Shown here: in pieces, positions 1-64,000 of the stretch
How the letters are laid out: each line of letters starts with the position of its first letter
Position numbering within the stretch: position 1 is the stretch's first letter
Assembly (NCBI GenBank): GCA_902765485.1
Contig: CACWZZ010000016.1
Coordinates: 41,991 to 105,990 of the forward strand
Direction: 5' to 3'
From: an uncultured Bacteroidales bacterium
Lineage (GTDB): Bacteria; Bacteroidota; Bacteroidia; Bacteroidales; Paludibacteraceae
Length of the DNA: 64,000 nucleotides
The notes under the pieces: model-generated
Told to the model about the DNA's origin: nothing
The model's input: the letters and a program-made list of their open reading frames with translations, nothing else
Database searches by the model: none
Position numbers and translations under genes: made by a program

Positions 1-2
1 AA

Positions 3-251
3 TTGTTCCGTAGAGTCTTTTATTATCAAGATATATTGCGATATCGTAAAACAGGAACTTCTTCTTACCTTATAGATGACAATAATAATTTCATTTCTAT
101 GGAGCCAATATGGAGAAAATATGCTTTAAGGTACAATATTGAGCCGATATTTCTCTTACAGATGAGTTGTATGGATGAGGATAGGATGAGAAAAAATTCA
201 GTCAATGTTAATAACTATGAAACATTCAAGCCAATACAAGCACTTGAATGA
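3..251 (+). CDS. hypothetical protein, C-terminal part (may continue left of window)
   Basis: ORF track; AT-rich, co-directional with the next three ORFs; no motif recognised. Confidence 0.3.
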   Translation: MFRRVFYYQDILRYRKTGTSSYLIDDNNNFISMEPIWRKYALRYNIEPIFLLQMSCMDEDRMRKNSVNVNNYETFKPIQALE

Positions 252-296
252 CAAATTTTCGAAAGTCACGCTGTATTTTTTTTATATTGAAAGATT

Positions 297-563
297 ATGA
301 CACCACAAGAAATCAACGACCAGCTTGAATTGCTGCGTCTTAAAGAACTCTTTATGTCGGATATTAAGATCCGAAGCAAAATGGCTCATCTCTTGAGTGA
401 AGAATGTGCCGCAGAAATTCCACCTTACAAGGAATTTTGTGAGTTTGCTCATTGCACTCCAGAGGTAGCCACAATGCTTACAAAAGTCACGCTCTATGAT
501 GTGATTCTTACTCCGGAAGAAATCGCAGCTGAACGAGAAAGATTAGAAAGGATGAAACAATGA
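297..563 (+). CDS. hypothetical protein (88 aa)
   Basis: ORF track; stop overlaps next start (ATGA at 560-563). Confidence 0.4.
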   Translation: MTPQEINDQLELLRLKELFMSDIKIRSKMAHLLSEECAAEIPPYKEFCEFAHCTPEVATMLTKVTLYDVILTPEEIAAERERLERMKQ

Positions 564-1213
564 TACACTACAATGACAAATATCTTCGATATATAGAATG
601 GGAGATACGGACTACTCATGATAATAGAATGGATATTGAGGATTATACCCAATGTGAGTGTCTACTTGAATTGCGCCAAGATATTCTTAATGAGCAAGCG
701 TTGGCAAACCAAAAATGTCTTATGCAGGATATTATAGCCTTTAATGATGCTCTGTATCTCGCTTTGCAAAAGATGTATGATCATGCGCATGAACTATACT
801 CTCGAATGTCCGCATTTCAGCCAAATGTGGAATTAGTAGCCAATTGTTTTTTGTCAAAAGAGTATCCTTCTCTTCACCCATTTCAAAATGATAGCAGGCA
901 AGAATTATGGGAGGCATTGTGTGATACCGGTTGGAACTCATTGTATGATACCGGTGTGACGCGCAGTTTATACCTTCCTCAAAACTTGGAGGTCTCTTTC
1001 GAAGAGTTCATCGGCATGGACTGTAAACCGGATAATTGGAATGAGCGGTTGGATCAAAACCTCACAAAGGACCTGCATCTTATCAATGCCTTCCATAATC
1101 TCTTCGACCATACCAACTTTGCACTAACAGATTTTATCTTCTGTCGAGAGTTTGACCTTGAGTACAGCATAAATTACACAGAAAAAACAACACATAAAAA
1201 TGAACAGTTATGA
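560..1213 (+). CDS. hypothetical protein (217 aa)
   Basis: ORF track; 4-nt overlaps with both neighbours suggest an operon; no motif recognised. Confidence 0.5.
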   Translation: MIHYNDKYLRYIEWEIRTTHDNRMDIEDYTQCECLLELRQDILNEQALANQKCLMQDIIAFNDALYLALQKMYDHAHELYSRMSAFQPNVELVANCFLSKEYPSLHPFQNDSRQELWEALCDTGWNSLYDTGVTRSLYLPQNLEVSFEEFIGMDCKPDNWNERLDQNLTKDLHLINAFHNLFDHTNFALTDFIFCREFDLEYSINYTEKTTHKNEQL

Positions 1214-2058
1214 AAACATTTGTAAGAAAACACTTCAAAGATGAGTATGGAGTTGAATTTTCCACTTGTGGCGACATTACCACACTCACACGTATGCCAT
1301 CGGGCTTAAAGGGAGAATATCGAATTCCGGATTTTGTGACTGACATCGGCGCATATGCCATAAATGGATGCAATGAGTTGACATCACTAATCATTCCGAA
1401 AACAGTATCGGTGATAGAAAAGAATAATTTTGAGTTGTGTGAACAACTGACTTCACTGGTCGTTGAGCAAGGAAATCCTATGTTTGACTCACGTGACAAC
1501 TGCAATGCTATCATTGTTACTGCGACTAACACACTGGTTCATGGTTGCAATAGTTCATCTATACCTGAAGGCATTGAGGTAATTGCAGACTCTGCCTTTT
1601 CTCAACGGCGTAATTTATCGCACATTTCTATTCCGGATAGCGTTGTGTATATTGGTGAATTCGCTTTTTTAGGATGTTTCTCTCTGGAAAGTGAAATAGC
1701 ATTACAAGGAATACGTCAAGTAACAAGAAGTTGTTTCGACGGGTGCAGCAATCTAAAAAAAATCACAATTGGCAGTGGTATAGAAGCCATAGAAACAAGT
1801 GCTTTTGCCGGTTGCTCTATGCTGTCCGAAGTGGTAATATCTGAGGGCACAAAGTATATAGAGACATGGACCTTTGCTAACTGTAATAACTTGGCGTCAA
1901 TCATCTTGCCGAAATCAATTGAACGCATTGAGCCCACAGCATTTGACAGATGCAATCGTATTGAACGCATACTCATTCCACAGGGCACCGTAGAATATTT
2001 TATGCGCTTCGACGCACTCAAACAATTTCGGCATCGCATATCAACTTTTCTTAAATAA
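1210..2058 (+). CDS. BspA-type leucine-rich repeat protein
   Basis: Repeated ~23-aa units of the form I-IP-sV--Ig--AF--C--L (e.g. ISIPDSVVYIGEFAFLGCFSL, ITIGSGIEAIETSAFAGCSML). Confidence 0.75.
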   Translation: MKTFVRKHFKDEYGVEFSTCGDITTLTRMPSGLKGEYRIPDFVTDIGAYAINGCNELTSLIIPKTVSVIEKNNFELCEQLTSLVVEQGNPMFDSRDNCNAIIVTATNTLVHGCNSSSIPEGIEVIADSAFSQRRNLSHISIPDSVVYIGEFAFLGCFSLESEIALQGIRQVTRSCFDGCSNLKKITIGSGIEAIETSAFAGCSMLSEVVISEGTKYIETWTFANCNNLASIILPKSIERIEPTAFDRCNRIERILIPQGTVEYFMRFDALKQFRHRISTFLK

Positions 2059-2059
2059 G

Positions 2060-2203
2060 GTTGACAGTTATTTAGGAAAAGTCAATCAGTACAACATCTG
2101 TCAAGCAATTTAGGATGGATGTCAACAAATTTAGTACAACTGTAAACTCTTTTAGGAAAGTGTAAACAGATTCCAGAAGAGTGACAAGTAATTTAGTTAA
2201 AAT
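2060..2203. repeat. seven phased ~19-23 bp iteron-like direct repeats (GTyAAC..TTTAGGAAA)
   Basis: Units start at 2060, 2081, 2100, 2121, 2142, 2162, 2181. Positions 2121-2203 recur at 30296-30378 with one mismatch. Confidence 0.8.
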
Positions 2204-2204
2204 A

Positions 2205-2500
2205 TGGCAAAACTGGCAAAACTGACATATAATTTTTTGTTATGACCGTTTTGACCTTTTTGACCGTTTCGCCCCAAACGGTCAATCCGGTCAATCCGGT
2301 CATGTTATTTTTTTGTATTGCACTTTCTGCACTTTTTGCACTTTCTATACTTTTTGACCATCAAAATGCAAATAGTGCAAATAGTGCAATGTCATTTTTT
2401 TGCCACTTTTGCCATTTCTGCCATGTCAAATTTTTTCTTCTTTTACCCCGAATCGGATTCGGGGGCTACTCAAATCGTTATATATTCTTGTATATTCTTA
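2205..2500. repeat. composite non-coding module of six tandem 9-mer word blocks plus hairpin (copy A)
   Basis: GGCAAAACT x2, GACCGTTTT x3, GGTCAATCC x2+, TGCACTTTC x3, TGCAAATAG x3, TGCCACTTT x3; hairpin at 2446-2464; inverted copy at 29967-30242. Confidence 0.85.
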
Positions 2501-2620
2501 ATCATCCGTTACCCATCGCCGACACTCTCTCCTGCCCCTGACCATCCTGTGCCTTGCCCCAAAAGAGCCGACAAATTTATGAAAAACGTAAGAAAACTTG
2601 CATATCTCACAAAAAAGTTG

Positions 2621-2628
2621 TACCTTTG
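2621..2628 (+). promoter_or_regulatory. Bacteroidota -7 promoter box (TACCTTTG)
   Basis: Matches TAnnTTTG; lies upstream of the XRE gene. Confidence 0.55.
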
Positions 2629-2649
2629 CGGCGAATTTTAACTATTATG

Positions 2650-2686
2650 GTATATAAATTAAGTAAAAAAGTACAAATTTATATAC
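2650..2686. promoter_or_regulatory. 11-bp inverted repeat, candidate operator
   Basis: GTATATAAATT ... AATTTATATAC with a 15-nt spacer, between the -7 box and the XRE start. Confidence 0.4.
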
Positions 2687-2742
2687 TATCGTAAGTATAA
2701 CCAGCACAGAAAGCAAGATTATCTACTATAATATATAGTATT

Positions 2743-2955
2743 ATGAGAACGGAAATTGCAACCACTGTCAAAGCCTTGCGGAAACAATATGGCTTAACAC
2801 AAGAGGAGGCGGCTCGCAAAGCAGGAGTAAGTCTGGCGTTCCTCCGAGAATTGGAGCAGGAAAAGACAACTGCCCGTATGGATACGGTTAATCAGTTGCT
2901 CAACCTCTTCAACTATTGTTTAACCGCTCAACCCAAAGATCATGCGCAAAGCTAA
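2743..2955 (+). CDS. XRE-family helix-turn-helix transcriptional regulator (70 aa)
   Basis: LRKQYGLTQEEAARKAGVSLAFLRELEQ is a typical HTH_3 signature. Confidence 0.8.
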   Translation: MRTEIATTVKALRKQYGLTQEEAARKAGVSLAFLRELEQEKTTARMDTVNQLLNLFNYCLTAQPKDHAQS

Positions 2956-2976
2956 ATGGGAAGAGATAATTGACAA

Positions 2977-4719
2977 CTACCACTTTTTCTGGCGGAAGAG
3001 GCCGCCGAGGAGGGAAAGGATAAGGTAGAAAGGATAGAGGAGCTCTAACAAGAGAGCCACGTACCACGCGGTGCGTGGTTCTTTATTTGTGGGTTGTGGT
3101 TGGTGGTTTGTAGTTTCTCTTTTGCGGATAAGACCGTACTCGATCGGGAATTTAATGAGGAGGACGAGGGGGCAGAGGAGTTGGAGAATGTTGGCTGCCA
3201 CGACCAGTGCGCCGCAACGGAGGATGTCCGGGTCGGTGTATTTAGGGGCTTTGCCTGCCCAGCGCATTCTCTGGCGGAAGAAAGCCTTCCACGTGGGAAC
3301 AGGACGAACGACGGCGGTGTAGTCGGGTTCGTCAATGACCGCTATCTTCATGCCTCGACGTTTCATGGCTTCCAAGAGGAACATATCGTCGCCGGACGGG
3401 ATCTCGGGATGCAGGTCGGGTTCGCATTCCAACCATGCTTCCCTGCGCACAATGAGGTTCGCGCCGGAACACATGACGGCATGACCACGTTTGGCAGTAC
3501 GCATGGTCAGTTCCTGTATGGCGGCGTATTCGGCTATTTGTAATTTTTCCAACAAGGAAGGGCTATCGCTTTCGCTCACCATCTTAAGTGGCAGAATTAC
3601 AAGATCGCTTTCAGGTCTGATCAAGACCTCGTGCCAGATGACATCGTCATCGTGGAGCCAGACGTATTCCGTTTGGGCGGCGTGGATGAGTTTGGAGAGG
3701 GCATGTTTCTTGCCCAAATTGTCATCATTGACGCCCCGGATCGGGGTAATATGGGTAACAAACCCGTCTGTAATGTCCGTAGTGGTCACGAAGTGGTCGC
3801 GGTATCGACTGCTAACCAAGTGCCAGAATTCTACAAACCGGGGGTAACTTTTGGCGATACATTCCTGTTCGGATTCAGATACGGGAAAATCTGCAGCCAT
3901 GAGTGCCATCGCCATTCGGTGGTCGGAGCGCACTTCGTGCTTTTGCACCGCCTCGATTCGGTCGGATTCTTTGAACCGCAAGCGCTCTGTGCCGGTGGCT
4001 TGGAGGGTTATGCCGAGGCGTTCGCAGGTCAGCGCGATCGCCGGATATAAATCAGGGCAGTTGGTAAACCCCACCCTAATCCTCCCCTCAAGGGGAGGGG
4101 AAAAGAGGGAGGGAGTTTTGGCTATGCGTGCTCCTTCGGGGGTGAAGGTTGTTTGGACGCCGAAATGGGCGGCGTAGAGGTCGGCTACTATGCGGTCGCC
4201 TTGGAGGCTGTCGGGTTTGAGTCCCTCTAACAGCAACTCGCCGCCATGGATGGCGATGTATTCGTACCAGAAGGCGGCGGAGGACCAGCATGGCTCTATA
4301 TCATCAGCCATGCATGGCTGATACATGGAGACCATGCGGCGGCTCATCGTGATATAGGGAGATTCGTTTTCGGCAACGGGGATATCTTCGCCGTGCAAGA
4401 TAAGAGCAGAAGTGGTTTGGGTTGTGGGTGCCCCTTTGCGCTCCATGAGCCGCGGGTCACCGGTAAGCGTGATCGGTGCGCCCGGGTAACATTTCTGCAG
4501 ATGAACTTCCAGAAAACGAAGGGCGGTACCATTATTCTTCAAATACAGCGTTAACGGCTCACCTTTCTTATACTCCCTCAACTGCTCCAACGCATCGTGG
4601 AGGACGATGACGTCATCCGGCATATCGCGAGAGACCCTCATCAGAGGGTCCCCGTGAATTGCCTGCAATAGAAGAATTCTATTGGCGATGGATTTCGATA
4701 TCGGAAGTTTAATTGACAT
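2977..4719 (-). CDS. EPSP-synthase-like domain (shortened) fused to an N-terminally short family-2 glycosyltransferase with C-terminal TM helices
   Basis: EPSPS motifs: LPISKSIANRILL, GTALRFL, KESDR, DHRMAMAL, KSYPRF. Then GT2 motifs: LHDDDV, GANLIVRR, QRMRWA. Start uncertain (4719 or 4794); the part of the ORF-track model above 4719 overlaps the upstream gene. Confidence 0.6.
   Translation of the reverse strand: MSIKLPISKSIANRILLLQAIHGDPLMRVSRDMPDDVIVLHDALEQLREYKKGEPLTLYLKNNGTALRFLEVHLQKCYPGAPITLTGDPRLMERKGAPTTQTTSALILHGEDIPVAENESPYITMSRRMVSMYQPCMADDIEPCWSSAAFWYEYIAIHGGELLLEGLKPDSLQGDRIVADLYAAHFGVQTTFTPEGARIAKTPSLFSPPLEGRIRVGFTNCPDLYPAIALTCERLGITLQATGTERLRFKESDRIEAVQKHEVRSDHRMAMALMAADFPVSESEQECIAKSYPRFVEFWHLVSSRYRDHFVTTTDITDGFVTHITPIRGVNDDNLGKKHALSKLIHAAQTEYVWLHDDDVIWHEVLIRPESDLVILPLKMVSESDSPSLLEKLQIAEYAAIQELTMRTAKRGHAVMCSGANLIVRREAWLECEPDLHPEIPSGDDMFLLEAMKRRGMKIAVIDEPDYTAVVRPVPTWKAFFRQRMRWAGKAPKYTDPDILRCGALVVAANILQLLCPLVLLIKFPIEYGLIRKRETTNHQPQPTNKEPRTAWYVALLLELLYPFYLILSLLGGLFRQKKW
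4068..4116. repeat. GC-rich hairpin mini-element, copy a (in-frame in a CDS)
   Basis: CCTCCCC-TCAA-GGGGAGG stem-loop at 4081-4098 with C-rich/G-rich flanks; encodes SPPLEGR. Confidence 0.6.
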
Positions 4720-6715
4720 CCGGCAGCGGACTGTAGTCGTGGCTGTAACGGAGATGTTGCTCGATATAGCCTTCCGTGAAATCGATCTTAACATCCGTGA
4801 TATTGCCCTCGGCATCGCGAACGGCAGTATAAACCGGATTGACGAAACCCTTGTACGGCGCAAGATTGAGTTTCTTATAGCGCTCCAGGATCTCTTTATG
4901 CAGGTCCTGGTCCACCTTAACCGCATATTTCTCCACGATCGCTTTGGCAGCAGGATAATCGCCTTCGGAGGTGATGCGCTGGATCTCAGCCAGCAGTTCG
5001 CCATAGAGGCGACGCAGCCCTTCGTAGTCGTTGATTTGCAGATAGTGCTTGCCGTCGCGCTCGATAATCTCCACCTCTTTGTTGGTCGCATGATCATAGA
5101 CCCATCCGGCGATCAGTTGGCGGTTGCGCATGTGCGCTTCCTCAATATCTTTACCCGGTTCGATACGCACAAGTTGGGTCATCAGACCGTTCATCATCTG
5201 CTGGTAATAACCGGCTTTGTACGCCTCCATATTGGGCAGCAGACCGAGTTCCACGAGTTTGGGATCCGCCAAATAATAGAGCCCGAAGAGGTCCGCGCGC
5301 GCTTCCTCGATCGTCGAAGCGTGCTCCTTGAGTGCATCCTTGGTCACACCTGGCAACAGCTTGCCGGAACCGTGTCCGACGCACTCATGGAGGTCCGTAT
5401 GGAGGTCACCGCAGGCCGCTCCGTACTGCTCATAGATAGCGCGGATCTCGTCGTCAATCATGAACTCCTCGTTGAAACCGTTACCCTTCGCAGCCTCGTT
5501 GTACGCGTGCATGAGGTTGTCAATGGTGACGGATTTGGAGCCGTACTCCTTGCGAATCCAGTTGGCGTTCGGCAGGTTGATGCCGATCGGCGTAGCGGGA
5601 TAGCAGTCTCCGGCAAGGATAGCCGCGGTAATAACCTTTGCGGTCACACCTTTGACTTCCTCTTTTTTGTATTTGGGATCGGTGGTCGAGTGGTCCTCAA
5701 ACCACTGCGCGTTGGAGGAGATGAGTTGGGTGCGCTTGGTAGCCGCAAGGTCCTTGAAGTTAACCATGGACTCCCATGTGCCGGTGATTCCGAGCGGGTC
5801 GGTGTACGTCTCCGTAAAACCGTTGACGTAGTCCACGCGGCTGTCGAGGTCGCGCACCCACGCGATACAATATTCATTGAAAGTCTTGAGGTCACCCGTT
5901 TCGTTGAACTCAATCATTTTCTCGATTGCCAGTTTCTGGGCGTCGTTTTCGGCATACTTCAGCGCTTCACGGAGCCAATAAACGATGTGTTCGAGCGCTT
6001 CTCCATAGAGACCACCCACTTTATAAACCTGCTCCTCGATCTCGCCGTTTGCGTTCTTGACAAGTTTGGAGTTCAGACCGATCCAGAGCGGCTCAGAGCT
6101 GTTGTCCTTATGAAGGGCATACCACTCCTCGGCTTCCGCTTGGGTCACGCCTTCGCCGTAGTAGTTGCCGGCAGAGTTGAGCACCAGATCCACGCCGTCC
6201 TGCGCGGTAGTGCGCTTCGCCATGATAGCCGGGTCGAACATCACCGGCAGGATCGCCTCATCGTATTGCACACCCGCTTTCTCGCAAGCGGCAACGAACC
6301 ACTCCTGGCTGAACTCCGGCAGGAACTTATCCTCGGAATAATGATGGTGAATACCATTGGAGAACCAGACGCGCTTGAGGTAACGCTCGAAGGCGGCGAA
6401 CTCGTCCGTATTCTTATCATACGGATAGTTCACATACAGGTTCTCCAACGCACGACGGATACGGAGATTGTAGCGTCCGTTCTGGTCAAACAAGATATCG
6501 CGTCCCCATAGAGCCGCTTCACTCAAGCAATAGATGAGCTGCTTCTGCTGCAGACTCAACGAATCGAACTCCGGCACGTCATAGCGCAGGATCTCCAGGT
6601 CATAAAACTTATCCACGTTGTATTGGAAGGAGGTTGTTTCTTTCGGCTGGCAAGCGGTGAACGCAAGAGACAAAAGAATGAATAATGAATAATGATTAAT
6701 TGATAATTTTTTCAT
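4709..6715 (-). CDS. peptidase family M49 (dipeptidyl-peptidase III-like) lipoprotein
   Basis: HECVGHGSGK plus EEARAD zinc motifs; MKKLSINHYSLFILLSLAFTAC lipobox from the ATG at 6715. Confidence 0.85.
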   Translation of the reverse strand: MKKLSINHYSLFILLSLAFTACQPKETTSFQYNVDKFYDLEILRYDVPEFDSLSLQQKQLIYCLSEAALWGRDILFDQNGRYNLRIRRALENLYVNYPYDKNTDEFAAFERYLKRVWFSNGIHHHYSEDKFLPEFSQEWFVAACEKAGVQYDEAILPVMFDPAIMAKRTTAQDGVDLVLNSAGNYYGEGVTQAEAEEWYALHKDNSSEPLWIGLNSKLVKNANGEIEEQVYKVGGLYGEALEHIVYWLREALKYAENDAQKLAIEKMIEFNETGDLKTFNEYCIAWVRDLDSRVDYVNGFTETYTDPLGITGTWESMVNFKDLAATKRTQLISSNAQWFEDHSTTDPKYKKEEVKGVTAKVITAAILAGDCYPATPIGINLPNANWIRKEYGSKSVTIDNLMHAYNEAAKGNGFNEEFMIDDEIRAIYEQYGAACGDLHTDLHECVGHGSGKLLPGVTKDALKEHASTIEEARADLFGLYYLADPKLVELGLLPNMEAYKAGYYQQMMNGLMTQLVRIEPGKDIEEAHMRNRQLIAGWVYDHATNKEVEIIERDGKHYLQINDYEGLRRLYGELLAEIQRITSEGDYPAAKAIVEKYAVKVDQDLHKEILERYKKLNLAPYKGFVNPVYTAVRDAEGNITDVKIDFTEGYIEQHLRYSHDYSPLPDVN

Positions 6716-6737
6716 ATCTCTAAATATAAATTGTGTG

Positions 6738-6745
6738 CAAAGATA
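6738..6745 (-). promoter_or_regulatory. -7 promoter box (TATCTTTG on minus strand)
   Basis: TAnnTTTG match 23 nt upstream of the M49 peptidase start. Confidence 0.55.
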
Positions 6746-6754
6746 CAACAAATA

Positions 6755-6786
6755 ATTCAAAATTCAAAATTCAAAAGTTCAAAATT
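6755..6786. repeat. tandem 7-mer word array (ATTCAAA x3-4)
   Basis: Read directly; lies just upstream of the -7 box of the M49 peptidase gene. Confidence 0.7.
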
Positions 6787-6850
6787 AAGCAAAACGCAAA
6801 AAAAATCGCCCCTAAGAGCGATTTTTTTGCACTTCGTATGTCCTTCGTAC

Positions 6851-7831
6851 TTATTTTACGCGGGAACCTTGTACATTATACATGATTCCATTGTACATCA
6901 GATAGAGTTGTCCGTTGCGGATCATTTTGGAAGCCTCGCCTGAAGGGAAGGGGGTATTCTCCAGACCCGTGACCAGCATGTCGGGATGCAGGTCTTCCGC
7001 TCCGGTGATCTCGGTACTCGTTTCACCGATCCATCCGCATACCTGTTGCACGGCGGTATAGACTTTGACGAAATGAATAGCCGGCAGGAAAACGGGATTG
7101 CCGCTGTTATCCACCGCCCATCGGATGCAGAACTGACATCCGTCAGTCTTATTGGGATGGTTATCGGCATAGCCGTAGTCATAGGTATAGAGGACGAAGG
7201 AGTGCTGTCCGTTCTCGCCCTCATCCACGGCATTGGGAGCCAGAAGCGAGCCGGTGAAAGTGAGTTCATCGGGTGCCCAAAGGGGGAAATAGTCCTGCTG
7301 ATGAAAACTATTACGCGGCACAACGCCAGATCCTCCCCTGTTGTCGGTCCAAGGGATGTCTGCGAGCCCATCCGGGCGGGTATAAGTGACGGCATAGCGG
7401 TGGACGGTAGCAGGCGAGTTATACTCGCTTCCCGCCAGTTCGTACCACGGGTCATCGGGCAGTCCGTTCCCATTGGCGTCATAGCTGACCATGACGATTC
7501 CGGGTTCGGCAGCTCCCCCTTTGCGGGATGTGTCCTTGGCATAGGAGGCATAAGACGCATTGCCGGTGATGCGGAAGTCATAGTCGTTTAGCGAGTTGGT
7601 AACCGGATGATCAAACCCGAATACGATATAGCCACCCCACGCACCAAGACAGACCATCCCGCCGGCGTTATTAGCGAGAGCCGCTTCGGCTTTGGCAGCC
7701 ATCGTCTCGGGCGTATCGTCCGTTGTAGCAGCCGGCATCGCGTTGGTGAACTGCCCAGGCGCGGGCATATATTCATACACCCGCGCCAAATAGGGCGAAA
7801 CGGCCAATAAGATAGTTAGTAACACATGCAT
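6851..7831 (-). CDS. secreted/cell-surface protein of unknown function with a conserved C-terminal tail
   Basis: N-terminal hydrophobic signal; starts 3 nt after the giant upstream gene; C-terminus MIRNGQLYLMYNGIMYNVQGSRVK. Confidence 0.7.
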   Translation of the reverse strand: MHVLLTILLAVSPYLARVYEYMPAPGQFTNAMPAATTDDTPETMAAKAEAALANNAGGMVCLGAWGGYIVFGFDHPVTNSLNDYDFRITGNASYASYAKDTSRKGGAAEPGIVMVSYDANGNGLPDDPWYELAGSEYNSPATVHRYAVTYTRPDGLADIPWTDNRGGSGVVPRNSFHQQDYFPLWAPDELTFTGSLLAPNAVDEGENGQHSFVLYTYDYGYADNHPNKTDGCQFCIRWAVDNSGNPVFLPAIHFVKVYTAVQQVCGWIGETSTEITGAEDLHPDMLVTGLENTPFPSGEASKMIRNGQLYLMYNGIMYNVQGSRVK

Positions 7832-7834
7832 GGC

Positions 7835-10800
7835 TTATCGTATTACGCGGCCGTTGAGGTCAAACATCCGTTCTCCACGGAGGATGAAGATCTGTCCGTC
7901 AAGGAGGAGTTTAGTGGTGATTGGTGAATGGTCATTGACGACTTGCTCCAAGTCCGTCGCAGGGGACGGTCTGGTACCACCGAAGTTATCGAGACAGAAA
8001 TAGGTCGGCGTAGTAAATCCATAAGCGTCCGACTTGGTAGTGAAGAGTTCAAACTCCAGCCGCGTGATAGCGCCCAGCGAAGAGAGGTCGAACCATCTCC
8101 AGGTATTGAGAGCGAAATGCTCGTCGGCATTCTCGGAGCGGTAGTCCGCGAGATAGAAGACCACCTCACCTGTTTTCTCCGATCCGTTGTATCCCTTCGC
8201 GGTAACAGACATATAGTCGCCTTGCGCAAAAGCGTCGCTGGCATAGTCGCCGTTAAGAATAGCGTCAAGGGTATAGACGGTGTTGGTGATATAGAATCCG
8301 GTGATCGTTTGCGGCTCTGCACTATTGGTGAGCAGAATCGGATCCATATAACCGGCGAACCAAACGGACGGGGCGGAATAATACGCTACGGCGTAGTTAT
8401 TGCCTTCGTACGCGCCTCCCGCAGCCGAGCGGAACTGGTCAATGTTATAATTGCCGGTAGCCTCTGTCGATTGGTCGGAGCAGATGGCATAACCCGTATA
8501 AGCCTTGTATGCCTTGTTCGGCGTGTTGCCAAAGGCGTACGTGCCGCTATAGAGGTTCGTCTCGGTATTATCTACCCAAGCCTCATCCACATCCTTGTGT
8601 CCGTTCTCAGCGAGGGTGTATTCCTCGAAAGTAGCCGCAGCTGCTGCTTTCTCCACCCATACATGAGCAGAAACGATTGCTTGCTGACCGAAGCAGTCGG
8701 TGACGGTACAAATATACTCGGTTGTTTGGCTCGCTGTGAGCGCGAGAGTCGCCTCCGTGCCGATAACGGCATTGCTGAAAGCGGTTCGCCAAGCGTAAGT
8801 GTACGGTTTGGCTTGCTCGTATTCGGTAGCAAGGGACGCGGTGAGCGTGAAAGCGGCTTCGGCTGCTACGGTCTGTTTGCCAATCGGGTTCAGCACTACC
8901 GGACGAAGCGTCCACGCAGTAGTGAAAGCTGTTTCCTGATATGCCGCAGCGGCTTCTCCCAGCGGCGAGAACAAGAGGACATATGCCTTGTAGCCGGTTT
9001 CCTCACTCAGACCGGTAGCGGTAAAGGTCACTTCGCCGTCCTTGACAAGCGAAATCTCCGTCGTAGCAGCTGCCAGCGCCTCGATAGCAGGAGCATCACT
9101 CTCTGCCGGTAGCACAATCACTTTGGCGGTTCCGTAATTATCCGCTTTAATGACGATATCGGCTTTGGTGTCCTGCGTATTGGCGGTCGGATAGCCTTCA
9201 GCCATTACCGGCACACGGAAGAGGTCGGCATCATACTCGTACGCACCGATGGTAGGCGCAGCGGCACGGGTCTTGCCGGTGATATCAGCCGGAACAGAAG
9301 TCATCACTTCGGCTGTAAGGAGATGTCCATCATTAGTCTCCTTCGGGATGAGAAGCGTAGCGGAAGCGAACGTAACGGCTTCGTTGAGGTTGCCGTCCGT
9401 GTCGGTGGCACCCACTGCGGTCTTCCAGTCAGCAAAAGTGCTGACAGTCGCAGTCGGCATACCGAAAGTCGCTTCCGGCGTATAGAGGATGTTATGACGG
9501 TACGCGATATTGGCAATAGCTCCGGCGTTCTTATAGCGCACGGCGTAACCTTTGTTCGTAGCCTGGAAGATATTGTTCACGAATACCGAACCGGCAGCCG
9601 GAGCAGTTTCAATATAGTACGTGGACGAAGCTGTTCCTGCTGAGTTCATCACCATCGTATTATGGGCGAACAAAAGCTTCGGCATATTGCTGCTTGTGTT
9701 GATGCAATACGATGCATATTCGGAACCGTTCTGCACGTTCACTACATTGTTCACCACCTGCAACAGGGTGTTCTCCTTATCCTGATAGTTGTTCGGACGA
9801 ATGTAAATCGCCTTGATGCTTTGGTTATCGGCAGCTGTTCCGGAATAGAAAATATCATTCTCTGCGATAGTGGAAGAGCCACCGAGCAGGATCCAATCAA
9901 TAGCGTTTGCGCTGCTGGATTTAGCTTGTGCGCGGAATGTATTACCGATAATTTGCAGATTGCTGACCGCATCTCCGTAAACCATTTGTTTGCCCTGGTT
10001 GCGGATAGTATTGCGGCTGATAAGCATATTCTGCTGTAACGGATCCGCTGCGGCTTTGTGTCCGGTTACGTGGAGACCCATATAACCGCCCTCCAGCACG
10101 CTGTTGGTGAGCGCAAAATCATTATTGAAATTGTTCTCGCCTGCGTCCACGAAAAGGAGATCCAGACGAGCCGTATATTCCGTCTTGGTCTCAGCATAAA
10201 TGCGGCAGCTGTCAATCGTCACATGCGTAGCGGCGTTGCGTACAACAACCACTGCCGGGTTCTGGTTGGAAGTATAAGTGGAGGTGAAGGAAAGACCTTT
10301 GAGGGTCACATAGTCGGCACCATCAATGGTGAAGACACCCTTCTCAGAGCTCAGCGTGTTGTTGTATTGGTAAGTCACATCGTTGTAGTTGCCGGAAAGC
10401 GAACGGATAGTAATGGTGTTCGCCGAACCGGCTCCGTTAATCTGAGGAATAGTGACTTGCTCGGTGTACGTACCCGGTTCGATAGCTATCTCTACCGCGC
10501 CGTCCATACCAATCGTACTGATAGCCTTGAGTGCTGCGGTCAGCGTAGCGTAATCCGCCATGGCACTTGCGCCGACACGGTAGAAACCATGCGCACCGCT
10601 GACCACGTTGATAGAGACAGCGGCAGCACTTTGCGGAGCAATCTTCTGCTCACCCAGAACAACCTGATCCAGCGTGAGTGACACTACGTTACCCACCTCG
10701 GCTGCTGCATCCACAGAACCGACGAACCAGAAGTAATAAACGCCCTTCTCGTCCATGACATAACTGTCTGTAAACTCATTCGCGGTAGAGAAAGTGGCGG

Positions 10801-13800
10801 AATGGCCGGTTGCGAATATATGGCGGTCAATGAGCAGGTCCGAAACCGTCTGCTCAAAGCCGGTGATGGTAAGCGGAGTGCGGTCACCGGAGACATATAC
10901 AGCTGCTTGCATCAGGCGGAGGTCACCCGTTCCTTTGGTAGCCTCAGCCGGTGCCAGCGGAGTAACGAGCACCGAATCAACCGCAAGATTGGTCAACAAG
11001 TGCTGACGCACCTCTACTTCAAATCCGCTCTTTTGGCTCGTCGGCATCTTGACATATACGGTGATGGATCCGTCTTCGGCACGCGAGATGACACTCTCGT
11101 TCGCCTCGGGTTTGGAGTACATGCCGTATTTTTTATCCGAGGCTGCCTCGGCATCATAGGCGTTGGCATAGTAGATATGGAACGGATCGCCGGAGAGATA
11201 AGCGATATCGAAGTCCTTGAATACCAACTCTACGGCATAGCCTTCGGTAGCCGGCACGAAGGTGATATAGCCCTCGAAATTAGAACTGTAGTTCTCGTCT
11301 GCACCGCCATCGTCATAGAACATCAGACTGTTCTCTCCGATGGTAACGGTGCCGTTATCGCCGGCTTGGAGGTATCGCACGTTCTTCACGGTGCGAGCAC
11401 CTTCTGGGTCACCGGCTGCGACAGCCTGCGTCTCGCCGCTCAGGGTGACGCTTTTCAGGGCGGCATCGACATCGGTCTCTACCATGGCATCGGCTTTGAT
11501 ATCGGCGGCAAGCACAAATGCATTGCCATATTCAGCGAGTGCAAGCGGTGTCTCAAGCGTCAAGGCTACTTGAGATGCTGCCAGAGCCTGTGCCAATACG
11601 TTTTCGCCTTGCAACAGATAGAGGGTTTCGATATTTTCTTCCGTTCCCTTCAGGTCAACCGTCAAAGCATTGAGGTTCAGGGCATTGAGTGTGCCAATTG
11701 TCCGAATATCCAGATTGAGTAGTGCGGCTTTTTGCTCACCCGTCTGCACTAATTTGGTCGAAGCCTGAGCTACAGCAATCGTATCCACCTGCATGGCTTG
11801 CAACTTGTATTCCTTCACCGTTGCGTGCCAGCCGTTGCCGGTATAATAAGAAGACGTGGTGTTCGGGTTGAAGACAATCGTCAAAGCGCCATCCGCTGCC
11901 GTAGAACGAATCTGCGTCGGTTTCTTGCCGTTGGAGTCCAACTCCCATAGTTTGTCGCCGCTCGTACCCTCGCCCGCGTAAACAATATATTTCGCGCGCG
12001 TACTATACGAAGAAGAGGCATAATAGACATCGAAGTCGGTATAGTCAATCTGGATTACATGACCTTCGGTAGCGGGTTTGAAGATTACCGTCTGGTCGCA
12101 TTGCTCCGCCTGATATTTGGAATTATAGTCGCTGACCACGGTGTGGGTATATGCCCAATTGCCAAGGATGGTGAAAGTCTGCGAACCGCAAGCCTGAACA
12201 GCCTTGTTCTCGATTGTCAGTTCGCCGCTCTGGTCTCCGAAATCCGTAACGGACGTGCCGTTGGTAAAAGTTATGCTCGCAATAGTGACGTTCACTTTTT
12301 CGTCGTTCTGTGCTAATCCGTTGATGTCACACACCAGCCAGAGGTAGTTTTCTCCCTCGCGGAAAGCAATGTCAGCGCTCTTGGTAATAGTCACCGCGTC
12401 GCCTGTCACATTCGCTTCGCCGAAGAGGCGGGAAGTGCTAAAACTATTTTCCTTGGTGTAATAGAGTTTAGCCTTCGAGATCTGACCGTAAGTGCCGTTG
12501 GTGTTCAGCGCGAGCGAAGCCATGGTGAGAGCCGGTTCGGTCTCAGCGGTTGTGATTTTAATAGAAGCCACTTGGGCATTCTCCGTTCCGGCAGAAACGG
12601 TGCCAATGTTTTTAGTCAGATTCACTGTGCTGACGGTCATAGCCTGCGGCACAAACTCGCTAACCACAGCCTCCCAACCGTCGCGCAGGTTGGAGTCATA
12701 GGAGATATTATTCTTATGGGTAATCGTCAGTTTGCCATCCGCTGCCGTGCTCTTGAGGACAATCGCGGTAGTGGTACTTGCCTCGGCTTGCGAGAGTTGC
12801 CAGAGCAAATCTGCATCGTTCGTGGAGTTGCCGTTATAGACCTTGATATAATCCACATAGCCGGTCGAGTTGGCGGCATAATCCGTATAGAAGACATTGA
12901 TGCTGTTGAAGGTCAGTTTGACTTTGCTGCCCTCTGTAGCGGGAGTGAACACCACCTTGCCGTCAAAACCCTTAACGACCTTGCCGTCCTTGCCGCCTTC
13001 GTCAAAGAACTGCGTCTCGCCGGAAATCGTGTAAGTAGCATCCTCAGCCATGAGGTACATAGCCTGCACGGTCATCGTAACCGGCGTAGCCGGAGTGAAA
13101 GTCGAGAACCCTCCCGCTGTGCTGAAACCGGTTATATTTACCGCTGCAGTGGCATTAAACGCCGCAGTAGAAAGGATATTGCCGCCGAGCGAGAATGAAT
13201 TATTTCCATTGCTCAGCGCGTAGCCTTCCGACAAAGTATAGGTATAAATCCCTTCGTCCTCCGTGATTGTGCCGGCAATCTCGCCCAGACCAGTTACCGA
13301 AACACCTGTACCGGCGTAGAGTTTTAGTGTTGTGGGATCAATCACAGCGGAGTTGGAGCAGGTGAACGTGATGGTTTGCAGCTTATCAGGCAAAGAATAA
13401 CCGGATGTTGTGATAGTCATACCGCTCATTCCTACATTAGTCTTTCCTGCCCATATTTCGCCATCGACAAAAGTGTTGTCGCCCGCTGCGGACTCAACGG
13501 TCATGGTCTCTAAAAGCACCTCTTCCACCGTAGCTTTCCAATAAGACTCTTTCGGGCTCGGATCTTTCGAATACAAGCAAACGGACAGACAGCCGTCTGC
13601 TGTCCCCGAGATATAGGTCGGCAGCGGATTAACCGCACCATCGCCGGGGATATAGGCAATTTGATTCGCATTTTCCACAAAACTGCCGGTAGGATTTCCA
13701 CTGGTCGGATATGAAATACTCGTCACATCAAACTGACCGTTGTAAATACGCATGTACACATCATACGAAGCGCTGTACTTGGTCAGGTTCAGTTCCTCAA

Positions 13801-14032
13801 AGGTGATTTTGATCGAATAGCCCTCAGTAGCTGGTTGGAAGATCACCGTTGAGAAAGCGGATTGTGTGAAATGTGTGTCTGCTCCCTTGAAATCATAAAA
13901 GGTCAGCGGAGCGTCTTTGGATACTACTTTCGTTTCGTACCCATACTGCGGCATCAGGTAATCCTCTGCCATAGCTGTGCTGCCCAGCCATCCTATGACT
14001 AAGAGCAGCAAAAAGAAGTACTTTTTTTTCAT
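7835..14032 (-). CDS. giant (2065 aa) cell-surface protein: 4 CUB-like modules, parallel beta-helix region, Ig-like region, DUF4465-like C-terminal domain
   Basis: Signal peptide MKKKYFFLLLLVIGWLGSTAMA. Four recurrences of F-P-ATEG--I-I/L-F. Beta-helix-like N--I-N-G repeats. C-terminal YFCLDNFGG region, then a 22-aa tail. Confidence 0.85.
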   Translation of the reverse strand: MKKKYFFLLLLVIGWLGSTAMAEDYLMPQYGYETKVVSKDAPLTFYDFKGADTHFTQSAFSTVIFQPATEGYSIKITFEELNLTKYSASYDVYMRIYNGQFDVTSISYPTSGNPTGSFVENANQIAYIPGDGAVNPLPTYISGTADGCLSVCLYSKDPSPKESYWKATVEEVLLETMTVESAAGDNTFVDGEIWAGKTNVGMSGMTITTSGYSLPDKLQTITFTCSNSAVIDPTTLKLYAGTGVSVTGLGEIAGTITEDEGIYTYTLSEGYALSNGNNSFSLGGNILSTAAFNATAAVNITGFSTAGGFSTFTPATPVTMTVQAMYLMAEDATYTISGETQFFDEGGKDGKVVKGFDGKVVFTPATEGSKVKLTFNSINVFYTDYAANSTGYVDYIKVYNGNSTNDADLLWQLSQAEASTTTAIVLKSTAADGKLTITHKNNISYDSNLRDGWEAVVSEFVPQAMTVSTVNLTKNIGTVSAGTENAQVASIKITTAETEPALTMASLALNTNGTYGQISKAKLYYTKENSFSTSRLFGEANVTGDAVTITKSADIAFREGENYLWLVCDINGLAQNDEKVNVTIASITFTNGTSVTDFGDQSGELTIENKAVQACGSQTFTILGNWAYTHTVVSDYNSKYQAEQCDQTVIFKPATEGHVIQIDYTDFDVYYASSSYSTRAKYIVYAGEGTSGDKLWELDSNGKKPTQIRSTAADGALTIVFNPNTTSSYYTGNGWHATVKEYKLQAMQVDTIAVAQASTKLVQTGEQKAALLNLDIRTIGTLNALNLNALTVDLKGTEENIETLYLLQGENVLAQALAASQVALTLETPLALAEYGNAFVLAADIKADAMVETDVDAALKSVTLSGETQAVAAGDPEGARTVKNVRYLQAGDNGTVTIGENSLMFYDDGGADENYSSNFEGYITFVPATEGYAVELVFKDFDIAYLSGDPFHIYYANAYDAEAASDKKYGMYSKPEANESVISRAEDGSITVYVKMPTSQKSGFEVEVRQHLLTNLAVDSVLVTPLAPAEATKGTGDLRLMQAAVYVSGDRTPLTITGFEQTVSDLLIDRHIFATGHSATFSTANEFTDSYVMDEKGVYYFWFVGSVDAAAEVGNVVSLTLDQVVLGEQKIAPQSAAAVSINVVSGAHGFYRVGASAMADYATLTAALKAISTIGMDGAVEIAIEPGTYTEQVTIPQINGAGSANTITIRSLSGNYNDVTYQYNNTLSSEKGVFTIDGADYVTLKGLSFTSTYTSNQNPAVVVVRNAATHVTIDSCRIYAETKTEYTARLDLLFVDAGENNFNNDFALTNSVLEGGYMGLHVTGHKAAADPLQQNMLISRNTIRNQGKQMVYGDAVSNLQIIGNTFRAQAKSSSANAIDWILLGGSSTIAENDIFYSGTAADNQSIKAIYIRPNNYQDKENTLLQVVNNVVNVQNGSEYASYCINTSSNMPKLLFAHNTMVMNSAGTASSTYYIETAPAAGSVFVNNIFQATNKGYAVRYKNAGAIANIAYRHNILYTPEATFGMPTATVSTFADWKTAVGATDTDGNLNEAVTFASATLLIPKETNDGHLLTAEVMTSVPADITGKTRAAAPTIGAYEYDADLFRVPVMAEGYPTANTQDTKADIVIKADNYGTAKVIVLPAESDAPAIEALAAATTEISLVKDGEVTFTATGLSEETGYKAYVLLFSPLGEAAAAYQETAFTTAWTLRPVVLNPIGKQTVAAEAAFTLTASLATEYEQAKPYTYAWRTAFSNAVIGTEATLALTASQTTEYICTVTDCFGQQAIVSAHVWVEKAAAAATFEEYTLAENGHKDVDEAWVDNTETNLYSGTYAFGNTPNKAYKAYTGYAICSDQSTEATGNYNIDQFRSAAGGAYEGNNYAVAYYSAPSVWFAGYMDPILLTNSAEPQTITGFYITNTVYTLDAILNGDYASDAFAQGDYMSVTAKGYNGSEKTGEVVFYLADYRSENADEHFALNTWRWFDLSSLGAITRLEFELFTTKSDAYGFTTPTYFCLDNFGGTRPSPATDLEQVVNDHSPITTKLLLDGQIFILRGERMFDLNGRVIR

Positions 14033-14119
14033 TGTATATTTTAATTAATTAGTAATAAGGAATATACGCGCATAGGCAAGTGCACCGACTGAAAAGCCGA
14101 TGTACTGCATACAAAACAA

Positions 14120-14335
14120 TATAAACAATAGTGATTGCTTCATCCGGTTCGCACTCTATTCCGCGAGAGTGATATGAACAGGGGAAAGCGGCATGTCTTC
14201 TGACTTGTCTCGTCCGTTAACGCCTTCTCGCCGACGCATCGGCAATGGCATGTTGGTTAAGGGACTGCGATTGAGACTTACAGCAGCGGGTCTGTACAGG
14301 ATTTACACCTGTTTCCATCTTAGCTTATGCGCGCA
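14120..14335 (-). promoter_or_regulatory. cobalamin (B12) riboswitch
   Basis: Minus-strand RNA contains GGAAACAGGTGTAAATCCTGTACAGACCCGCTGCTGTAA ... GCCATTG ... GAAGGC ... AGTCAGAAGACATGCC (B12 box). Lies in the 5' leader of the 2065-aa gene; aptamer ends are approximate. Confidence 0.85.
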
Positions 14336-14389
14336 TTTAAGCGCCATAAGAACCGTTTTCCTTTAGGGCATCCGTGTGGAGGTTCGGAA

Positions 14390-15292
14390 TTAGATTCTCT
14401 CAAGTACGGTGTGTACCAACTCTTTGATACGGGGTTTATAATCGGTGTTGGCAGCTTCGATCTTACGCTGTGCGATGACGCAGCAGACGGTCATAGCGCG
14501 GTGTCCCATGTGGAGTGCGAGTCCGGCGATACAGGAACCTTCCATCTCATAATTGGTGATCCGCTGACCCTCATAACGGAAAGCGGTGATCTTCTCGTTG
14601 ATGTCCGGCACAGCCAGATTCACGCGCAGAACACGACCTTGCGGACCGTAGAAACCGTTCGCAGCGATCGTGCAACCGCGCATCATATCGTCTTTGGCAA
14701 TGCGGTCCACAAGCTCCGGATTAGCGGCTACGACATACGGCACAGCTGCTTTTTTCGGGTAGCCGACGAAATCCACAAACGCTTTCTCGAAACCGAGGTC
14801 AGCGATCTTGTCGCGGTTCTCGTAGAACGCCAAGACGCCGTCGAAACCAATGGATTTCTGGCTTACCAGGAACGTACCCAGAGGAATATCCTCCTGCATA
14901 CCGCCGCACGTACCGATACGAACAATGTCCAACACGCGCTTCTCGGCTTTCTCCGTGCGGGTCGCAAAATCGATGTTTGCGAGCGCGTCGATCTCGTTCA
15001 TAACGATGTCGCAGTTGTCGGTACCGATACCCGTTGAGATACACGAGATACGTTTGCCGTGGAACTTACCGGTGATGGTGTGGAACTCGCGGCTCTGTAC
15101 GTCGCACTCGATCGATCCTTCGTCGAAGAAGGATGCTACCATATTTACTCGGTCCTGGTCACCCACAAGGATCACCTTGTCCGCCAAGAACTCCGGTTTG
15201 AGATGTAAATGAAATGCAGAACCATCCGCATTGATGATTAACTGCGAAGCTGGGAATGTTTTCATAGCAATGAATATTTTGTTGTTTTTCAA
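14390..15292 (-). CDS. nucleoside phosphorylase (PNP/UDP family)
   Basis: LINADGSAFHLHLKPEFLADKVILVGDQDRV and GTCGG/EMEG motifs; start may be the internal M at 15265. Confidence 0.8.
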   Translation of the reverse strand: MKNNKIFIAMKTFPASQLIINADGSAFHLHLKPEFLADKVILVGDQDRVNMVASFFDEGSIECDVQSREFHTITGKFHGKRISCISTGIGTDNCDIVMNEIDALANIDFATRTEKAEKRVLDIVRIGTCGGMQEDIPLGTFLVSQKSIGFDGVLAFYENRDKIADLGFEKAFVDFVGYPKKAAVPYVVAANPELVDRIAKDDMMRGCTIAANGFYGPQGRVLRVNLAVPDINEKITAFRYEGQRITNYEMEGSCIAGLALHMGHRAMTVCCVIAQRKIEAANTDYKPRIKELVHTVLERI

Positions 15293-15343
15293 TAATGGGA
15301 TCCCCGAAAATTTTAATTCTTGCGATCCATTTTCCGAACGCGA

Positions 15344-15655
15344 CTAGGCTTCGCCACCGGTGAAGGTCAGCGGCAGGGTGCTACCGTGTACAGGACCGCC
15401 TACCGGCTTGATCACACCGAATTTCTGCTCGTATTGAGCGATATTGTTTTGCAGAGCGCCTAAGATCTTCTTTGCCTGATCCGGAGTCACTACCACGCGC
15501 GAAACCACAGTAGCCTGCGGAATACCGGGCATGATCTGCGCGAAATCCAATACAAACTCCGTCGGAGTATGTGCTATCAATGCCAAATTGGCAAACACTC
15601 CTTGTGCTTTGTCAGGAGCGATGTTAATGTTCAATTGATTTTTTTCGTTAGCCAT
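15344..15655 (-). CDS. DUF3467-like protein
   Basis: NLALIAHTPTEFVLDFAQIMPG pattern and ~100-aa size. Confidence 0.7.
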   Translation of the reverse strand: MANEKNQLNINIAPDKAQGVFANLALIAHTPTEFVLDFAQIMPGIPQATVVSRVVVTPDQAKKILGALQNNIAQYEQKFGVIKPVGGPVHGSTLPLTFTGGEA

Positions 15656-15665
15656 ATTTGTTTAG

Positions 15666-15695
15666 TTGTTAAATTGTTAAACTGTTAAATTATTA
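15666..15695. repeat. tandem 8-mer word array (TTGTTAAA-like x3-4)
   Basis: Fills the spacer between the GT2 stop and the DUF3467-like start. Confidence 0.6.
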
Positions 15696-16880
15696 CCATT
15701 TAGCGCCGCTGCGTTTGGGCATCGTCAATATCCAAGCCGAGACGAGCGGCAAGGTGATGTCGAACCATAGGACGCTGAACATATTAAACCGCGGCAAGCC
15801 CATTCGCCGGGCAGACACATTCAAGACTGCGGTCTGCAGGATCCATCTCACGAGGAACAGCCCCACTGCCACCATAAACGGGATCGCAGGAAGTTCCGTA
15901 TATGATGTCGGGAAATAGATCACCATCATCAGTAGCGCCGTTGCGTAGAACAGTCCGCGGAGCATCGGCTCTATGCCCAGACGTATTTTCGTACTCTCTT
16001 TGTAAGCCGGAGAGACGGACAGATGGCGCCTCTTCTGCTGCCACCATTCCTTCAGCGTTTTCTTCGGAAGCGACCATGTGAAACTGTCTCTACTCAGCAC
16101 GACCGCTGTATTCGTTTTTGTCGCCACATGGTTGACAAACAGGTCGTCGTCCCCCGCAATCTTATTCATCAGATGGGTGAAACCGCCGGACTCAAAGAAC
16201 AGCCCTTTGCGGTACGCTAAATTCCGTCCCACGCCCATATACGGATGACCGCAAAGCGCTGCTCCCAAGTAATGCAACCCGTTAAATAACGTATCGTATC
16301 GCACCAAGCGGTTCACATGCCCTTTCTCCGCGAAGTAAGGGCTGAAACCCAAAACGATGTCTTTTGATGATTGAAAACCGCGCATCATTTCGCTGATCCA
16401 ACGATTGCTTTCTGGCACGCAGTCAGCATCGGTAAGGAGCAGGTACTCATATTTAGCCGCCTTGGCTGCCAGCGTCAGGGCTAATTTCTTGGTCGAACCC
16501 ACGCGTGCGCCGTACGGCACGAAAGTCAGATGCAGCCGCGGATCGCATACCATATATCGCTCAACCATAGCGCGCGTCTCGTCCTCCGATCCGTCATCCA
16601 CCACAATCACCTCGTACTCCGGATAGTCCTGAGTCAAAAGAACCGGCAGATATTGCGAGATATTATACGCCTCGTTATGCGCACAAAGGATAACCGAGAC
16701 AGGGGGCAACTCACTCTTGGTACTTGGTACTTGGTTCCCTTGTCCCTTCTTCCGGTCTCTCCTCATCTTCCTCGCCGGAGCACACATGTAGCGCGCGTAC
16801 CAATATACTTGCGCGACAAACAGCACTCCCAGCACACCGATGAGCACCCAGTCAACAATATCCAAATTCTCTACTATCAA
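15693..16880 (-). CDS. family-2 glycosyltransferase, membrane-associated
   Basis: VSVILCAHNEAYN, VVDDGSED, LLTDADC, QQKRRH motifs; TM helices at both ends. Confidence 0.8.
   Translation of the reverse strand: MIVENLDIVDWVLIGVLGVLFVAQVYWYARYMCAPARKMRRDRKKGQGNQVPSTKSELPPVSVILCAHNEAYNISQYLPVLLTQDYPEYEVIVVDDGSEDETRAMVERYMVCDPRLHLTFVPYGARVGSTKKLALTLAAKAAKYEYLLLTDADCVPESNRWISEMMRGFQSSKDIVLGFSPYFAEKGHVNRLVRYDTLFNGLHYLGAALCGHPYMGVGRNLAYRKGLFFESGGFTHLMNKIAGDDDLFVNHVATKTNTAVVLSRDSFTWSLPKKTLKEWWQQKRRHLSVSPAYKESTKIRLGIEPMLRGLFYATALLMMVIYFPTSYTELPAIPFMVAVGLFLVRWILQTAVLNVSARRMGLPRFNMFSVLWFDITLPLVSAWILTMPKRSGAKW
16718..16755. repeat. heptamer array GGTACTT-like, in-frame in the GT2 CDS
   Basis: The 17-mer CTTGGTACTTGGTACTT is identical to 27311-27327; encodes QVPSTKS. 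Confidence 0.7.
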
Positions 16881-16895
16881 CGCGATTTGTAATTT

Positions 16896-17984
16896 TTAAT
16901 CTTTAATTTGTACTTTATACACATGCGTACTGCTGCCGTCCTCTGCTTTGACCGTGATCACCCAAGGTGTTCCGTTGATCTCACCGGGTACAACCGTCAT
17001 CTCCTGGCTGTCCAGTCTGCGGCCGTTGAAACGCGCTTTCTCTCCCTTGATATTGGTCAGCGTACCGATGCCGCGGAAACCGGCAATCTGAATATCCGAA
17101 GAAGAAGCGCCGAGAGCGGACAGTTTGCAAACCTGTACTTTCTCTGTATCGGGATTGAATTCCTTCCATTCGTTGCCGTTGATGGTCAGTTTGTCAATCC
17201 GCGACGAGTAGATCAACTCGACATCGTCCACATACAGCGCATTGCCGTCGTACAGACCGTCATTTGCACGGAATGCCGGATAGTTACCCGCCGAGAAAAT
17301 GACATTGCACATCGTCGGCTTGCCGTTGCTCATGTACAGAATCGGCACTTTGATCTGAGTCCACTCGTCGTATTTGGCACGAGCGCGATACCAGCCTTCG
17401 GCAATCTGCTTTGCCGGTTCGTCCACACCGCACTCATTGCCGTCCGTAGCGCGACGGATATCGCTCTCCTCGTTGATGCGCTCCGTAGCCGTACAGCCGC
17501 CTTTCTTATTCTTGTACTGGTGGCTTTTCGACGTGCCCTGCCAAGCATAATAAAGCAAATGAAAATCTTCGTCATTCGTCTTGGGTCCCACGCGTTTCAC
17601 CCACACGCTCATCGTGTCCGGACGGTGTTTCCAAGCGATACCGCCTTCCGTTCCGGCGGTCGCGCCATTCACATTCAGACCCCTCAGATACTGCCATGGC
17701 ACACCCAGCGACAGGTAACCGGGACCCGTGGCGCCGATACCCAGTTTAGGTATTCCCACTGCGCGATCGGTCATATAAGCGCAATGACCCGTACGACCGG
17801 GCTTTTGATATAAAAAGGTAAACTTAAATCCGGCTTGGTTGACATTCGATCCATGCCATTCCGTCAACTGGACATCTCCGTTGAACTTACCTCCCCAACT
17901 CTCGAAATGCGGATCCGGCAACTGCTGTGCGTTCGCCGCACTAAACACCCCGAGAATACTCAACACTACTAATAATTTCTTCAT
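16896..17984 (-). CDS. secreted PCMD-like (putative carbohydrate metabolism domain) protein
   Basis: Signal peptide from M at 17984; family call rests on weak overall resemblance only. Confidence 0.5.
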   Translation of the reverse strand: MKKLLVVLSILGVFSAANAQQLPDPHFESWGGKFNGDVQLTEWHGSNVNQAGFKFTFLYQKPGRTGHCAYMTDRAVGIPKLGIGATGPGYLSLGVPWQYLRGLNVNGATAGTEGGIAWKHRPDTMSVWVKRVGPKTNDEDFHLLYYAWQGTSKSHQYKNKKGGCTATERINEESDIRRATDGNECGVDEPAKQIAEGWYRARAKYDEWTQIKVPILYMSNGKPTMCNVIFSAGNYPAFRANDGLYDGNALYVDDVELIYSSRIDKLTINGNEWKEFNPDTEKVQVCKLSALGASSSDIQIAGFRGIGTLTNIKGEKARFNGRRLDSQEMTVVPGEINGTPWVITVKAEDGSSTHVYKVQIKD

Positions 17985-18003
17985 ACATCGATAAATTTTG
18001 TGC

Positions 18004-18011
18004 AAAGTTAC
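18004..18011 (-). promoter_or_regulatory. -7 promoter box (TAACTTTG on minus strand)
   Basis: TAnnTTTG match 20 nt upstream of the 17984 start. Confidence 0.55.
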
Positions 18012-18042
18012 ACTTTTTTTTGCATATATGCAAACTTTTTAC

Positions 18043-18050
18043 TACTTTTG
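18043..18050 (+). promoter_or_regulatory. -7 promoter box (TACTTTTG)
   Basis: TAnnTTTG match upstream of aroC. Confidence 0.55.
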
Positions 18051-18060
18051 CAGCAAATTA

Positions 18061-18170
18061 TTCAATTATCGTGCCATAGGAATTCAATTATCGTGCCATA
18101 GGAATTCAATTATCGTGCCATAGGAATTCAATTATGGTGCCATAGGAATTCAATTATCATGCCATAGATA
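18061..18170 (+). repeat. 5 x 22-bp tandem repeat forming the whole aroC leader
   Basis: TTCAATTATCGTGCCATAGGAA repeated head-to-tail; copies 4 and 5 carry 1-3 substitutions; the last copy runs into the ATG. Confidence 0.9.
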
Positions 18171-19144
18171 TGAATGTATTCGGAGATAAATGGACATTTA
18201 CGAGCTTCGGCGAATCGCACGGAGCGGCAATAGGCGGCGTGCTGGACGGCGTTCCCGCAGGGCTGCATATTGATCTGGATCTGATCAACTACGAGTTAGA
18301 CCGCCGTGCAGCACGTAAACGACACGTAAACGACACGGAAACGACACGTAAACGAGACGTAAACGACACAGTAACGGAAGCAGCTTCTTACGGCACATCT
18401 ACCAGAGCTTTTCGTGAACCCGATGAGGTGGAATGGCTCTCCGGTGTCATGGATGGTGTCACTCTCGGCACTCCGATTGCTTTTATAATAAGAAACAAAG
18501 ATGCGCGGCCCGAAGACTACGAGTTTCTCAAACACTCGTACCGCGTCGGGCATGCCGATAAGACGTACGAACAGAAATACGGTATTCGTGACTACCGCGG
18601 AGGAGGCAGAGCCTCAGCCCGAGAGACCGCAGCAAGAGTGGTAGCCGGATGTATAGCAAAACAGCAACTGGCGGCTAAAGGAATCTCCATACAGGCTAAA
18701 CTCATTCAGGTAGGAGCAGAGACAGACCCCGCCAAATTCGCAGACACCATCGAGGCGTACCGGCAAGAAGGAGACTCTATCGGAGGCATCGTGGAATGCG
18801 TCATCGAAGGGCTTCCTGCCGGCACAGGTGAACCGATTTTCAATAAGTTACAAGCCGAACTCGCTTTTGCTATAATGTCCATCAATGCCTGCAAAGGATT
18901 CGAATACGGAACCGGTTTCGGCGGAGTGACGCAACCCGGTTCGGCTATCAACCATATCTCCGGCGGCATCGCAGGAGGAATCGCAGATGGTACTCCGGTC
19001 ACTTTCCGCTGCGTCTTCAAACCCACGCCTTCTACTCCCAAAGCAGGCGTAAAAGGAAGACACGACGCGTGTGTTGCCACTCGCGCCGTGCCTGTCGTGG
19101 AAGCGATGACCGCTATGGCTCTCGCTAACCTGGTTCTCTCTTAA
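18170..19144 (+). CDS. aroC: chorismate synthase (short form with a repeat-derived insertion)
   Basis: FGESHG, GIRDYRGGGRASARETAARV, GRHDACV motifs. Confidence 0.85.
   Translation: MNVFGDKWTFTSFGESHGAAIGGVLDGVPAGLHIDLDLINYELDRRAARKRHVNDTETTRKRDVNDTVTEAASYGTSTRAFREPDEVEWLSGVMDGVTLGTPIAFIIRNKDARPEDYEFLKHSYRVGHADKTYEQKYGIRDYRGGGRASARETAARVVAGCIAKQQLAAKGISIQAKLIQVGAETDPAKFADTIEAYRQEGDSIGGIVECVIEGLPAGTGEPIFNKLQAELAFAIMSINACKGFEYGTGFGGVTQPGSAINHISGGIAGGIADGTPVTFRCVFKPTPSTPKAGVKGRHDACVATRAVPVVEAMTAMALANLVLS
18311..18376 (+). repeat. 6 x 11-bp tandem repeat (ACACGTAAACG) in-frame in aroC
   Basis: 66 nt = 22 codons; encodes ARKRHVNDTETTRKRDVNDTVT after the conserved RR. Confidence 0.9.
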
Positions 19145-19224
19145 CGGACCTTGTTATATTGCTCTTCGCTCACCGGTTCCAACCATTCGTTGGTAGTAAC
19201 GCGGTTCAAAGGGTCGGTTTGGCT

Positions 19225-20604
19225 TTATTTATTTTTTAGGATAGCCACGCACTCTGCCGGATCATCCGTTCCGTTGAGACTTTGGTCCATGGGGCATTGA
19301 CCTGTCTTGTCTCGGTTGAGAATCATCTCCACTTCCTCTGCGGCAAAGACCTGAATACCCGCTTTCTCCAGCATCTCGCGTGCCGGTGTACAGATAAGGT
19401 TGGTATGGACCTGCTTGACGCCACCAACTGCCATGAGCGCCGCAGCCGCCTTGCCGATCATCTTGTCCGCCACTACGGCGCCTTGCAGACGTTGCGGTTC
19501 GTTCTCCAGCAGTTGCAGCAGGTCGTTCACGCCGTGCTGGGTGTATTCGGTCGTCAGTCCGGCGTTGCGGACAATCAGACTGATATGTTGCTCGTTGAGT
19601 CTCGCTAACATGTCTTCGCCATCGATAGAGACGAGTTGGTAATCACGCGAACCCAGACCGATCTTGGCAGCGTGCTCCAGAATATGGATACCATGTCTTG
19701 AGTTGATCCGCTCGATGAGTGCAGCCGCATCATCGCCCTCTTTGGACGGGTAATGGAAAACCAGATCCACGCAGGCTTGGTCAAGCGCCACGGGGTCGAG
19801 AGAGGCAAGAATACCTATATCGTTCATCTCCGGAGCCGCAGGATGGCTATCGCAGTCGCAGTCCACAGAGAGGTTATTGACCACGTTGATATACAAGATC
19901 CGTTCGCCGCAGCCGAAATAGTTATGTACAGCCTGCGCCGCAGCCGCCATGGACTCCAGGAAACCGTCTTGGTTAGCCGTGTGCGACCAGCACTCATTCA
20001 CATCCTCCGTCACGCCGGCAGAGTGGATATACGCCTTGCCCGCCGCCGAAGCCACACCGATAGACTGATTCTTGAGCACACCGCCGAAACCGCCCATGGC
20101 GTGACCCTTGAAATGGGCAAGGTTGATCATGAAGTCATAGTTCGCCAAATGCTTGCCCACGAGGTCATAATGGATCCACGTGCTGTCCTTCACCGGAATA
20201 CGCATGCTTCCCTCCTCGTCCATGAGATCCACGGACGCGATGTCAAGAAAACCATGGTCTTTGATGATTTGCCAATGCGCCTCGAAAGAGTTGCGTTTGC
20301 CCGGATAAGCGGTGTTGCACTCCACGATCGTTCCATTCACCTGATTAACCAACTGGCGAATGAGTTCGGGCTTGAGGTAGTTGTGTCCGCCTGCTTCACC
20401 CGTAGAGATCTTCACCGCCACGCGTCCCTCAGCAGGACGTTCGAGGGCTTCGTAGATACGCACCAAGGCAGCAGGCGAAATCTCCTGCGTCATGTACACA
20501 ACCGATTTGTCATTACCGGCTGTCGGCGGCTCCGCTGTAGCCTTCTTAGCGCAACCGGTAAGAGTGATAAGACTCATAAGAATAAGGATTACTTGTTTTT
20601 TCAT
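19225..20604 (-). CDS. lipoprotein with a DUF362-like domain and a DUF1893-like C-terminal domain
   Basis: Lipobox LTGC; VAVKISTGEAGGHNYLKP (DUF362-like); ADKMIGKAAAALM...NRDKTGQCPMD (DUF1893/TM1506-like). Confidence 0.7.
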   Translation of the reverse strand: MKKQVILILMSLITLTGCAKKATAEPPTAGNDKSVVYMTQEISPAALVRIYEALERPAEGRVAVKISTGEAGGHNYLKPELIRQLVNQVNGTIVECNTAYPGKRNSFEAHWQIIKDHGFLDIASVDLMDEEGSMRIPVKDSTWIHYDLVGKHLANYDFMINLAHFKGHAMGGFGGVLKNQSIGVASAAGKAYIHSAGVTEDVNECWSHTANQDGFLESMAAAAQAVHNYFGCGERILYINVVNNLSVDCDCDSHPAAPEMNDIGILASLDPVALDQACVDLVFHYPSKEGDDAAALIERINSRHGIHILEHAAKIGLGSRDYQLVSIDGEDMLARLNEQHISLIVRNAGLTTEYTQHGVNDLLQLLENEPQRLQGAVVADKMIGKAAAALMAVGGVKQVHTNLICTPAREMLEKAGIQVFAAEEVEMILNRDKTGQCPMDQSLNGTDDPAECVAILKNK

Positions 20605-20626
20605 AAATGTATATTTTTAGAGGTTG

Positions 20627-22528
20627 TTAAAATGCAAATCGAAGTCCTGCCATAACGGTTGTTTTGGGCATAGGGAAACCGGCATTGATCTCGTACTCGG
20701 TTCCCAAGATATTATCCGCCGTGAGGGTCACCCATAGTTCGCGCCATATACGCCCTGCGGCATGGGCGGACCAAAGACAGAAGTTTTGCTGATGCAGGTC
20801 TGACCCGGCTGACGGCTGATTGCTGATTTGGGTATAGAGACCGTGGATATACTGTACGTTCGTGCCTATACGGAAACGGTCATGGTGGTAGGCAAGGGAT
20901 ATATTCAGCTTATGCTCCGGTGCAGCCAGAACGGGGTTCGTCATGTAGAGGTAACTATAGTTGGCGCCAAGCATGAGTCCCTGCCAGACGCGGGCGGAGA
21001 ACTCCACTTCTGCGCCGGCATTCCTCAGTTCGCCGGTGTTCACGTTACGCGGCCTGCCGTCAATAGGTCGCGTCTCAATCATGTTCTTCGCATGCAAATA
21101 GAAAATGTTCGCGCCTATACGTATGCGCCCGTCGAGGAGGTATTGCTTGTAGGACAGCTCGTAGTTCCAGAGGCTGACCGCCTGCAGGCTGTCGTTCGCC
21201 GGTGCGTACATATAGAGTTCGCGGATGGTGGGGTTGCGGAAACCGCGAGAGACCACGGCTTTGAGTTGCGCGTCATGCGGCAGTAGGAAAGAGAGTCCCG
21301 CCTGCGGCGCATAATAGAATCCCGCGACGGAATGCCATCCCAAGCGCACGCCTGCGTCCAGCGAAAACCAAGAGACCACCTGTTGCCGGAAATCCACATA
21401 CCCTGCCAACTCATACTGGGTCTTGCGGATGATCTCTTTGGTGGTACTATTCGCCAGAATACGGTTCCACACATGTCCGCCGAAATGCTGGTAGTCGAAA
21501 CCGAAGGTAGTATGGTTGCCGCGGAAGAGCCGTACGGTCTGGTACGCACTTACGCCAAGCATAAGGTCGGTATGGTTATACTCGGTAGCCGGAGCAGGTT
21601 CAGAAGCCTTGTGCCCGTCGTTGATGCGGTGCTTGCCGCCCGAGTAATAAGCGCGGATGGCTCCTTCCGTTCGGTCATAGCGGTTCTCCGCCGAGAGGGT
21701 CGCCATGCCGCGAAGAATATGCTGGTGGCTGTCAAAGATAGGATCAGTCACCGTGCCTGGATTGGCAGTATTGAAATAGGCGATGTTACCCGTGGCTTGC
21801 AGCATCCAATGGGCGTTGATGTCGTAGCCCAGCCGTGCAAAACCGCTGTACTGCGAGAACGCCGTATTCTCCCTGTGTCCGCTCGTACGGACATAGTTGA
21901 AGCCCGCCGCCTCTGTCCATTTGCCACGACGGAGTTGGTTCGTTATTCCGGCATCCACCGAACCGAACGAACCGCCCTGCGCATGGAGGCGCGTGAGGAT
22001 CGTGTCGGCCTTGGGCCGGTGGGTAACGATATTGATGACGCCTCCCATGGCGTTGGAGCCGTAATAGAGGGACGCCGGACCACGGATGACCTCTACCCGC
22101 TCCGCCATCGAAGTCTGGTAGTTATCGGCTATCGGATGACCGTATAGCCCTGCGTATTGCGGCAGACCGTCAATGAGCACCAACACATCCGTATTAGGCT
22201 GTCCGCCTATGCCACGCACCTTGATGCCACCCGAACCGCCGGTGCTCACGCCGTAGCCTAACACGCCGCGCTGGGTGATAAAGAGTCCCGGTACCTGTTC
22301 GGTCAAGGTCGGCAGAATATTCGGCTGCTGTTTCTCCGTCAGGACTTCTTCGGTGACTACATTAACCGTCACCGGCAGTAACCGCGGATCAGTAGTCGTC
22401 CGTGTCCCGGTAGCCACTACTTCCTGCAACGGAATAGGTGGCAGTGTGTCTTGCACCTCGGTCGCCCAAAGAGGAAATGCAAAGAAGGTCAAAATGATGA
22501 TATGGAGTTTACAGCGTTTCATAGACAA
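20627..22528 (-). CDS. TonB-dependent receptor
   Basis: Plug motifs VEVIRGPASLYYGSNAMGGVINIVT; C-terminal aromatic residue (F). Confidence 0.85.
   Translation of the reverse strand: MSMKRCKLHIIILTFFAFPLWATEVQDTLPPIPLQEVVATGTRTTTDPRLLPVTVNVVTEEVLTEKQQPNILPTLTEQVPGLFITQRGVLGYGVSTGGSGGIKVRGIGGQPNTDVLVLIDGLPQYAGLYGHPIADNYQTSMAERVEVIRGPASLYYGSNAMGGVINIVTHRPKADTILTRLHAQGGSFGSVDAGITNQLRRGKWTEAAGFNYVRTSGHRENTAFSQYSGFARLGYDINAHWMLQATGNIAYFNTANPGTVTDPIFDSHQHILRGMATLSAENRYDRTEGAIRAYYSGGKHRINDGHKASEPAPATEYNHTDLMLGVSAYQTVRLFRGNHTTFGFDYQHFGGHVWNRILANSTTKEIIRKTQYELAGYVDFRQQVVSWFSLDAGVRLGWHSVAGFYYAPQAGLSFLLPHDAQLKAVVSRGFRNPTIRELYMYAPANDSLQAVSLWNYELSYKQYLLDGRIRIGANIFYLHAKNMIETRPIDGRPRNVNTGELRNAGAEVEFSARVWQGLMLGANYSYLYMTNPVLAAPEHKLNISLAYHHDRFRIGTNVQYIHGLYTQISNQPSAGSDLHQQNFCLWSAHAAGRIWRELWVTLTADNILGTEYEINAGFPMPKTTVMAGLRFAF
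20789..20829. repeat. 41-nt GCTGANN-type element in-frame in the TonB receptor CDS
   Basis: 37/41 identical to 25538-25578; encodes QPSAGSDLHQ. Confidence 0.8.
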
Positions 22529-23278
22529 TTATTTGGGCGTGACCATAATGGATAGTTCGTATAGCAGATAGAGCGGAATAGTGACGAGCATGAGCGTGAA
22601 CGCGTCGCCAGTAGGAGTGATGACTGCCGCGAGGATCATGAGTGTCACGAGTGCATGACGGCGGTATTGTTTGAGCCATGCGGCTTCCAGCAGTCCCGCT
22701 TTGCCCAGCGCCCATGCTACCATCGGCATCTCAAAAAGAATACCCATCAGCAGCGAAAGGATCAACAGCGTGGAGACATAGGAGTCCAGTGCAATCTGGT
22801 TCACTACCTCCGGCTGCACTTGGTATGTAGCCAGAAAACGGAAGGCGAAAGGAAAGATGACCAGATAGTTGAGTGCCACGCCGCAGAGGAAAAGCACCGT
22901 GCCGAAACCGATGATTCGTCCCGCTGCGCGTTTCTCATGAGGGTATAGCGCCGGAGAGAGGAAACCGTATAGTTGCCATAGCAGAAACGGAAAAGCAATC
23001 ACCAGACCTGCCAGCGCCGCCACCTGCATGTGAACCGTGAACTGGGCGGCTAATTGAGTGTTGATGAAGGAGACCAAAACCTCTCCCCAACCCTCCCCAC
23101 AAGGGAGGGAGCATAGCAAGCGATACGTGATAAAATCCGGATGGGCAGGAGCAAATAGAAAAGCAAAGAGTGCATCGCGGAAGCAGAACGCCGCTACCGC
23201 ACAGATACCCCACGCCACTACGCAACGGATTAACACACTGCGCAGTTCGTCCAGATGATCCCAAAACGATTCAGCCAT
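22529..23278 (-). CDS. tatC: twin-arginine translocase subunit TatC
   Basis: FWDHLDELR start, six-TM layout, SPALYPHEKR motif. Confidence 0.85.
   Translation of the reverse strand: MAESFWDHLDELRSVLIRCVVAWGICAVAAFCFRDALFAFLFAPAHPDFITYRLLCSLPCGEGWGEVLVSFINTQLAAQFTVHMQVAALAGLVIAFPFLLWQLYGFLSPALYPHEKRAAGRIIGFGTVLFLCGVALNYLVIFPFAFRFLATYQVQPEVVNQIALDSYVSTLLILSLLMGILFEMPMVAWALGKAGLLEAAWLKQYRRHALVTLMILAAVITPTGDAFTLMLVTIPLYLLYELSIMVTPK
23078..23111. repeat. GC-rich hairpin mini-element, copy b (in-frame in tatC)
   Basis: AACCTCTCCCCAACCCTCCCCACAAGGGAGGGAG; 31/34 identical to the reverse complement of 60421-60454. Confidence 0.8.
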
Positions 23279-23304
23279 CAGCTATCAGCCTTCAGCTTTC
23301 AGTT
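23268..23304. repeat. heptamer array (GCTGANN x5 on minus strand) spanning the tatA stop, spacer and tatC start
   Basis: Minus strand reads AAACTGA AAGCTGA AGGCTGA TAGCTGA TGGCTGA. Confidence 0.7.
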
Positions 23305-23468
23305 TTAGTTTCGTCTTTCTTCTCTTCCTCGTCGCCTTCTTTCATGCCGTCTTTGAAGGACTTAACGCCTTTGCCCAGACCCTTCATCAGTTCAGGAATT
23401 TTCTTGCCGCCGAAGAGCAGCAGAACGATAAGGGCAATAATAATGATTTCTGTAATACCAATATGCAT
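23292..23468 (-). CDS. tatA: twin-arginine translocase subunit TatA (58 aa; below the ORF-track cutoff)
   Basis: My own translation: [58 protein letters not shown]. Confidence 0.8.
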
Positions 23469-23493
23469 ATGATTACGAATTAAAAGTTACAAA

Positions 23494-24912
23494 TTATGAA
23501 TTGGCTTGTCGTAGTTGATCTACAAAGCGGTCGATGCGCTGCATCTCATGGGGGATGTCAATACGTTGCGGGCAGTGGGAGACGCAATGGTCGCAACCGA
23601 TACAATGATCCGCCTGACGGACGGATGGCACGGCGCGGTCATAGCCCACAAGGAAGGCACGGCGGTTGCGTTGGAACTCATTGGACGGACCGTCCGCAGC
23701 CGGCATCGTACCCTCCGCGATACACTTGTTATAGTGTGCAAAGATACCCGGTATATTCAGTCCGTACGGGCAGGGCATGCAATAGTTGCAGGCGGTGCAA
23801 GGGATGGCTTTCAGTTCGTAGATATCTCTGGCGAGCGTAAGAATCCACTGCTCTTCTTCCGCTGTGAGGGGAACCAAAGGCGAATAGGTTGAGACATTTT
23901 CTTTGAGGTGCTCCAGATAGGTCATACCGGAGAGGACGGTCAGTACGCCTTCGGGGTTGCCGGCAAAGCGGAACGCCCACGCGGCAGGCGAATAACGGCT
24001 GTCTTTCTCGCGCATCTTGGCGGTGATTGCGTCCGGCTGTTTGGCAAGACGACCACCTAACAGCGGCTCCATGATCACCACCGGAATACCGCGTTTGTGC
24101 AACTCCGCATAGAGGTAATCCGCATCGGTGTTGCGCTGGTTGATCTCGTTGGCGTAGTGCCAATCGAGGTAGTTCATTTCAATCTGCACGAAGTCCCAAT
24201 GGTACTTGCCTTCGTCGTGCCACTGAAGGAGGGTGTCGAAGACCTTCACATCACCGTGGTACGAGAAACCGAGATTGCGGATGCGCCCTTTCGCTTTCTG
24301 CTCCACCAGCCAATCAAGCATACCGTTCTCCATATACCTTCCGTAGAAAGCACCCATGCCGTCTCTGCCGCCTCCGCTCATGCCTATACCATGTAGCAAG
24401 AGGTAGTCCACGTAGTCGGTTTGCAGGTATTGGAGCGAACGCTCGAACATCGCTTTGGACTCCTTGGAGGACCATGTGTCGGGCGAGAAATTGGATAGTT
24501 TGGTAGCAATGAAATAGCTGTTCCGCGGATGGCGCGCAAGGGCAATACCGGTGCTCTGCTCCGAGAGACCCTGGCAGTACGCAGGCGAGGTGTCGAAATA
24601 ATTGACACCATGCGCGAGGGCGTAATCCACCATCTCATTCACCGCCTCCTGGTCAATCGGGGAATCGGGGTTCTCGCGCGCCGTGCCGCCTGCCTGAACC
24701 GGCAGACGCATCATACCGAAACCGAGTATCGACACGCGGTCACCCGTGTTGGGATTGACGCGTAAAGTCATGGAAGCCCCCTCCGTCTCCCCCACGAGGG
24801 GGAGAGATGCGTTTCGTTGTTCATTATTCTTGCAGGCGGTTGCCAGAACCGATGTAGCCGCTACGGCTGCTGCGCTATGTTTGATAAATTCTCTTCTGTC
24901 CATAATGATCAA
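23494..24912 (-). CDS. aldo/keto reductase with C-terminal 4Fe-4S domain, Tat signal and lipobox
   Basis: MDRREFIKHSAAAVAATSVLATAC twin-arginine signal; AKR core; CTACNYCMPC and CIGCDHCVSHC clusters. Confidence 0.8.
   Translation of the reverse strand: MIIMDRREFIKHSAAAVAATSVLATACKNNEQRNASLPLVGETEGASMTLRVNPNTGDRVSILGFGMMRLPVQAGGTARENPDSPIDQEAVNEMVDYALAHGVNYFDTSPAYCQGLSEQSTGIALARHPRNSYFIATKLSNFSPDTWSSKESKAMFERSLQYLQTDYVDYLLLHGIGMSGGGRDGMGAFYGRYMENGMLDWLVEQKAKGRIRNLGFSYHGDVKVFDTLLQWHDEGKYHWDFVQIEMNYLDWHYANEINQRNTDADYLYAELHKRGIPVVIMEPLLGGRLAKQPDAITAKMREKDSRYSPAAWAFRFAGNPEGVLTVLSGMTYLEHLKENVSTYSPLVPLTAEEEQWILTLARDIYELKAIPCTACNYCMPCPYGLNIPGIFAHYNKCIAEGTMPAADGPSNEFQRNRRAFLVGYDRAVPSVRQADHCIGCDHCVSHCPQRIDIPHEMQRIDRFVDQLRQANS
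24775..24806. repeat. GC-rich hairpin mini-element, copy c (in-frame in the AKR gene)
   Basis: TCTCCCCC-ACGA-GGGGGAGA stem-loop at 24785-24804; encodes LPLVGETEG just after the lipobox. Confidence 0.55.
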
Positions 24913-26393
24913 TTGATTTGGTGCATTTTATTGCCCTCTACATAGATGGCGCTGAACGGCCGTGCGGGGCAGAGGTGCTCGCATTTGCCGCAACCGATAC
25001 ATTTCTCGGTGTCAACGACAGGCACTTCGACTGTACGGCCGTTTATCTCCTTCTCTACCATCTGAATCGCCCAAGCCGGGCAGTGACGCGCACACGCGCC
25101 GCAATGGTCACCGTTGGTGACAGGAATGCAGTTTTGCTCAATCCAAACGGCGTGACCGATATGGATAGCAGTCTTCTCCTCTTTGGTAATGGGTTTGATA
25201 GCACCCGTCGGGCACACATGAGAGCAACGGGTACACTCCGGGCGGCAGTAGCCGCGCTCGAAAGACATCTCCGGTTGCATGAACCGCATCGGGTCGGTAG
25301 AGGGTCGCAACACGTTATTCGGACACGCGCTGACGCATAACTGGCAGGCTGTGCAATGCCGGTTCATGTTATACGCCGAGATAGATCCCGGAGGCGTGAC
25401 AGGCGTCTCGCGGTCGGGCACTTGTTTGTCCTCAATTACCGCCATGCCGCCGTCCACTTTGATCTTCGCTTGCGCCATCGCAGCCGCGCCTGTCGCCAGT
25501 ACTGCGCCCGTCACAAAAGCACGTTTGCTCATATCCGGCTGATGCAGGTCTGACCCGGCTGAATGCTGATGGCTGAATACCGAAGGCTTATAATGCAACG
25601 CATCGAAATGGCATACCTCCAAGCAATCGCCGCAGGCTACGCAACGGCTTGCATCCACTGTTCCTGCCTTGAAATCAATCGCCGATGCCTTACAGTTCTT
25701 CTCACAGAGCGAGCAGTTCTTGCATTTATCCTTATCCATCTGCACGCGCAGGAGTGAGAAACGGCTGAAGAAAGAGAGGATCGTGCCGACAGGACAGATG
25801 GTGTTGCAATAGGTTCGTCCGTTGCGCCATGCCAAGAAACCGAGCACGCCAAGCGTCAGCAACGCTACTATAAACGTAGTCACGCTGCGCATCCAGAGTT
25901 GTACTTCGTTGAATATATAACTGTCGTAATGACTCTCGAAAGCCGCCAGACCGTTGTTGAGCAGGTCGTACAGCGGACGGAAGAGCGAATTGACCACTCT
26001 GCCGTACGCCGAGTATGGCGCTAACAGCGTAGTCACGGGCGCAAAACCGATGATGAGGCAGAGGATGAACACCGCCAACACACCATAACGCAGCCATTTC
26101 TTCTCCGGCGAATGGCTGTAGCGGTTCTTCTTCGCTTTCTTGCCCATCCACCCAAAAATATCCTGCATCACACCCAGCGGACAGATGACCGAACAGTAGA
26201 TGCGTCCGAAAAGGAGCGTCACCACAATGAGGATCAGCAGCATGGCGTAGTCCAACGCCAGCAGAGCCGGAAGGAACTGGATCTTTGCCACCCACGCGAT
26301 GTGTTGGCTGAGCCCCCAACTGACACCAAGGAACAGCAGGTTGATCAGCACAAAACAGACCGTGGCGAGAGTTATTCGAATTTTGCGTAACAT
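24909..26393 (-). CDS. membrane polyferredoxin (NapH/NapG-like 4Fe-4S protein)
   Basis: N-terminal TM helices with CxxC pairs, then several CxxCxxCxxxCP clusters. Confidence 0.8.
   Translation of the reverse strand: MLRKIRITLATVCFVLINLLFLGVSWGLSQHIAWVAKIQFLPALLALDYAMLLILIVVTLLFGRIYCSVICPLGVMQDIFGWMGKKAKKNRYSHSPEKKWLRYGVLAVFILCLIIGFAPVTTLLAPYSAYGRVVNSLFRPLYDLLNNGLAAFESHYDSYIFNEVQLWMRSVTTFIVALLTLGVLGFLAWRNGRTYCNTICPVGTILSFFSRFSLLRVQMDKDKCKNCSLCEKNCKASAIDFKAGTVDASRCVACGDCLEVCHFDALHYKPSVFSHQHSAGSDLHQPDMSKRAFVTGAVLATGAAAMAQAKIKVDGGMAVIEDKQVPDRETPVTPPGSISAYNMNRHCTACQLCVSACPNNVLRPSTDPMRFMQPEMSFERGYCRPECTRCSHVCPTGAIKPITKEEKTAIHIGHAVWIEQNCIPVTNGDHCGACARHCPAWAIQMVEKEINGRTVEVPVVDTEKCIGCGKCEHLCPARPFSAIYVEGNKMHQIN
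25538..25578. repeat. 41-nt GCTGANN-type element in-frame in the polyferredoxin CDS
   Basis: 37/41 identical to 20789-20829; encodes HSAGSDLHQ. Confidence 0.8.
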
Positions 26394-26413
26394 AATTTAC
26401 GTTTCTAATTGGA

Positions 26414-27571
26414 TTATTTCAAGTTCTTACCAAAGAATTCAGCCAACGTGTCCCACGGAATGAGATTCTTTGACTCGCCATGTCCGGCAGGACCTGTAAA
26501 TCCACCATCATAGAGGTCGCAATGCGAGGCTCCGGGAATGATAAGCAGTTCTTTGTTCTCCGGCACTGGATTCGGAGCTACGACAGTTTTGTATCCTTCC
26601 GCCTTGCCGTCCACCATGTAATGGTACGCCGCTTCGCCGAAATAACGGCTGTGCGCCTTTTCGCCGTGCATGATCAGAACCGCGGAACGGATCTCGTTGA
26701 TGTAATAGAGGAAACGGCTGTTGGCGTACGCCTGCGTACCGATGACGCGCCAGCCGTCGTTGGAATTACCGCTGCGGGGATGATAGCCGCGCTCGGTCTT
26801 GTAGTAGTCGTAGTAATCCTTGACGAACTGCGGCGCATCGTCCGGCAGCGGGTCTATCACACCTCCTGCCATGGCTGCGGGGTCTTTCAGACGCTGTGCA
26901 GCCAGAGCTTCACGGGCTGCATGACGGCTTTCTTCTTTGTCCTCGGAATCGAAATAACCGTTTCCGGCGACACGGGTCATGTCATACATCGTGGAAGCCA
27001 CGGTAGCCTTGATACGTGTGTCAGCCGCAGCGGCGTTGAGCGCTATTCCGCCCCATCCGCATATACCGATGATACCAATACGGTTGGCGTCCACTTCCGG
27101 CTGTTTGGACAGAAAATCCACTGCCGCCATGAAATCTTCGGTGTTGATATCCGGCGAAGCCGTTCTGCGGGGTTCGCCGCTACTCTCGCCGGTGAAGGAA
27201 GGGTCAAAAGCAAGGGCAATAAATCCGCACTCCGCCATCTTCATGGCATAGAGACCCGAACTCTGCTCCTTGACTGCGCCGAAAGGACCGGACACCGCGA
27301 TAGCGGCACACTTGGTACTTGGTACTTCTAATCTCCCTTCGGTAGAACGATCTGCTTCGCCGTATGGGTTACTTAGTCCCTTCGGTTGGTATAAATCGCC
27401 GACGAGAGTAATGCCGTATTGGTTCTCAAACGTCACTTTCTTGTGGGTCACTTTTTCGGACAGCGGGAAGGTTTTATCCCATTCTTGAGTCAGTTGCATA
27501 GTTTGTTCATTGGGTTTGTTGCAGCCGATAAGCATAAGCGCAGCTGCAAGGAGTGTGAATAGTTTTCTCAT
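26414..27571 (-). CDS. alpha/beta hydrolase lipoprotein
   Basis: Lipobox LIGC; GICGWGG nucleophile-elbow-like motif; overall alpha/beta fold pattern. Confidence 0.75.
   Translation of the reverse strand: MRKLFTLLAAALMLIGCNKPNEQTMQLTQEWDKTFPLSEKVTHKKVTFENQYGITLVGDLYQPKGLSNPYGEADRSTEGRLEVPSTKCAAIAVSGPFGAVKEQSSGLYAMKMAECGFIALAFDPSFTGESSGEPRRTASPDINTEDFMAAVDFLSKQPEVDANRIGIIGICGWGGIALNAAAADTRIKATVASTMYDMTRVAGNGYFDSEDKEESRHAAREALAAQRLKDPAAMAGGVIDPLPDDAPQFVKDYYDYYKTERGYHPRSGNSNDGWRVIGTQAYANSRFLYYINEIRSAVLIMHGEKAHSRYFGEAAYHYMVDGKAEGYKTVVAPNPVPENKELLIIPGASHCDLYDGGFTGPAGHGESKNLIPWDTLAEFFGKNLK
27311..27388. repeat. low-complexity heptamer-type insertion in the hydrolase CDS
   Basis: Begins with the 17-mer shared with 16718-16734; internal TCCCTTCGG duplicated; encodes GLSNPYGEADRSTEGRLEVPSTK. 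Confidence 0.6.
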
Positions 27572-28083
27572 AACTTTGCTACCAAATCAATGATTTTCTG
27601 CTTGGTGGCATCGGTCTTCTGCTCGTCAATCTTGGCGGTTACGACGCCTGTGTTCTCTGCGTGCCAGTAGTTGCAGATGTCGCGGAACTCAGCTTTGGCT
27701 CCGTCATAGACGTTCGGCGAATAAGAGGAGCAGAGAAGTGCCATCTTCTTTACCTTAGCCGGTGCATTGACGCAGTACATTCGTTGAATAGGCGCTTGGA
27801 TCTGTGCGCAGAGGGTGAAATAATAGATCGGGGCAGCGAGTACCAGCACTTCTGCCTCTGCCATCAGCGGATAAAGCTCCTGCATGTCGTCTTTCTGGAT
27901 GCACGCACCGTTGCCTTTTCCGTGACAGTACTCGCACGCCAGACAGCCTGCGATATGTTTGCGCGACACATTGACGAGGGTTACCTTGTGACCAGCAGCC
28001 TCAGCTGCGTTCTTGTACTCTTCCGCCATCCAGGCGGTGTTGCCGTTCGCTCTCGGCGAAGCTTGAAGAATGAGGATGTTCAT
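27568..28083 (-). CDS. flavodoxin-like / iron-sulfur flavoprotein family protein
   Basis: MNILILQASPRANGNT ... CLACEYC ... APIYYF motifs; ATGA overlap with the next gene. Confidence 0.75.
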   Translation of the reverse strand: MNILILQASPRANGNTAWMAEEYKNAAEAAGHKVTLVNVSRKHIAGCLACEYCHGKGNGACIQKDDMQELYPLMAEAEVLVLAAPIYYFTLCAQIQAPIQRMYCVNAPAKVKKMALLCSSYSPNVYDGAKAEFRDICNYWHAENTGVVTAKIDEQKTDATKQKIIDLVAKL

Positions 28084-28123
28084 ATTGTTTGAAATAGTTT
28101 GATGTGTTTGCATAATTCGGGTG

Positions 28124-28131
28124 CAAAGGTA
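28124..28131 (-). promoter_or_regulatory. -7 promoter box (TACCTTTG on minus strand)
   Basis: Only recognisable promoter ahead of the eight-gene cluster 28083-19225. Confidence 0.55.
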
Positions 28132-28240
28132 CTACTTTTTTTTGAAATATACAAACACAAATTGCTGTTTTATTTGCACAAATTGCAGAAAAGTTTGCCT
28201 GATTTCCTGTAATTGCCGATTATTAAGAATCTTATTACAA

Positions 28241-29419
28241 TTAATATACAAAGCCGAACATCCAAAGTGGAATGATATTGCCTATTGCACGCTCCACATC
28301 ATCCTTCACTATAAACCCTTTCCCTTGTGGCACAGAGACTATTTGGGCTTGACCTTTTTTCCGTCCGCCGACCTCAAAAACATATTCTTCCACCTCAAAA
28401 TCAGCCACTTTGGAGGATGAGATAAAATATCTCTCTTGCAGCCATGCAAAGAAAATTGTCTCCCGGATATTGCCTATGTCTGCGTTATTGGGAGAGAGCG
28501 CATAGGCAAAATTGGGATTTTGCAGGTATATTTTCTCCACCTTTTCCAGAATCTTCATGCCTGCCGCTTTCTCGCGCAACGTAGCAATCAGCCCTGCCTT
28601 TTCCAAATACAACATGTATTGTGGCAAGGTATTCCGGCGGATATCCAAATCAGCCGATAACTTGGAGTAATTAGGTTTGAAAGGCACGCTTTGCGAGAGC
28701 ACATACATCAGTTTGCGCAACTTCTGCACCGAAGCAATCTCCATCTCCGCAAAAATAGGAATGTCTGTTTCTATCGTTTGCTTGATTATACCTTGTATCC
28801 TCAGATGATAATGATCTTCTTGGAAGAAAGGAAAGTAGCCTTCGTGCAAATACTGCGAGAACAACTGTAATGGGCGCAAATCCTTATACGGGAACTGCAC
28901 TTTGCCTGCCAATATGTCTTCCAAACTATATGCCGGAAGATTCAGTCCCTGCGAGATATTCACATATTCGCGGAATGAAAGCCCGGGCAGTTTGTACTCA
29001 ATCTTTCTGCGTGACAAATCGGCTCCGCCTTTCTCCAAGTCCAAGATGGAAGAGCCGGTATAAACCACATGCAGTTCCGGAAACTTGTCATAGATATTCT
29101 TGATCTCTTGTGACCATCCTTTGTATTTATGGATTTCGTCAATATACAGATATTTGCCTCCCTGTTGGTAGAATTGCTGCGCCAAACCGACTAAGGTATT
29201 TCGTGAGAAATACAAATCATCGGCAGTCACATACAAAGAGGACGGAACGGCATCGTTCAGTTTGATATGCTGCAACAGCAAAGTGGTCTTACCCACGCCT
29301 CGCGTACCCAGAATGGCAATCAGGCGGCTGTTCCAGTCGATCTCGTCATGCAGATAGCGAACAAAGCGCGTATCTACTCTGTCAATTAAGTCTCTGAATG
29401 ACAATAACAACTCTTCCAT
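28241..29419 (-). CDS. AAA+ ATPase with DUF4143-like C-terminal domain
   Basis: Walker A GTRGVGKTTLL, Walker B YLYIDEIH. Confidence 0.8.
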   Translation of the reverse strand: MEELLLSFRDLIDRVDTRFVRYLHDEIDWNSRLIAILGTRGVGKTTLLLQHIKLNDAVPSSLYVTADDLYFSRNTLVGLAQQFYQQGGKYLYIDEIHKYKGWSQEIKNIYDKFPELHVVYTGSSILDLEKGGADLSRRKIEYKLPGLSFREYVNISQGLNLPAYSLEDILAGKVQFPYKDLRPLQLFSQYLHEGYFPFFQEDHYHLRIQGIIKQTIETDIPIFAEMEIASVQKLRKLMYVLSQSVPFKPNYSKLSADLDIRRNTLPQYMLYLEKAGLIATLREKAAGMKILEKVEKIYLQNPNFAYALSPNNADIGNIRETIFFAWLQERYFISSSKVADFEVEEYVFEVGGRKKGQAQIVSVPQGKGFIVKDDVERAIGNIIPLWMFGFVY

Positions 29420-29585
29420 ATTGTGCTGTATTTAGATTGTTTTTTAGCATTGGCGTTGGCATTAATGGGGTCCCCGACACAAGCCGAAGCCGTGGGCTGT
29501 TTGTGGTGGGGAGAGCGTAGCGTAAGGCGAGTTTCCATTGAGCGGCAGAGCCGCGAGTCGTAACGAGCCTTAACGTAAGCGAGTG

Positions 29586-29593
29586 CAAAGGTA
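29586..29593 (-). promoter_or_regulatory. -7 promoter box (TACCTTTG on minus strand)
   Basis: TAnnTTTG match ~165 nt upstream of the ATPase start (long leader). Confidence 0.5.
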
Positions 29594-29966
29594 CAACTTT
29601 TTTCTGAATTGCGCAATAGAGTGAGCAATTTTTATGTATTTTTGTGCAATTTAGTGTGCATTTTTGTTCCGATGGCTTATATCTTTCGAGTTCTAATTAC
29701 TTGATACTGTCTATAAATTGTGCCAATATACAGATTAGGACAGGACCATCACGGGACCATGGTCCGAGAACGATTTCAGAAAAGTACAATCAAAACAAAA
29801 GCGACGCGTATTCAGGCAACCTCCCAAATGTTTCCGATTATTAAGATATGGGCGTTATACCAAAGTCAGCCCAAAGGCAGCATAAGGTCTGCTGATAAAG
29901 GGGTATTTGAACCGACATTGGACCGAGATAGGAAGGTAATTGGTTCGGTAATGGATAACTAATCAC

Positions 29967-30242
29967 TAAGAATATACAAGAATAACTAACGGTTTATCCG
30001 CCAAACTTGGCGGATGCAATAAAAAAATAACATGGCAGAAATGGCAAAAGTGGCAAAAAAATGATATTGCACTATTTGCACTATTTGCACTTTGATGAGC
30101 GAAAGTGCAAAAAGTGCAGAAAGTGCAAGACAAAAAAAATATATGACCGGATTGACCGAATTGACCGTTTGGGGTGAAACGGTCAAAAAGGTCAAAACGG
30201 TCAGAAAAAAAATGAATGTCAGTTTTGCCAGTTTTGCCAGTC
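29967..30242. repeat. composite 9-mer word module, copy B (inverted relative to 2205-2500)
   Basis: Its reverse complement reproduces all six 9-mer blocks in the same order, with a different hairpin (29997-30014) at the homologous position. Confidence 0.85.
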
Positions 30243-30295
30243 AAAAATTATCCAAAATTGCCCAAAATTAGAATAATTCTGTTATCAGGAGCGCT

Positions 30296-30418
30296 GTCAA
30301 CAAATTTAGTACAACTGTAAACTCTTTTAGGAAAGTGTAAACAGATTCCAGAAAAGTGACAAGTAATTTAGTTAAAATAAGTAAAAAACTGTCAACACTA
30401 TTTAGGAAAAGTCAGTTG
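30296..30418. repeat. iteron-like ~20-bp repeat array, copy B (direct relative to 2121-2203)
   Basis: 82/83 identity to 2121-2203, plus a further unit sharing TATTTAGGAAAAGTCA with 2068-2083. Confidence 0.85.
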
Positions 30419-30419
30419 T

Positions 30420-30821
30420 TTACTTATACAATACAAATGTCATAGCCTCTTGTTCCGGCATAGCGGTTATCGTGATAGCTATCGAATTCTTCTCTGCATT
30501 ATAGATGCCGTGATAGATTTCCTCTCCGGCCATATTCGTACCGTTTGCAGCCTTGATACAGATATCTTTGCCCGTCATATCCCACACCAAAAGATCACGT
30601 TTGGTGGGCTCAGTTGCCGGCGGAACCAGACTTTCATAGGTACATTTGAAGTTGGTGTGAAACGTGAACTGGGTATAAGCTGTCTTCTCATTTTCGGTAA
30701 CGGTGCAGCGATAAGTGTGACCTGCGATCGGCTGTGTGGCAGGATCGGCCTTCTTCTCACACGAAGTGAAACCCATTGTTACAGCGCAAAGCGCCATCAT
30801 TGCTACTAAAAACTTTTTCAT
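30420..30821 (-). CDS. lipoprotein, unknown function (133 aa)
   Basis: Signal plus lipobox MGFTSC. Confidence 0.6.
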   Translation of the reverse strand: MKKFLVAMMALCAVTMGFTSCEKKADPATQPIAGHTYRCTVTENEKTAYTQFTFHTNFKCTYESLVPPATEPTKRDLLVWDMTGKDICIKAANGTNMAGEEIYHGIYNAEKNSIAITITAMPEQEAMTFVLYK

Positions 30822-30854
30822 AATGATTGTTGTTTTATAGAGTTAATAAATCGA

Positions 30855-31256
30855 TTATTCATTCGGATTTTTGAGATTCAAAGTCAACGGCTTGTTTTTC
30901 TCACCTGTCTTTACCTTGAGAGGTTCAAAAGCTAAGCAATCATCGTTGGCATCAAAAACAGCAAAGTAAACTGTGATCGTTTCGTCAGCACCCACACTGC
31001 TCGGTGCAAAATCATCCGGCGATTTGAGCTCGAAATGAGCTACGCCGGCTGCGTTGGTCTTGACGGGAGCGTCTTTGTAATTCTGCTTGTAATACCCACC
31101 TCCCATATCGCCGTGAGCTACTGCCTTATAAACCTCGACTCCAGCCTGAGTCTTGCCGTCCTTCATCACTGTGACATCTACAGTTGCTTCCGTCTTAAAG
31201 CAACTGGTCATTACTACGGCTACCAAAGCCGCCAAAAGAATTTGAAACTTTTTCAT
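30855..31256 (-). CDS. lipoprotein, unknown function (133 aa)
   Basis: MKKFQILLAALVAVVMTSC from the ATG at 31256; the longer ORF-track model runs over the promoter. Confidence 0.6.
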   Translation of the reverse strand: MKKFQILLAALVAVVMTSCFKTEATVDVTVMKDGKTQAGVEVYKAVAHGDMGGGYYKQNYKDAPVKTNAAGVAHFELKSPDDFAPSSVGADETITVYFAVFDANDDCLAFEPLKVKTGEKNKPLTLNLKNPNE

Positions 31257-31300
31257 ATCAATTAGTTTTTGAGTTAATAGATTTGTCCTAAATCCGAGTG

Positions 31301-31308
31301 CAAAGGTA
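31301..31308 (-). promoter_or_regulatory. -7 promoter box (TACCTTTG on minus strand)
   Basis: TAnnTTTG match 45 nt upstream of 31256. Confidence 0.55.
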
Positions 31309-31598
31309 CAACATTTTTTTGACATACACAAAAAAAATGTGCACTTCGCGAAAAAAGTACACAATTTTTTCAATATTAAGACGTTTTGTCCGATTATTTT
31401 ACCACTACCGGCTCGTATTTCGGTACAAGCGCCTTCATTACACTCCATCCGATCAGGTAAGTGTGTTCTGCTGATAGAAAGAACCAGCCTGCTCGGAGGT
31501 GAAGCAGGCAAGAAAAGGCGTTTTGCTATAGATTCTTGAAGATAAGGGGCATGGCTTCGGGGGCTAAGGGGTTGGTAGGAAGCCTAATCGCGATCTTT

Positions 31599-32198
31599 TT
31601 ATTTATAGGTCACAGTCTCGCTGAGCGGCTTGCGACTGAAATGATTTGCATGGGGCTGCACACCCTCTGCCGCATATCCGCAGGGCATGATAAAGGAGGG
31701 TTTATGGTTTGCCGGCAACTCAAACGCAGCTGCTACTTCTGCCGGGTCGAACCATTTGACCCAGCAGGTGCCCAAGCCCAATTCCGTAGCTTCGAGCATC
31801 ATGTGTGTACCGACGATCGAACAGTCCATATTACCGGAGCTCTCGCCGTCTTTGGTCCAAGCCAGTTCCGTGTCATAGCAAACGAGGAAGACGACGGGTG
31901 CATGGTATGCGCAACGGGTCAGTTCGTTGATCTTGGCGATCGCTTCGGGAGACTGCAACACGTAGATATGTTGCGGCTGCACATTCTTCGCCGTGGGCGC
32001 CAAACGTCCCGCTTCCAGAATAGAGTCGATCTTGGCTTGTTCCACCGGCGTTTGGGCATACTCGCGCACCGCAAAGCGTGCACGCGCCAGGTCCATAAAA
32101 CCGTTTGCCATTTGGTCATTTACCATTTGTTCATTTTGAGGAGCGCAGGCAACGAGCATTGCTGCTGCCATAAAACAGAATAATTTGATTGCTTTCAT
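31599..32198 (-). CDS. nitroreductase family protein
   Basis: RFAVREY, RLAPTAKNVQP, GLGTCWV motifs. Confidence 0.8.
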   Translation of the reverse strand: MKAIKLFCFMAAAMLVACAPQNEQMVNDQMANGFMDLARARFAVREYAQTPVEQAKIDSILEAGRLAPTAKNVQPQHIYVLQSPEAIAKINELTRCAYHAPVVFLVCYDTELAWTKDGESSGNMDCSIVGTHMMLEATELGLGTCWVKWFDPAEVAAAFELPANHKPSFIMPCGYAAEGVQPHANHFSRKPLSETVTYK

Positions 32199-32207
32199 AA
32201 TATCAAT

Positions 32208-32780
32208 TTATTTTATTTCTTGTCCTAGTAAATCGTACGTCTTTCCTTTGTATTGGATATAGACCTGTCCGTTCTCAATGACCTTTGTACATGGTTTTTC
32301 GTCACTTTGTACATTTGGCGTAAGGTCTGTAGTCACCGCTTTCTCAAAACGCACGGAGACATTGCCCGTTCCGAGGGCTTCCGCCAAGCCCGAAGGATCG
32401 TCAATCTTGCCTATACGTGTGTAGGAATAAGAGCTGCTGAACGTCTCGTAGAACAGCACCACGCAGTTATTGCCATACAGCATCAGGTCGCCTGCCTGAA
32501 TCGTGCCGGGCCGGTAGCTGTCAGTCGGCAGGGATGAGTTCAGATAGTGGTATTTCTCGTTGCCGTTCAGTTCGTTCATCGTCACCGTCATCGGCAGCAG
32601 TTGCGCAAAGGCATTGCCTGTCTCGCTGTCCGCCAGCGTGGCGGCAAAGGTCTTTGTTCCAACAATCACATTGATTGACATAGCGGTATTTTCGTCATAA
32701 TACGCCACAAGGGTTTTGGCAGACCCTGTGGTGATGATTGCGCATAGTGCGCAGAGGATAGCTGATATACGTCTCATCAT
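32208..32780 (-). CDS. secreted cyclophilin-like-fold protein with a conserved C-terminal tail
   Basis: LPMTVTMNELNGNEKYHYL...GDLMLYGNNCVVLFY pattern; tail KVIENGQVYIQYKGKTYDLLGQEIK. Confidence 0.6.
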   Translation of the reverse strand: MMRRISAILCALCAIITTGSAKTLVAYYDENTAMSINVIVGTKTFAATLADSETGNAFAQLLPMTVTMNELNGNEKYHYLNSSLPTDSYRPGTIQAGDLMLYGNNCVVLFYETFSSSYSYTRIGKIDDPSGLAEALGTGNVSVRFEKAVTTDLTPNVQSDEKPCTKVIENGQVYIQYKGKTYDLLGQEIK

Positions 32781-32783
32781 CGG

Positions 32784-33329
32784 TCAGATAGCTTTGCCCA
32801 TGTTGTATGCCTCTTGCAGTTTGGCGTTGCCGCTTATCTCGCGCGGGTCGTTGACGCCGCCGCAGAACACGTGCCCTTTGAGGCTGCATTTCTCGTAGCA
32901 ATCAATCCATCCTTGCAGACCGCTCTCAGCGCGTTCGGGTACAAACGGTTCGTCCTCTGCAGCCGTGGTCAGCAGATAGATGTCACGGAACTTATAATCC
33001 TTCGGATACATGGCGTTCATGCGGTCGATGAGAGTCTTCATCTGACCCGACATCTCGTAATAATAGATCGGCGTCGCCCAGCAGATAACATCCGCATTGA
33101 GCACGGATTCCATGATTGCCGGCACGTCGTCCTTGAAGACGCACGCGCCTGTCTCCTGACATTTGAGACAACCGATACAGAACTTGATTTCCTTGCCGCG
33201 AAGCGAGATCAACTCCACTTCATGTCCGGCACTCTTGGCACCTTCCGCAAACTGCTCCGCCAGCGCGTGGCTGTTCGACCCCGCGCGCAGCGAGGTGGAT
33301 AAAATAACGACTTTCATATTGTTCATCAA
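32784..33329 (-). CDS. flavodoxin-like NAD(P)H-dependent oxidoreductase
   Basis: MKVVILSTSLRAGSNS ... CIGCLKC ... ATPIYYYEMSGQMK. Confidence 0.75.
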   Translation of the reverse strand: MMNNMKVVILSTSLRAGSNSHALAEQFAEGAKSAGHEVELISLRGKEIKFCIGCLKCQETGACVFKDDVPAIMESVLNADVICWATPIYYYEMSGQMKTLIDRMNAMYPKDYKFRDIYLLTTAAEDEPFVPERAESGLQGWIDCYEKCSLKGHVFCGGVNDPREISGNAKLQEAYNMGKAI

Positions 33330-33335
33330 TTACAA

Positions 33336-33521
33336 TTAGACAAAGGGATCATAGCGTCCGTCTTCCTCGTCCTTGCGAGGGAGGATGAGCAGATCGCCGA
33401 CGAGCTCATGAAGCGCATTGTAAGTGGCGCATAGATCTTCTAATGAACGCATCTCGCGTGTGTTATTGCGCATCTCCTCCACTAAGGCGACGACACGCTC
33501 TGCTTTTTCTTGGTCTGTCAT
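33336..33521 (-). CDS. hypothetical protein (61 aa)
   Basis: ORF track; 12 nt downstream of the MORN/DUF1963 gene. Confidence 0.35.
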   Translation of the reverse strand: MTDQEKAERVVALVEEMRNNTREMRSLEDLCATYNALHELVGDLLILPRKDEEDGRYDPFV

Positions 33522-33533
33522 CTATTTATTGCA

Positions 33534-34658
33534 TCAGAACGAGTGCAGATAGCACGCGATGTTATTAAACTGTAGCTCTTTCAAATCCTTGGGTCGGATG
33601 AGGAAGTTGAGCGTGCCGCAGTCAAAGAAGTTGAGCTGCCATTCGTCCACTTCGTCGAGTTGCAGGAAATTGATGTACTCCGGCATTTCTTCCCGCACTT
33701 CGTCTATATACGGCATGCCGAGCAGACGAATGCCATCTTCGTATGGGTCGGCACCTTCTTTGAAAGTGACTTGCTCTTCCGGCAGACCATACAACTCCTG
33801 TTGACCGTCCCGCTCCACATAGACTGTATGCGTGTCCAAATGCACACAGGCCTGCGCATCATAGTACATCACATGGAAGTATTTCTGCTCCCACCGACCC
33901 ATGCCGGCGCATTCGGATTCGAGGTGTCCAAGGAAATAATCTATCTCAGCAAAGACATAGATCATTCCCGAATGGGGCAGGAGATTCATCGGGTCATGCG
34001 GTGCCAGTTCTTCGCATCGGATCTGGCAGACGAAGAACATCGGATCCTCGTATGTCTCTCCTTTCTCGTTTGTTATCACGATCATGGGGTATTCCACTCC
34101 TTGCGGCAGGTCGGGTTTACCGCCGAACTTACTATGTCCTGTCAAGTCCCGGTCGGTCTTTTCGTGGATAAGACGGATGGAAGTGTTGCCCGCATGTTTA
34201 ATCTTCTCCCTGACCACCTCCAGAGCCGTAGCGCGAGCACGCGCTATGTCGTTCTTATTGGGGTATTGGTCTTTGTAGTCGCGCTTGGGTTTGACAGGCA
34301 TGTCGTTCTCCCATGTCCCTTCCCAATAGATGCACCAGCCGCGCAGATAGCGTTCATACGAACCCGGTGCGTGAACCGGATGAATCAAACGTCCGCAGCT
34401 GTCGTAGTCGCCTTCGCTATACCATTCATACTGCGTTTTGGAGTTTGGGAAATAACTGTCGCGGCATAGATAGCCTTCACCATGCCGAACTCCATGCACA
34501 AACTCACCCTCATATTTAAGATCCCGCGCGTCCGCGTTCTCGCTTTTGTCCGCGACATAAACCATCGTTCCTTTGCCATGCGGCAGACCTTGTGCGTCCA
34601 CCGGACCCTCGTAAGTACAATAGATAAATTTCAGTTCGTTCATACTTATATCTCCCAT
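33534..34658 (-). CDS. MORN-repeat plus DUF1963 (YwqG-like) domain protein
   Basis: YEGEFVHGVRHGEGY (MORN); SKFGGKPDLPQGVEYP ... FFVCQI ... LNFL (DUF1963-like). Confidence 0.65.
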   Translation of the reverse strand: MGDISMNELKFIYCTYEGPVDAQGLPHGKGTMVYVADKSENADARDLKYEGEFVHGVRHGEGYLCRDSYFPNSKTQYEWYSEGDYDSCGRLIHPVHAPGSYERYLRGWCIYWEGTWENDMPVKPKRDYKDQYPNKNDIARARATALEVVREKIKHAGNTSIRLIHEKTDRDLTGHSKFGGKPDLPQGVEYPMIVITNEKGETYEDPMFFVCQIRCEELAPHDPMNLLPHSGMIYVFAEIDYFLGHLESECAGMGRWEQKYFHVMYYDAQACVHLDTHTVYVERDGQQELYGLPEEQVTFKEGADPYEDGIRLLGMPYIDEVREEMPEYINFLQLDEVDEWQLNFFDCGTLNFLIRPKDLKELQFNNIACYLHSF

Positions 34659-34765
34659 GTTAATTCCAATGAATAATCGTCACCGAATGCGCACGACCTG
34701 ATAGCCATAGAAACCGACGAGTTCTAATTTGTGGCTAAAATGAGTAGTACGGGATACCACACACC

Positions 34766-34799
34766 GTTGCCGCCCTTGCCCATACGGGGTCGGGCGGCA
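34766..34799 (-). terminator. GC-rich stem-loop after the MFS transporter gene
   Basis: TTGCCGCCC / GGGCGGCAA 9-bp stem; no clear U-tract. Confidence 0.45.
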
Positions 34800-34814
34800 A
34801 GGTCTATCGAACGA

Positions 34815-36257
34815 TTATTTTATTTCCACCGGTTTATACCGTGGAACTAAAATCTTCATGACGCTCCAGCCGATCAGGTAAGCCACCGCGCAGATGCAGA
34901 ATACAATCATGTAAGCTGCCGGTTTGCCGGTGAAGCCTGCGAAAGCAAACGCGTCGCCTAATTGGGCTGCATGGTCGAAGAGCATACCCGAACCTTTGTT
35001 AATCAGGAACGAACCTACTCCGCCTGCCATCGCACCGATACCGGTGATTGTAGCGACAGCCGATTTCGGGAACATATCACCCGTGGTGGAGAAGATATTC
35101 GCGCTCCAGCTCTGGTGAGCGGCACCCACGATACCGATGATGATAGCTACTGCCCAAGGACCGTATATACCGCCTAACGGCTGTGCGAACAACGCGAAGA
35201 TCGGGAAGAACGCAAAGATCAGCATAGCACGCATACGACCTGCATACGGCTCCATGCCTTTCTTCTCTACGAAGATCTTAGGCAAGTATCCGCCGAACAG
35301 CGAAATCACTGTTACGATAGCGTACAGCGTGAAGATGAGCGCAATACCCTGCGGGTCGGAAGCCTTGATACCGAACTGGTCCTGGAAATAAGCCGGAGCC
35401 CAAAAGAGGAAGAACCACCAAACGCCGTCGGTCATGAACTTACCAAACGCAAACGACCAGGTCTGTTTGTGCTTGAAAGCCTCAGCGAAGCTCATCTGCT
35501 TCTCTTCCTTAGCCTCCTGCTTCGGAGCGTCTTTCTCGTCTTGGTGGATATACTCCAACTCTGCCTCATTCACATGCTTGCTCTCTTCCGGCTTGTCATA
35601 GACAAAGATCCAGACACCTGCCCAGAGGAAGCCCAGCGCACCGATGATGATGAACGCCCACTCCCAGCCCATGGACTTAGCCAGCAATGGAATAGTAGCC
35701 GGAGCAGCCAACGCACCTACAGACGCGCCTGCGTTGAACAGGGCGGTAGCGAACGCACGGTCTTTCTTCGGGAAATACTCAGCGGTCACTTTGATAGCTG
35801 CAGGGAAGTTACCCGCCTCACCAAGTCCCAAGATCAGACGGCAGGCAAGGAACAGCCATACACTCACCATGGATATTGAACTCACTATCGCACCGGTTGC
35901 ATTCAGCAAAGCAGCCTTGTCAGCAACACCTACGATCTGCTCGGTTACCCAACCGCACCCTGCGTGCATCACAGCGCCTAACGACCATACGATGATGGCA
36001 ATCAGGTAGCCCTTCTTCGTGCCCATCCAGTCGATGAACTTACCGGCAAAGAGGCAGAAGATAGCATACGCGATGGAGAACACACCGGTGATGGTTCCGT
36101 AGTCGGAGTCGGTCCAGTGGAACTCCGGCTGAATAAACTCTTTGAAGGTCAACGACAGAACCTGACGGTCCATGTAGTTAACCGTAGTGGCGAAGAAAAG
36201 CATCGCACACATGACCCAACGCCAGTTGGTCATGACAGCTTTTTTAACGTCATTCAT
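34815..36257 (-). CDS. MFS transporter (hexuronate-transporter-like by context)
   Basis: 12-TM MFS pattern, DRQVLS motif; follows kdgK-eda. Confidence 0.8.
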   Translation of the reverse strand: MNDVKKAVMTNWRWVMCAMLFFATTVNYMDRQVLSLTFKEFIQPEFHWTDSDYGTITGVFSIAYAIFCLFAGKFIDWMGTKKGYLIAIIVWSLGAVMHAGCGWVTEQIVGVADKAALLNATGAIVSSISMVSVWLFLACRLILGLGEAGNFPAAIKVTAEYFPKKDRAFATALFNAGASVGALAAPATIPLLAKSMGWEWAFIIIGALGFLWAGVWIFVYDKPEESKHVNEAELEYIHQDEKDAPKQEAKEEKQMSFAEAFKHKQTWSFAFGKFMTDGVWWFFLFWAPAYFQDQFGIKASDPQGIALIFTLYAIVTVISLFGGYLPKIFVEKKGMEPYAGRMRAMLIFAFFPIFALFAQPLGGIYGPWAVAIIIGIVGAAHQSWSANIFSTTGDMFPKSAVATITGIGAMAGGVGSFLINKGSGMLFDHAAQLGDAFAFAGFTGKPAAYMIVFCICAVAYLIGWSVMKILVPRYKPVEIK

Positions 36258-36275
36258 TCTTGTTTTTCATTAAAA

Positions 36276-36315
36276 GATTCGATATTTCGATAACTCGATT
36301 TCCCGATATATCGGA
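36276..36315. repeat. tandem 8-mer word array (NNNTCGAT x5) filling the eda-MFS spacer
   Basis: GATTCGAT ATTTCGAT AACTCGAT TTCCCGAT ATATCGGA. Confidence 0.8.
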
Positions 36316-36984
36316 TTATTTTTTACAATTAGCGATGATTTCAAAGCACTCTTTGCACTTTGCGGTTATGTAAGCCCAGTCGCCGGCTTTCACCTTGTCG
36401 CTCGGGAAGAGCTTGCTGCCCATGCCCACGCAGTAAACGCCTGCGGCGAACCATTTCTCCAGGTTCTCTTTCTCAGGAGCCACACCACCGGTAACCATGA
36501 TCTTTGACCATGGTATCGGAGCCATCAGACCTTTCACGAGGTTCGGTCCAACTACATCGCCCGGGAACACTTTCGTGAAGTCGCAACCAACCTCCTGAGC
36601 CGCACCGATCTCGCTCGGTGTGAGGCAGCCCGGACAGTAAGTCACGCAACGACGGTTGCAGACAACTGCGATATCTTTGTTGAACAGCGGACCAACTACG
36701 AAGTTAGCACCCAGTTGCAGATAGAGAGCAGCAGTCGGAGCATCTACAACGCTACCGATACCGAGTGCCAACTCCGGGCACTCTTTAGCCACCCACTTGC
36801 TCAACTCACCGAACACCTCGTGTGCGAAATCGCCGCGGTTGGTGAACTCGAAAGCGCGTACACCGCCCTCGTAGCAAGCCTTAATCACGTTCTTACAAAC
36901 TTCTACGTCCTTGTGATAGAACACAGGAACCATCGGTGCAGCGGCAATCTTCGCCATCACCTGAAATTTATCAAACTTTGCCAT
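36316..36984 (-). CDS. eda: KDPG / 4-hydroxy-2-oxoglutarate aldolase
   Basis: Eda-family length and motifs ([21 protein letters not shown]); pathway context. Confidence 0.85.
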
Positions 36985-37004
36985 AATTTTCCTTTCTTGT
37001 TAAA

Positions 37005-37045
37005 ACTTCGGTATATCGATTTATCGAAATATCGATATATCGGAT
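37005..37045. repeat. tandem 8-mer word array (TATCGANN x4-5) filling the kdgK-eda spacer
   Basis: TATCGATT TATCGAAA TATCGATA TATCGGAT. Confidence 0.8.
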
Positions 37046-38071
37046 TTATCTCTGAACACGACCATTCGCATTGCCTCCGGCAAGCGAGAGAACTTCGTCT
37101 TCAGAAACGAGGTTGTAGTCGCCGTTAATGGTGTGCTTCAGAGCCGAAGCAGCTACTGCGAACTCAAGAGCCGATGCCTGGTCGCCCGGATACTTGAGCA
37201 TACCGTGGATCAGACCGCCGGAGAACGAGTCACCACCACCTACGCGGTCGATGATCGGGTTGATCTCGTAACGCTTGGACTGGTAGAACTCCTTACCGTT
37301 GTAGATCATAGCCTTCCAGCCGTTGAAGGTAGCGCTGTAGCTCTCGCGCAGCGTCGAAACAACGTACTTGAAGCCGAACTCCTTCATCATCTGCTCGAAG
37401 ATGCCCTTGTAGCCCTCAGCGTTGGTCTCGCCGCCTTCTACATCTGCATCGGGCTTGAAACCGAGGCACAACTCTGCATCTTCCTCGTTGCCGATACAAA
37501 CATCCACATACTTCATCAACGGACGCATGATCGAGATAGCTTTCTCGCTGGTCCACAGTTTCTTACGGAAGTTCAGGTCAACGGAAACAGTTACACCGTG
37601 ACGTTTTGCAGCCTCGCAAGCCAATTTGGTGATCTCAGCAGCCTTGTCCGAGATAGCCGGAGTGATGCCGCTCCAGTGGAACCATGCTGCGCCTTCCATG
37701 ATCTTATCGAAGTCAAAGTCCTTTGGATCAGCCTCAGCGATAGCGCTGTGTGCACGGTCGTAAATCACTTTCGACGGACGCATCGAAGCACCGGTCTCAC
37801 AATAATACAGACCCACGCGGTCGCCGCCACGAACGATATAATCGTCTTTTACGCCATAACGACGCAGCGAGTTAACGGCAATCTGACCGATCTCGTGCTT
37901 CGGCAGTTTGGTTACCAGATAAGCCTCGTGGCCGTAGTTAGCGCACGAAATAGCCACGTTAGCCTCACCACCACCGGGAATAATTCTAAAGTGATCAGAC
38001 TGGATGAAACGGTCTTGTCCTTCAGGACTCAGGCGGAGCATAATCTCGCCCAACGTAATAATTTTAGCCAT
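37046..38071 (-). CDS. kdgK: 2-dehydro-3-deoxygluconokinase
   Basis: PfkB motifs GGGEANVA and VGGGDSFSGGLIHG. Confidence 0.85.
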   Translation of the reverse strand: MAKIITLGEIMLRLSPEGQDRFIQSDHFRIIPGGGEANVAISCANYGHEAYLVTKLPKHEIGQIAVNSLRRYGVKDDYIVRGGDRVGLYYCETGASMRPSKVIYDRAHSAIAEADPKDFDFDKIMEGAAWFHWSGITPAISDKAAEITKLACEAAKRHGVTVSVDLNFRKKLWTSEKAISIMRPLMKYVDVCIGNEEDAELCLGFKPDADVEGGETNAEGYKGIFEQMMKEFGFKYVVSTLRESYSATFNGWKAMIYNGKEFYQSKRYEINPIIDRVGGGDSFSGGLIHGMLKYPGDQASALEFAVAASALKHTINGDYNLVSEDEVLSLAGGNANGRVQR

Positions 38072-38173
38072 AGGTTAAATGAATTAAATTGGTTAATAAA
38101 TATTGTTAATTAGTTGTTGTTTGCTTTATTTGGTTTCGTTTGGTTTTCTGTTTTTATTTTTTGTGAGGATGAT

Positions 38174-38204
38174 TCTCCGTCTATTAGCCCCGAATTTTAT
38201 TCGG
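38174..38204. repeat. REP-like hairpin element, copy 1 (contains the stop codon of the Y1 gene)
   Basis: CTCCGTCTATTAGC + CCCGAAT-TTT-ATTCGGG. Confidence 0.7.
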
Positions 38205-39231
38205 GTTTGTTCAAAGCCTCGCATATTTCCTCTGCCATTTTATTCATCGCCACACACTCGGCTCTGGTCACATGCGGCTTGTCCGGATCATGCTGCCACG
38301 GCGATAGTATCAACATCCTTCCCTCTGCGACCGCCTCAAACAATCCCTCTGCAGGTTTGTAATACTCGCCAAATCCATTCTCCGCGATATAAATAATGGT
38401 ATGTTTCTCGCGCAGCAACACCTCCAATACCTCTTTCTCTTTCGGACTAATGAACGGCGACACCATCACAGTCCCTTTACGAGCCGCCAGCACACATCCG
38501 TTCATATACTCGCGTAGCCGTGTCGCGTCTCCATGCTGCTCAGCATCTTCCACCCAAATCCTCCGCACATGTACCGGCGAGAACTTCTCTGCCTGCAAAA
38601 TGCCTATATTCCCAATTCCGCTATATTTCTGTCCCGCTATCTCTATATCTCGCTGCACTCTGAAATATCCCGGCATCAACCTTTTCGTTGCTAACCTCTG
38701 CGGGTTCATCTGCACATAGCGGATCATCGTTTGTAGTTGTCCCTTGTGTGACATTGGACGCACAAACGGGCGCTCCGTGAAGATCGGAAATGGGAGGCCT
38801 CCATTCCCTTCTCTCGCATTATTTGCCATTCCCTCTCCGTCCATTAGCCCCGAATTTAATTCGGGATAAATCAACGGAGAATATGCCCGTCCTATTTTCT
38901 TAACGCCCTGCCACAAACTGCGGATTACATTATTTATACTTTGTGTCATCGGCTTGGTGACATAGTATATTACATGCAAGTGATCGGGCATCAAACAATG
39001 CTGTATTACCTTTATCTCCGGATAGTAATGATTGATGCGTAATGCTTCTTCTGTTATCCGGTCCCCAAGTTCTGTCCTTTCCACCGCCGCTTGTTTCGGA
39101 TCATTCTCCGGAATGACAAGCCTCCCCAACAAAGCCTCTCTGCTTGGCACAACCAGCGTAACATGGTAAATGCCGACACCTCTCCATGCCGTTCCCATTT
39201 CTTGCCATTTCCATGTCTCCTGTTCTGCCAT
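38197..39231 (-). CDS. RayT/IS200-like Y1 (HUH) transposase domain fused to a DprA/SLOG-like C-terminal domain
   Basis: HUH motif PDHLHVIYY; Y-motif IRYVQMNPQR. C-terminus aligns by eye to the DprA core (GNIGILQ, VHVRR, GTVMVSPF, TIIYIAENGF, GRMLILSP). Confidence 0.65.
   Translation of the reverse strand: MAEQETWKWQEMGTAWRGVGIYHVTLVVPSREALLGRLVIPENDPKQAAVERTELGDRITEEALRINHYYPEIKVIQHCLMPDHLHVIYYVTKPMTQSINNVIRSLWQGVKKIGRAYSPLIYPELNSGLMDGEGMANNAREGNGGLPFPIFTERPFVRPMSHKGQLQTMIRYVQMNPQRLATKRLMPGYFRVQRDIEIAGQKYSGIGNIGILQAEKFSPVHVRRIWVEDAEQHGDATRLREYMNGCVLAARKGTVMVSPFISPKEKEVLEVLLREKHTIIYIAENGFGEYYKPAEGLFEAVAEGRMLILSPWQHDPDKPHVTRAECVAMNKMAEEICEALNKPE
38835..38865. repeat. REP-like hairpin element, copy 2 (in-frame inside the Y1 gene)
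   Basis: CTCCGTCCATTAGC + CCCGAAT-TTA-ATTCGGG; encodes YPELNSGLMDGE. Confidence 0.7.
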
Positions 39232-39251
39232 TTTCTTTTAGTTTTCGAGTG

Positions 39252-39316
39252 GGGGTACAATTTGTACCCCTCGTCAATCTGTGCTTTTTTCTTAAGGTTG
39301 GGGACAAATTGTCCCC
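39252..39316. repeat. two related perfect palindromes upstream of the Y1 gene
   Basis: GGGGTACAA-T-TTGTACCCC (39252-39270) and GGGGACAA-A-TTGTCCCC (39300-39316). Confidence 0.8.
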
Positions 39317-39380
39317 TGGTCAGTTGGGTAGTAGTACTTAACCACTTCTGTTCCGTTTTTCATTGTTTTTTCTCTACTAC

Positions 39381-39455
39381 CGGCTTACGAGCGGCATACG
39401 AGACGGATACGAGACGATAACTATTAGCGATAACTTAGCGGTCTATCAGCCACTC
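39381..39455. repeat. degenerate 11-bp periodic array
   Basis: GGCTTACGAGC GGCATACGAGA CGGATACGAGA CGATAACTATT AGCGATAACTT AGCGGTCTATC. Confidence 0.55.
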
Positions 39456-39589
39456 TCGCGCCATTTCAATTTATCCTTATTTATGTTCAAACATATACCC
39501 CTCTATATAATAATCAAAATAAAGCCCAAATCTATCACCTCAAATGCAAGTTTTTAAGTTCTTTCATTGATTCTATACTATTCTGCCTA

Positions 39590-40855
39590 TTATTCGATTC
39601 TTCGCAAATAAGCATTGTTACTTTCTTTGAATATTTTGTTAATCTCATCATTTTCAAAGCCTATAATATTGAGCATGCAACATAATAAGATTTTTCTTAA
39701 TTTGTGATTTAAATAATATAATTCTATACCGTCTAAAACATTTTTCTTCTTTCCTGTTGGCAATAAATGTGAATAATGATGTCTTGAATCACAGATACAA
39801 TCTATGTCATGATCTGATAACTCTATAGCGGCAATGTCGGAAAACTTCTCTCTCAATTGAGTTAAAAGCTTTTTAAGACAAGGCTCGTCTTTTATGAAAC
39901 GATAGTAATAACCTTCCACCGCCTGAACCACTACCAGAAAATCCACGCTACTGAACACTCTGCGTCTACTCACACTATCTATCAAATGAGCACGAATTGG
40001 AAACAATTCCTTTTCTGCATACCATTTTTGTATTACCAAGGGAAACTTATCTTTTATAATGTCATACACAAATAAGTAATCCCAAAATCGTTCGCAATTA
40101 TTACTTCTTTCTTTCTCGCTGTCATCAAATATTTCTATAGTGTAGTTCTCTGTTGGATCTGTTTTTTTATCTTTATCAATAAGAAGCAACTTATCACATC
40201 GCACCGAAGTTAGAGTGGCAAAAGATAGAAATTGTTCGAAAAGAAAGACTTTCATATTTGCCTCACGAATCGAAACGGGGTTTGCGAATAAAAAGTTAAG
40301 TGAAGTCTTTTGCTCAAACTCAACTCGCATACCTGTTTTGCCAGTAGTAAAATTGGATTCTCCTGCAATTTTCAAATTACAACCTTCTTCTATCTGTACA
40401 ATTACATTATTTGCTTCTTTGATATCTGCACTACACGAATAACTTTGTTCGTTCCAATGCGCGTGCAGGCAATTCGGTTTAAACCAATATGTTAATTCGT
40501 CAATATATGCAGCAACATCGTAGTTACCTAATTCATTCAAAGACTTAATATGTTTCCCCACCGCAACGATTTGCCCTTTATATTCTGCAACAGCAAAAGG
40601 ACAACTTGTATTTACAGAAATAGACTCATAACAGTTAAATACACTTATTTTCTTCGATTCCGAAGAGACTCCCCAAATAACAGCATAATGAACACTATTT
40701 CTACTCACTAAATGATGTAAAGGATTGCTCTCGCCTAGAGCACCAATTGTCTCAAGGGTGATTTTCCCCTTTTCTACACTTAATGTCCCTGCTACTTGAT
40801 TGTCTGGCGCGTCAGGCAACCACCATAATCCTTTATAGTCGTTGGGCGTCTTCAT
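39590..40855 (-). CDS. ApeA-like protein: N-terminal ApeA-type beta-rich domain plus C-terminal HEPN (predicted RNase)
   Basis: N-terminus YKGLWWLPDAPDNQVAGTLSVEKGKITLETIG; C-terminal Rx4H motif DSRHHYSHL. Confidence 0.6.
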   Translation of the reverse strand: MKTPNDYKGLWWLPDAPDNQVAGTLSVEKGKITLETIGALGESNPLHHLVSRNSVHYAVIWGVSSESKKISVFNCYESISVNTSCPFAVAEYKGQIVAVGKHIKSLNELGNYDVAAYIDELTYWFKPNCLHAHWNEQSYSCSADIKEANNVIVQIEEGCNLKIAGESNFTTGKTGMRVEFEQKTSLNFLFANPVSIREANMKVFLFEQFLSFATLTSVRCDKLLLIDKDKKTDPTENYTIEIFDDSEKERSNNCERFWDYLFVYDIIKDKFPLVIQKWYAEKELFPIRAHLIDSVSRRRVFSSVDFLVVVQAVEGYYYRFIKDEPCLKKLLTQLREKFSDIAAIELSDHDIDCICDSRHHYSHLLPTGKKKNVLDGIELYYLNHKLRKILLCCMLNIIGFENDEINKIFKESNNAYLRRIE

Positions 40856-40955
40856 TAAACTTTATCAATTTTAACAAATCGTTTCCTTATACTTTCTGCA
40901 CATGTATTTAATTCTGATATATTTCGTTTATTTCATCTTTCAACGTGCTTTTAAT

Positions 40956-41750
40956 TTATACTTCTATTTTGTCAACTTTGAGCACCTTATTATACAATAT
41001 TGATTTCTTGAAATTTGCCGCCGGATATGCCTTCAAAATTCTTTCACGAATCAACTTTCTCTCGGCGTCGTATTTTGCTATCTCTATTTTAGAAGCGAGA
41101 TTTTCTTCAGACTTGTTTGCAGGATAATATGTAATGCGTTTTATCATATTAACATCAACCGGTACATTTAACACATTCTTATGTAGATTGTCATTGACTT
41201 TGCCAGGATTTCTAGGGATTATAAAAAATCTTACTTCATTTTCATATTTAAATGCATTTCTTTTTAATGACATAATCTTGATATACTGTTCCTCATTAAA
41301 ATTTTGGAAAAAATCTTGATAATGCGGACTAGATGTCGAATATAGATTGTCTATTTCAGCTTTTTTTAGATTATAATTTACTTTTGCTAGATATACATCA
41401 CACTCCTTTTCTTCTGCAAAAGAAAGTAAACTAGAGATAAAAACTTCTGTTTGAATTACAAGACGTAGCAAGGGGTCGTTATCCCTTTTGTATATTTTCC
41501 AAGAGGCTTCTTCATTTTGCAGATCCATTCTGGCGCAAAAACAATAGATCGTAGGCTGTCTATATCCATTTAACCCAGTGTAATCTGTGTTTAGATATTT
41601 GATCTCATATGGATCATACCAGAGCTCAGGAGAAACAAAACCAATTTGATGTGGCTCTTGTTCTAATATATTCAGTACACGACTTGTACATATATATTTA
41701 TATATGTATGCCGGAACTTTAGGTAAATCAATTAATTTTATCTCTTTCAT
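40956..41750 (-). CDS. DUF2971-like protein
   Basis: IYKYICTSRVLNILEQ..., FVSPELWYDPYE (cf. FNDPFE) and YENEVRFFI motifs. Confidence 0.6.
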   Translation of the reverse strand: MKEIKLIDLPKVPAYIYKYICTSRVLNILEQEPHQIGFVSPELWYDPYEIKYLNTDYTGLNGYRQPTIYCFCARMDLQNEEASWKIYKRDNDPLLRLVIQTEVFISSLLSFAEEKECDVYLAKVNYNLKKAEIDNLYSTSSPHYQDFFQNFNEEQYIKIMSLKRNAFKYENEVRFFIIPRNPGKVNDNLHKNVLNVPVDVNMIKRITYYPANKSEENLASKIEIAKYDAERKLIRERILKAYPAANFKKSILYNKVLKVDKIEV

Positions 41751-41859
41751 ATATATTAAGTTTTTAAGTGTCCTTATATCTTCTCCCTCTCATCCGTCTG
41801 TCTTCCATTAGTCTCCATCGGATGCTCATCGGGTGCTCACTATGACGACGCCGTAACAT

Positions 41860-42182
41860 CTACGGCACGATACCCTGCTTTCTCTTCTCGCTCAACTCAT
41901 GTTTGATATAATCGTACAGCCTCCCTTGTATAGGCTTGTTATATTTCCTTGCCTTCCGCACAGCCTCCTCATATCGTGCCTGCCATTCCGCCTTACGCAC
42001 CTCAGCTCAGCAAAAGCTTTTGCCGTTGGGTGTTCTGCTTTTGCTTTCTTTGTTTTCTTGCTCAACTCCGGCTTCGCGCACACGGCTGCCCATTCCCCGT
42101 TTCCGGGTATCCGCCGTGCATAATGTCTCTGATCCACATTTCCCTGCAAACTATCCACTATATTCACCCACTTCGCTTTCAT
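41860..42182 (-). pseudogene. small conserved-looking gene disrupted by a 5-bp tandem duplication
   Basis: GCTGAGCTGAGG at ~42005-42016 on the coding strand. Removing one GCTGA joins MKAKWVNIVD...AKAFAE to VRKAEWQARYEEAVRKARKYNKPIQGRLYDYIKHELSEKRKQGIVP*. Confidence 0.55.
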
Positions 42183-42193
42183 TTGATTTTCTT

Positions 42194-42784
42194 TTACTCA
42201 AAAAATGTTATGCTATTCATGTAATTCTCATATAACCCTTCTTTTAATTCTAAAATGGAAGGAGACAACTTTTTCACTATTTCTAAGTCATAATTCTTAT
42301 CTACATTTCCGCTTGATTCTAATATTTTATCTATAGCTCGATCAATATCTTCTCTTCCGAGAGATCTGCTTTTCTCCTTAAATGTTAATACTCTTTCCGT
42401 CTTAATCTTTTCTCCAGAAGTATCAAATATATCATACCCGTTTTGAAAAGGGTGTGCAGCACTATCCCTCCGATATATTATATAAATGCATTCATCATCT
42501 GAAAGTGTATCGCATATTTTGTTAAGACATGTAGTTACTTTTAATATATATTTATCCTTACCGAACTTTTGGGATATTTCTTCACTTTTCATTTTTAATA
42601 ATTCAGCAAGTTTAATATAAAATAATTGCTGATACCATCTATCATAGTTGCTACTTAAAGCCTCCGTTACACAAACAAAGTCTAATATCCATTGAATAAA
42701 CAAAAACCTTTCTGTAGGAATCTTACTCGCAACTTGATACTCTTTACCATAGTATATTTCTTCTATAGTTTTTCCTTTAACCAT
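42194..42784 (-). CDS. 196-aa protein with a HEPN-like Rx4H motif
   Basis: IYRRDSAAHPF in a mostly helical-looking protein, AbiV-like size; motif-level evidence only. Confidence 0.4.
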   Translation of the reverse strand: MVKGKTIEEIYYGKEYQVASKIPTERFLFIQWILDFVCVTEALSSNYDRWYQQLFYIKLAELLKMKSEEISQKFGKDKYILKVTTCLNKICDTLSDDECIYIIYRRDSAAHPFQNGYDIFDTSGEKIKTERVLTFKEKSRSLGREDIDRAIDKILESSGNVDKNYDLEIVKKLSPSILELKEGLYENYMNSITFFE

Positions 42785-42799
42785 TTTAACAAACCTTTA

Positions 42800-44704
42800 T
42801 TACACCTTTCTCTTATTGTTTCTTGATTTTTTGAGTATAGAATATCTCATATCTTCCGTTTTTTGCAGAACTCCATTCTTTACTAGATTTGACAAAATTG
42901 TTCTAATACTTTTTTCAGAACTATTGGGACGCAGTATAAGAGCTTTCTTGTAAATTTCTTCTCGTGCTATAGGTTCTTTCTCTTGTTTTAGTACTTCTAT
43001 TACTGCATCTTGAAGAGTACCTTTAAACTGTAATGATTCTTCTATTACATACAGAGATGTCCTTCCTATTGGCTTCAAACGGTTATCTTTACATACGTAG
43101 GTACGTATTTGCTTGCTATTTGAGAATGGATATTGCGGATATTCTTGTTTAAACGCAGCAAACATTTCTTCTATAGAAACAGGTTTGTCTTGTGCTTTAA
43201 CATATTCATACAGAAATTGACGAACATTAACTTTTTCTCCACTTTCCAAATCGCTATACCTTGAATCATCTGAATCTGATATGTTATACAACTTTTTTAA
43301 TAGATAGCCTAAGAACTCTTTTACATCCGGAACGAACTCATGTATTACACCATCTTGCCACAATGAGTTTTTAAAACAGAATCTTTTCCAATCTATGGCG
43401 AAATTTATACCCTTCTTTTCTATTTCTTTTCCTATTTGATATAAAGCTGTATAATAATCAAATTTTGTTAAGACAGAATTACATACAAAGAAGAAAGGAG
43501 TATTATAGTGTATTTCTCCACTTTCTTGATAAGATTGATGAAGCGTAACTATACTATTAGCATCAAGATATAATTCAGAAAAACAAAGTTCTGGATTGAG
43601 TAATCTACATAATATACAGAATCCGTCATACTCATATTGCAACTTTTCTTTTACCGCCAATTTCTCAAATTGTGTATTACTTTCTGTAAAAAAAGAGTTA
43701 TTTAAAAACGGGTAATAGTCCAACACTTCTTGCTTTGTGGTTTCTAACAAGTCATATATGCATGTGTCTAATTTGCAAAAAGTCTGGCGTAACAATTTGT
43801 TGACATATACAGGTAATTTATGAAGTTTGTCTCCTATTTCAGCAACTGACATAGGAGAAGAATAAAACCCAAAATATGAGTAGAATATGTCTAATGCACG
43901 TGGCGTAAAGAACATGAGTAGTATTTTTTCCAATACGAAGAAAACAGGAATTATACCATGTTCCTTTTTATATTTAAAAATAAATTCTATATCGTTAGAA
44001 TTCAGTAGGAAATAATATTTTATAAAAGAAGGGATTTGGTTATCTTCTAATGTAAGAATAAATTCCAACCTTTCAATAAACAATTTCTGAATTCTATACT
44101 CAGGTGAATTCTCTTTGCGAACATCTGTTATTATTGCGTAAATATTGGAATAATATTTCTCTATTCTTTCCAACTCTTTACCTCTTAAATTTTGAACATA
44201 TATATAATGATACAAATTTTTCTCTAGTACATCATCTAGTTGGTCTCCATATTTAGCCTTAATTTTGCATAGTAGAACCTTTTTATTTGCGAGGCTTTCA
44301 CAATTACGAATAAAACGTTCAATCAAATCCCTTGAACGCGGAGCAATTTCATAAGTATTATAAGCTGAAATTAATTGATTATAAGTTCTAATGGAATATT
44401 TTTTCAAAAAAGTCTGGACAGATGATGCCGATGTTCCCTCTATAACTGCTTCATCTAAAAAATATTCCCTGTATTCATTAATATTATCAATAGATAATGG
44501 ATAATTGACAACAATATTTTCCATAAACTCTATTATCTCTGTAGCGGTTTGTTTCCCACAATTAGTAGCAGAAAATATAGTTTCCTTGCTTGTCAAATAA
44601 ACAAGCGTGCAAAAAGCATTATCTAGTTTTAATAATTCAAGAACATTTTTTGCACGAGTAGATAACTGCTTAAATTTTGCTATGTAATATTGCTGCAATG
44701 TCAT
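42800..44704 (-). CDS. 634-aa multi-HTH protein: alpha-CTD-like HhH, sigma-70 region-4-like HTH, two HARE-HTH-like winged helices
   Basis: LSTRAKNVLELL...NCGKQTATEI; RALDIFYSYFGFYSSPMSVAEIGDKLHKLPVYVNKLLRQTFCKL; VSIEEMFAAFKQEYP...; PIAREEIYKKALILRPNSSEKSIRTILSNLVKNGVL. Confidence 0.5.
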   Translation of the reverse strand: MTLQQYYIAKFKQLSTRAKNVLELLKLDNAFCTLVYLTSKETIFSATNCGKQTATEIIEFMENIVVNYPLSIDNINEYREYFLDEAVIEGTSASSVQTFLKKYSIRTYNQLISAYNTYEIAPRSRDLIERFIRNCESLANKKVLLCKIKAKYGDQLDDVLEKNLYHYIYVQNLRGKELERIEKYYSNIYAIITDVRKENSPEYRIQKLFIERLEFILTLEDNQIPSFIKYYFLLNSNDIEFIFKYKKEHGIIPVFFVLEKILLMFFTPRALDIFYSYFGFYSSPMSVAEIGDKLHKLPVYVNKLLRQTFCKLDTCIYDLLETTKQEVLDYYPFLNNSFFTESNTQFEKLAVKEKLQYEYDGFCILCRLLNPELCFSELYLDANSIVTLHQSYQESGEIHYNTPFFFVCNSVLTKFDYYTALYQIGKEIEKKGINFAIDWKRFCFKNSLWQDGVIHEFVPDVKEFLGYLLKKLYNISDSDDSRYSDLESGEKVNVRQFLYEYVKAQDKPVSIEEMFAAFKQEYPQYPFSNSKQIRTYVCKDNRLKPIGRTSLYVIEESLQFKGTLQDAVIEVLKQEKEPIAREEIYKKALILRPNSSEKSIRTILSNLVKNGVLQKTEDMRYSILKKSRNNKRKV

Positions 44705-44904
44705 AAATAGACTTGTAAATCTTTATTTTCTTCAATAATTATTCCTTTCTTCTCTCGTTCTCTCAATACCTCCATCCACAACTCAATCTGTCGTGCGGTG
44801 GTTGTGGTTCTTTTGACAATATCCTTTTCAGTTCCTCCATATCCGGCATGGTCTTGTCGGTTACAACCGCTAAATCTTGATTGTGGCACTATCTGCAATT
44901 GCAA
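44701..44904 (-). CDS. small ORF (67 aa) translationally coupled to the 634-aa gene
   Basis: ATGA overlap at 44701-44704; no motif recognised; true start may be internal. Confidence 0.3.
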   Translation of the reverse strand: MQLQIVPQSRFSGCNRQDHAGYGGTEKDIVKRTTTTARQIELWMEVLREREKKGIIIEENKDLQVYL

Positions 44905-44921
44905 TTGTCGGTCCTTTTTTT

Positions 44922-44949
44922 AGATTTTCCAATCGCGATAGGAAAATCT
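44922..44949. promoter_or_regulatory. 28-bp near-perfect palindrome, candidate operator of the island's first gene
   Basis: AGATTTTCC-A-ATCGCGAT-A-GGAAAATCT, 18 nt upstream of the 67-aa ORF. Confidence 0.4.
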
Positions 44950-45010
44950 ATACTCAAAATATTTATTCAGATCTGCCATAAATAACGTGCAAATCTACAC
45001 GTTAACCACT

Positions 45011-45045
45011 CCCCGCTCACCCCTCGTTTTGAGAGGCAAGCGGGG
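45011..45045 (-). terminator. nested GC-rich stem-loop after uxaC
   Basis: CCCCGCT...AGCGGGG with inner CCTC-GTTTT-GAGG; resembles the in-CDS hairpin family. Confidence 0.45.
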
Positions 45046-45057
45046 ATGCGTAGTCAT

Positions 45058-46476
45058 TTAGAACTTGAAGTAGTTCTTCGCGTTGTTGTAGCAGATGTCT
45101 TCGACCATCTGTTGAACGCGGGCTTTCTCATAACCGGTGTACGGGATCATACCGTTCTCGATGTCGTTACCGAGGACGTTACAGAGTGTGCGGCGGAAGT
45201 ACTCGTGACGCGGGTAGCTCAGGAACGAACGGCTGTCGGTCAGCATACCTACCATGCGGCTCAAGAGACCGAGGTTACTCAAAGCCATCATCTGCTTCTC
45301 CATACCGTCCTTCTGATCGAGGAACCACCAGCCCGAACCGAACTGAATCTTACCAGGAACGGAACCGTCCTGGAAGTTACCCAACATAGTGGCAATCACT
45401 TCGTTTGCGCACGGGTTGAGGTTGTAGAGAATGGTCTTTGCGAGGTGTCCTTCGCTGTTCATCTCGTCGAGGAAATGGCTCATCGCTTTTGCGGTTGTGA
45501 ACTCGCCGATGGAGTCGAAACCGGTGTCTGCGCCGAGTTGAGCGAACATCTTGGAGTTATTGTTACGGATAGCGCCGTAGTGGTATTGCTGGGTCCAACC
45601 TGAAGCGTAGTCCATCTCAGCCTGCGCGTGCAGGTAAGCGTGCTTGTACTGGCGGATCTCATAAACGCTCAACTCCTTGCCGGCGAGAGCTTTCCGGAAG
45701 ATCTCATTGATCTCTGCGTCGGTGTACGGCTCGTCGTAGAACTCCTCGATACCGTGGTCGGAGAGACGGCAACCCATCGACTCAAAGAAGTCATGGCGTT
45801 TCTGGAGAGCGTCCACCATGTCCGCAAAGTTGCGAATCTCAACACCGGCAACCTTAGCCAGTTTCTCGATATAGGCTTTCCAAGTAGCGGCTTCGATGTT
45901 CATACCTGCGTCCGGACGCCAAGTCGGCAACATACGTACCTCTGCGGTCGGGTCTTCTTTCACCATCTTGTGCCACTCGAGGCTGTCAGCCGGGTCGTCA
46001 GTCGTGCAGACAAGTTCTACATGGTAGTGCTTCATCAGTCCGCGCGGACAGAACTTCGGGTCGTTGGCAATCAGGTCGTTACACTTGTCATAGATAGCGC
46101 GTGCAGTCTCCGGGTTCAAACGCTCCTCGATACCGAAAGCGGTCTTGAGCTCCAGATGGGTCCAGTGGTACAACGGGTTGCGGAAAGTGTACGGAACGGT
46201 CTCCGCCCATTTCTCGAACTTCTCCCAGTCGGTAGTATCCTTGCCGGTACAGAAACGCTCGTCCACACCGTTGGAACGCATAGCGCGCCATTTGTAGTGG
46301 TCGCCCATGAGCCAGATCTGTGCAATCGACTCAAAACGTTTGTTTTCGGCAACCATCTGGGGAATAAGGTGACAGTGATAATCGATAATCGGCATCTTAG
46401 CAGCATGCTCGTGATACAGTTCCTGCGCGGTCTCTGTCTGCAGCAGGAAGTCTTTGTCCATGAAAGGCTTGATCAT
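45058..46476 (-). CDS. uxaC: glucuronate isomerase
   Basis: Full-length UxaC pattern (MPIIDYHCHL, NPLYHWTHLEL, SRSFLSYPRHEYFRR). Confidence 0.9.
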   Translation of the reverse strand: MIKPFMDKDFLLQTETAQELYHEHAAKMPIIDYHCHLIPQMVAENKRFESIAQIWLMGDHYKWRAMRSNGVDERFCTGKDTTDWEKFEKWAETVPYTFRNPLYHWTHLELKTAFGIEERLNPETARAIYDKCNDLIANDPKFCPRGLMKHYHVELVCTTDDPADSLEWHKMVKEDPTAEVRMLPTWRPDAGMNIEAATWKAYIEKLAKVAGVEIRNFADMVDALQKRHDFFESMGCRLSDHGIEEFYDEPYTDAEINEIFRKALAGKELSVYEIRQYKHAYLHAQAEMDYASGWTQQYHYGAIRNNNSKMFAQLGADTGFDSIGEFTTAKAMSHFLDEMNSEGHLAKTILYNLNPCANEVIATMLGNFQDGSVPGKIQFGSGWWFLDQKDGMEKQMMALSNLGLLSRMVGMLTDSRSFLSYPRHEYFRRTLCNVLGNDIENGMIPYTGYEKARVQQMVEDICYNNAKNYFKF

Positions 46477-46547
46477 AATTGTTAGATTTTATTATGTTAA
46501 ATGATGTTGTTTTTCGCTCCTTTATGCCTTGCATAAAATTACGGCTG

Positions 46548-46555
46548 CAAAGGTA
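46548..46555 (-). promoter_or_regulatory. -7 promoter box (TACCTTTG on minus strand)
   Basis: TAnnTTTG match 72 nt upstream of uxaC. Confidence 0.55.
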
Positions 46556-46609
46556 CTACTTTTTTTGCAAACAAATGTGGAAAAATTGACATAAAAATTA
46601 CACATTCTC

Positions 46610-48181
46610 TCAACTCTCCGTTACGGAAGTGTGTTGACCTTTATAATGACGCTGCAATTCGGTTAATTCTTCCTCCGGTTTATATTCCTTGTACCCGCAT
46701 TCAGGGCAGTAGTAATTGCGATGGTACAACCGGACATGGTATAGCACGGAGTAGTCGGCATACTGAGTGGTCGTACGGCTATGATTGCGTTCGTCCTCGC
46801 GCCTATGCGTAGTAGAACCGTCGCTCCATTTGGTCGTCACATCCGTCCATGTCTTCCACCGCTCGGTATGCGAACTGATGGCTTTGGACTCCGGACGCCA
46901 TTCGTCGTACTCGCGCTGGAACGTACGGCTGTGGAACTCTATCGTCTCCATCCGTTTGCAATCCGGGCAGCGGGTATGCGGAGCTGTTGACAGCATACGG
47001 ACGGAATACAGATAAGCGCAATATCCGGCAAACGGAATCACCGGCAGGAAGAGCCACAGACATCCCCATACCGCCATCAGCGCAGTCCAGATATAAGTTG
47101 CCACAACTGCTACAACAGCAAAGAGAATCGCTACTATATTATCCGGCAGATGATAATACGTGAACCGCCAATAGAGCGCCGCCTCCATGAGCAAAGTCAC
47201 CAATGTAAAGCCCACGAAGATCCATATCAGACCCAATACGATCCAAAAGAAAAGCCCCACATAGGAGAGAATCGGAATATCGCCCCATTCGATCTCTGCT
47301 TTCGCACTATAATTCTCATCGTCGCCGTGAATCCAGTCATAACGCATCGAGCTCTCAATCATAGCAGCGAAGAAATCCACATCTACGATAGTCCCCAGCA
47401 GCGGCATCCATTTGACTATCCAGCGATTATTGCCTTTGGCATGGCTGTCCTCAAACGCATAAGTGACCGCCACGCTGTCGGCTCCGTAAACCACCATCGG
47501 ATTGCGGAACTTGCCATCCGAATCAATGACCTCGATATTCGGATAATACGCCAGAAAACCTTTCTTGGTCTTGTCTATCAGCCATGCCGGACGATAGCGC
47601 GCGTCGTTCTCCGCCAACTTATGACCGATATAGAGCCGCTCGAATTTGGCTTTGGTCATATAGTAATCGCCTTTCTTATCCAGCCGCTTTTTGCTCAGGC
47701 TGTCCGGCAGCACAGGACGCACCTCGTCCAGATGTACTTTCTTCTTCTCCCCGCGCGCGTTAACTATATTATAATATAAGGTGCCTTTTGCGCCCTTTTT
47801 CTTGCCCTTCTCGCGGAAGAGGCTCTTCACTTGCACCGGCTGACTGTCGCTTCCGTTCTCCATCATCATCGGGAAACCCATCTCCGCCGCAGCCAGCAGT
47901 CCGCGTTCGCCCTCTTTCGTTTGCACCAACAGACCATACGGATGATGTCTCGTTCCGGCTACGACTCCCAGATAATCAACCGTATCACCTTTCTTAATCT
48001 TGCCGATCGTCTCGTCATCGCCGGCAATCATAGATACCAGCGGCACGTTGCGGTCCACCACTATTTTCATGGGTTTATCCGGAAAACTCTTGTTTAGTAA
48101 AATACGCTGTCCGATGAAGATAACAGACAACACAACAATACCTGCGATTGTTGCAGCTTGGGGTAGTTTAAAGCGTTTCAT
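46610..48181 (-). CDS. membrane protein with C-terminal zinc-ribbon pairs, unknown function
   Basis: Start at MKRFKLPQAATIAGIVVLSVIF; central TM block; CPDC...CPEC. Confidence 0.55.
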   Translation of the reverse strand: MKRFKLPQAATIAGIVVLSVIFIGQRILLNKSFPDKPMKIVVDRNVPLVSMIAGDDETIGKIKKGDTVDYLGVVAGTRHHPYGLLVQTKEGERGLLAAAEMGFPMMMENGSDSQPVQVKSLFREKGKKKGAKGTLYYNIVNARGEKKKVHLDEVRPVLPDSLSKKRLDKKGDYYMTKAKFERLYIGHKLAENDARYRPAWLIDKTKKGFLAYYPNIEVIDSDGKFRNPMVVYGADSVAVTYAFEDSHAKGNNRWIVKWMPLLGTIVDVDFFAAMIESSMRYDWIHGDDENYSAKAEIEWGDIPILSYVGLFFWIVLGLIWIFVGFTLVTLLMEAALYWRFTYYHLPDNIVAILFAVVAVVATYIWTALMAVWGCLWLFLPVIPFAGYCAYLYSVRMLSTAPHTRCPDCKRMETIEFHSRTFQREYDEWRPESKAISSHTERWKTWTDVTTKWSDGSTTHRREDERNHSRTTTQYADYSVLYHVRLYHRNYYCPECGYKEYKPEEELTELQRHYKGQHTSVTES

Positions 48182-48206
48182 GTGAGATAAGAATTTAAAT
48201 TTTGGG

Positions 48207-48214
48207 CAAAAGTA
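48207..48214 (-). promoter_or_regulatory. -7 promoter box (TACTTTTG on minus strand)
   Basis: 26 nt upstream of the 48181 start. Confidence 0.5.
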
Positions 48215-48246
48215 GTAAAAAATTTTGATATGTGCAATTTTTTTAG

Positions 48247-48254
48247 TATCTTTG
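48247..48254 (+). promoter_or_regulatory. -7 promoter box (TATCTTTG)
   Basis: 18 nt upstream of the 48272 start. Confidence 0.55.
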
Positions 48255-48271
48255 CGCTCGATTTTCACAAA

Positions 48272-49264
48272 ATGGCGAGTTTATCAGACATACGTCACCC
48301 CGTTGAGGCTGGTTGGAAGCGATACGAGAAGGCGCTCCGCGAGACCATGCAATCGGACGAGCAGATCCAGCAGAAAGTGCTGGATTATATCGTTGCGCGT
48401 GCCGGCAAACAACTGCGTCCGCTGATCGTACTGCTCTCTGCGCAGATATGCAACCCCATTACCGACAAGACCCTTCGTTCGGCTGTCGCTCTGGAGATGT
48501 TGCACAATGCCAGCTTGGTGCATGACGATGTGGTGGATAGTTCGGGCACCCGCCGCGGACAGCCTGCCGTGCATACCCAGTGGAGCAACAAGGTCGCCAT
48601 TCTCACGGGCGACTACATGCTGGCAAAAGTGATCGGGCTGGTAGCCGAAGTGCGCAATATCCGTATTTTGGAACTCGTCTCGCAGTTAGGCCGCAGCCTC
48701 TCCGGCGGCGAGATGCTCCAGCTCCACGTCGGGCAATCAATGTGGATCGACGAAGAGCGATACCTGAAGGTCATCGACCAGAAGACCGCACAACTCTTCC
48801 AAGCCTGCGCTGAGATAGGCGCAGAGTCTGCCGGTTGCACCACGAGGCAACGAACCGCCCTCCGCCAGTTCGGACGATTGCTGGGACTTTGTTTCCAGAT
48901 CAAAGATGATATCTTCGATTATAGCGACTTGGAGGAGATCGGCAAGCCGACCATGAGTGACCTGCGTGATGGCAAAGTGACCCTGCCACTCATCATCGCG
49001 CTCCGCCGTGCGCCGCAACCCGAAGCGGATCACATCCGGTCATTGGGAGAACGGCTGGCAGCTAATGAGTTAGGCTCCGAGACCGAGAAAGCGCTGCAGG
49101 AGATCAAGTCCTTTGTGCTGCGGTTCAAAGGCGACGAATACGCCGTGCAGCAGATGATTGAGTATAAAAAACAAGCCACAGAAGCCTTACAGGTCTTCCG
49201 TGACTCAGCGGAAAAGAAGAGTCTGATTGACTTACTCGACTACTCCATCAATCGCGTTCAGTAA
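48272..49264 (+). CDS. polyprenyl diphosphate synthase
   Basis: LVHDDVVD and KDDIFD aspartate-rich motifs. Confidence 0.85.
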   Translation: MASLSDIRHPVEAGWKRYEKALRETMQSDEQIQQKVLDYIVARAGKQLRPLIVLLSAQICNPITDKTLRSAVALEMLHNASLVHDDVVDSSGTRRGQPAVHTQWSNKVAILTGDYMLAKVIGLVAEVRNIRILELVSQLGRSLSGGEMLQLHVGQSMWIDEERYLKVIDQKTAQLFQACAEIGAESAGCTTRQRTALRQFGRLLGLCFQIKDDIFDYSDLEEIGKPTMSDLRDGKVTLPLIIALRRAPQPEADHIRSLGERLAANELGSETEKALQEIKSFVLRFKGDEYAVQQMIEYKKQATEALQVFRDSAEKKSLIDLLDYSINRVQ

Positions 49265-49897
49265 CTGCTCTCTGACAGCGGAATGTTGCTCTCCGATCGC
49301 TTCAATCACCTCTTTCATAAACGCACCGACCAATAGTTGGCGCGCTTTTTCTTTATCAATACCGCGCTGCTGCATATAGAAAAGCGCACTCTCGTCCAAC
49401 TGACCTGTAGAAGCGCCATGCGTAGCCTGCACATCATCGGCATAGATTTCCAACTGCGGCTGCGTACGCATCTCGGCGGTTTCGGAGAGCAGTAAGTTAC
49501 GGTTAGTCTGGTGCGCCTCCACTTTCTGGGCGTCCGGCGCGATCTTCAGATCGCCGATAAACCGTCCGCGGGCTTGGTCCTCCAGCACGAATTTCAGCAA
49601 CTGGTTCGACTTGCCGCCCCCCACGGCATGCTTCACGTGCGTCTCGGTCGTCACGTGCGCCTCACCCTGCAAATGCGCCAGCGCGTAGATCTCCGTTTCG
49701 CAGCCTTCTCCGATTTGCTCAACAACGATATTATTTGATATCTCAATATCTCGATCTCCCGATGTCCCGTCCGGAATGTTCAGCACATGAATCTTCAGCG
49801 TCGAACCTGCCTCCTGCACGAAATGCAGATCCAGTCCGGGCTCATTCAGATAGACCTGTTCGAACCGCTCACCACTATGAATAATTATCTCACTCAT
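49232..49897 (-). CDS. short SufB/SufD-family Fe-S assembly protein (221 aa)
   Basis: QTNRNLLLS...[23 protein letters not shown] motif; about half the usual SufD length; 33-nt convergent overlap with the preceding gene. Confidence 0.7.
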
Positions 49898-50643
49898 AGG
49901 CTCAACCCTTCATACCCCTTCTCTTCCAGCTCCAACGCCAAACTCTTGTCACCCGTCTTGACGATCTTGCCGTCCGCCAATACATGCACAAAATCCGGCA
50001 CGATATAGTCCAGCAGACGCTGATAGTGGGTGATGACGATGGAGGCGTTCTCGGGTGTCTTGAGACGGTTGACACCTTCCGCTACGATACGCAGCGCATC
50101 GATATCCAAACCGCTATCCGTCTCGTCCAAGATCGACAGACACGGCTCTAACATCGCCATCTGGAAGATCTCGTTTTTCTTCTTCTCGCCGCCGCTGAAA
50201 CCTTCATTGACCGAGCGGTTATTCAGTTTGTCCGGCAACTCCAGCATCTTTTTCTTCTCCCGCATCAATGCAAGGAACTCCCGCGGCGAAAGCGGTTCTT
50301 TGCCTTCGTACTCACGCTTGGCGTTGATTGCCGTACGCATAAAATTGGTCATGCTCACGCCCGGTATCTCCACGGGATACTGAAAACTAAGGAACACACC
50401 TGCGCGTGCGCGAATCTCCGGCTCCATCGCCAGCAAGTTCTGTCCCTTCAGATACACTTTGCCGCGCGTCACCTCGTATGCCGGATTACCCGTCAGTACA
50501 GCGCTCAGCGTCGATTTGCCGGCACCGTTCGGACCCATAATGGCATGCACCTCGCCCTCGTTAATGGTCAGGTTCACACCCTTTAATATCTCCTTGCCGC
50601 CGATGGAGGCATGGAGATCTTTTATCTCTAATAACTTACTCAT
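49894..50643 (-). CDS. sufC: Fe-S cluster assembly ATPase SufC
   Basis: Walker [10 protein letters not shown], signature [11 protein letters not shown], Walker [11 protein letters not shown]. Confidence 0.9.
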
Positions 50644-50645
50644 TC

Positions 50646-50685
50646 TCCTAATTTACTAATTCTCTAATTCACTAACTCTCTGACT
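50646..50685. repeat. tandem 8-mer word array (NNCTAATT x4-5)
   Basis: TCCTAATT TACTAATT CTCTAATT CACTAACT CTCTGACT; overlaps the last codons (ESES*) of the DUF2130-like gene. Confidence 0.75.
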
Positions 50686-51862
50686 CGCCTTTCGCTTCCT
50701 CGAATTTCGCCTGCATAGTGGGGTTGCCTGCGGTCAGACGTTTGATCGTCACTTCCTGCAGTTTCTTATCCGCCAGACTCAAATTGTCACCCGACTTGAC
50801 GAGGTTCTCACGCACTTTCTGCAGATGTGCAATCGTCTTGTCTATCTCGTCGATTGCATCCGCGAAACGCTCATTCGCCAGCCGCACATTGCGACCGAAA
50901 GCGTCCTTGAACGTCATCAGTTTCTCTTCAAAATTGGTTACGTCCACCTGCTGCGCCTTCACGATTGCCAACTCGCGCTTGGCGTCCAGACTCTTCTTGT
51001 TGGTCTGGCAAAGAAGCGTAATAATCGGCACAAAGAACTGCGGACGAATGACGTACATCTTCTCATACCGGTGGCACATATCCACGATGCCGCCGTTGTA
51101 GAGCTCACTGTCCGGCTCCAGCATTGATACCAAGATCGCGTACTCGCATCCTTTCTTTCGTCGGTCGGCATCCAGTTTCGCCAAAAAGTCCTCGTTCTTA
51201 TGCTTCGTCGCCGTCTCGTCGGCTTCGTTCTTCATCTCGAACATAATGGAAATGTACTCCACCTTGTCCTCCGAATAGTCGCGGAAGACGAAATCGCCTT
51301 TCGTGCCTTCTACCACCTCGTTGTCCTTCTCGAAATAGGCGTACGGGAAAAGGGAACGGATCCGTGCGAACTCGGTCGCACAGTGCTGCTCCAGCGTCTC
51401 GCCCACCATCTTCGTGGACATGCGGGTCTTGAGATCCTTGTAGTACTCCACCTGCGCCTGCATCGCTTTCAACTGCGCGTCCATCTGGCTGCGGAGAGTA
51501 GCCAACTCCTGCTCTTTCTTGGCATATTCGGTCAGCGCTTTCTGGCGCAACTCCATCACCGCCAACTGCTTCTGCTGCTCCGCCTGCGCTATCTGCGCCT
51601 GCAGACTCTGTATCTGGGTCTGCAACGCCTGCACCTGTTGTGCAAACTGCTGGTCGCGACGCAACTGCGCCGCCTGTTGCTCCGCTGCCTGACGAGCCTG
51701 ATCCGCCTGCTGTTGCGCCTTGTGACTCTGCTCCAACTCATGTACTCGACGCGCCAGCTCACTCTCGAACTCCGCGTTCTTCACCTGACTCAGCAGCGCT
51801 GCATACTCGCTCTCATCTACCGTAAACACATTCCCGCACTTCGGGCATTTCAATTCTTTCAT
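50672..51862 (-). CDS. DUF2130-like protein (N-terminal zinc ribbon, Q-rich coiled coil)
   Basis: MKELKCPKCGNVFTVDESEY start. Confidence 0.7.
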   Translation of the reverse strand: MKELKCPKCGNVFTVDESEYAALLSQVKNAEFESELARRVHELEQSHKAQQQADQARQAAEQQAAQLRRDQQFAQQVQALQTQIQSLQAQIAQAEQQKQLAVMELRQKALTEYAKKEQELATLRSQMDAQLKAMQAQVEYYKDLKTRMSTKMVGETLEQHCATEFARIRSLFPYAYFEKDNEVVEGTKGDFVFRDYSEDKVEYISIMFEMKNEADETATKHKNEDFLAKLDADRRKKGCEYAILVSMLEPDSELYNGGIVDMCHRYEKMYVIRPQFFVPIITLLCQTNKKSLDAKRELAIVKAQQVDVTNFEEKLMTFKDAFGRNVRLANERFADAIDEIDKTIAHLQKVRENLVKSGDNLSLADKKLQEVTIKRLTAGNPTMQAKFEEAKGESES

Positions 51863-51879
51863 CCTTGCACAGTTTTAAT

Positions 51880-52566
51880 CTATAATAGCCTCAGTTGCTT
51901 GCGTCTCTCTTTCCAGTCCGGGAAGCGTTCGGTCATGAGCGCTTTGAACGCCGGACCGTGGTTCTGCACCGACAGATGGGTCAGCTCATGCACTACCACA
52001 TATTCAACACATTCGCGCGGCACGCGGGCTAACTCCAAATTAAACAGCAACTTCCTCTTGCGTGCGATGCAACTGCCCCATTCGCTTTTCATGCGCCGCG
52101 TGCTCCATTCGACAGGCGCTTCGCCGATGCGGACCAGCCATTCATTGACCATTTGTTCCAAAACCGGATGCAGTTGCGCCCGATACCATTCGTATAAGAT
52201 TGCCTCGCGGCGTTCTGCCGTGGTCTGCGGACGGCAACGCAGAATAATTTGGTCTCCTTCTATCGCCACTTCGTGAGTACCGGACGAGACTGACTCCACC
52301 TGCAGCGTATAACGCTTTCCGAAAAAGAGATGCTGCTCACCGGAGACATATTCGCGGGATTTGTTCCGCGGACGCGCCAGCACTTTCTCGCGACTGCGAC
52401 ATATCCATTGCCATTTCTGCACCAGAAAATCCCGCACTTCGCGTTCGCTGATATAGAACGGTACGCTCATCCGAACACGCCCATCCGGCGGGTACACCGC
52501 CAGCCGCATCCCGCGGATCATTTTCCGCTCCACCTCCACATCAATATCCTCGATCCGGATGGTCAT
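51880..52566 (-). CDS. YgjP-like (DUF45) metal-dependent hydrolase
   Basis: WGSC and HELTHL motifs; ATGA overlap with the upstream peptidase gene supports the 52566 start. Confidence 0.75.
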   Translation of the reverse strand: MTIRIEDIDVEVERKMIRGMRLAVYPPDGRVRMSVPFYISEREVRDFLVQKWQWICRSREKVLARPRNKSREYVSGEQHLFFGKRYTLQVESVSSGTHEVAIEGDQIILRCRPQTTAERREAILYEWYRAQLHPVLEQMVNEWLVRIGEAPVEWSTRRMKSEWGSCIARKRKLLFNLELARVPRECVEYVVVHELTHLSVQNHGPAFKALMTERFPDWKERRKQLRLL

Positions 52567-53546
52567 AGCACGCTCATGACCACTTCGCCGACTGCCTGAA
52601 GGGTCGAGCGGGAGATATTGGACATATCGTCGTTGCGCGTATGCCACCAGTGCGGGAAGCCCGTCGCATTGCGGATGTCATAATGAATCACATCCACGCA
52701 CGGAATACCGGCGATATAATTGATGTAATAATGGTCGTCCGTGATAGGGTACGACTGCTGGTTGGAGAACATCGCGCCGTAACCCAGCTGCTGCGCCGAA
52801 CGCCAGATCTGCTGCTGGTAATTCTGCGCGTAATTGGTGGAATACATCTCCAGCGGGAAGACCGCATCGGGCGCTCCGACCATGTCCAGAACAATACCGA
52901 ATGAATAACTGACAGCTGATGGCTGACGGCTGTAATTGGTAGCCCATAACTGCGAACCGAGACACCAGGTGTCTTCGCGCTCTGCACCGGTATAAACACG
53001 CGGCGTGCCCATATCCTCGCAGTCAAAGAAGATAATATCCACCGGAGTGGTGAAAGTCGAATCCGCTATCTTCATGCCTAATTGGCGCGCCACCTCCAGC
53101 AGCACAGCTACACCCGAAGCACCGTCATTGGCTCCTGGGACATTATAAAAACGATCGTTGTAATCCTCTTCCTCGTCGCACCAAGGACGCGTGTCGTAAT
53201 GTGCACCTAATAATATACGCGGGCGCGTAGCCGTCTCGGGCGTATAGAAATGCCCGATGATATTATAGATCTGCTGGCTCTCTCCGCGGTAATCAGGCAT
53301 GAATCCTTTTTGCAACTCCACCTCTGCGCCGCAAGCTCTCAACTGCTCGATCAGCCACACTGCACATTGCATGTGAGCCGCTCCGTTCGGTACGCGCGGA
53401 CCGAAAGAAAGCTGTTTCTCGACATACGCGTATGCACTGTCGGACGAGAAAGACGGACGGGACACAACGGCTTGCTTTTTGCCGCAAGCAGACAAGAGGC
53501 AGGCAATGCCTGCCACCAGTCCTATGATATATACTTTACCTTTCAA
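52563..53546 (-). CDS. M28-family peptidase / glutaminyl-cyclase-like lipoprotein
   Basis: Lipobox LSAC; GAHYDTR, GANDGASGVA, FFDCED motifs. Confidence 0.8.
   Translation of the reverse strand: MKGKVYIIGLVAGIACLLSACGKKQAVVSRPSFSSDSAYAYVEKQLSFGPRVPNGAAHMQCAVWLIEQLRACGAEVELQKGFMPDYRGESQQIYNIIGHFYTPETATRPRILLGAHYDTRPWCDEEEDYNDRFYNVPGANDGASGVAVLLEVARQLGMKIADSTFTTPVDIIFFDCEDMGTPRVYTGAEREDTWCLGSQLWATNYSRQPSAVSYSFGIVLDMVGAPDAVFPLEMYSTNYAQNYQQQIWRSAQQLGYGAMFSNQQSYPITDDHYYINYIAGIPCVDVIHYDIRNATGFPHWWHTRNDDMSNISRSTLQAVGEVVMSVL
52909..52932. repeat. GCTGANN-type heptamer run in-frame in the M28 CDS
   Basis: CTGACAGCTGATGGCTGACGGCTG; encodes RQPSAVS. Confidence 0.55.
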
Positions 53547-53571
53547 TTTTGAATTTTAAATTTTTAATTTC

Positions 53572-54531
53572 TTACCGTACATTGGTTTCGCTAACAGAGG
53601 TGTGATTTTGAATTGCACGGATGGTGTGAGCGATCGACGAAGCAAGAGAAACGATATGCAACTTGGAGCATTTCGCCGTGTCGATCGGCAGCGAATCGGT
53701 ACATACCAACTCCTCCAGCGGACTATCCTCTATTTTCTCACATGCATTGCCGCTGAGCACACCGTGGGTAACTACCGCGCGAACAGATTTCGCACCTCCT
53801 GCCACCATCACTTCGGCTGCTTTGCACAACGTACCGGCCGTGTCCGCGATGTCGTCAAAAATGACTACATCTTTACCATATATATCACCCAACACACGAA
53901 TCTCGGACACTTTGTTGAAATCCGGACGGTTCTTATAACAAATCACCATCGGCACTTCGCGATCGGTCAGCACGTGCAGTTTCTTCGCAAAATTAGATGC
54001 GCGTTTCGAACCACCCACGTCCGGAGACGCAACAATCAGTTTCTTCAGGTTCATCCCTGCCACATACGGAGCCAGCACATTCGAGCCGTAGATATGGTCC
54101 ACAGGAATATCAAAGAATCCCTGAATCTGGTCGGCATGCAGATCAACGGTGATCACACGGTCTGCGCCTGCCGTCTGCAGCATGTTCGCTACCAGCTTGG
54201 CGCCGATGGACACACGCGGTTTGTCCTTGCGGTCCTGACGTGCCCAACCGAAATAAGGAATCACAGCCACCACCTTGTACGCACTGGCACGCTTCGCCGC
54301 ATCGATCATCAGCAGCAACTCCATCAGATTGTCGCTGGAAGGACAAGTGGGTTGCACCAAATAAACCGACTGACCGCGGACGGACTCCTCAAAATAGGTA
54401 CAGAACTCTCCATCCGAGAAACGATCCAGATGGATTTTACCGAGCTGGCACCCCAGTTCGTCGCAAATACCGCGGGCAAGACTCTCACCCTTGGAACCTG
54501 CAAAGATTTTAAACTGATTAGACTCTTCCAT
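53572..54531 (-). CDS. prs: ribose-phosphate pyrophosphokinase
   Basis: RFSDGE, YFGWARQDRK, VVIFDDIADTAGT motifs. Confidence 0.9.
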   Translation of the reverse strand: MEESNQFKIFAGSKGESLARGICDELGCQLGKIHLDRFSDGEFCTYFEESVRGQSVYLVQPTCPSSDNLMELLLMIDAAKRASAYKVVAVIPYFGWARQDRKDKPRVSIGAKLVANMLQTAGADRVITVDLHADQIQGFFDIPVDHIYGSNVLAPYVAGMNLKKLIVASPDVGGSKRASNFAKKLHVLTDREVPMVICYKNRPDFNKVSEIRVLGDIYGKDVVIFDDIADTAGTLCKAAEVMVAGGAKSVRAVVTHGVLSGNACEKIEDSPLEELVCTDSLPIDTAKCSKLHIVSLASSIAHTIRAIQNHTSVSETNVR

Positions 54532-54826
54532 TTCTTCTCTTGGGTTGCGTATTTTCTGCCGGATTCATTAGCGCCATAAAGGCTGGCGAGTCGCAGGTCA
54601 GTTTGCCGTTCGAAAGGCGAATAATATCCTCGCGAACACGCGCTATACCCGATTCCTGATCCTTATTCCACACCATATTGCGCTGCCGCATGCAGAGAGC
54701 GATATAAATCTCCAATGCCTCACGGTCGCCACCCGCCGGCAGCGAAGATGCGTAAGCCACCATGTCCTGTACGATACGACCGTAATTGCGCATCCGGATA
54801 GGAGCTGAGTTTCGATTTAGTTCCAT
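54518..54826 (-). CDS. DUF4290-like protein
   Basis: RNYGRIVQDMV pattern; TAATG stop/start overlap with the upstream gene supports the 54826 start. Confidence 0.6.
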   Translation of the reverse strand: MELNRNSAPIRMRNYGRIVQDMVAYASSLPAGGDREALEIYIALCMRQRNMVWNKDQESGIARVREDIIRLSNGKLTCDSPAFMALMNPAENTQPKRRNGRV

Positions 54827-55887
54827 TATTTTTGTCGAATTAGATAAATCATTGTGGGATAGTGGTCTCCATAACCGTTCTGCCATACACCACCTTTGGT
54901 CGTACGTAACGGTGTGCCTTTGTCCTTCCCTTCCTGTACAGTCAGGAACGGCTTATTGAAGATCTGAGCCTTCCAATAAGTCCATTTGCCGGACTCCAAC
55001 TTCTCGTTCATCAGCGGCTCGTTGATAATGATCTGGTCAAACAGGTTCCACGAACCGTTGTATGCCAGCGAACCGATTCCGCGGTCCAGCATCTGCCACA
55101 TCGTATTGAAATAGCCTTGCGGCTCCACTTCCTCGCGATACTTGCGAGCTTTCAGCACATCCTTGCAGGAATGGTTATACGGATCGTCATTCAGGTCACC
55201 CATAATCACAATCTTCGCTTTCGGCTCTTTCAAATAGATAGAATCGCAGATCGACTTGCACAGCATAGCGGCTGTGTCACGCCCCGGACGGGAAGATAAC
55301 TCTCCGCCGTAACGGCTCGGCCAGTGGTTAACGATCACATGGATCTTCTCCGGCTTGCCTTCACCCATCAGATAACCCGACACGCACAGCTGCAAACGGG
55401 TCTTGATCTCTCCGCCGTCCGCATAATGGGCTTTCAACTCAAACCCATTTACTTTAGAAGGCTTGAACAGAACCGAGTCATACAGGAATCCCACATCCAC
55501 ACCACGGCGGTCGGGACCTTCTAACAAGATCGGTTTCAGTCTCCGGCCGTACTTGCTGTTCGCCTCCGCACAGAGGTCATACAGACACCCTATATTCTCC
55601 ACCTCGGCTACACCGACGCACGTTGCACCGCGAGGATCGATATCGGTTCCTAACTGAGACACGGCGTAAGCCATGTTCTTGACCTTGTTCTCATATTTGA
55701 GAGAAGTCCATTTCATTCCGCCGTCCGGCAGATACTCGTAGTCATTCTTACCCTCGTCATGAATGGTGTCGAAGAGGTTCTCCAGGTTGTAGAAAGCAAT
55801 ACAGCGAACCATCTGTCCCTCATCTGCGAAAGCTCGGGCGGAAACAAGCATCAACAATGCAGCCACCCAAAGAAGTGTGCGTTTCAT
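54826..55887 (-). CDS. endonuclease/exonuclease/phosphatase family protein (secreted)
   Basis: Signal peptide; FYNLENLFD; NHWPSR; GDLND motifs. Confidence 0.75.
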   Translation of the reverse strand: MKRTLLWVAALLMLVSARAFADEGQMVRCIAFYNLENLFDTIHDEGKNDYEYLPDGGMKWTSLKYENKVKNMAYAVSQLGTDIDPRGATCVGVAEVENIGCLYDLCAEANSKYGRRLKPILLEGPDRRGVDVGFLYDSVLFKPSKVNGFELKAHYADGGEIKTRLQLCVSGYLMGEGKPEKIHVIVNHWPSRYGGELSSRPGRDTAAMLCKSICDSIYLKEPKAKIVIMGDLNDDPYNHSCKDVLKARKYREEVEPQGYFNTMWQMLDRGIGSLAYNGSWNLFDQIIINEPLMNEKLESGKWTYWKAQIFNKPFLTVQEGKDKGTPLRTTKGGVWQNGYGDHYPTMIYLIRQK

Positions 55888-55922
55888 AGAATATATTTTT
55901 TAGTTATTTTCAAAATCCGCCA

Positions 55923-55930
55923 CAAAGGTA
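55923..55930 (-). promoter_or_regulatory. -7 promoter box (TACCTTTG on minus strand)
   Basis: 36 nt upstream of 55887. Confidence 0.55.
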
Positions 55931-56003
55931 CTGCTTTTTTTTAATATACACAATATTTTCAAGAAAATTTTACTAATTTCTTGCGTATTCCAAAAAAATG
56001 TAG

Positions 56004-56011
56004 TACCTTTG
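56004..56011 (+). promoter_or_regulatory. -7 promoter box (TACCTTTG)
   Basis: 21 nt upstream of the tRNA 5' end. Confidence 0.55.
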
Positions 56012-56031
56012 CACCCGATTTCCTGGTGAAA

Positions 56032-56117
56032 GCCGCGATGTTGGAATAGGTAGACAAGAAAGACTTAAAATCTTTTGCCCAGTGATGGGCGTGCCGGTTC
56101 GACCCCGGCTCGCGGTA
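56032..56117 (+). tRNA. tRNA-Leu (anticodon TAA), type II with long variable arm; CCA not encoded
   Basis: Hand fold. Acceptor GCCGCGA/TCGCGGT; D-loop GGAATAGGTAGA; anticodon stem AAAGA/TCTTT with loop CTTAAAA; variable arm GCCCA-GTGA-TGGGC; T-arm GCCGG-TTCGACC-CCGGC. Confidence 0.85.
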
Positions 56118-56173
56118 CCGAGCGGGGTATGACACACGTCATAACCCGCTTTTTGTTTGAAAAACAACACAAT

Positions 56174-57277
56174 ATGAAACGTATTCCTTTTTTATGTATT
56201 GCTGTCAGTCTCATTCTGACGAGTTGCTACCACTCCACCGACACCGCCCGAGGATCATGGGCGAAAGGAGGAGACCTTAGTTGGCTGAGCGAAATGGAGC
56301 ACGACTCCGTCCTCTTCCGAGACGAAACAGGAGCCGAACGCGAGTGCATGCAGCTGCTCCGCGAAGCAGGCATGAACGCCGTACGTCTCCGTGTCTGGGT
56401 AAACCACTCCACCGGATGGAGCAACAAAGAGGACATGCTCACCCTCGCTACTCGTGCCGCCAAACAGGGACTCCGACTCATGATCGATATCCATTATTCG
56501 GATTTCTTCGCCGACCCGCAGCATCAGACGATCCCCGCGGCTTGGCAGAACTACGACTACGACCAACTCTGCGAAGCCGTGCGCGAACACACACTCGACG
56601 TACTCTATGCGCTCAAGGAAAAAGGAATCAAACCCGAATGGGTACAAATAGGAAACGAGACCCCGAACGGAATGCTTTGGCCTGTTGGGCAACTGGTGTT
56701 CGAAGACAACAACGCCAACGGCTGCTGGGACCGCTACGCGGGATTTACAGCCGTCGGATACAAAGCCGCCAAAGAAGCCTTCCCGGACATTCAGGTCATC
56801 GTGCATGTGGACAACGCCTATATGTACCGCGACTGGTTCTGGCGCGCTATGAAAGAACATGGCGGTCTCTGGGACATGATCGGACTCTCACACTACCCGA
56901 TGATGGAAGCGTGGTGCCATAAGTCATGGCCCGAAATGAACGACCTTGCGGAGACCAACGTCCGCCAGCTGATCCGCGAATTCCATTGCCCGGTAATGAT
57001 CAGCGAAGTGGGTATGATGAATTACGGCGAAGGACCGATCTACGACAGCATCGAAACACTCTCCAATACTGTCATGGCCGATTTCGTGCAACGAATGGAG
57101 CGAATCGACTCCTGCATGGGTATCTTCTATTGGGAACCCGAAGTCTATGGTGGCTGGCGGCCGGCGGAATACATCCCTCTCGGATGGGGGGGATACGACA
57201 TGGGATCGTTCACGCCCGAAGGCAAACCCTCCAAAGCCTTCCGCACGCTCCTCAACAGCCAAAGCGAGTATAATTGA
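56174..57277 (+). CDS. GH53 arabinogalactan endo-beta-1,4-galactanase lipoprotein
   Basis: Lipobox LTSC; GGDLSW, RLRVWVN, IGNETPNG, ISEVG motifs; the longer ORF-track model overlaps the tRNA. Confidence 0.85.
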   Translation: MKRIPFLCIAVSLILTSCYHSTDTARGSWAKGGDLSWLSEMEHDSVLFRDETGAERECMQLLREAGMNAVRLRVWVNHSTGWSNKEDMLTLATRAAKQGLRLMIDIHYSDFFADPQHQTIPAAWQNYDYDQLCEAVREHTLDVLYALKEKGIKPEWVQIGNETPNGMLWPVGQLVFEDNNANGCWDRYAGFTAVGYKAAKEAFPDIQVIVHVDNAYMYRDWFWRAMKEHGGLWDMIGLSHYPMMEAWCHKSWPEMNDLAETNVRQLIREFHCPVMISEVGMMNYGEGPIYDSIETLSNTVMADFVQRMERIDSCMGIFYWEPEVYGGWRPAEYIPLGWGGYDMGSFTPEGKPSKAFRTLLNSQSEYN

Positions 57278-57305
57278 CCTACAAACTACAAAACCACCAA
57301 TAATT

Positions 57306-58004
57306 ATGTATTACACTATGATCGCAGCCGCTGTGCTGCCTGCCATCTTCTTAGGGCTGTATATCTGGCGCAAAGACCCGAATCCGGAACCATTCAGCTG
57401 GCTCTTCCGCGCTTTCCTCGCCGGAGTATTCATCTGCCTTCCCGTTGCGTCTATTGAGCAATATATCAGCTATTTGCTCTTCGGAGAAGGAAACCCCACC
57501 ACCCTTTTCGGCTCTACTACGATGGCGTTTTTCGTTGCTGCCGCTCCGGAAGAAGGAGCCAAACTGCTGGCGCTCTGGCTGCTGTTAAGAAAAAACCCGC
57601 ATTTCGACGAAGACTTCGACTGCATCGTCTATTCCGTCTTTATCAGCCTGGGTTTTGCTACGCTGGAGAACATCGGATACGTGCTCATGAGCGGAGAAGC
57701 TTGGATGGGCACAGCAATTATGCGGGCGCTACTCGCTGTCCCGGGACACTATGCCTTCGCTATTATGATGGGATATTACTACGCTATCTACCATTTCGTG
57801 GATCCCTCTCCCAAGAATGCAGCCAAAGTGTTCCTCGTCCCCTTCATAGCACACGGCGTATATGATGCCATCGCCATGAGCGGAGACGTCAACCCTATTG
57901 CCGCATCTGTTTGCACACTGGTGCTGATATATTTCTGTATCAAACTGCAACGCGAAGCGAGCCGCAAAGTAAGTCATCTGATCAGCATCAATAAACAGAG
58001 GTGA
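57306..58004 (+). CDS. PrsW-family intramembrane metalloprotease
   Basis: APEEGAKLL and GFATLENIGY motifs; multi-TM. Confidence 0.8.
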   Translation: MYYTMIAAAVLPAIFLGLYIWRKDPNPEPFSWLFRAFLAGVFICLPVASIEQYISYLLFGEGNPTTLFGSTTMAFFVAAAPEEGAKLLALWLLLRKNPHFDEDFDCIVYSVFISLGFATLENIGYVLMSGEAWMGTAIMRALLAVPGHYAFAIMMGYYYAIYHFVDPSPKNAAKVFLVPFIAHGVYDAIAMSGDVNPIAASVCTLVLIYFCIKLQREASRKVSHLISINKQR

Positions 58005-58759
58005 TCAAAACGCCGGAACAAATAGCATTGGAGAAACAGCGCGAGCGGCTCACCAAACGCTTTCACAAAGCTTGTGCAGACTATGGGCTGATTGCCGACG
58101 GCGACCATATACTGATCGGTCTCAGCGGAGGAAAAGACTCTCTTCTGCTGACCGAATTACTGGGTCGCCGCGCACAGATCTATGTTCCGCGATTCAAAGT
58201 AACAGCCCTTCATGTGCGCGTCAGAGAGCGGGATTACCACACCGACCTCAGTTACCTGCAGTCCTTCTGCGACGAAGCGAAAGTGCCGCTCCTCGTAAGA
58301 GACGTTGAAATTTCCTCTCCCCGAAACGAGTCTCACTCTTCTCCTTGTTTTCTCTGCTCATGGTTTCGACGCAAAGAACTCTTCAACGTGGCGCAAGAGA
58401 TCGGCTGCAACAAGATCGCTTTCGGACACCACCGCGACGACATAGCCCAGACGTTGCTCATGAACCTCATCTTCCAAGGCGCATTTGCCACCATGCCGCC
58501 TATGCTGCAGATGGACAAGATGCCGCTCCAACTCATCCGGCCGCTATGTCTCATTGACGAAGCGGACATCATCTCCTATGCCGCTATGCGCAGCTACCGG
58601 AAGCAGACCAAACTATGTCCGTTCGAACATGTCAGTTCGCGCGAGAAAGTCAAAACGCTGCTCGACCAAATCAAAGCACTCAATCCCGAAGCGCTCGACT
58701 CGATCTACGGCGCTTTGACCAACATCAAAACGGACTACCTTCCGAACTGTAAATTGTAA
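58001..58759 (+). CDS. PP-loop ATPase (TtcA-like tRNA thiolation enzyme)
   Basis: LSGGKDS PP-loop; CxxC pairs; GTG start overlapping the previous stop. Confidence 0.8.
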   Translation: MIKTPEQIALEKQRERLTKRFHKACADYGLIADGDHILIGLSGGKDSLLLTELLGRRAQIYVPRFKVTALHVRVRERDYHTDLSYLQSFCDEAKVPLLVRDVEISSPRNESHSSPCFLCSWFRRKELFNVAQEIGCNKIAFGHHRDDIAQTLLMNLIFQGAFATMPPMLQMDKMPLQLIRPLCLIDEADIISYAAMRSYRKQTKLCPFEHVSSREKVKTLLDQIKALNPEALDSIYGALTNIKTDYLPNCKL

Positions 58760-58818
58760 ATCTTCAAATCCTCAAATCCTCAAATCATCAAATCCTCAAA
58801 TCATCAAATCATCAAATC
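58755..58818. repeat. 8 x 8-bp tandem word array (TCAAATCN)
   Basis: Starts inside the TtcA-like stop codon region and ends 5 nt before the next ATG. Confidence 0.9.
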
Positions 58819-58823
58819 TCTTT

Positions 58824-59195
58824 ATGAACGCATTATACACCATTCTCCTTCTCCTCGCGTCCAATGTATTTATGACGCTTGCCTGGTATGGCCACCTCAA
58901 ACTCCAACAAACAGGTTTCTTCACCAACGCCACACCGCTGATTTTCGTCATTCTCCTCTCGTGGGGAATAGCTTTCTTCGAATACTGTCTCCAAGTGCCC
59001 GCAAACCGCATAGGGTTTGAGGGGAACGGCGGTCCGTTCTCCTTAATGCAACTCAAAGTGATTCAGGAAGTAATCACGCTGATGGTCTTTGTGCTCTTCT
59101 CCGCAGTAGCATTCCACATGCCCCTGCGCTGGAACCATTTCGTAGCCTGCCTGTTCCTAATCGCCGCAGTCTATTTCGTCTTCGGCTTCAAATAA
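58824..59195 (+). CDS. DMT-superfamily small membrane protein (DUF486-like)
   Basis: FMTLAWYGHLK motif; 4 TM; 123 aa. Confidence 0.8.
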   Translation: MNALYTILLLLASNVFMTLAWYGHLKLQQTGFFTNATPLIFVILLSWGIAFFEYCLQVPANRIGFEGNGGPFSLMQLKVIQEVITLMVFVLFSAVAFHMPLRWNHFVACLFLIAAVYFVFGFK

Positions 59196-59228
59196 GCTGT
59201 CAGCCTTCAGCATTCAGCTATCAGTCTC
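59196..59228. repeat. GCTGANN-type heptamer array covering the Sir2 C-terminus
   Basis: Minus strand reads CTGATA GCTGAAT GCTGAAG GCTGACA; encodes ..LIAEC*. Confidence 0.65.
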
Positions 59229-59905
59229 TCAACCAACTCCGGCACACCCTCGGTGGCTTTTTTCCGTATATGCGTGATACGGTCTGCCCACATACCAAAC
59301 TCCGGCTGACCGGGATCTACAAAATAAATCGGACAATTCTTCGGCGCATAGTGAATTAAAGAAGCCGCAGGATAAACATTCAGACTCGTTCCCACAACGA
59401 CCATGATATCTGCTTCCGATGCGATACGACAGGCTTCGTCGAAATAAGGGACACCTTCTCCAAAAAACACAATATACGGTCGCAACAGCGATCCATCCGG
59501 ATGACGATCGCCGTAATGTTGCTCCCATCCCTCCAAAGGAACCGTAGCCGTCTCATTATTCTCCGAACGTAACTTCGTGATCTCCCCATGCAAATGCACT
59601 ACGTCCGTTGCTCCCGCGCGCTCATGCAGATCGTCTATATTCTGCGTAATGATCCGTGTTCCAGGCACAGCCTGCTGCAACTTCGCTATCGCTATATGCG
59701 CCGCATTAGGCTTCGCCGCCAGCGCGTCCTTACGCCGCGCATTATAGAAATCGACACACAGCTGCGGATTGCGAAGCCATGCCTCGTGCGTACACACATC
59801 CTCGATGCGGTATTTCTCCCATAACCCGTCCGAGTCCCTGAACGTACCCAGACCACTCTCGGCGCTCACTCCGGCTCCGGTGAAAACAACGATCTTCTTA
59901 CTCAT
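59207..59905 (-). CDS. cobB: NAD-dependent protein deacylase (Sir2 family)
   Basis: FTGAGVSAESGLGTFR, QNIDDLHE, HG motifs. Confidence 0.85.
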   Translation of the reverse strand: MSKKIVVFTGAGVSAESGLGTFRDSDGLWEKYRIEDVCTHEAWLRNPQLCVDFYNARRKDALAAKPNAAHIAIAKLQQAVPGTRIITQNIDDLHERAGATDVVHLHGEITKLRSENNETATVPLEGWEQHYGDRHPDGSLLRPYIVFFGEGVPYFDEACRIASEADIMVVVGTSLNVYPAASLIHYAPKNCPIYFVDPGQPEFGMWADRITHIRKKATEGVPELVERLIAEC

Positions 59906-59940
59906 AGTATTTATTAACTTTCAACTAGACGACTTCTTTC

Positions 59941-59968
59941 AACTTTCAACTTTCAACTTTCAACTCTC
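59941..59968. repeat. 4 x 7-bp tandem word array (AACTTTC), plus an isolated copy at 59916-59922
   Basis: Contains the stop and last codons (VES*) of the NlpC/P60 gene; lies upstream of the Sir2 start. Confidence 0.85.
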
Positions 59969-60786
59969 CTAATTGCTACTAAATGATGCGAATATGACCC
60001 CGTCTCAGCGTTAAAAATACCGTTGAAATCGAGCTTTTCTACTTTCACGCGCCCAGAGCAATGGATCACCCGCTCGCTATCTATCGCAACCCCCACATGG
60101 CTGATTTTTCCATCCTCATGATCGAAGAAAACCAAATCACCTGCCTTCACATGCTTGAGATCGGAAATCTTCCTGCCTTGCGTTGCTTGCTCACTTGCAT
60201 TACGCTTCAACTCCTTGCCGAAAAGACTCATGACGACCTGCGTAAACCCGGAGCAGTCCATTCCCATCGCATTCTTGCCGCCCCACAGATACGGAATATT
60301 GAGAAAGAAACGTACTGCCTGAAGCAGATTTTGTTCGTTCAAATCGAGACTTTTTGCTATTACCATACCGGGATCGATACGAAAACCGACACCCAGCACT
60401 TCAAACCGCCCGATCTTTATCTCCCTCCCTTGAGCGGAGGGCTGGGGAGAGGTTATAGTATACTTCGCGAGCCTTGTTCCGGCGGTCAGAGGAATGGTCT
60501 GTCCGTTGTTCTCACTCACGGCGTACACCATCGGCATTGCCACTATAGCGGAGGAACCGGTATATGCCTCGTGATAAGACTTATACTCCGCTGGAGACAT
60601 CTTCGTTACCATCTTGGCATCGACCCATCCTTCCTGTCCGTCAATGTGCAATTTCACCCGATTCCATCGGTCTTTTTCTTCCAGCACATCGAATGTCTCG
60701 CCGAACAGAATCTGGGTATTCTGCTCCGCTCCCTCGCTTGCCTCCGCCCGCACAGGAATGACACTATATAACGAAATCGCCTTCAA
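59953..60786 (-). CDS. NlpC/P60 (C40) peptidase with N-terminal SH3-like domains
   Basis: GMDCSGF catalytic Cys, HVGV His; apparent TTG start. Confidence 0.8.
   Translation of the reverse strand: MKAISLYSVIPVRAEASEGAEQNTQILFGETFDVLEEKDRWNRVKLHIDGQEGWVDAKMVTKMSPAEYKSYHEAYTGSSAIVAMPMVYAVSENNGQTIPLTAGTRLAKYTITSPQPSAQGREIKIGRFEVLGVGFRIDPGMVIAKSLDLNEQNLLQAVRFFLNIPYLWGGKNAMGMDCSGFTQVVMSLFGKELKRNASEQATQGRKISDLKHVKAGDLVFFDHEDGKISHVGVAIDSERVIHCSGRVKVEKLDFNGIFNAETGSYSHHLVAIRRVES
60421..60454. repeat. GC-rich hairpin mini-element, copy d (in-frame in the NlpC/P60 gene)
   Basis: Reverse complement AACCTCTCCCCAGCCCTCCGCTCAAGGGAGGGAG is 31/34 identical to 23078-23111; encodes TSPQPSAQGRE. Confidence 0.8.
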
Positions 60787-60855
60787 TGCTCAATTCTCAA
60801 AATTTGACTTGTCAAATAATCGTGCCCTTCGGGCTAAGAATTCTCAACTCTCAAT

Positions 60856-62457
60856 TTACCACACCTCTTGGGGGTGTTCGTTGTTCGTTTTGGGGTAGTC
60901 AATCGAGTAATGCAGACCACGGCTCTCTTTGCGCTCTATCGCCTGACGGGTGATCAGATAGCCCACATTGATCATATTGCGCAACTCGCAAATCTCCTTG
61001 GTCGCCTTCACGCGCTTGAACAGATCCTCGGTCTCTTCATACAGCACATCGAGCCTCTCCCACGCGCGACGCAGACGCACGTCCGAACGCACAATACCGA
61101 CGTATGTGGACATGATCTGTCCCACTTCTTTGACGTCCTGTGCAATCAAAACGCGCTCCTCAATACTCATTGTACCCTCATCGTTCCATGCAGGAATTTT
61201 CTCGTTGAAATCGTAGTTTTCTATCACAGATAGACTATGTTTGGCTGCCGCATCGGCATATACTACCGCCTCAATGAGCGAGTTGGACGCCAAGCGGTTT
61301 CCGCCATGCAGACCCGTGCATGAACATTCGCCTACTGCATACAGCCGACGGATAGATGATTGACCATCCAGATCCACCTTGATACCGCCGCACATATAGT
61401 GCGCACACGGAGCTACCGGGATGTAGTCCTTGGTGATGTCAATGCCTATCGAGAGACACTTGGCATAGATATTGGGGAAATGGTGTTTGGTCTCCTCCGG
61501 ATCCTTATGTGTCACGTCCAGACAGACATGGTCGATGGCATGAATCTTCATCTCGTTATCGATCGCGCGCGCCACAATATCACGCGGCGCAAGACTCAGA
61601 CGCGGATCGTATTTCTGCATAAACTCCTCGCCGTTCGGCAGCCTTAAAATACCTCCGTAACCGCGCATCGCTTCGGTGATCAGATACGCAGGATGGGTCT
61701 CGGCGGGATTGAACAGACTCGTCGGGTGGAACTGCACAAACTCCATATCCTTGACCTGCCCTTTCGCTCGATAAACCATCGCTATTCCGTCGCCCGTAGC
61801 GATCTCCGGATTAGTCGTCGTGGCATAGACAGCTCCCGTTCCGCCGGTCGCCATCAGCGTGATACGGCTCAGATACGTATCGATCTTCTGCGTCTCGGGA
61901 TTCAGGATATACGCGCCGTAGCACTCGATATCCGGTGTCCGTCTCGTCACACGCACACCCAGATGGTGCTGCGTAATGATCTCTACCGCAAAATGGTTCT
62001 CGAGCACTTCGATATACGGATTGTTGCGTACCGCCTCCATCAGTCCGCGCTGAATCTCAAAACCCGTGTCGTCCGCATGGTGCAGAATACGGAACTCCGA
62101 GTGGCCTCCTTCACGGTGAAGGTCAAACGAACCGTCGTCTTTCTTATCGAAATTAACGCCCCAGTTGACGAGTTCTTCTATTCCCCGCGGCGCATTGCGC
62201 ACCACTTGCTCCACTGCCGCCGGATCGCTCAGCCAGTCGCCGGCTACCATCGTGTCATGGATATGTTTGTCGAAATCATCCACCAACAAGTTGGTGACAG
62301 ATGCAATGCCGCCTTGCGCTTTCGCCGTATTGGCTTCATCCAGCGTCGTCTTGCAGCATAGGGCGATGCGGTATTTCTCCGTGCGGGCTACTTTGAGCGC
62401 AAAACTCATTCCCGCTACGCCGCCGCCGATAATTAAAAAATCGTATTTCTTTGTCAT
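60856..62457 (-). CDS. nadB: L-aspartate oxidase
   Basis: FLIIGGGVAGMS FAD fold, HYMCGGI, RGLHY motifs. Confidence 0.9.
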   Translation of the reverse strand: MTKKYDFLIIGGGVAGMSFALKVARTEKYRIALCCKTTLDEANTAKAQGGIASVTNLLVDDFDKHIHDTMVAGDWLSDPAAVEQVVRNAPRGIEELVNWGVNFDKKDDGSFDLHREGGHSEFRILHHADDTGFEIQRGLMEAVRNNPYIEVLENHFAVEIITQHHLGVRVTRRTPDIECYGAYILNPETQKIDTYLSRITLMATGGTGAVYATTTNPEIATGDGIAMVYRAKGQVKDMEFVQFHPTSLFNPAETHPAYLITEAMRGYGGILRLPNGEEFMQKYDPRLSLAPRDIVARAIDNEMKIHAIDHVCLDVTHKDPEETKHHFPNIYAKCLSIGIDITKDYIPVAPCAHYMCGGIKVDLDGQSSIRRLYAVGECSCTGLHGGNRLASNSLIEAVVYADAAAKHSLSVIENYDFNEKIPAWNDEGTMSIEERVLIAQDVKEVGQIMSTYVGIVRSDVRLRRAWERLDVLYEETEDLFKRVKATKEICELRNMINVGYLITRQAIERKESRGLHYSIDYPKTNNEHPQEVW

Positions 62458-62469
62458 AGTATATTTTTT

Positions 62470-62517
62470 ACTAGGATCCTAGGACACTAGAAACCTAGGA
62501 GTCCTAGACCTCTATTG
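62470..62517. repeat. tandem 8-mer word array (CCTAGGNN-like x5-6) filling the comF-nadB spacer
   Basis: ACTAGGAT CCTAGGAC ACTAGAAA CCTAGGAG TCCTAGAC. Confidence 0.8.
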
Positions 62518-63219
62518 CGCCTTGCACAACGCAAAGACACTTATTTTTGCGCCTCGGAAGAGACGCATGGCGCGAATGCAACTTCTCGCGGTTTCACCGG
62601 TAGTAATCAGGTCGTCCACCAGCAAGATATGCTTGTGGTACATCTGCTCCGGATGGTTCACCGCAAAAGCGTCCGCCACATTATGTTTTCGCCCCTCGCC
62701 GCTCTGCAACGCCTGCTTGGGTGTATTCCGGATACGGGTCACATGGCTTGTATCCACCGGAATACCGGTGTAGTCGCTTATCCCTCGGGCGATGTATTCC
62801 GACTGGTTATAGCCCCTCTCTCTCAGTCGCTTCGGATGCAGCGGCATAGGCACAATTACCTCGATTTCATCGAAGAAATCCGTGTCCTGCATCTCCATCG
62901 CAGCCTGCTTTCCCAAGTGGTATCCGATGAGCGGCTGATCCGCATATTTCATCTTATGCACCAGCTGCTGAATCGGATGATCTTTCTCGTAGAAGAGGAA
63001 CGCCGCAGCGCGTTTCAGATGCATGGCTTTGGCAGCAGCAACCATGTCGTGTGTCGCACCAACCAAAGCCATCTCCGTACTATTCTGATAGATCGACGCC
63101 TGCTCCGTCCGAGGCAAAGCCGCGATACACTCCTCGCAGAGACAAACTCCTTGCTCCCCGATGTACCGCTCGCACATAGGGCAGACACGGGGATAGAAGA
63201 GGCTACTAAAGAGTGACAC
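62512..63219 (-). CDS. comF: ComF-family phosphoribosyltransferase-domain protein
   Basis: N-terminal CPMC...CEEC zinc finger; ILLVDDLITTGET PRTase motif. Confidence 0.8.
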   Translation of the reverse strand: MSLFSSLFYPRVCPMCERYIGEQGVCLCEECIAALPRTEQASIYQNSTEMALVGATHDMVAAAKAMHLKRAAAFLFYEKDHPIQQLVHKMKYADQPLIGYHLGKQAAMEMQDTDFFDEIEVIVPMPLHPKRLRERGYNQSEYIARGISDYTGIPVDTSHVTRIRNTPKQALQSGEGRKHNVADAFAVNHPEQMYHKHILLVDDLITTGETARSCIRAMRLFRGAKISVFALCKAQ

Positions 63220-64000
63220 CGTTCTTAAAGATCGCTATCTCGTGGTAGCCGTTCTTCTCGTTGTTCGTCTTCGTGCCGTTTGCCACAGCGATCACGAACT
63301 CCGCAAAGCGTTTAGCCACGTCCTCCATCGGCTCGCCCTCAGCGATCACACCGGCGTTGAAATCGATCCAATTGGGTTTGTTCTTCGCCAGATTCGAATT
63401 GGTGGAGATCTTCATTGTCGGTACATACGTACCGAACGGCGTACCGCGACCGGTGGTAAAGAGCACCATGTGACATCCGGACGAAGCCAAAGCCGTTGAA
63501 GCCACGAGGTCGTTGCCCGGAGCAGAAAGAAGGTTCAAACCCTTTACTTGCAACCGCTCACCGTATGGCAGCACGCCGCGAACGAGCGACTTGCCGCATT
63601 TCTGGGTGCAACCCAGCGCTTTGTCCTCAAGCGTCGATATACCTCCGGCTTTGTTACCCGGACTCGGATTCTCACCCACCGGCTCTCCGTGACTCAGGAA
63701 ATAATCCTTGAAATCGTTGATCAGCGCAACGGTCTGGTCGAACAACTCTCTGTTCGCGCAACGGTCCATCAGGATCGTCTCGGCGCCGAACATCTCCGGC
63801 ACTTCGGTCAGCACGGTCGTACCGCCTTGCGCCACAAGCCAGTCACTCAACATACCCAACAGCGGGTTCGCAGTAATACCGCTGAAACCGTCACTTCCGC
63901 CACATTTGAGACCCACGCGCAACTCGCTCAACGGAACCGCCACACGTTTGTCGTGCTGGGTCTTGGTGTACAACTCGCGCAGGATCGGCATGCAGTACTC
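63206..64000 (-). CDS. uxaA: altronate dehydratase (UxaA), C-terminal part; continues right of the window
   Basis: GGSDGFSGITANP, EVPEMFGAE, FTTGRGTP motifs; reading frame is open to position 64000. Confidence 0.85.
   Translation of the reverse strand, partial: EYCMPILRELYTKTQHDKRVAVPLSELRVGLKCGGSDGFSGITANPLLGMLSDWLVAQGGTTVLTEVPEMFGAETILMDRCANRELFDQTVALINDFKDYFLSHGEPVGENPSPGNKAGGISTLEDKALGCTQKCGKSLVRGVLPYGERLQVKGLNLLSAPGNDLVASTALASSGCHMVLFTTGRGTPFGTYVPTMKISTNSNLAKNKPNWIDFNAGVIAEGEPMEDVAKRFAEFVIAVANGTKTNNEKNGYHEIAIFKNGVTL

Follow-up and report, generated by a model that had tools for sequence, protein, structure and literature searches.

Two Nonamer Palindrome Loci in a Rumen Paludibacteraceae Genome Belong to a Dispersed, Mosaic Intergenic Repeat Family

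Introduction

The DNA described here raises the question of how two similar repeat loci, 27.5 kb apart, came to carry the same parts in different relative orientations. The window, as the whole stretch analyzed is called, is 64,000 nucleotides in length. It belongs to the genome of an uncultured Paludibacteraceae bacterium (G000), which consists of 41 contigs, is 2.1 Mb in size, and is 83% complete. Locus A contains iterons followed by a set of 9-mer modules. Locus B contains the 9-mer modules in inverted orientation, a 53-nucleotide spacer, and iterons that run in the same direction as those of locus A. This layout was described in an initial annotation made from the sequence alone, and each part of it was recovered at the positions given in Table 1. 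The accompanying statement that one duplication or one inversion is insufficient for the arrangement also stands; the parts are separable.

Results

Structure of Loci A and B

Taken in the direction of locus A, the element consists, in order, of iterons, A arm, B module, C module, A' arm, small hairpin, and a tail with approximately 10-bp phasing. The A arm is composed of two to three copies of TGGCAAAAC. Every palindrome is followed by the same linker, which consists of TGTCA and a T-run. The features of both loci are listed in Table 1.

Table 1. Position of the features discussed in the text. Positions are those of the window, and paired positions are separated by a slash.
Feature	Locus	Position	Strand	Description
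BspA-type LRR gene	A	1210-2058		Stop codon directly before the locus A iterons
Iteron block	A	2060-2203	+	Seven ~21-bp units, TGTMAAC-N4-TTTAGGA-N3
A module, left arm (split)	A	2205-2227	+	TGGCAAAAC x2 + TGACA; pairs with 2401-2423
B module	A	2243-2302	+	(TGACCnTTT)x3, 6-nt loop, (nnnCGGTCA)x3; then linker TGTTATTTTTTTG
C module	A	2319-2388	+	(TGCACTTTy)x3, loop, (AATAGTGCA)x3; then linker TGTCATTTTTTT
A' (right arm of split A module)	A	2401-2423	+	(TGCCAyTTy)x3; outer stem of Y-shaped fold
hpA small hairpin, REP-like	A	2446-2464	+	CCCCGAATCGGATTCGGGG
Tail	A	2472-2525	+	~10-bp phasing, CGTTATATATTCTTGTATATTCTTAATCATCCGTTACCCATCGCCGAC
Tail and distal tail	B	29860-29995	-	Common to the RGIG4295 orthologue
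hpB small hairpin, REP-like	B	29996-30015	-	ATCCGCCAAnnTTGGCGGAT
A' arm	B	30033-30055	-	
C module	B	30068-30127	-	
B module	B	30144-30203	-	
A arm	B	30218-30240	-	
53-nt spacer module	B	30241-30295	-	TTTTGGGCAATTTTGGATAA type (TTTTGG-type); beside other copies in relatives (L098, L097, L099)
Iteron block	B	30296-30418	+	Abuts stop codon of 133-aa gene
133-aa gene	B	30420-30821	-	Neighbor of the locus B iterons
Inverted arm block	A/B	2234-2345 / 30101-30212		112 nt, 93% (repeat scan)
Inverted arm block	A/B	2352-2435 / 30021-30104		84 nt, 90% (repeat scan)
Inverted arm block	A/B	2472-2522 / 29945-29995		51 nt, 80% (repeat scan)
Inverted arm block	A/B	2205-2238 / 30206-30239		34 nt, 91% (repeat scan)
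RAYT-like Y1/HUH transposase gene fused to DprA-like domain (predicted)		38197-39231	-	hpA-type hairpin in frame, another at the 3' end

Window positions 2205-2522 are an inverted copy of 29945-30239 in four blocks of 80-93% identity, and the segment at 2112-2212 is repeated directly at 30287-30387. The two iteron stretches (2121-2203 and 30296-30378) are identical at 82 of 83 positions in direct orientation, as initially annotated. The reported substitutions and indels of the 9-mer modules are likewise present, with 267 matches over 305-325 nucleotides. Indels affect the TGCAC module, within its loop, and the site of the hairpin. By simple probability, three repeats of a 6-mer at a single fixed spacing are expected approximately 0.1 times per whole 2.1-Mb genome. 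The similarity of loci A and B is far above chance. The small hairpins at the same position of the two loci (2446-2464 and 29996-30015) are unrelated, which had also been correctly observed; that of locus B reads ATCCGCCAAACTTGGCGGAT, whereas that of locus A reads CCCCGAATCGGATTCGGGG.

A and A' belong together as the arms of a single TGGCA/TGCCA palindrome, which exists as an unsplit A module elsewhere in the genome (C14:29760-29960). At loci A and B, the B and C modules are therefore nested in the loop of this palindrome. The single-strand fold of the whole element has a Y shape, with approximately -99 kcal/mol and a z-score of approximately -12. The values obtained for the fold of locus A are -98.9 kcal/mol and z = -11.8. 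The five copies seen with both A and A' arms (loci A and B of the window, L077, L081, and L120) share the same internal order.

Mosaic Family in the Window Genome

At least 14 copies of the mosaic element are present in the window genome, with differing sets of modules. The B module is present in 13 of 14 copies. The C module, A', A, hairpin, and iterons are optional, and the combinations seen include B alone, B with A', B with C, and A, B, C, and A' together. Each copy has one to three palindrome modules of 60-70 bp. An arm of such a palindrome is made up of three tandem 9-mers, each with a 5-6-bp core starting with TG and a T-rich spacer. The cores among the palindromes of this genome are TGACC, TGCAC, and TGGCA/TGCCA.

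The iteron block has three copies in the genome, one of them at C2:2256-2376, and there are additional fragments. Three further copies have iteron fragments upstream in opposite orientation, and both relative orientations occur. A longer iteron block is present in a relative (L104). The opposite relative orientation of the iterons at loci A and B would be explained if the modules had been assembled independently and not by one rearrangement.

Loci A and B thus belong to a mosaic repeat family that is dispersed over intergenic sites, and the pair is not special. The initial annotation had named independent repetition of the two parts elsewhere in the genome as an observation that would count against its reading. 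Such repetition is what the genome contains, with at least 14 module copies and three iteron blocks.

The small hairpin is drawn from at least three independent families. The hpA family (CCCGAAT..ATTCGGG) has 11 dispersed copies in the genome. The hpB family has 16 dispersed copies, which are mostly outside of the mosaic elements. A third type, hpC (GAACGCC..GGCGTT), occupies the same slot in other copies, and some copies have no hairpin.

Short tandem arrays of 7-, 8-, 9-, and 11-mers form 376 clusters in the genome, mostly in gene leaders and spacers. Inverted palindromes with three units per arm were counted by period. At period 9 the genome has 17 and the 56 related loci have 62; at periods 7, 8, 10, and 11 they number 0-2. 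The pairing of the palindrome arms was compared at unit position 7 in 39 distinct modules with five cores (TGCAC, TGACC, TGAGA, TGGCA, and TGTCA), pairing of the core itself being forced by the detection. Position 7 is mismatched in 31 of 39 outer units and 31 of 39 middle units, and is paired in 31 of 39 inner units. The palindromes are thus imperfect by design, and their defect is periodic. The diverged variants L096 and L107 keep the core and have altered spacers. Copy C17 and L120 carry a B module with a flipped loop, and the loop-inverted variant is common to the orthologues at C17.

No gene-bearing version of the nonamer modules, with either a nuclease or a four-helix-bundle gene, was found in the window genome, nor were inverted nonamer arms that enclose a long loop.

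The arrays that frame the PF05635 and PF13366 genes of this genome consist of other units, and are direct and not inverted.

Comparison with Close Relatives

Two close relatives were used for comparison, RGIG4295 (G057, ~94% identical to the window genome) and RUG13776 (G058, ~90% identical). The modules present at orthologous sites are given in Table 2. At these sites the flanks are conserved and the modules have changed.

Table 2. Module order at orthologous sites. Loci C26 and C8 are two-genome comparisons.
Locus	Window genome	RGIG4295	RUG13776
A	A-B-C-A'-hpA	A-B-C-A'-hpB (L081)	iterons-A-B-C-hpC (L104), without A'
B	A-B-C-A'-hpB	B-A'-hpA	B-C-hpC
C25	B-C-hpC	spacer-A-B-A'-partial hpC	B-A'-hpB
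C26	B-A'-hpA	C-hpC	
C8	B present	B absent, TCATGTCA stub remaining	

The element is retained at all five loci for which both flanks are adjacent in a relative. Neither an empty site nor a target-site duplication was found at these five syntenic loci in the two close relatives, and no insertion of a module into a naive site was caught among them. A genus-wide search for empty sites scored only seven candidates per genome, and most of the species are too diverged for it. Since the sites are retained and the modules differ, the sites are old and their contents young. The copies have thus remained fixed at intergenic sites through speciation, and their module content changes fast. The tail of locus A is near-identical in both orthologues (L081 and L104); it is locus-specific and inherited vertically.

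Three different hairpins are found at orthologous sites, and some copies have none. The replacement of the hairpin between loci A and B had been read as the sign of a structural requirement. Three hairpins in one orthologous slot are therefore better described as turnover of the slot than as compensatory change under such a requirement, and that reading is abandoned.

Window positions 2205-38146 are collinear with one contig of RGIG4295, on a single strand throughout. The segment between loci A and B is therefore not inverted in this relative, and it also has the same orientation in a 68-kb contig of ERZ27280073. The large inversion that the two copies had been proposed to support was not seen in any of the three. 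The 27.5-kb interior had also been described as core genes; not all of it is core, since 6665-14388 is missing in RGIG4295.

Gene Content at the Element Edges

Copies of the element coincide with sites at which close relatives differ in gene cassettes. The genes to the left of locus A are different in all three relatives. Next to locus B, a 1.6-kb AAA_14/DUF4143 cassette is present in the window and absent from the relatives; it is bordered by two copies of a 13-bp direct repeat (28216-28228 and 29834-29846). The 1.3-kb block at 30242-31476, which contains the iterons and the genes for the 133-aa and a 218-aa protein, shows the same presence and absence. In other strains, the 133-aa gene and the iterons are found in another context, with an IS3-like element in place of the hairpin and tail. 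Short-read contigs commonly stop at the element. Because the elements lie at gene-content differences and at the ends of short-read contigs, they matter for the assembly quality of metagenome-assembled genomes (MAGs) and for accessory-gene movement, here in an abundant, uncultured rumen lineage.

RAYT-Like Genes and the hpA Hairpin

The window gene for the predicted RAYT-like/DprA-like protein (Table 1) has two paralogues elsewhere in the genome, for a total of three. Its 344-aa product has no Pfam match. The NCBIfam model REP_Tyr_transpos matches it at E = 6e-4, which is under the family cut-off. An AlphaFold model of the product has a pLDDT of 76.8. A fold search with this model gives 4er8_A, a RAYT bound to a REP hairpin, as the best match, followed by the TnpA proteins of IS200, IS608, and ISDra2, and by DprA for the C-terminal half.

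Of the 11 hpA hairpins, six are inside or just after the three RAYT-like genes. No nonamer module flanks any of the three. The genes are tied to hpA only and not to the nonamer palindromes. Other links to the mosaic elements are weak. Copy C24 has a remnant of a RAYT-like gene directly at its left end, and a RAYT-like gene is present in six of eight genomes with C arms, against 25 of 53 without, in a post hoc comparison of genomes that are not independent. The RAYT-like/DprA-like protein is a candidate mobilizing enzyme for the hairpin modules.

Distribution

A scan for the C-module pattern in one genome per prokaryotic species returned 56 stretches. All are from gut or rumen MAGs labeled Paludibacteraceae or uncultured Bacteroidales. 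These related loci follow the same grammar, with additional cores and other module orders. C arms are present in eight of the 61 genomes of the genus, one of which has 26 arms. The family is confined to ruminant-gut Paludibacteraceae and is patchy there.

The interval between a DUF3987 gene and the gene for a 124-aa protein holds the element in at least eight further species, in which a C module is located at the site where the window genome has B. The 124-aa protein belongs to no Pfam family; it occurs as two paralogues, of which only one has a nonamer module. The arms are invariant across species whose flanking proteins are only 56-71% identical.

The modules have no match in viral contigs or in phage and plasmid collections. 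No module matches Rfam at the gathering or E-value thresholds, below which there is only miRNA-like hairpin noise. A search of the full-text literature on mosaic and MITE elements of Bacteroidetes returned REP reviews and Porphyromonas MITE papers only, and none describes a matching element. The architecture, with triple 9-mers in mirror pairs, a periodic mismatch, a constant linker, nesting, and a variable hairpin slot, appears to be undescribed.

Elsewhere in the window, Rfam identifies a cobalamin riboswitch.

Discussion

Loci A and B probably represent a BIME/REP-like mosaic repeat family that occupies fixed intergenic sites and is remodeled by exchange from copy to copy, and we hold this reading with some reserve. 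The copies would trade modules through gene conversion or recombination in the linkers that they share, and palindromes would be lost through hairpin-mediated deletion. These two processes are enough to account for the observations. A hairpin-specific HUH enzyme may also, or alternatively, move modules; such transposase-mediated movement is something we infer. The system would then work like the REP/BIME clusters of E. coli or the dRS3/NIME clusters of Neisseria. The hairpin DNA itself may be selfish or near-neutral, and would incidentally provide recombination hot spots and strong transcript hairpins. The element could in this way be a hot spot for the rearrangement of neighboring accessory genes.

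Retention of all five sites and the invariance of the arms could alternatively reflect selection for a host function. One such function would be in RNA, with the modules transcribed together with the upstream mRNA as stacked terminators, 3'-end stabilizers, or processing sites, and the sites kept by selection. We consider this possible but unlikely. Twelve of the 14 copies in the window genome lie past the 3' end of a gene and are co-oriented with it, yet the cross-species orientation is 16 co-oriented versus 12 anti-oriented. An intrinsic terminator has a GC-rich stem and a U-run immediately after it. The TGTCA and T-run after every palindrome and the strong folding energy (approximately -99 kcal/mol) recall this design, but the terminator scan calls none at the modules and the T-run begins 5 nucleotides past the stem. 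The two strands of the TGCAC modules fold unequally: in 36 of 38 variants one has an advantage of 4.7 kcal/mol, as C-A mismatches turn into G-U pairs. This strand, however, is opposite to the co-oriented gene. The element persists at the five syntenic loci and at the DUF3987/124-aa locus of many species, but its modules are swapped freely, B can be missing (locus C8 of RGIG4295), its occurrence in eight of 61 genus genomes is patchy, and it has no Rfam match. The modules could also be arrays for a protein, with three direct and three inverted TGNNN-core sites at 9-bp spacing that are bound cooperatively by a nucleoid-associated, partition-like, or regulatory protein. Invariant cores with variable spacers (including those of L096 and L107), the strict 9-bp period, and spacer mismatches that would be expected of binding sites and not of a selected helix all agree with this. 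We nevertheless find it quite improbable. At least five unrelated cores stand in the same layout side by side, so several specificities would be needed; no gene is a constant neighbor; the arms complement each other in every case, although a protein site has no need of this; and the distribution within the genus is patchy.

The inverted copies of loci A and B might instead be sites of crossover at which the 27.5-kb segment between them inverts reversibly. For RecA-mediated inversion, inverted homology of approximately 300 bp at 80-93% suffices, and inversion from arm to arm does occur on a small scale, as seen in the flipped B loops of C17 and L120. The uniform orientation in the window, the ERZ27280073 contig, and RGIG4295 makes the large event very improbable, as do the existence of 14 copies in both orientations, among which this pair is nothing special, and the lack of a recombinase gene beside either locus. 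An inverton has inverted repeats around a promoter and is found in both orientations within a population. No TAnnTTTG promoter is present between the A and A' arms, inside B and C, and a promoter scan of the element gave a single weak TTTG/TAATTTTG candidate, located in the locus B spacer. The tandem 21-bp iterons beside AT-rich, repeat-rich DNA might suggest an iteron-type replication origin, or the remnant of an integrated plasmid or phage. Iteron-type origins have their iterons beside a rep gene, with one origin per replicon. Here there is no adjacent rep, par, or phage gene, the iterons occur in three chromosomal copies and in fragments in both orientations, and plasmid, phage, and viral contigs have no match, so that this reading has next to no probability. 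Loci A and B are very probably neither a duplicated origin nor an inversion switch, and a false lead is thereby removed.

MITEs are recognized by terminal inverted repeats of the whole element, a target-site duplication, and a related autonomous element with a transposase. Identity with a MITE was considered and rejected. The composite ends differ (an iteron or GGTATATAA end against the tail), there is no target-site duplication at the five syntenic loci, and no autonomous transposase-bearing relative between the same ends was found in the window genome or in the viral, phage, and plasmid collections.

A bolder extension of the mosaic repeat family reading is that the nonamer palindromes are a new class of single-strand hairpin substrates. 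They would be mobilized or copied one module at a time, perhaps through the RAYT-like/DprA-like enzymes, and the fixed intergenic sites in rumen Paludibacteraceae would become hot spots of cassette exchange for accessory genes. We judge this to be distinctly unlikely. If it were true, AAA_14 ATPase, small lipoprotein-like, and BspA genes would be swapped at those sites. The elements offer a natural set of hairpin substrates with which the unstudied RAYT-DprA fusion protein can be tested.

Comparison with Known Systems

REP/BIME and RAYT systems are described in E. coli, Pseudomonas, and Stenotrophomonas, and their REP palindromes are short (20-40 bp) with a GTAG or CGTC tetranucleotide at one end (PMC3733652). 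The present family shares with them dispersed, extragenic, imperfect palindromes that are clustered with other short motifs in variable mosaic order, and conserved mismatches within the stem. Other common traits are small hairpins within genes and the insertion of an IS3-like element into the arrays (here in relatives). A possible further parallel is to the REPtron, a RAYT gene with members of its repeat family on its flanks, in that a predicted Y1/HUH RAYT-like gene is flanked here by one hairpin family (hpA). The size of REP sequences fits hpA and hpB, whereas the nonamer palindromes, at 60-70 bp with three 9-mers per arm, fall outside of it. None of the small hairpins (hpA, hpB, and hpC) and none of the B, C, and A modules has GTAG or CGTC at an end. 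The family also differs in that one layout serves several unrelated cores, the RAYT-like protein has a DprA-like C-terminal domain, and the copy number is low, at approximately 14 per genome.

In the intergenic mosaic elements of Neisseria, RS units are parted by dRS3/NTS repeats, and the Ssn nuclease is involved (PMC11893778). Both systems have variable units joined by a constant short junction, in arrays around variable genes and with ties to genome plasticity. Unlike that of Neisseria, the junction found here (TGTCA and a T-run) is not palindromic. No small, Ssn-like GIY-YIG gene flanked by the repeat was found in the window genome (83% complete); the single GIY-YIG match is in a 615-aa frame, which we take by its size to be UvrC-like.

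Intergenic heptamer arrays are known with the unit GGGAATC in Xanthomonas and GGGGAYT in Nostoc (PMC4692102). These resemble the present arrays as tandem repeats of short units (6-9 nucleotides) that are enriched between co-oriented genes. The heptamer arrays are G-rich, quadruplex-forming, and mostly simple, with four units preferred, whereas the units described here are T-rich, number exactly three per arm, and show inverted pairing only at period 9.

Gene content differences from close relatives

Three stretches of the window differ in gene content from its close relatives. Compared with two close relatives, the window carries a 1.6-kb insertion that consists of the AAA_14/DUF4143 ATPase gene and its promoter and is bounded by a 13-bp direct repeat, CCGATTATTAAGA. 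Other copies of the mosaic element, an intergenic repeat built of 9-bp-phased palindromes, linkers, and small hairpins, carry at their far end AATCTTAAnAATCGG motifs that are similar to this 13-bp repeat. The relatives G057 and G058 lack a second block, made up of the iterons and two genes, one of 133 aa and one DUF4198-like of 218 aa; in these genomes, the hairpin CCTGCTTCACCTCCGAGCAGG is followed directly by the B module, one of the element's palindromes of triple 9-mers. In other strains, the 133-aa gene and the iterons are located behind another LRR gene. The contig of G057 (94% identical) that is collinear with the window lacks any equivalent of a B12-riboswitch-led unit encoding a 2065-aa surface protein.

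A conserved gene–element trio and RAYT-like genes

A conserved trio is present in many species and consists of a DUF3987 gene, an antisense mosaic element, and an unannotated 124-aa gene starting 20–46 nucleotides from the element. Two paralogous versions of this trio recur across species.

The genome contains three paralogues in which a RAYT-like HUH domain is fused to a DprA-like domain. Each contains an in-frame CCCGAAT..ATTCGGG hairpin and is flanked by further small palindromes. Over 3000 unannotated relatives of this family exist. The left end of one mosaic copy (C24) is directly abutted by a 35-codon remnant of a RAYT-like gene, which covers the YAQMNPQRLATKKLMPGFF motif region.

Short repeats across the genome

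Short tandem repeat clusters, defined by at least three copies of a 7-, 8-, 9-, or 11-mer, number 376 genome-wide, against a chance expectation of approximately 0.1 per period. Most are located immediately 5’ of start codons or between co-oriented genes, and some are intragenic. Two genes, the genome's sole four-helix-bundle gene (PF05635) and one gene for a GxxExxY nuclease (PF13366), lie within intercistronic direct tandem arrays, the array being the same on either side of a given gene.

Repeat families D2/D3 and I7–I12, found in the repeat scan of the window, contain a TAnnTTTG motif in most copies (GTTGTACCTTTGC and similar). Given the usual form of Bacteroidota promoters, these families putatively represent a shared promoter consensus rather than mobile repeats.

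Coordinates of the features (window positions unless a contig or locus is named; G000, genome of the window; L, related loci in Paludibacteraceae)
Feature	Location
AAA_14/DUF4143 insertion	28216-29846
Iteron/133-aa/DUF4198-like block	30242-31476
Surface-protein unit	6665-14388
DUF3987/element/124-aa trio	G000 C1:47432-49266; L074, L082, L085, L094, L112, L115, L116, L122
RAYT-like/DprA-like paralogues	38197-39231 (minus strand); G000 C18:40639-41718; C31:5419-6423
RAYT-like gene remnant	G000 C24:4542-4646
Tandem repeat clusters (window examples)	6754-6776, 15667-15689, 18060-18191, 18301-18376, 36273-36317, 37002-37046, 39386-39413, 50648-50669, 58764-58818, 59936-59965
PF05635 and PF13366 genes in direct arrays	G000 C13:109779-110096 and C4:15974-16318
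D2/D3 and I7-I12 copies	2598-2629, 28114-28165, 29580-29616, 31291-31342, 46538-46589, 55913-56021
Inverted B loop	G000 C17:23704-23764; L120
IS3-like element in linkers	L053/L055 after position 4402/3954; L088; L120

Loop inversion and IS3-like insertions

In two mosaic elements, C17 of this genome and L120, the B palindrome has its 6-nucleotide loop flipped, reading GGGGCG in place of CGCCCC. The inverted loop of C17 is shared with its G057 orthologue. The flipped loop is a trace left by recombination of one arm of the palindrome with the other.

Mosaic elements of relatives also contain an IS3-like element, inserted in the T-rich linkers. Its end reads TGTGTCTTGTCCTGA, and its first ORF starts with MDKRLKKFTIADRLAILHEYE. 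REPs are likewise targeted by IS elements, and the IS3-like insertion in the mosaic linkers is much alike.

Follow-up and report, generated by a model that had tools for sequence, protein, structure and literature searches.

How a catabolic operon is expressed after it has been split by 7 kb of foreign DNA, and what that DNA is, are the questions raised by a locus in a 64-kb stretch (here called the window) of the genome of an uncultured Bacteroidales bacterium of the Paludibacteraceae. Defence islands are known from integration hotspots between conserved core genes. The region analysed here is probably one allele of a strain-variable hotspot, holding mostly defence genes, between uxaC and kdgK in a Paludibacteraceae-like lineage of rumen Bacteroidales.

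Insertion Between uxaC and kdgK

The upstream host gene is uxaC, encoding glucuronate isomerase (45058..46476; Pfam UxaC, E 1e-199). The downstream host genes encode a kdgK-like PfkB kinase (37046-38071; Pfam PfkB), the aldolase Eda (36316-36984; NCBIfam KDPG/KHG aldolase, E 2e-110) and a transporter (34815-36257; NCBIfam MFS families). From uxaC toward kdgK, the DNA between them carries p634, p196, a remnant of a gene for a 117-aa protein, p264, an ApeA homologue and a RayT-like gene. Every listed ORF lies on the minus strand and runs in the same direction as uxaC and kdgK. An earlier reading made from the sequence only had counted six co-directional ORFs in an AT-rich island within the operon; the orientation stands, but the count comes down to four intact genes and one pseudogene, the remaining ORF probably being spurious.

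The composition of the island bears out that reading. Sliding GC is 0.29–0.36 at 39250-44750 against 0.47–0.55 in the flanks (29–36% against about 52% overall), with a bump of 0.40–0.45 at 41500-42250 inside the AT-rich block. The GC3 of the cargo is 0.24–0.31 (p634 and p196 0.24, p264 0.27, ApeA 0.31) against 0.59–0.71 in host genes (uxaC 0.71, MFS 0.66, kdgK 0.62, eda 0.61), and the 117-aa remnant (0.53) and the RayT-like gene (0.54) are intermediate. The uxaC-kdgK gap is 7021 bp in the window and 19–220 bp at eleven other loci, and since such short spacing is found in many Bacteroidales, the 7.0-kb gap is an insertion. The ancestral arrangement is a contiguous uxaC-kdgK-eda-MFS cluster, and in the window's lineage foreign AT-rich genes have come to occupy the gap, running in the direction of the operon. 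An independent assembly of the island, L001, is 99.78% identical over 13.9 kb; because it reproduces the arrangement, a chimeric contig is unlikely.

Exchange of Cargo at the Same Site

Comparison of the uxaC-kdgK junction in relatives revealed short gaps in some and other cargo in close ones, so the same ORFs are not present throughout. The genomes with alternative cargo share the junction, and their UxaC is 94–100% identical. At this site, L002 carries RhuM/Fic, an LRR_5 gene and a 115-aa gene; L086 carries RhuM/Fic, a lipoprotein gene, a decayed p196 and a 115-aa gene; L003 has a membrane protein gene and YhcG; and L026 has YhcG, Mrr and a RayT-like gene. Seven further loci, including L101 and L113, hold other alleles.

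Homology between the window and L002 breaks at 44979, at 42184-41798 and at 38137. The window and L113 are contiguous over 42185-40924 and then diverge up to 38137; this stretch keeps the 117-aa gene next to p264 (93% amino acid identity). The ApeA segment follows between p264 and the RayT-like gene, a place taken by RhuM in L113. Window positions 44759-42154 match L088 at 92% nucleotide identity behind a different host gene, and the unit p634-p196-117-aa gene is thereby found at two host sites. Other units of cargo plus the 117-aa gene also occur at differing sites, namely the membrane protein in L003 and L090 and YhcG in L003 and L118. The allele has been assembled from separately moving units, such as p634-p196-117-aa gene and p264 beside the 117-aa gene. 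The proposal that a frameshifted gene divides the island into two cassettes agrees with this, the two parts having been acquired separately.

Cargo Genes of the Window

ApeA was reportedly first shown to be a defence gene by Gao and co-workers in 2020. The homologue in the window (421 aa; 39590..40855, minus strand) has an ApeA_NTD1 domain (PF18862; E 1.3e-34, 120 bits against a cut-off of 25.5, residues 7-278, full profile), followed by an Apea-type HEPN domain (HEPN_Apea, PF18739; E 7e-12, 46 bits against a cut-off of 24.4), and PADLOC matched it to PDC-S58 and to Cas13-ApeA (1e-17). The protein is full length and its catalytic motif, R358-HHYS-H363, is intact; no PDB chain matched its sequence. 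Judged by these profiles it is a clear family member, and the only cargo gene from an experimentally supported family. The family was named by Anantharaman et al. (2013; PMC3710099), its anti-phage HEPN RNase activity has been shown (bioRxiv 10.64898/2026.01.26.701840), and a further source deals with its mechanism (bioRxiv 10.64898/2026.03.20.713152). The window's gene resembles this single-gene system in having both defining domains in the right order, the Rx4H motif, a single gene and defence-type neighbours, but it is very divergent from the characterised proteins and its host is a rumen Bacteroidales. By analogy with characterised homologues, it may act as an abortive-infection HEPN RNase, which would cut tRNA anticodon loops once infection-derived small molecules bind. 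Among the homologues, this activity is known to belong to an oligomer that a ligand activates (bioRxiv 10.64898/2026.01.26.701840).

PADLOC also recognised p264 (40956..41750, minus strand), but neither p634 nor p196. The p264 protein aligns almost end to end with the PDC-S31 model (PDLC04993; E 4e-22, 76.7 bits, profile positions 9-236 of 245), which makes it a candidate for an independent single-gene defence; the meaning of the PDC category is given elsewhere (bioRxiv 10.1101/2024.01.29.577857). It weakly resembles the C-terminal motif of DUF2971 (ENEVR). Aristaios is a DUF2971 system, proposed to be an ADP-ribosyltransferase-like toxin (PMC11381338), and p264 may be such a toxin by analogy. 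It differs, however, in that its match to DUF2971 (PF11185; E 0.033, 16 bits) lies below the cut-off of 22, and PDC-S31 is itself a candidate family. A further difference is that the family lies near p634-type proteins in the window and next to them in L085 and L089, an association that its single-gene definition does not include.

The 634-aa p634 (42800..44704, minus strand; Pfam DUF7669, E 1e-5) belongs, as far as its sequence indicates, to a multi-HTH family. Its inferred parts are an N-terminal module of about 220 aa, which is fused to LRR_5 in another protein (P0003), a central region, and C-terminal tandem winged-helix domains (DUF7669/HARE-HTH-like). The AF2 model is poor (pLDDT 53), and no enzymatic domain was detected in the protein. 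It has 269 remote relatives; of 60 relatives scored for domains, 32 have RNA_pol_A_CTD and 14 have Sigma70_r4. Other relatives belong to operons that also encode a GHKL ATPase or an RNase_T protein. The protein itself is represented by 3 clusters in 5.8 billion.

The helical protein p196 (196 aa; 42194..42784, minus strand) starts 15 nt past the p634 stop and ends 11 nt ahead of the ATG of the 117-aa gene. It has 9 homologous clusters in 5.8 billion, and co-occurrence statistics for the pair are thin because both genes are so rare. An invariant Y104-R105-R106-x3-A110-H111 (YRRx3AH) includes the Rx4H motif, R106-DSAA-H111, which is conserved in all 9 homologues at identities down to 36%. The AF2 model is confident (pLDDT 82). 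The sequence had no match in Pfam even at E 10, and its profile retrieved nothing relevant from the PDB. Foldseek searches of the fold gave a best E of 0.12 (OspC) in the PDB, with AbiV (9bj7) only at 1.4, and 0.35 in BFVD. On the strength of the model, p196 is confidently predicted to have a novel fold. HEPN Rx4H signatures had been noticed in two ORFs; ApeA is indeed an established HEPN protein, but p196 shares only the motif, with neither a HEPN profile nor a HEPN fold match. In the canonical HEPN fold this motif is normally at the N-terminus of a helix. In the p196 model it is at the C-terminal end of predicted helix 96-110, which weakens a HEPN assignment further. The gene follows p634 in the window, L001 and L088, a 656–657-aa T5orf172/MUG113 protein in L083 and L087, and PDC-M24A/B in L084, and is thus always in candidate-defence contexts.

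Together, p634 and p196 would form a two-gene candidate system, in which p634 might be a sensor or regulator facing nucleic acid or RNA polymerase, and p196 an effector working through its invariant Arg/His pair. The two, perhaps with PDC-S31, may constitute a new defence system with a new effector fold.

Going by sequence matches, defence families appear to recur in the cargo of the hotspot: ApeA and PDC-S31 here, and RhuM/PDC-S05, Fic, YhcG, GIY-YIG, Mrr, GmrSD, AbiH and HNH in relatives. Among 58 ORFs carried as cargo in related islands are RhuM (7), Fic (5), YhcG (3), GIY-YIG (3) and Mrr (2), besides GmrSD, AbiH and HNH. Lipoproteins, peptidases and transglutaminase-like genes are found in these islands too, so that defence does not account for everything in the hotspot. 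The site could instead collect selfish addiction modules, regulators and surface-protein genes with no role against phages, with ApeA and its like being toxin-like selfish genes or in decay. LRR and Sel1 proteins in related islands, next to the lipoproteins and peptidases, would fit such a collection, and so would the frequent pseudogenes (the 117-aa gene here, p196 in L086, an Mrr fragment in L026) and the solely DNA-binding-type domains of p634. We nevertheless regard it as unlikely, since ApeA is full length with its motif intact, p196 and p264 are conserved with invariant residues in homologues down to 36–38% identity, and RhuM/PDC-S05, GmrSD, Mrr, AbiH and YhcG recur, by raw count, among the 58 ORFs scanned. 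The original description of the block as a defence island therefore holds for ApeA and for the defence-type families at the same site in relatives, but p634, p264 and p196 are candidates. As a mostly defensive hotspot, the island contributes a divergent ApeA homologue, a candidate of the PDC-S31 type and a rare pair of uncharacterised genes from a rumen lineage that has been little studied; this is useful but ordinary, ApeA being already known and the others candidates.

The 117-aa Anchor Gene

The gene between the two parts of the island encodes a basic protein of 117 aa, here called the anchor. Its remnant (41860..42182, minus strand; GC 0.49) had been recognised as a higher-GC frameshifted gene, correctly so: the ORF is intact in L001, and about 31 bp have been deleted in the window. 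It is also intact in L002 and L086. In the window's strain, the anchor gene has decayed since the island was assembled.

The gene does not only divide this island: at several host sites, islands of this kind have it as their conserved anchor. The family comprises 222 clusters and has no Pfam match. It closes low-GC, co-directional cargo runs at six or more host sites, three of them inside operons; the uxaC/kdgK, murE/mraY and FTCD/urocanase junctions are among the sites. Unrelated cargo genes stop 0–14 nt ahead of its ATG, and homology between alleles begins exactly at that ATG; on the other side, the 3' flank to about 41798 is common to the window and L002. Pieces of its 5' end, 14–60 nt long, lie between cassettes in L003, L026, L090, L102/L103 and L140. 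In codons 1-20, synonymous variation is lowered only in the island-linked clade, and the 5' end forms no hairpin. Cargo turnover probably proceeds by recombination at the conserved 5' end, possibly aided by the RayT-like HUH enzyme and its REP-like hairpins.

RayT-Like Gene and REP-Like Hairpins

The RayT-like Y1 HUH protein (344 aa; 38197..39231, minus strand) has the motifs MPDH(L/F/A)H and Y..NP.R (Yx3NPxR), invariant in 6 relatives at identities down to 26%, and an additional conserved C-terminal domain of about 160 aa. An adjacent transposase had been proposed, and the HUH and Tyr motifs of Y1 transposases agree with that, though the scores are under the thresholds of the curated models (Pfam Y1_Tnp, E 0.12; NCBIfam REP_Tyr_transpos, NF047646, E 6e-4, 19.8 bits against a cut-off of 80). 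Its profile matched ISDra2 TnpA (2xm3) at E 0.05. RayT-like genes also occur in L026 and L146, directly after the anchor gene in L101, L104, L130 and L133, and beside a p634-type operon in L181.

A REP-like 41-nt unit with the hairpin CCCGAATAAAATTCGGGG (38174..38214) overlaps the stop codon of the RayT-like gene. A second copy lies in frame inside the gene (38834-38874) and encodes PELNSG, and the unit is also found upstream of anchor genes in L090, L102 and L103. Just upstream of the RayT-like gene are two palindromes, GGGGTACAAATTGTACCCC and GGGGACAAATTGTCCCC (39252..39317), two matches where 0.03 are expected by chance. Palindromes are present upstream of the gene, within it and at its 3' end, as well as next to the anchor genes of other loci. 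The arrangement resembles RAYT/REP systems (REPtron, REPIN) and IS200/IS605 Y1 elements in its conserved HUH and catalytic Tyr motifs and in the short palindromic repeats that flank the gene and recur nearby (PMC3333891, PMC8266576, PMC3116915). It differs in the sub-threshold matches, the extra C-terminal domain, the in-frame repeat units, and the link to the 117-aa gene and cargo runs, which was not found in the literature searched.

A Possible Platform for Cassette Capture

The anchor gene, the RayT-like enzyme and the REP-like hairpins could together be an integrase-less cassette-capture platform. The suggestion is tentative and at present rather doubtful; the hint for it is that the anchor gene closes cargo runs at six or more sites and fragments of its 5' end mark junctions. 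The sharp boundary of homology at the anchor ATG, the occurrence of units of cargo plus anchor at differing host sites, the lowered synonymous variation in codons 1-20 and the RayT-like genes directly after the anchor also speak for it. Such a platform would follow an integron-like logic, but would be HUH-based or driven by homologous recombination, and in rumen Bacteroidales it would place foreign promoter-poor genes within host operons, in the operon's direction, at several sites on the chromosome.

With integron arrays the island shares short foreign genes that are tightly packed in one orientation and have hardly any untranslated DNA on their 5' or 3' side, repeated sequence at cassette junctions and a fixed platform gene at one end. 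However, what recurs at the junctions here is the 5' coding end of a protein gene, the enzyme that might act is an HUH Y1 protein, and the platform is found at several chromosomal sites. No inverted-repeat family at gene ends was found in the window, and no recombinase ORF here or in related loci. An integron proper was rejected, as there is no IntI tyrosine recombinase, no attC hairpin and no hairpin at the 5' end of the 117-aa gene.

Known defence-island hotspots likewise have cargo that varies between fixed core genes, relatives in which the site is empty, a foreign composition and a mixture of known and unknown defence genes. The present one differs in having no integrase, tRNA or prophage, in lying inside an operon with strictly co-directional cargo, in the 117-aa gene that ends the cargo run, often with a RayT-like HUH gene next, and in the recurrence of that anchor with similar runs at six or more other host sites. 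The wider pattern is one of foreign genes set closely together within catabolic and cell-wall operons, all in the operon's direction, with no integrase. If a dedicated mechanism lies behind this pattern, Bacteroidota would have a new route of gene capture, and the 117-aa gene would be a simple marker with which gut and rumen metagenomes could be searched for accessory and defence genes.

An alternative history would have the whole 7 kb arrive once as a transposon of IS200/IS605-like or REPtron type, mobilised by the RayT-like Y1 enzyme and bounded by hairpins. IS608 and ISDra2 transpose as strand-specific single-stranded DNA. A strictly co-directional insertion is what such transposition would give, the HUH and Tyr motifs are conserved, a hairpin is present at the uxaC end, and REP-like hairpins are found on the kdgK side as well as about the RayT-like gene. 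The parts are found separately, however: L088 has p634-p196-117-aa gene at another site and none of the rest, L113 continues from p264 into RhuM, L026 and L101 have the RayT-like gene but neither ApeA nor p264, and the RayT-like gene is missing altogether from L002 and L086. Moreover, the uxaC-side hairpin is common to alleles with different cargo, the two ends share no repeat, no bounding terminal repeats or target-site duplication could be defined, and the 7-kb unit has so far been consistently absent as a unit. Single arrival is therefore quite improbable. A remnant of a prophage or integrative element, with the AT-rich genes as phage moron or superinfection-exclusion genes, is hardly credible: small, co-directional AT-rich genes and the RhuM/Fic and Bro-N genes of related islands would suit it, but no structural, replication or integrase gene was seen here or in related loci, an Rfam scan of 36000-48000 gave no tRNA gene or other RNA family, 2.9 million viral contigs contained no relatives of p634 or p196, and the p196 fold is unmatched in BFVD.

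Expression of the Split Operon

For the hotspot allele preferred here, promoter and terminator calls are at motif level. One obvious promoter shared by uxaC and kdgK-eda-MFS had been proposed. Its putative -7 motif, TACCTTTG at 46548-46555, is a genuine TAnnTTTG match, but the sharing is doubtful because of a hairpin 3' of uxaC and a second promoter-like site. The hairpin (45010..45046, minus strand) has a 16-bp stem directly 3' of the uxaC stop codon, and the RNA fold of 44960-45060 around it has -49.1 kcal/mol (z -7.8). The Bacteroidetes-type promoter-like site, TTTG-N19-TATGTTTG (39488..39518, minus strand), came from a scan for TAnnTTTG and lies 3' of ApeA, 257 nt upstream of the RayT-like ATG. 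The kdgK-eda-MFS genes are probably transcribed at least partly from this site, and not only by read-through from uxaC.

In alignments, the uxaC-side stem-loop is common to the occupied sites of L002 and L026, with a looser match in L003. L005, where the entire uxaC-kdgK gap is 41 bp, lacks it. A second small hairpin near the uxaC 3' end (44984-45003) contains TAGATTTG. Between the hairpins and the p634 unit is a site-specific flank (44760..44983, minus strand), delimited by the ends of L002 and L088 homology. The left junction of the p634 unit falls within the ORF o67 (44701-44904), which has its 5' two-thirds in this flank; the ORF is missing from L088, has no homologue found outside L001, and is probably a spurious ORF, not a gene. 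The same flank holds a palindrome with 15-nt arms at 44921-44950.

An Accessory Island Between uxaC and kdgK

The uxaC gene (45058-46476, minus strand) encodes a full-length glucuronate isomerase, and domain searches placed a PfkB kinase (kdgK, 37046-38071, minus strand), a KDPG/KHG aldolase (eda) and an MFS transporter downstream of it, the last three lying at 34815-38071. These four proteins belong to the hexuronate pathway. The DNA inserted between uxaC and kdgK is a real strain-variable accessory or defence island within this operon. It contains the well-understood ApeA, a PDC-S31 candidate and a rare pair of uncharacterised genes, together with a pseudogene and an ORF regarded as spurious. 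A defence island is in itself of a known kind. The unusual part, which lay outside the framing of the sequence-only reading, is the architecture around one anchor gene that is common to islands at several operon-internal sites.

The junction was surveyed by a UxaC search with one genome per species, kdgK being located at each locus; the compared hosts were uncultured Bacteroidales from rumen and gut, and one carried the label Paludibacteraceae. The spacing between uxaC and kdgK was 19-220 bp in eleven loci from several Bacteroidales groups, against 7021 bp in the window, which agrees with the earlier proposal of an insertion splitting the operon. The near relatives L004 (UxaC 96% identity, 210 bp) and L005 (95%, 41 bp) have the short gap. 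The window is not a chimera, since its arrangement recurs at 99.78% identity in the independent assembly L001. In four further genomes, UxaC is identical or nearly so and yet the gap contents differ: RhuM/Fic, LRR_5 and a 115-aa gene in L002; RhuM/Fic, a lipoprotein, an internally deleted p196 and the 115-aa gene in L086; a membrane protein and a YhcG/DUF1016 nuclease in L003; and YhcG, an Mrr fragment and a RayT-like gene in L026. The content of this hotspot therefore varies from strain to strain.

The AT-rich block described from the sequence was borne out in 500-bp windows, where GC drops to 0.29-0.36 across 39250-44750 from 0.47-0.55 outside, with a bump of 0.40-0.45 at 41500-42250. The contrast is sharper at third codon positions (GC3) than in overall GC. 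The island genes p634, p196, p264 and ApeA have GC3 values of 0.24, 0.24, 0.27 and 0.31, against 0.71, 0.62, 0.61 and 0.66 for uxaC, kdgK, eda and the MFS gene; the higher-GC remnant, at 0.53, and the RayT-like gene, at 0.54, fall between the two groups. An Rfam scan of 36000-48000 at E 0.1 gave no match, and hence no riboswitch, tRNA or known ncRNA that would account for the site. Terminal repeats or a target-site duplication around the island were sought, and only short chance-level repeats were found, except a REP-like unit at the RayT-like gene.

Composite Structure of the Allele

Module limits were taken from pairwise DNA comparison of the window with L002, L088 and L113. Homology to L002 runs from uxaC across two hairpins to 44979, resumes at 42184-41798 (the higher-GC gene and its 3' flank), and begins again at 38137, just upstream of kdgK. 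L088 matches the window at 92% identity over 44759-42154, a segment that takes in p634, p196 and the beginning of the higher-GC gene. Upstream of the point equivalent to 44759, L088 carries a different, GC-rich host gene, so p634, p196 and the 117-aa gene form a unit found at two host sites. The 117-aa gene and p264 (42185-40924) are contiguous in L113; beyond them, RhuM in L113 takes the place of the window's ApeA and RayT-like gene. Judged from these junctions, the island is composite in origin.

The ORFs named earlier are all present on the minus strand, and all six of the proposed island exist, though not all as intact genes. The ORF at 44701-44904 starts with TTG, its only homologue is the one in L001, and the left junction of the p634 unit falls within it; it is regarded as spurious. 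The frameshifted higher-GC gene (41860-42182) is indeed a pseudogene, the 117-aa ORF being intact in L001 and the window copy short by about 31 bp.

ApeA and the PDC-S31 Candidate

On profile evidence, the ORF at 39590-40855 is unambiguously an ApeA homologue: it matches ApeA_NTD1 (E 1e-34) and HEPN_Apea (E 7e-12), both far above the Pfam cut-offs, and carries the motif R358-HHYS-H363. The PADLOC search that had been suggested for the island matched this protein to PDC-S58 and Cas13-ApeA, and p264 (40956-41750) to PDC-S31 (E 4e-22, nearly end to end). Searches of PDB sequences gave no usable match for ApeA or for the RayT-like protein. The ApeA family takes its name from a survey of HEPN proteins (PMC3710099). 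Characterised members are abortive-infection HEPN RNases that cut tRNA anticodon loops, and they are triggered when deoxydinucleotides from host-DNA degradation occupy a regulatory pocket (bioRxiv 10.64898/2026.01.26.701840).

PDC systems are untested candidates derived from 'guilt by embedding' (bioRxiv 10.1101/2024.01.29.577857), and a full-text literature search did not return 'PDC-S31' by name. The match of p264 to DUF2971 is marginal (E 0.033). Aristaios, a DUF2971 protein, protects lactococci and has a predicted ADP-ribosyltransferase-like fold (PMC11381338). By BLASTP, p264 was not significantly similar to the DUF2971 protein of locus L085, though both match PDC-S31 models.

The p634-p196 Pair

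The p196 protein (42194-42784) is rare, with nine homologues in 5.8 billion clusters, and its invariant residues are Y104 R105 R106 x3 A110 H111. Two ORFs had been credited with HEPN Rx4H signatures; the HEPN assignment is firm for ApeA and is not supported for p196. No p196 match was obtained in Pfam (even at E 10), in PADLOC or in a profile search of PDB sequences. The AlphaFold model is confident (pLDDT 82) and consists of helices and a beta-hairpin, but Foldseek returned nothing significant, the best PDB hit having E 0.12 and the best BFVD hit E 0.35. In the canonical HEPN fold, the motif is expected at the N-terminus of a helix. In the p196 model it lies at the C-terminal end of a predicted helix. 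Since fold, Pfam, PADLOC and profile searches are all negative, the HEPN label of p196 is a motif-level guess.

The p634 protein (42800-44704) has three close homologues and, by exhaustive HMMER search, 269 remote ones, aligned mostly to residues 230-615. An RNA-polymerase alpha-CTD was found in 32 of 60 relatives and sigma-70 region 4 in 14, a few have HARE-HTH, DUF7669 or HA domains, and none of the 60 has an enzymatic domain. In the comparison protein P0003, a counterpart of its N-terminal 220 residues is fused to LRR_5. The AF2 model, built on a three-sequence alignment, is too poor to use (pLDDT 53). Searches of JGI metagenome contigs and IMG/VR turned up no relative of p634 or of p196.

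Homologues of p196 directly follow a p634-type protein in the window, L001 and L088, a 656-657-aa T5orf172/MUG113 protein in L083 and L087, and the two-gene candidate PDC-M24A/B in L084. Homology between p634 and the T5orf172/MUG113 partner in L083 was rejected by BLASTP and hhalign, so p196 pairs with unrelated large proteins. In L083, a Paludibacteraceae MAG, the site after aroA (7668-11466) contains this partner (657 aa), followed by the p196 homologue (63% identity) and by a protein with a 23S_rRNA_IVP domain and a Top1-type zinc ribbon; that locus has no 117-aa gene.

Relatives of p634 adjoin PDC-S31 proteins in L085 (E 1e-15) and L089 (E 1e-62), and this recurrent closeness may reflect cooperation or mere co-residence in islands. 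In operons of tightly overlapping genes, remote relatives occupy the last or a middle position, with a GHKL (HATPase_c_3) ATPase in L180 (1307-7409) and with a DUF723 and RNase_T protein in L181 (400-7161), where a RayT-like gene lies two genes upstream. These operons are possibly further uncharacterised conflict systems sharing a multi-HTH component. Neighbourhoods of this kind, typical of conflict systems, make a modest case for a defence role of p634, p196 and p264. In the working model, p634 would act as a sensor or regulator that faces nucleic acid or the polymerase, and p196 would be the effector of the pair.

An Anchor Gene at Several Host Sites

The higher-GC gene had been taken as a divider between two cassettes; it does lie between them, but it is not merely a divider, for it ends cargo runs at several host sites. 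Its 117-aa protein belongs to a strongly conserved family of 222 clusters that has no Pfam model. In a survey of 80 further loci, members of the clade at 77% identity or more end a run of one to six low-GC ORFs that are co-directional with the anchor. Of the 14 loci that are informative, 13 have an ORF of GC 0.32-0.43 just upstream of the anchor; the genes downstream are high-GC host genes. Besides uxaC|kdgK, two of the sites lie within gene clusters, murE|mraY among cell-wall genes and formiminotransferase|urocanase among those for histidine utilisation; the other three are aroA|dsbD-like, gdh|PPDK-like and peptidase C69|Bro-N.

The 58 cargo ORFs include RhuM (7), Fic (5), YhcG (3), GIY-YIG (3) and Mrr (2), as well as GmrSD, AbiH, HNH and NA-iREase. 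The cargo has members of other kinds too, namely lipoproteins, peptidases and transglutaminase-like proteins. The original defence-island interpretation is partly supported, and the content is not purely defensive. At murE-mraY, an island of the same design (L090, 744-6354, and L091-L099) splits the operon and contains, in order, a 285-aa membrane protein, RhuM/Fic, a 163-aa protein, GmrSD_N, a 267-aa protein, a REP unit and the 117-aa gene. The formiminotransferase-cyclodeaminase–urocanase island (L118, 5899-10336) comprises four genes of low GC, one of them an AbiH-like or YhcG gene.

Divergence between loci begins exactly at the anchor ATG, with unrelated cargo genes ending 0-14 nt upstream of it; in more distant members of the family, the gene instead has a TTTG...TAnnTTTG promoter to itself. 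Fragments of the anchor 5' end (14-60 nt) are found at cassette junctions: on both sides of YhcG in L003, before the RayT-like gene in L026, before RhuM/Fic in L090, before the REP-like unit in L102 and L103, and once in L140. Units of cargo plus anchor recur at differing host sites, namely the membrane protein (L003 and L090), YhcG (L003 and L118) and p634-p196 (window and L088). Synonymous-codon entropy is 0.42-0.58 bits over codons 1-20, against 0.75-0.91 in the rest of the gene, and only in the island-linked clade; this is suggestive, as the sequences are related. An attC-like hairpin at the anchor 5' end was considered and rejected, as none forms (z -1.1), and no conserved left-end motif of the cassettes was seen. 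That the architecture represents an integrase-less cassette platform is doubtful at present, and it is worth follow-up as such.

RayT-Like Gene and REP-Like Units

The RayT-like protein (38197-39231, minus strand) scores below curated thresholds, with Pfam Y1_Tnp at E 0.12 and NCBIfam at 19.8 bits against a cut-off of 80. Its MPxHxH and Yx3NPxR motifs are invariant across relatives of only 26% identity, and the family profile touches the HUH region of ISDra2 TnpA (E 0.05). The gene directly follows the anchor in L101, L104, L130 and L133; p264 and ApeA intervene in the window. Palindromes lie just upstream of it, and no element ends could be defined around it.

A 41-nt REP-like unit, CCCGAATTnAATTCGGGG in the window lineage, encodes PELNSG and occurs at the stop codon (38174-38214) and in frame inside the gene (38834-38874). 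Such in-frame copies sit in the variable loop between the HUH and Tyr motifs. RayT-like genes with their own in-frame repeat are those of the window, L101 (units at 8722-8800 and 9520; two inserts in the gene), L105, L106 and L181 (248-460 and inside 400-1410), the last with a different repeat encoding SELTLLQxDVL. Each gene's own unit recurs just outside that gene, and the window-type unit is also present upstream of anchor genes at murE|mraY. Strand-specific ssDNA transposition, as in IS608/ISDra2, would give strict co-orientation with host genes. In the papers searched, no connection of RAYT/HUH enzymes with defence islands was found.

Expression of the Split Operon and Other Low-GC Regions

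The shared promoter proposed at 46548-46555 is a true TAnnTTTG match with TTTG upstream, but that it is the one obvious promoter of the operon is doubtful: a motif scan found a promoter-like TTTG-N19-TATGTTTG site at 39518-39488, downstream of ApeA and ahead of the RayT-like gene. Immediately before kdgK, 125 bp are free of TAnnTTTG. RNA folding predicts a hairpin with a 16-bp stem directly 3' of the uxaC stop (-49 kcal/mol over 101 nt, z -7.8). A sigma-70-type promoter and terminator scan is not informative for Bacteroidota.

Upstream of uxaC, a 552-aa gene (46610-48268) drew no match in Pfam or NCBIfam; membrane-spanning stretches are predicted in its product, Cys-rich motifs of the CPxC type lie close to the C-terminus, and the gene is kept with the locus in L001 and L002. 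Another low-GC block (0.37-0.39) at 1-3000, with a 217-aa ORF and a 282-aa ORF of leucine-rich-repeat-like sequence, may be a further accessory region cut by the window edge. A 392-aa ORF with a P-loop motif (GTRGVGKTT) at 28241-29419 adjoins a low-GC stretch at 29500-31000. Two low-GC intergenic stretches, 2242-2541 and 29966-30244, have a common repeat that reads in ORF translations as SANSANSA(M/I)SFFCHFCHFCHV, and the former contains the palindrome CCCCGAATCCGATTCGGGG near 2445-2463.

Follow-up and report, generated by a model that had tools for sequence, protein, structure and literature searches.

Gene pair and the island that carries it

The window, a stretch of 64,000 nucleotides from the genome of an uncultured rumen Bacteroidales bacterium, holds two neighbouring genes on its minus strand. 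One encodes a 421-aa protein with ApeA-NTD1 and HEPN_Apea domains (39590-40855; Pfam, PADLOC family PDC-S58 and AF2), and the other a 264-aa protein that appears as a divergent relative of DUF2971 and matches PADLOC family PDC-S31 (40956-41750; PADLOC, a weak Pfam match, and AF2 with Foldseek). They are separated on that strand by an intergenic spacer of 100 nt with 24% GC (40856-40955). The sequence-only reading had placed two ORFs on one strand with a 100-nt gap, which is exact to the nucleotide, and the motifs that it quoted are all present: the 421-aa protein contains YKGLWWLPD...VAGTLS...ITLETIG and DSRHHYSH, and the 264-aa protein YIYKY, WYDPYE and YENEVRF. Judged by their conservation, both ORFs can be taken as real genes rather than chance ORFs, because they have many database relatives and the quoted motifs are invariant across the alignments. 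At E <= 0.001, 164 database relatives were found for the 421-aa protein (36-92% identity among the 120 matches listed) and 80 for the 264-aa protein, nearly all of them 39-73% identical.

The pair lies in a clean insertion of 6,959 bp (38097-45055, without assigned strand), delimited by composition and junction mapping, which splits the otherwise adjacent genes uxaC and kdgK. Between ~39.3 and 45.0 kb its GC content is 31-39%, as opposed to ~52% in the flanks. uxaC and kdgK are adjacent, and the island absent, in two genomes of the same genus and one of the same family; the junction was mapped on locus L111, where 2192|2193 corresponds to window positions 45056|38096. At the island ends neither a target-site duplication nor terminal inverted repeats were found. 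The insertion is a horizontally acquired, foreign defence island in a rumen Bacteroidales genome.

Scans for transcription signals revealed no minus-strand terminator in the island, and neither a terminator-like hairpin nor a Bacteroidetes-type -7 box in the 100-nt spacer. The two genes may well be co-transcribed at this locus. The -7 box TAnnTTTG is likewise missing from the spacers between the island genes, a pattern compatible with one long transcript without being evidence for such; for Bacteroidota a sigma-70 promoter scan carries no information. One TAnnTTTG box is located at 44997, upstream of a 634-aa gene of the island.

Domain content and predicted folds

An ApeA-type N-terminus and a C-terminal HEPN domain had been proposed for the 421-aa protein, and in hmmscan with ApeA_NTD1, HEPN_Apea and DUF2971 the first two indeed score above the Pfam cut-offs. 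ApeA_NTD1 (PF18862) matches with an E-value of 1.3e-34 and 120.4 bits against a gathering score of 25.5, spanning profile positions 2-271 of 271, and HEPN_Apea (PF18739) with 7.2e-12 and 46.3 bits against 24.4. Two PADLOC models of PDC-S58 also match, at 1.8e-45 and 6.6e-42. Residues D356, R358 and H363 are invariant in an alignment of 34 relatives (36-92% identity); the codons of the Rx4H motif of the HEPN domain, R358-H-H-Y-S-H363, occupy 39767-39784 on the minus strand. The AF2 model (pLDDT 85) displays a beta-rich part, residues 1-245, which is built almost entirely of strands with pLDDT mostly above 80, followed by a helical part, residues 264-418. Searches of the PDB by sequence and profile gave chance matches only, and in Foldseek the full-length model paired only with pentameric ion channels, at a meaningless TM of ~0.1; no solved ApeA structure was matched by sequence or fold in the PDB searched. 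NCBIfam yielded no match for either protein of the pair.

ApeA was reportedly described as a single-gene defence system by Gao and colleagues in 2020. Defence by ApeA as a single gene is documented in recent work (bioRxiv 10.64898/2026.01.26.701840; 10.64898/2026.03.20.713152), and the characterised protein, of ~600 aa, assembles into a decameric ring; its N-terminal and Mid domains are helical and together shape a pocket for a ligand (bioRxiv 10.64898/2026.01.26.701840). The 421-aa protein shares with Ec1ApeA and Ec2ApeA the single-gene organisation, the location in a defence island and, at the C-terminus, an Apea-family HEPN domain whose Rx4-6H motif is conserved. In contrast to the mainly helical N-terminal and Mid domains of characterised ApeA, it carries the beta-rich ApeA-NTD1, and the three-domain architecture of Ec1ApeA and Ec2ApeA, as given in their published description, is not found in it. 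Its two-domain architecture is identical to that of the ApeA/BMEI1217 HEPN family, equivalent to PDC-S58, in which a mostly-beta NTD1 of ~300 aa is joined to an Apea HEPN domain (Anantharaman et al. 2013, PMC3710099), and the HMM matches are strong. Relatives in this family are embedded in or beside R-M operons, whereas the window copy has no adjacent R-M genes; otherwise we see no difference of substance, and the protein represents a rumen Bacteroidales member. By analogy with characterised ApeA, it is predicted to be a stand-alone defence gene product, an infection-activated HEPN RNase. In our literature search, a survey of Streptococcus thermophilus was the only place where the name PDC-S58 came up, as a PADLOC call.

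For the 264-aa protein, the proposed likeness to DUF2971 stands as a divergent relationship, made through PDC-S31, and falls short as a formal family call. The match to DUF2971 (PF11185) reaches 16 bits against a gathering score of 22 (E = 0.033) and is confined to the C-terminal portion of the profile; 23 of 26 relatives match it weakly as well, with a best E-value of 4e-4. PADLOC PDC-S31 aligns at 4e-22, with residues 8-241 on profile positions 9-236 of 245. Going by these profile matches, we regard the protein as a divergent DUF2971 relative and not as a formal member. Y169, E170, E172 and R174 are invariant across the 26 relatives, as are K18, Y19, W44, D46, Y48, E49 and Y87. E170-N-E172 (codons 41235-41243, minus strand) is the ExE of ADP-ribosyltransferase motif III, and in the AF2 model (pLDDT 90) it sits at the N-terminal edge of a predicted strand, residues 172-179.

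The earlier statement that DUF2971 has no known biochemical role is outdated. The family is predicted to be a HYE-clade ADP-ribosyltransferase related to DarT/AbiGi, with an active site made up of Y and ExE, the latter as conserved motif III (PMC12522546), and for Aristaios, a DUF2971 protein from a Lactococcus plasmid, anti-phage defence as a single gene is proven (PMC11381338). The invariant tyrosines Y48, Y87 and Y169 of the 264-aa protein may be read as motif II. DarT provides the best four Foldseek matches of the model in the PDB (probability 0.94-0.54), followed by cholera toxin A, the match to the DarT fold being weak (TM 0.3-0.4, ~10% identity, E at least 2e-3). PDB searches by sequence and profile gave chance matches only, and PHROGs a single weak match of unknown function. 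The motif I histidine is replaced here (K18-Y19), and the gene differs from DarTG in having no adjacent DarG/macrodomain antitoxin gene.

With PDC-S31 proteins and, putatively, Aristaios it shares a single-gene format of ~250-320 aa and a predicted ADP-ribosyltransferase-like fold; it differs from this kin by scoring under the DUF2971 cut-off and by lying outside any R-M operon. PDC candidates are defined by embedding in RM/BREX/DISARM loci (bioRxiv 10.1101/2024.01.29.577857). Such embedding is seen for PDC-S31 relatives, which mostly lie inside type I R-M operons as expected of a 'guilt-by-embedding' candidate, but not for the window copy. The name PDC-S31 did not turn up in the literature searched. 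We consider the 264-aa protein a stand-alone defence candidate with a predicted DarT-like ADP-ribosyltransferase fold.

Compared with other assemblies of the window locus, a small gene of the island lacks 31 nt, which would fit an old insertion whose cargo, including one or both genes of the pair, is decaying and non-functional. Both ORFs are nevertheless full length for their families and retain all family-invariant residues, and we find decay of either gene hardly credible.

Contexts of relatives and linkage of the two families

Relatives of the 264-aa protein occur in seven distinct contexts outside the window's locus, five of which have the gene between hsdM and hsdS in a type I restriction operon, its stop codon overlapping or abutting the hsdS start. 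This regular placement raises the question of whether the gene serves type I restriction-modification as an accessory, in the manner of PrrC, which is guarded by EcoprrI. The window copy would then be an orphan, and only the ApeA gene would act in defence. A search of the window's genome detected no hsdS, as an orphan would require, although the genome is 83% complete and an R-M system may be unassembled. Speaking against an accessory role, two relatives (68% and 53% identical) lie outside any R-M operon with their motifs intact, the window copy is itself intact with every invariant residue present, and Aristaios, a DUF2971 protein, defends alone (PMC11381338). We therefore judge the accessory reading unlikely and favour a stand-alone function for the 264-aa protein.

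ApeA relatives adjoin a wide variety of defence genes, among them hsdS, hsdR, MmeI/Eco57I-type enzymes, an N6_N4 methylase, type III Res helicases, UvrD, a KAP NTPase, OLD-TOPRIM and a CAP12 TIR protein. The closest ApeA, with 92% aa identity, is found downstream of hsdM-hsdS in the rumen MAG RUG12032 (locus L001). In a blastn comparison of the island with all loci, the DNA homology of this locus to the window (39498-40840, minus strand, 93.7% nt identity) runs from the ApeA start codon to ~90 nt past the stop codon. Because this homology extends no further than the ORF with ~90 nt of 3' flank, which make up the exchangeable ApeA cassette, the gene moves as a cassette of its own.

The sequence-only reading had proposed a two-gene module, and linkage between the two families elsewhere is lacking in all samples we examined: outside copies of the window locus they adjoin nowhere. 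As a single ApeA protein searched against genome contigs retrieved one locus only, an alignment query was used on metagenome contigs. In the 90 ApeA-bearing loci outside the window's strain (30-92% identity; 78 with at least 900 nt upstream), a subfamily HMM run against the ORFs detected the DUF2971-like gene in none, and the genes upstream of ApeA belong to 38 unrelated clusters. Conversely, ApeA is absent from all 24 other loci of DUF2971-like relatives (7 distinct contexts, 42-68% identity), and none of 22 other ApeA-bearing genomes has the two side by side. Among ~800 Bacteroidota genomes, PDC-S31-like and ApeA_NTD1 genes are adjacent only in the window's own. Within 401 genomes of the order, the PDC-S31-like gene occurs in 54 and ApeA_NTD1 in 11, and their co-occurrence in 4 is not above chance (p = 0.13); apart from the window's genome, these have the genes on separate contigs or 115 kb apart. 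The phylum sample contributed 13 further ApeA genomes, one with a PDC-S31-like gene at a distance of 359 kb.

A true two-gene module, in which an ART-like protein and a HEPN RNase cooperate, for example as sensor/regulator and effector or as a toxin-antitoxin-like pair, would be in line with the shared strand, the 100-nt gap and the missing terminator between the genes. Moreover, ApeA adjoins every copy of the 100%-identical DUF2971-like allele (5 distinct places shown from 7 metagenome contigs), so that the pair is intact at all shown places of that allele, and the pEK499_p136-like HEPN family has been reported in operons with ART-like enzymes (PMC3710099). The copies of the identical allele, however, are one strain's locus. 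Further points against a module are the lack of adjacency across the 90 ApeA loci, the 24 DUF2971-like loci and the ~800 sampled genomes, the retention of catalytic motifs by relatives of both proteins in many partner-free contexts, and the ApeA cassette boundary, which falls at the ApeA start codon. In a broader set, 30 genes flanking 17 PDC-S31-like genes include no HEPN Pfam match, 14 of the 30 being without any Pfam match. Cooperation of this kind is in our estimation quite improbable. Even less do we expect that the pair has become a co-transcribed functional unit in the window lineage, with, for instance, ART-like action on nucleic acid or NAD+ during infection yielding a small-molecule cue for the beta-rich NTD1; equally little do we expect DUF2971-type ARTs and HEPN RNases of various families to adjoin in general at a rate above chance.

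Two probable single-gene cassettes and their possible action

With a probability of roughly 80%, the locus can be best explained by two independent single-gene anti-phage cassettes that came to lie side by side by chance in a low-GC, horizontally acquired island. Because both belong to catalogued single-gene families and are neighbours nowhere else, they are likely ordinary cargo of a defence island and not a new two-gene system. The earlier remark that the pair is not a named defence system is thereby borne out, in the sense of two separate systems. Both proteins possess the domain content and conserved catalytic motifs of their families, and we infer their enzymatic activities, triggers and anti-phage function.

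By analogy with characterised ApeA, the 421-aa protein would act as an NTD1-type 'minimal' ApeA, its beta-rich N-terminal domain serving as putative sensor. Dimerisation of two HEPN domains would form the Rx4H RNase site, and an infection cue sensed away from this active site would switch the RNase on. Once active, it would cut phage RNA or the anticodon loops of tRNAs and so halt phage replication. Since the beta-rich NTD1 domain of the PDC-S58 class has no structural relative in the PDB, such minimal proteins may have a trigger other than the deoxydinucleotides or RNA that cue the ~600-aa ApeA proteins. The 264-aa protein, with its predicted DarT-like ADP-ribosyltransferase core and invariant ExE motif, is pictured along the lines of Aristaios and DarT: it may draw on NAD+ to attach ADP-ribose to DNA or some other essential target in infection, which would lead to abortive infection.

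As the evidence stands, the overall importance of the locus is small. Two catalogued families of single-gene defence systems or candidates each gain a rumen Bacteroidales member, and the locus is one more case in which single-gene defence cassettes are reshuffled among islands centred on restriction-modification. The strikingly regular hsdM-hsdS placement of the DUF2971-like subfamily invites the idea that its members are, like PrrC, guarded by a restriction enzyme.

Two adjacent genes of separate families

The 421-aa ORF (39590..40855) and the 264-aa ORF (40956..41750) lie on the minus strand exactly 100 nt apart, as a reading made from the sequence alone had described. The motifs quoted in that reading are likewise all present, namely KGLWWLPD, VAGTLS, ITLETIG and RHHYSH in the larger protein and YKY, WYDPYE and ENEVRF in the smaller one. 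They fall among the invariant columns of the two family alignments, which are K18 Y19, W44 D46 Y48 E49, E81-A-S-W84 and Y169 E170 E172 R174 for the 264-aa protein with 26 relatives, and D356, R358 and H363 for the 421-aa protein with 34 relatives. The database holds 80 relatives of the former and 164 of the latter at E<=0.001. Both ORFs are real genes, and decay is an explanation to which we give hardly any credence.

The proposed domain assignments were borne out in full for the larger protein, which matches the full length of the ApeA_NTD1 profile (120 bits; cut-off 25.5), contains HEPN_Apea (46 bits; cut-off 24.4) and matches the PADLOC single-gene candidate PDC-S58 (1.8e-45). For the smaller protein, the Pfam DUF2971 match is sub-threshold (16 vs 22 bits), as in 23 of its 26 relatives, yet the PADLOC model PDC-S31 aligns with it end to end (4e-22).

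Genomic neighbours of the two families

The sequence-only reading had joined the two genes into a candidate module. Co-occurrence was examined in four ways, and in the loci and genomes covered the families are neighbours only in the window's locus and its copies. An alignment-based scan of metagenome contigs, together with look-ups of individual relatives, yielded 90 ApeA-bearing loci once copies of this one were set aside (30-92% identity; 78 with at least 900 nt upstream), and an HMM of the DUF2971-like subfamily matched an ORF in none of them. The upstream neighbours form 38 unrelated clusters, those with annotation including hsdS, hsdR, an M+S fusion, N6_N4 methylase, MmeI/Eco57I-type enzymes, type III Res helicases, UvrD helicases, KAP NTPase, OLD-TOPRIM, a CAP12-type TIR protein and T5orf172. 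Similarly, ApeA is absent from all 24 loci with DUF2971-like relatives (42-68% identity), which represent seven distinct contexts.

Among 401 genomes evenly drawn from the order, a PDC-S31-like gene occurs in 54, ApeA_NTD1 in 11 and both in 4, which is not above chance (hypergeometric p=0.13). Only the window's own genome has the two adjacent; in the other three they are on separate contigs or 115 kb from each other. A phylum-level sample added 13 genomes with ApeA_NTD1, only one of which also has a PDC-S31-like gene, 359 kb away.

The closest ApeA, found after hsdM and hsdS in a rumen Bacteroidales MAG (L001), shares 92% amino-acid identity with the 421-aa protein. Nucleotide homology between the two loci (93.7%) begins 15 nt into the ApeA ORF, ends about 90 nt beyond the stop codon and reaches neither the spacer nor the DUF2971-like gene, indicating that the ApeA gene has been exchanged on its own. 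Both genes occur together only in L002-L008, which are copies of this locus at 100% identity and come from other rumen metagenomes or the window's own assembly. With the families adjacent only in such copies, and ApeA exchanged without its neighbour, a true two-gene module is very unlikely. We consider the genes to be two independent single-gene defence cassettes, with a probability of roughly 80%. They are further members of two known families of single-gene defence systems or candidates, placed next to each other in an ordinary variable defence island. PDC candidates were discovered through their embedding in RM, BREX and DISARM loci (bioRxiv 10.1101/2024.01.29.577857), and the status of both PDC-S58 and PDC-S31 as single-gene candidates fits independent genes.

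A wider check took 17 broader PDC-S31-like genes of Bacteroidota and covered 30 of the genes that flank them. No HEPN Pfam family was found among the 30; 16 were otherwise assigned (hsdR, an MmeI-like enzyme, RelA_SpoT, UvrD, Fic, a kinase, TPR proteins and housekeeping genes), and 14 had no Pfam match whatever. A superfamily-level link between DUF2971 and HEPN is hence not supported, the Pfam-less neighbours leaving slight room for one. Another small defence island is L128 (G244:C12:68400-77100), where a PDC-S31-like gene lies between two genes of its own strand, the upstream one for an MmeI/Eco57I-type enzyme and the downstream one for a protein with a RelA_SpoT domain.

Predicted activities of the two proteins

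The AlphaFold2 model of the 264-aa protein is confident (pLDDT 90, pTM 0.87). Its best four PDB fold matches are all DarT DNA ADP-ribosyltransferases (probability 0.94-0.54) and the next are cholera toxin A subunits, at low TM-scores of 0.3-0.4. The invariant E170-N-E172 stands at the start of a predicted strand, like the ExE motif III of ADP-ribosyltransferases. DUF2971 has been predicted to be a HYE-clade ART akin to DarT and AbiGi in which a tyrosine and ExE are conserved and the motif-I histidine only poorly so (PMC12522546), in agreement with the predicted ART-like nature of this protein. Experiments have shown that Aristaios, a 316-aa DUF2971 protein, acts as a single-gene system of abortive infection (PMC11381338), so the earlier claim of no known role for the family is out of date. 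Upon infection, the 264-aa protein may use NAD+ to ADP-ribosylate DNA or another essential target, which by analogy with Aristaios and DarT would lead to abortive infection. No macrodomain antitoxin gene lies beside it, suggesting that the protein is self-restrained, or that a type I enzyme restrains its relatives in their usual context.

That context, in five of the seven (L011-L021, L116-L123), is a position inside a type I restriction operon, with hsdM on one side and hsdS on the other, where the DUF2971-like stop overlaps or abuts the hsdS start. A Fic gene often precedes the relatives in these operons, directly upstream in three contexts; in the remaining two of the seven, the gene is last in its island and adjoins a polysaccharide locus. 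The position between hsdM and hsdS resembles that of PrrC and suggests that the restriction enzyme guards the DUF2971-like protein. It would also fit a rival reading of the gene as a PrrC-like restriction accessory or orphan, which we regard as unlikely. In the window's own genome (2.1 Mb, 83% complete) no Methylase_S (hsdS) match was found, so the gene here appears free of its relatives' preferred context. Separately, one hsdM-hsdS operon with a DUF2971-like gene sits on a mobilisable element (Mob_Pre, Toprim).

The AlphaFold2 model of the 421-aa protein, built with 34 relatives, has a pLDDT of 85. Its N-terminal domain (residues 1-245) is rich in beta strands, and its C-terminal domain (264-418), which contains R358-x4-H363, is helical. 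The architecture agrees with how the 'ApeA/BMEI1217' HEPN family was first described, namely as fused to ApeA-NTD1, a domain of about 300 aa composed mainly of beta strands, and as 'embedded in R-M operons' (PMC3710099). In contrast, Ec1ApeA, Ec2ApeA and other characterised ApeA proteins measure about 600 aa, have N-terminal and Mid domains that are described as largely helical, and form decameric rings that cut tRNA anticodon loops once a pocket binds 5'-phosphorylated deoxydinucleotides (bioRxiv 10.64898/2026.01.26.701840). Genomic RNA of ssRNA phages is an alternative target, and transformation with a 467-aa 'minimal' homologue reportedly failed, presumably through toxicity (bioRxiv 10.64898/2026.03.20.713152). 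The 421-aa protein thus has the HEPN module and the single-gene logic in common with characterised ApeA, but falls in the shorter NTD1 class. Sequence, profile and fold searches of a PDB copy returned no solved relative, and the beta-rich domain, modelled with good confidence, had no meaningful match there (best TM about 0.1). The catalytic motif is seen directly; by analogy, a HEPN dimer would build the RNase site, the NTD1 domain would serve as infection sensor, and the activated protein would cut tRNA or phage RNA.

The island between uxaC and kdgK

The pair lies in a stretch of 31-39% GC between flanks of about 52%. Two same-genus genomes and one from the same family have uxaC directly beside kdgK. 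Alignment to one of these delimits a clean 6,959-bp insertion (38097-45055) that separates the stop of uxaC from the start of kdgK and is missing from two congeners. No target duplication or terminal repeats were found at its ends. Further cargo comprises a 634-aa protein that ends in a DUF7669 winged helix, another of 196 aa, a small gene and, at the kdgK-proximal end, a RayT-like gene (344 aa, minus strand, 46% GC; weak NCBIfam REP_Tyr_transpos match) accompanied by a 41-nt repeat that contains a hairpin (38174-38214 and 38834-38874). The minus strand encodes every gene of the island. The spacers that separate them contain neither a terminator-like hairpin nor a Bacteroidetes-type -7 box, and the sequence would allow the entire island to be co-transcribed.

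Elsewhere in this 2.1-Mb, 83%-complete assembly, contig C18 carries a 1042-aa frame containing HSDR_N, and no complete type I system was seen.

The small gene (41860..42182, minus strand) has a lesion at 42001/42002. Three other assemblies of the locus (L002, L003, L004) have a further 31 nt at this point and encode an uninterrupted ORF of 117 aa. Since those intact copies contain the GCTGAGCTGA repeat as well, the lesion is not a 5-bp duplication but a deletion of 31 nt or a variant of the assembly.

Several ApeA islands of otherwise different content have a T5orf172/MUG113 (GIY-YIG-like) gene at their upstream edge, where it neighbours different R-M systems (L001 2443-3084; L022 2068-2709; L024 252-893; L031 2-922). 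This gene may mark a shared hotspot or mobility function.
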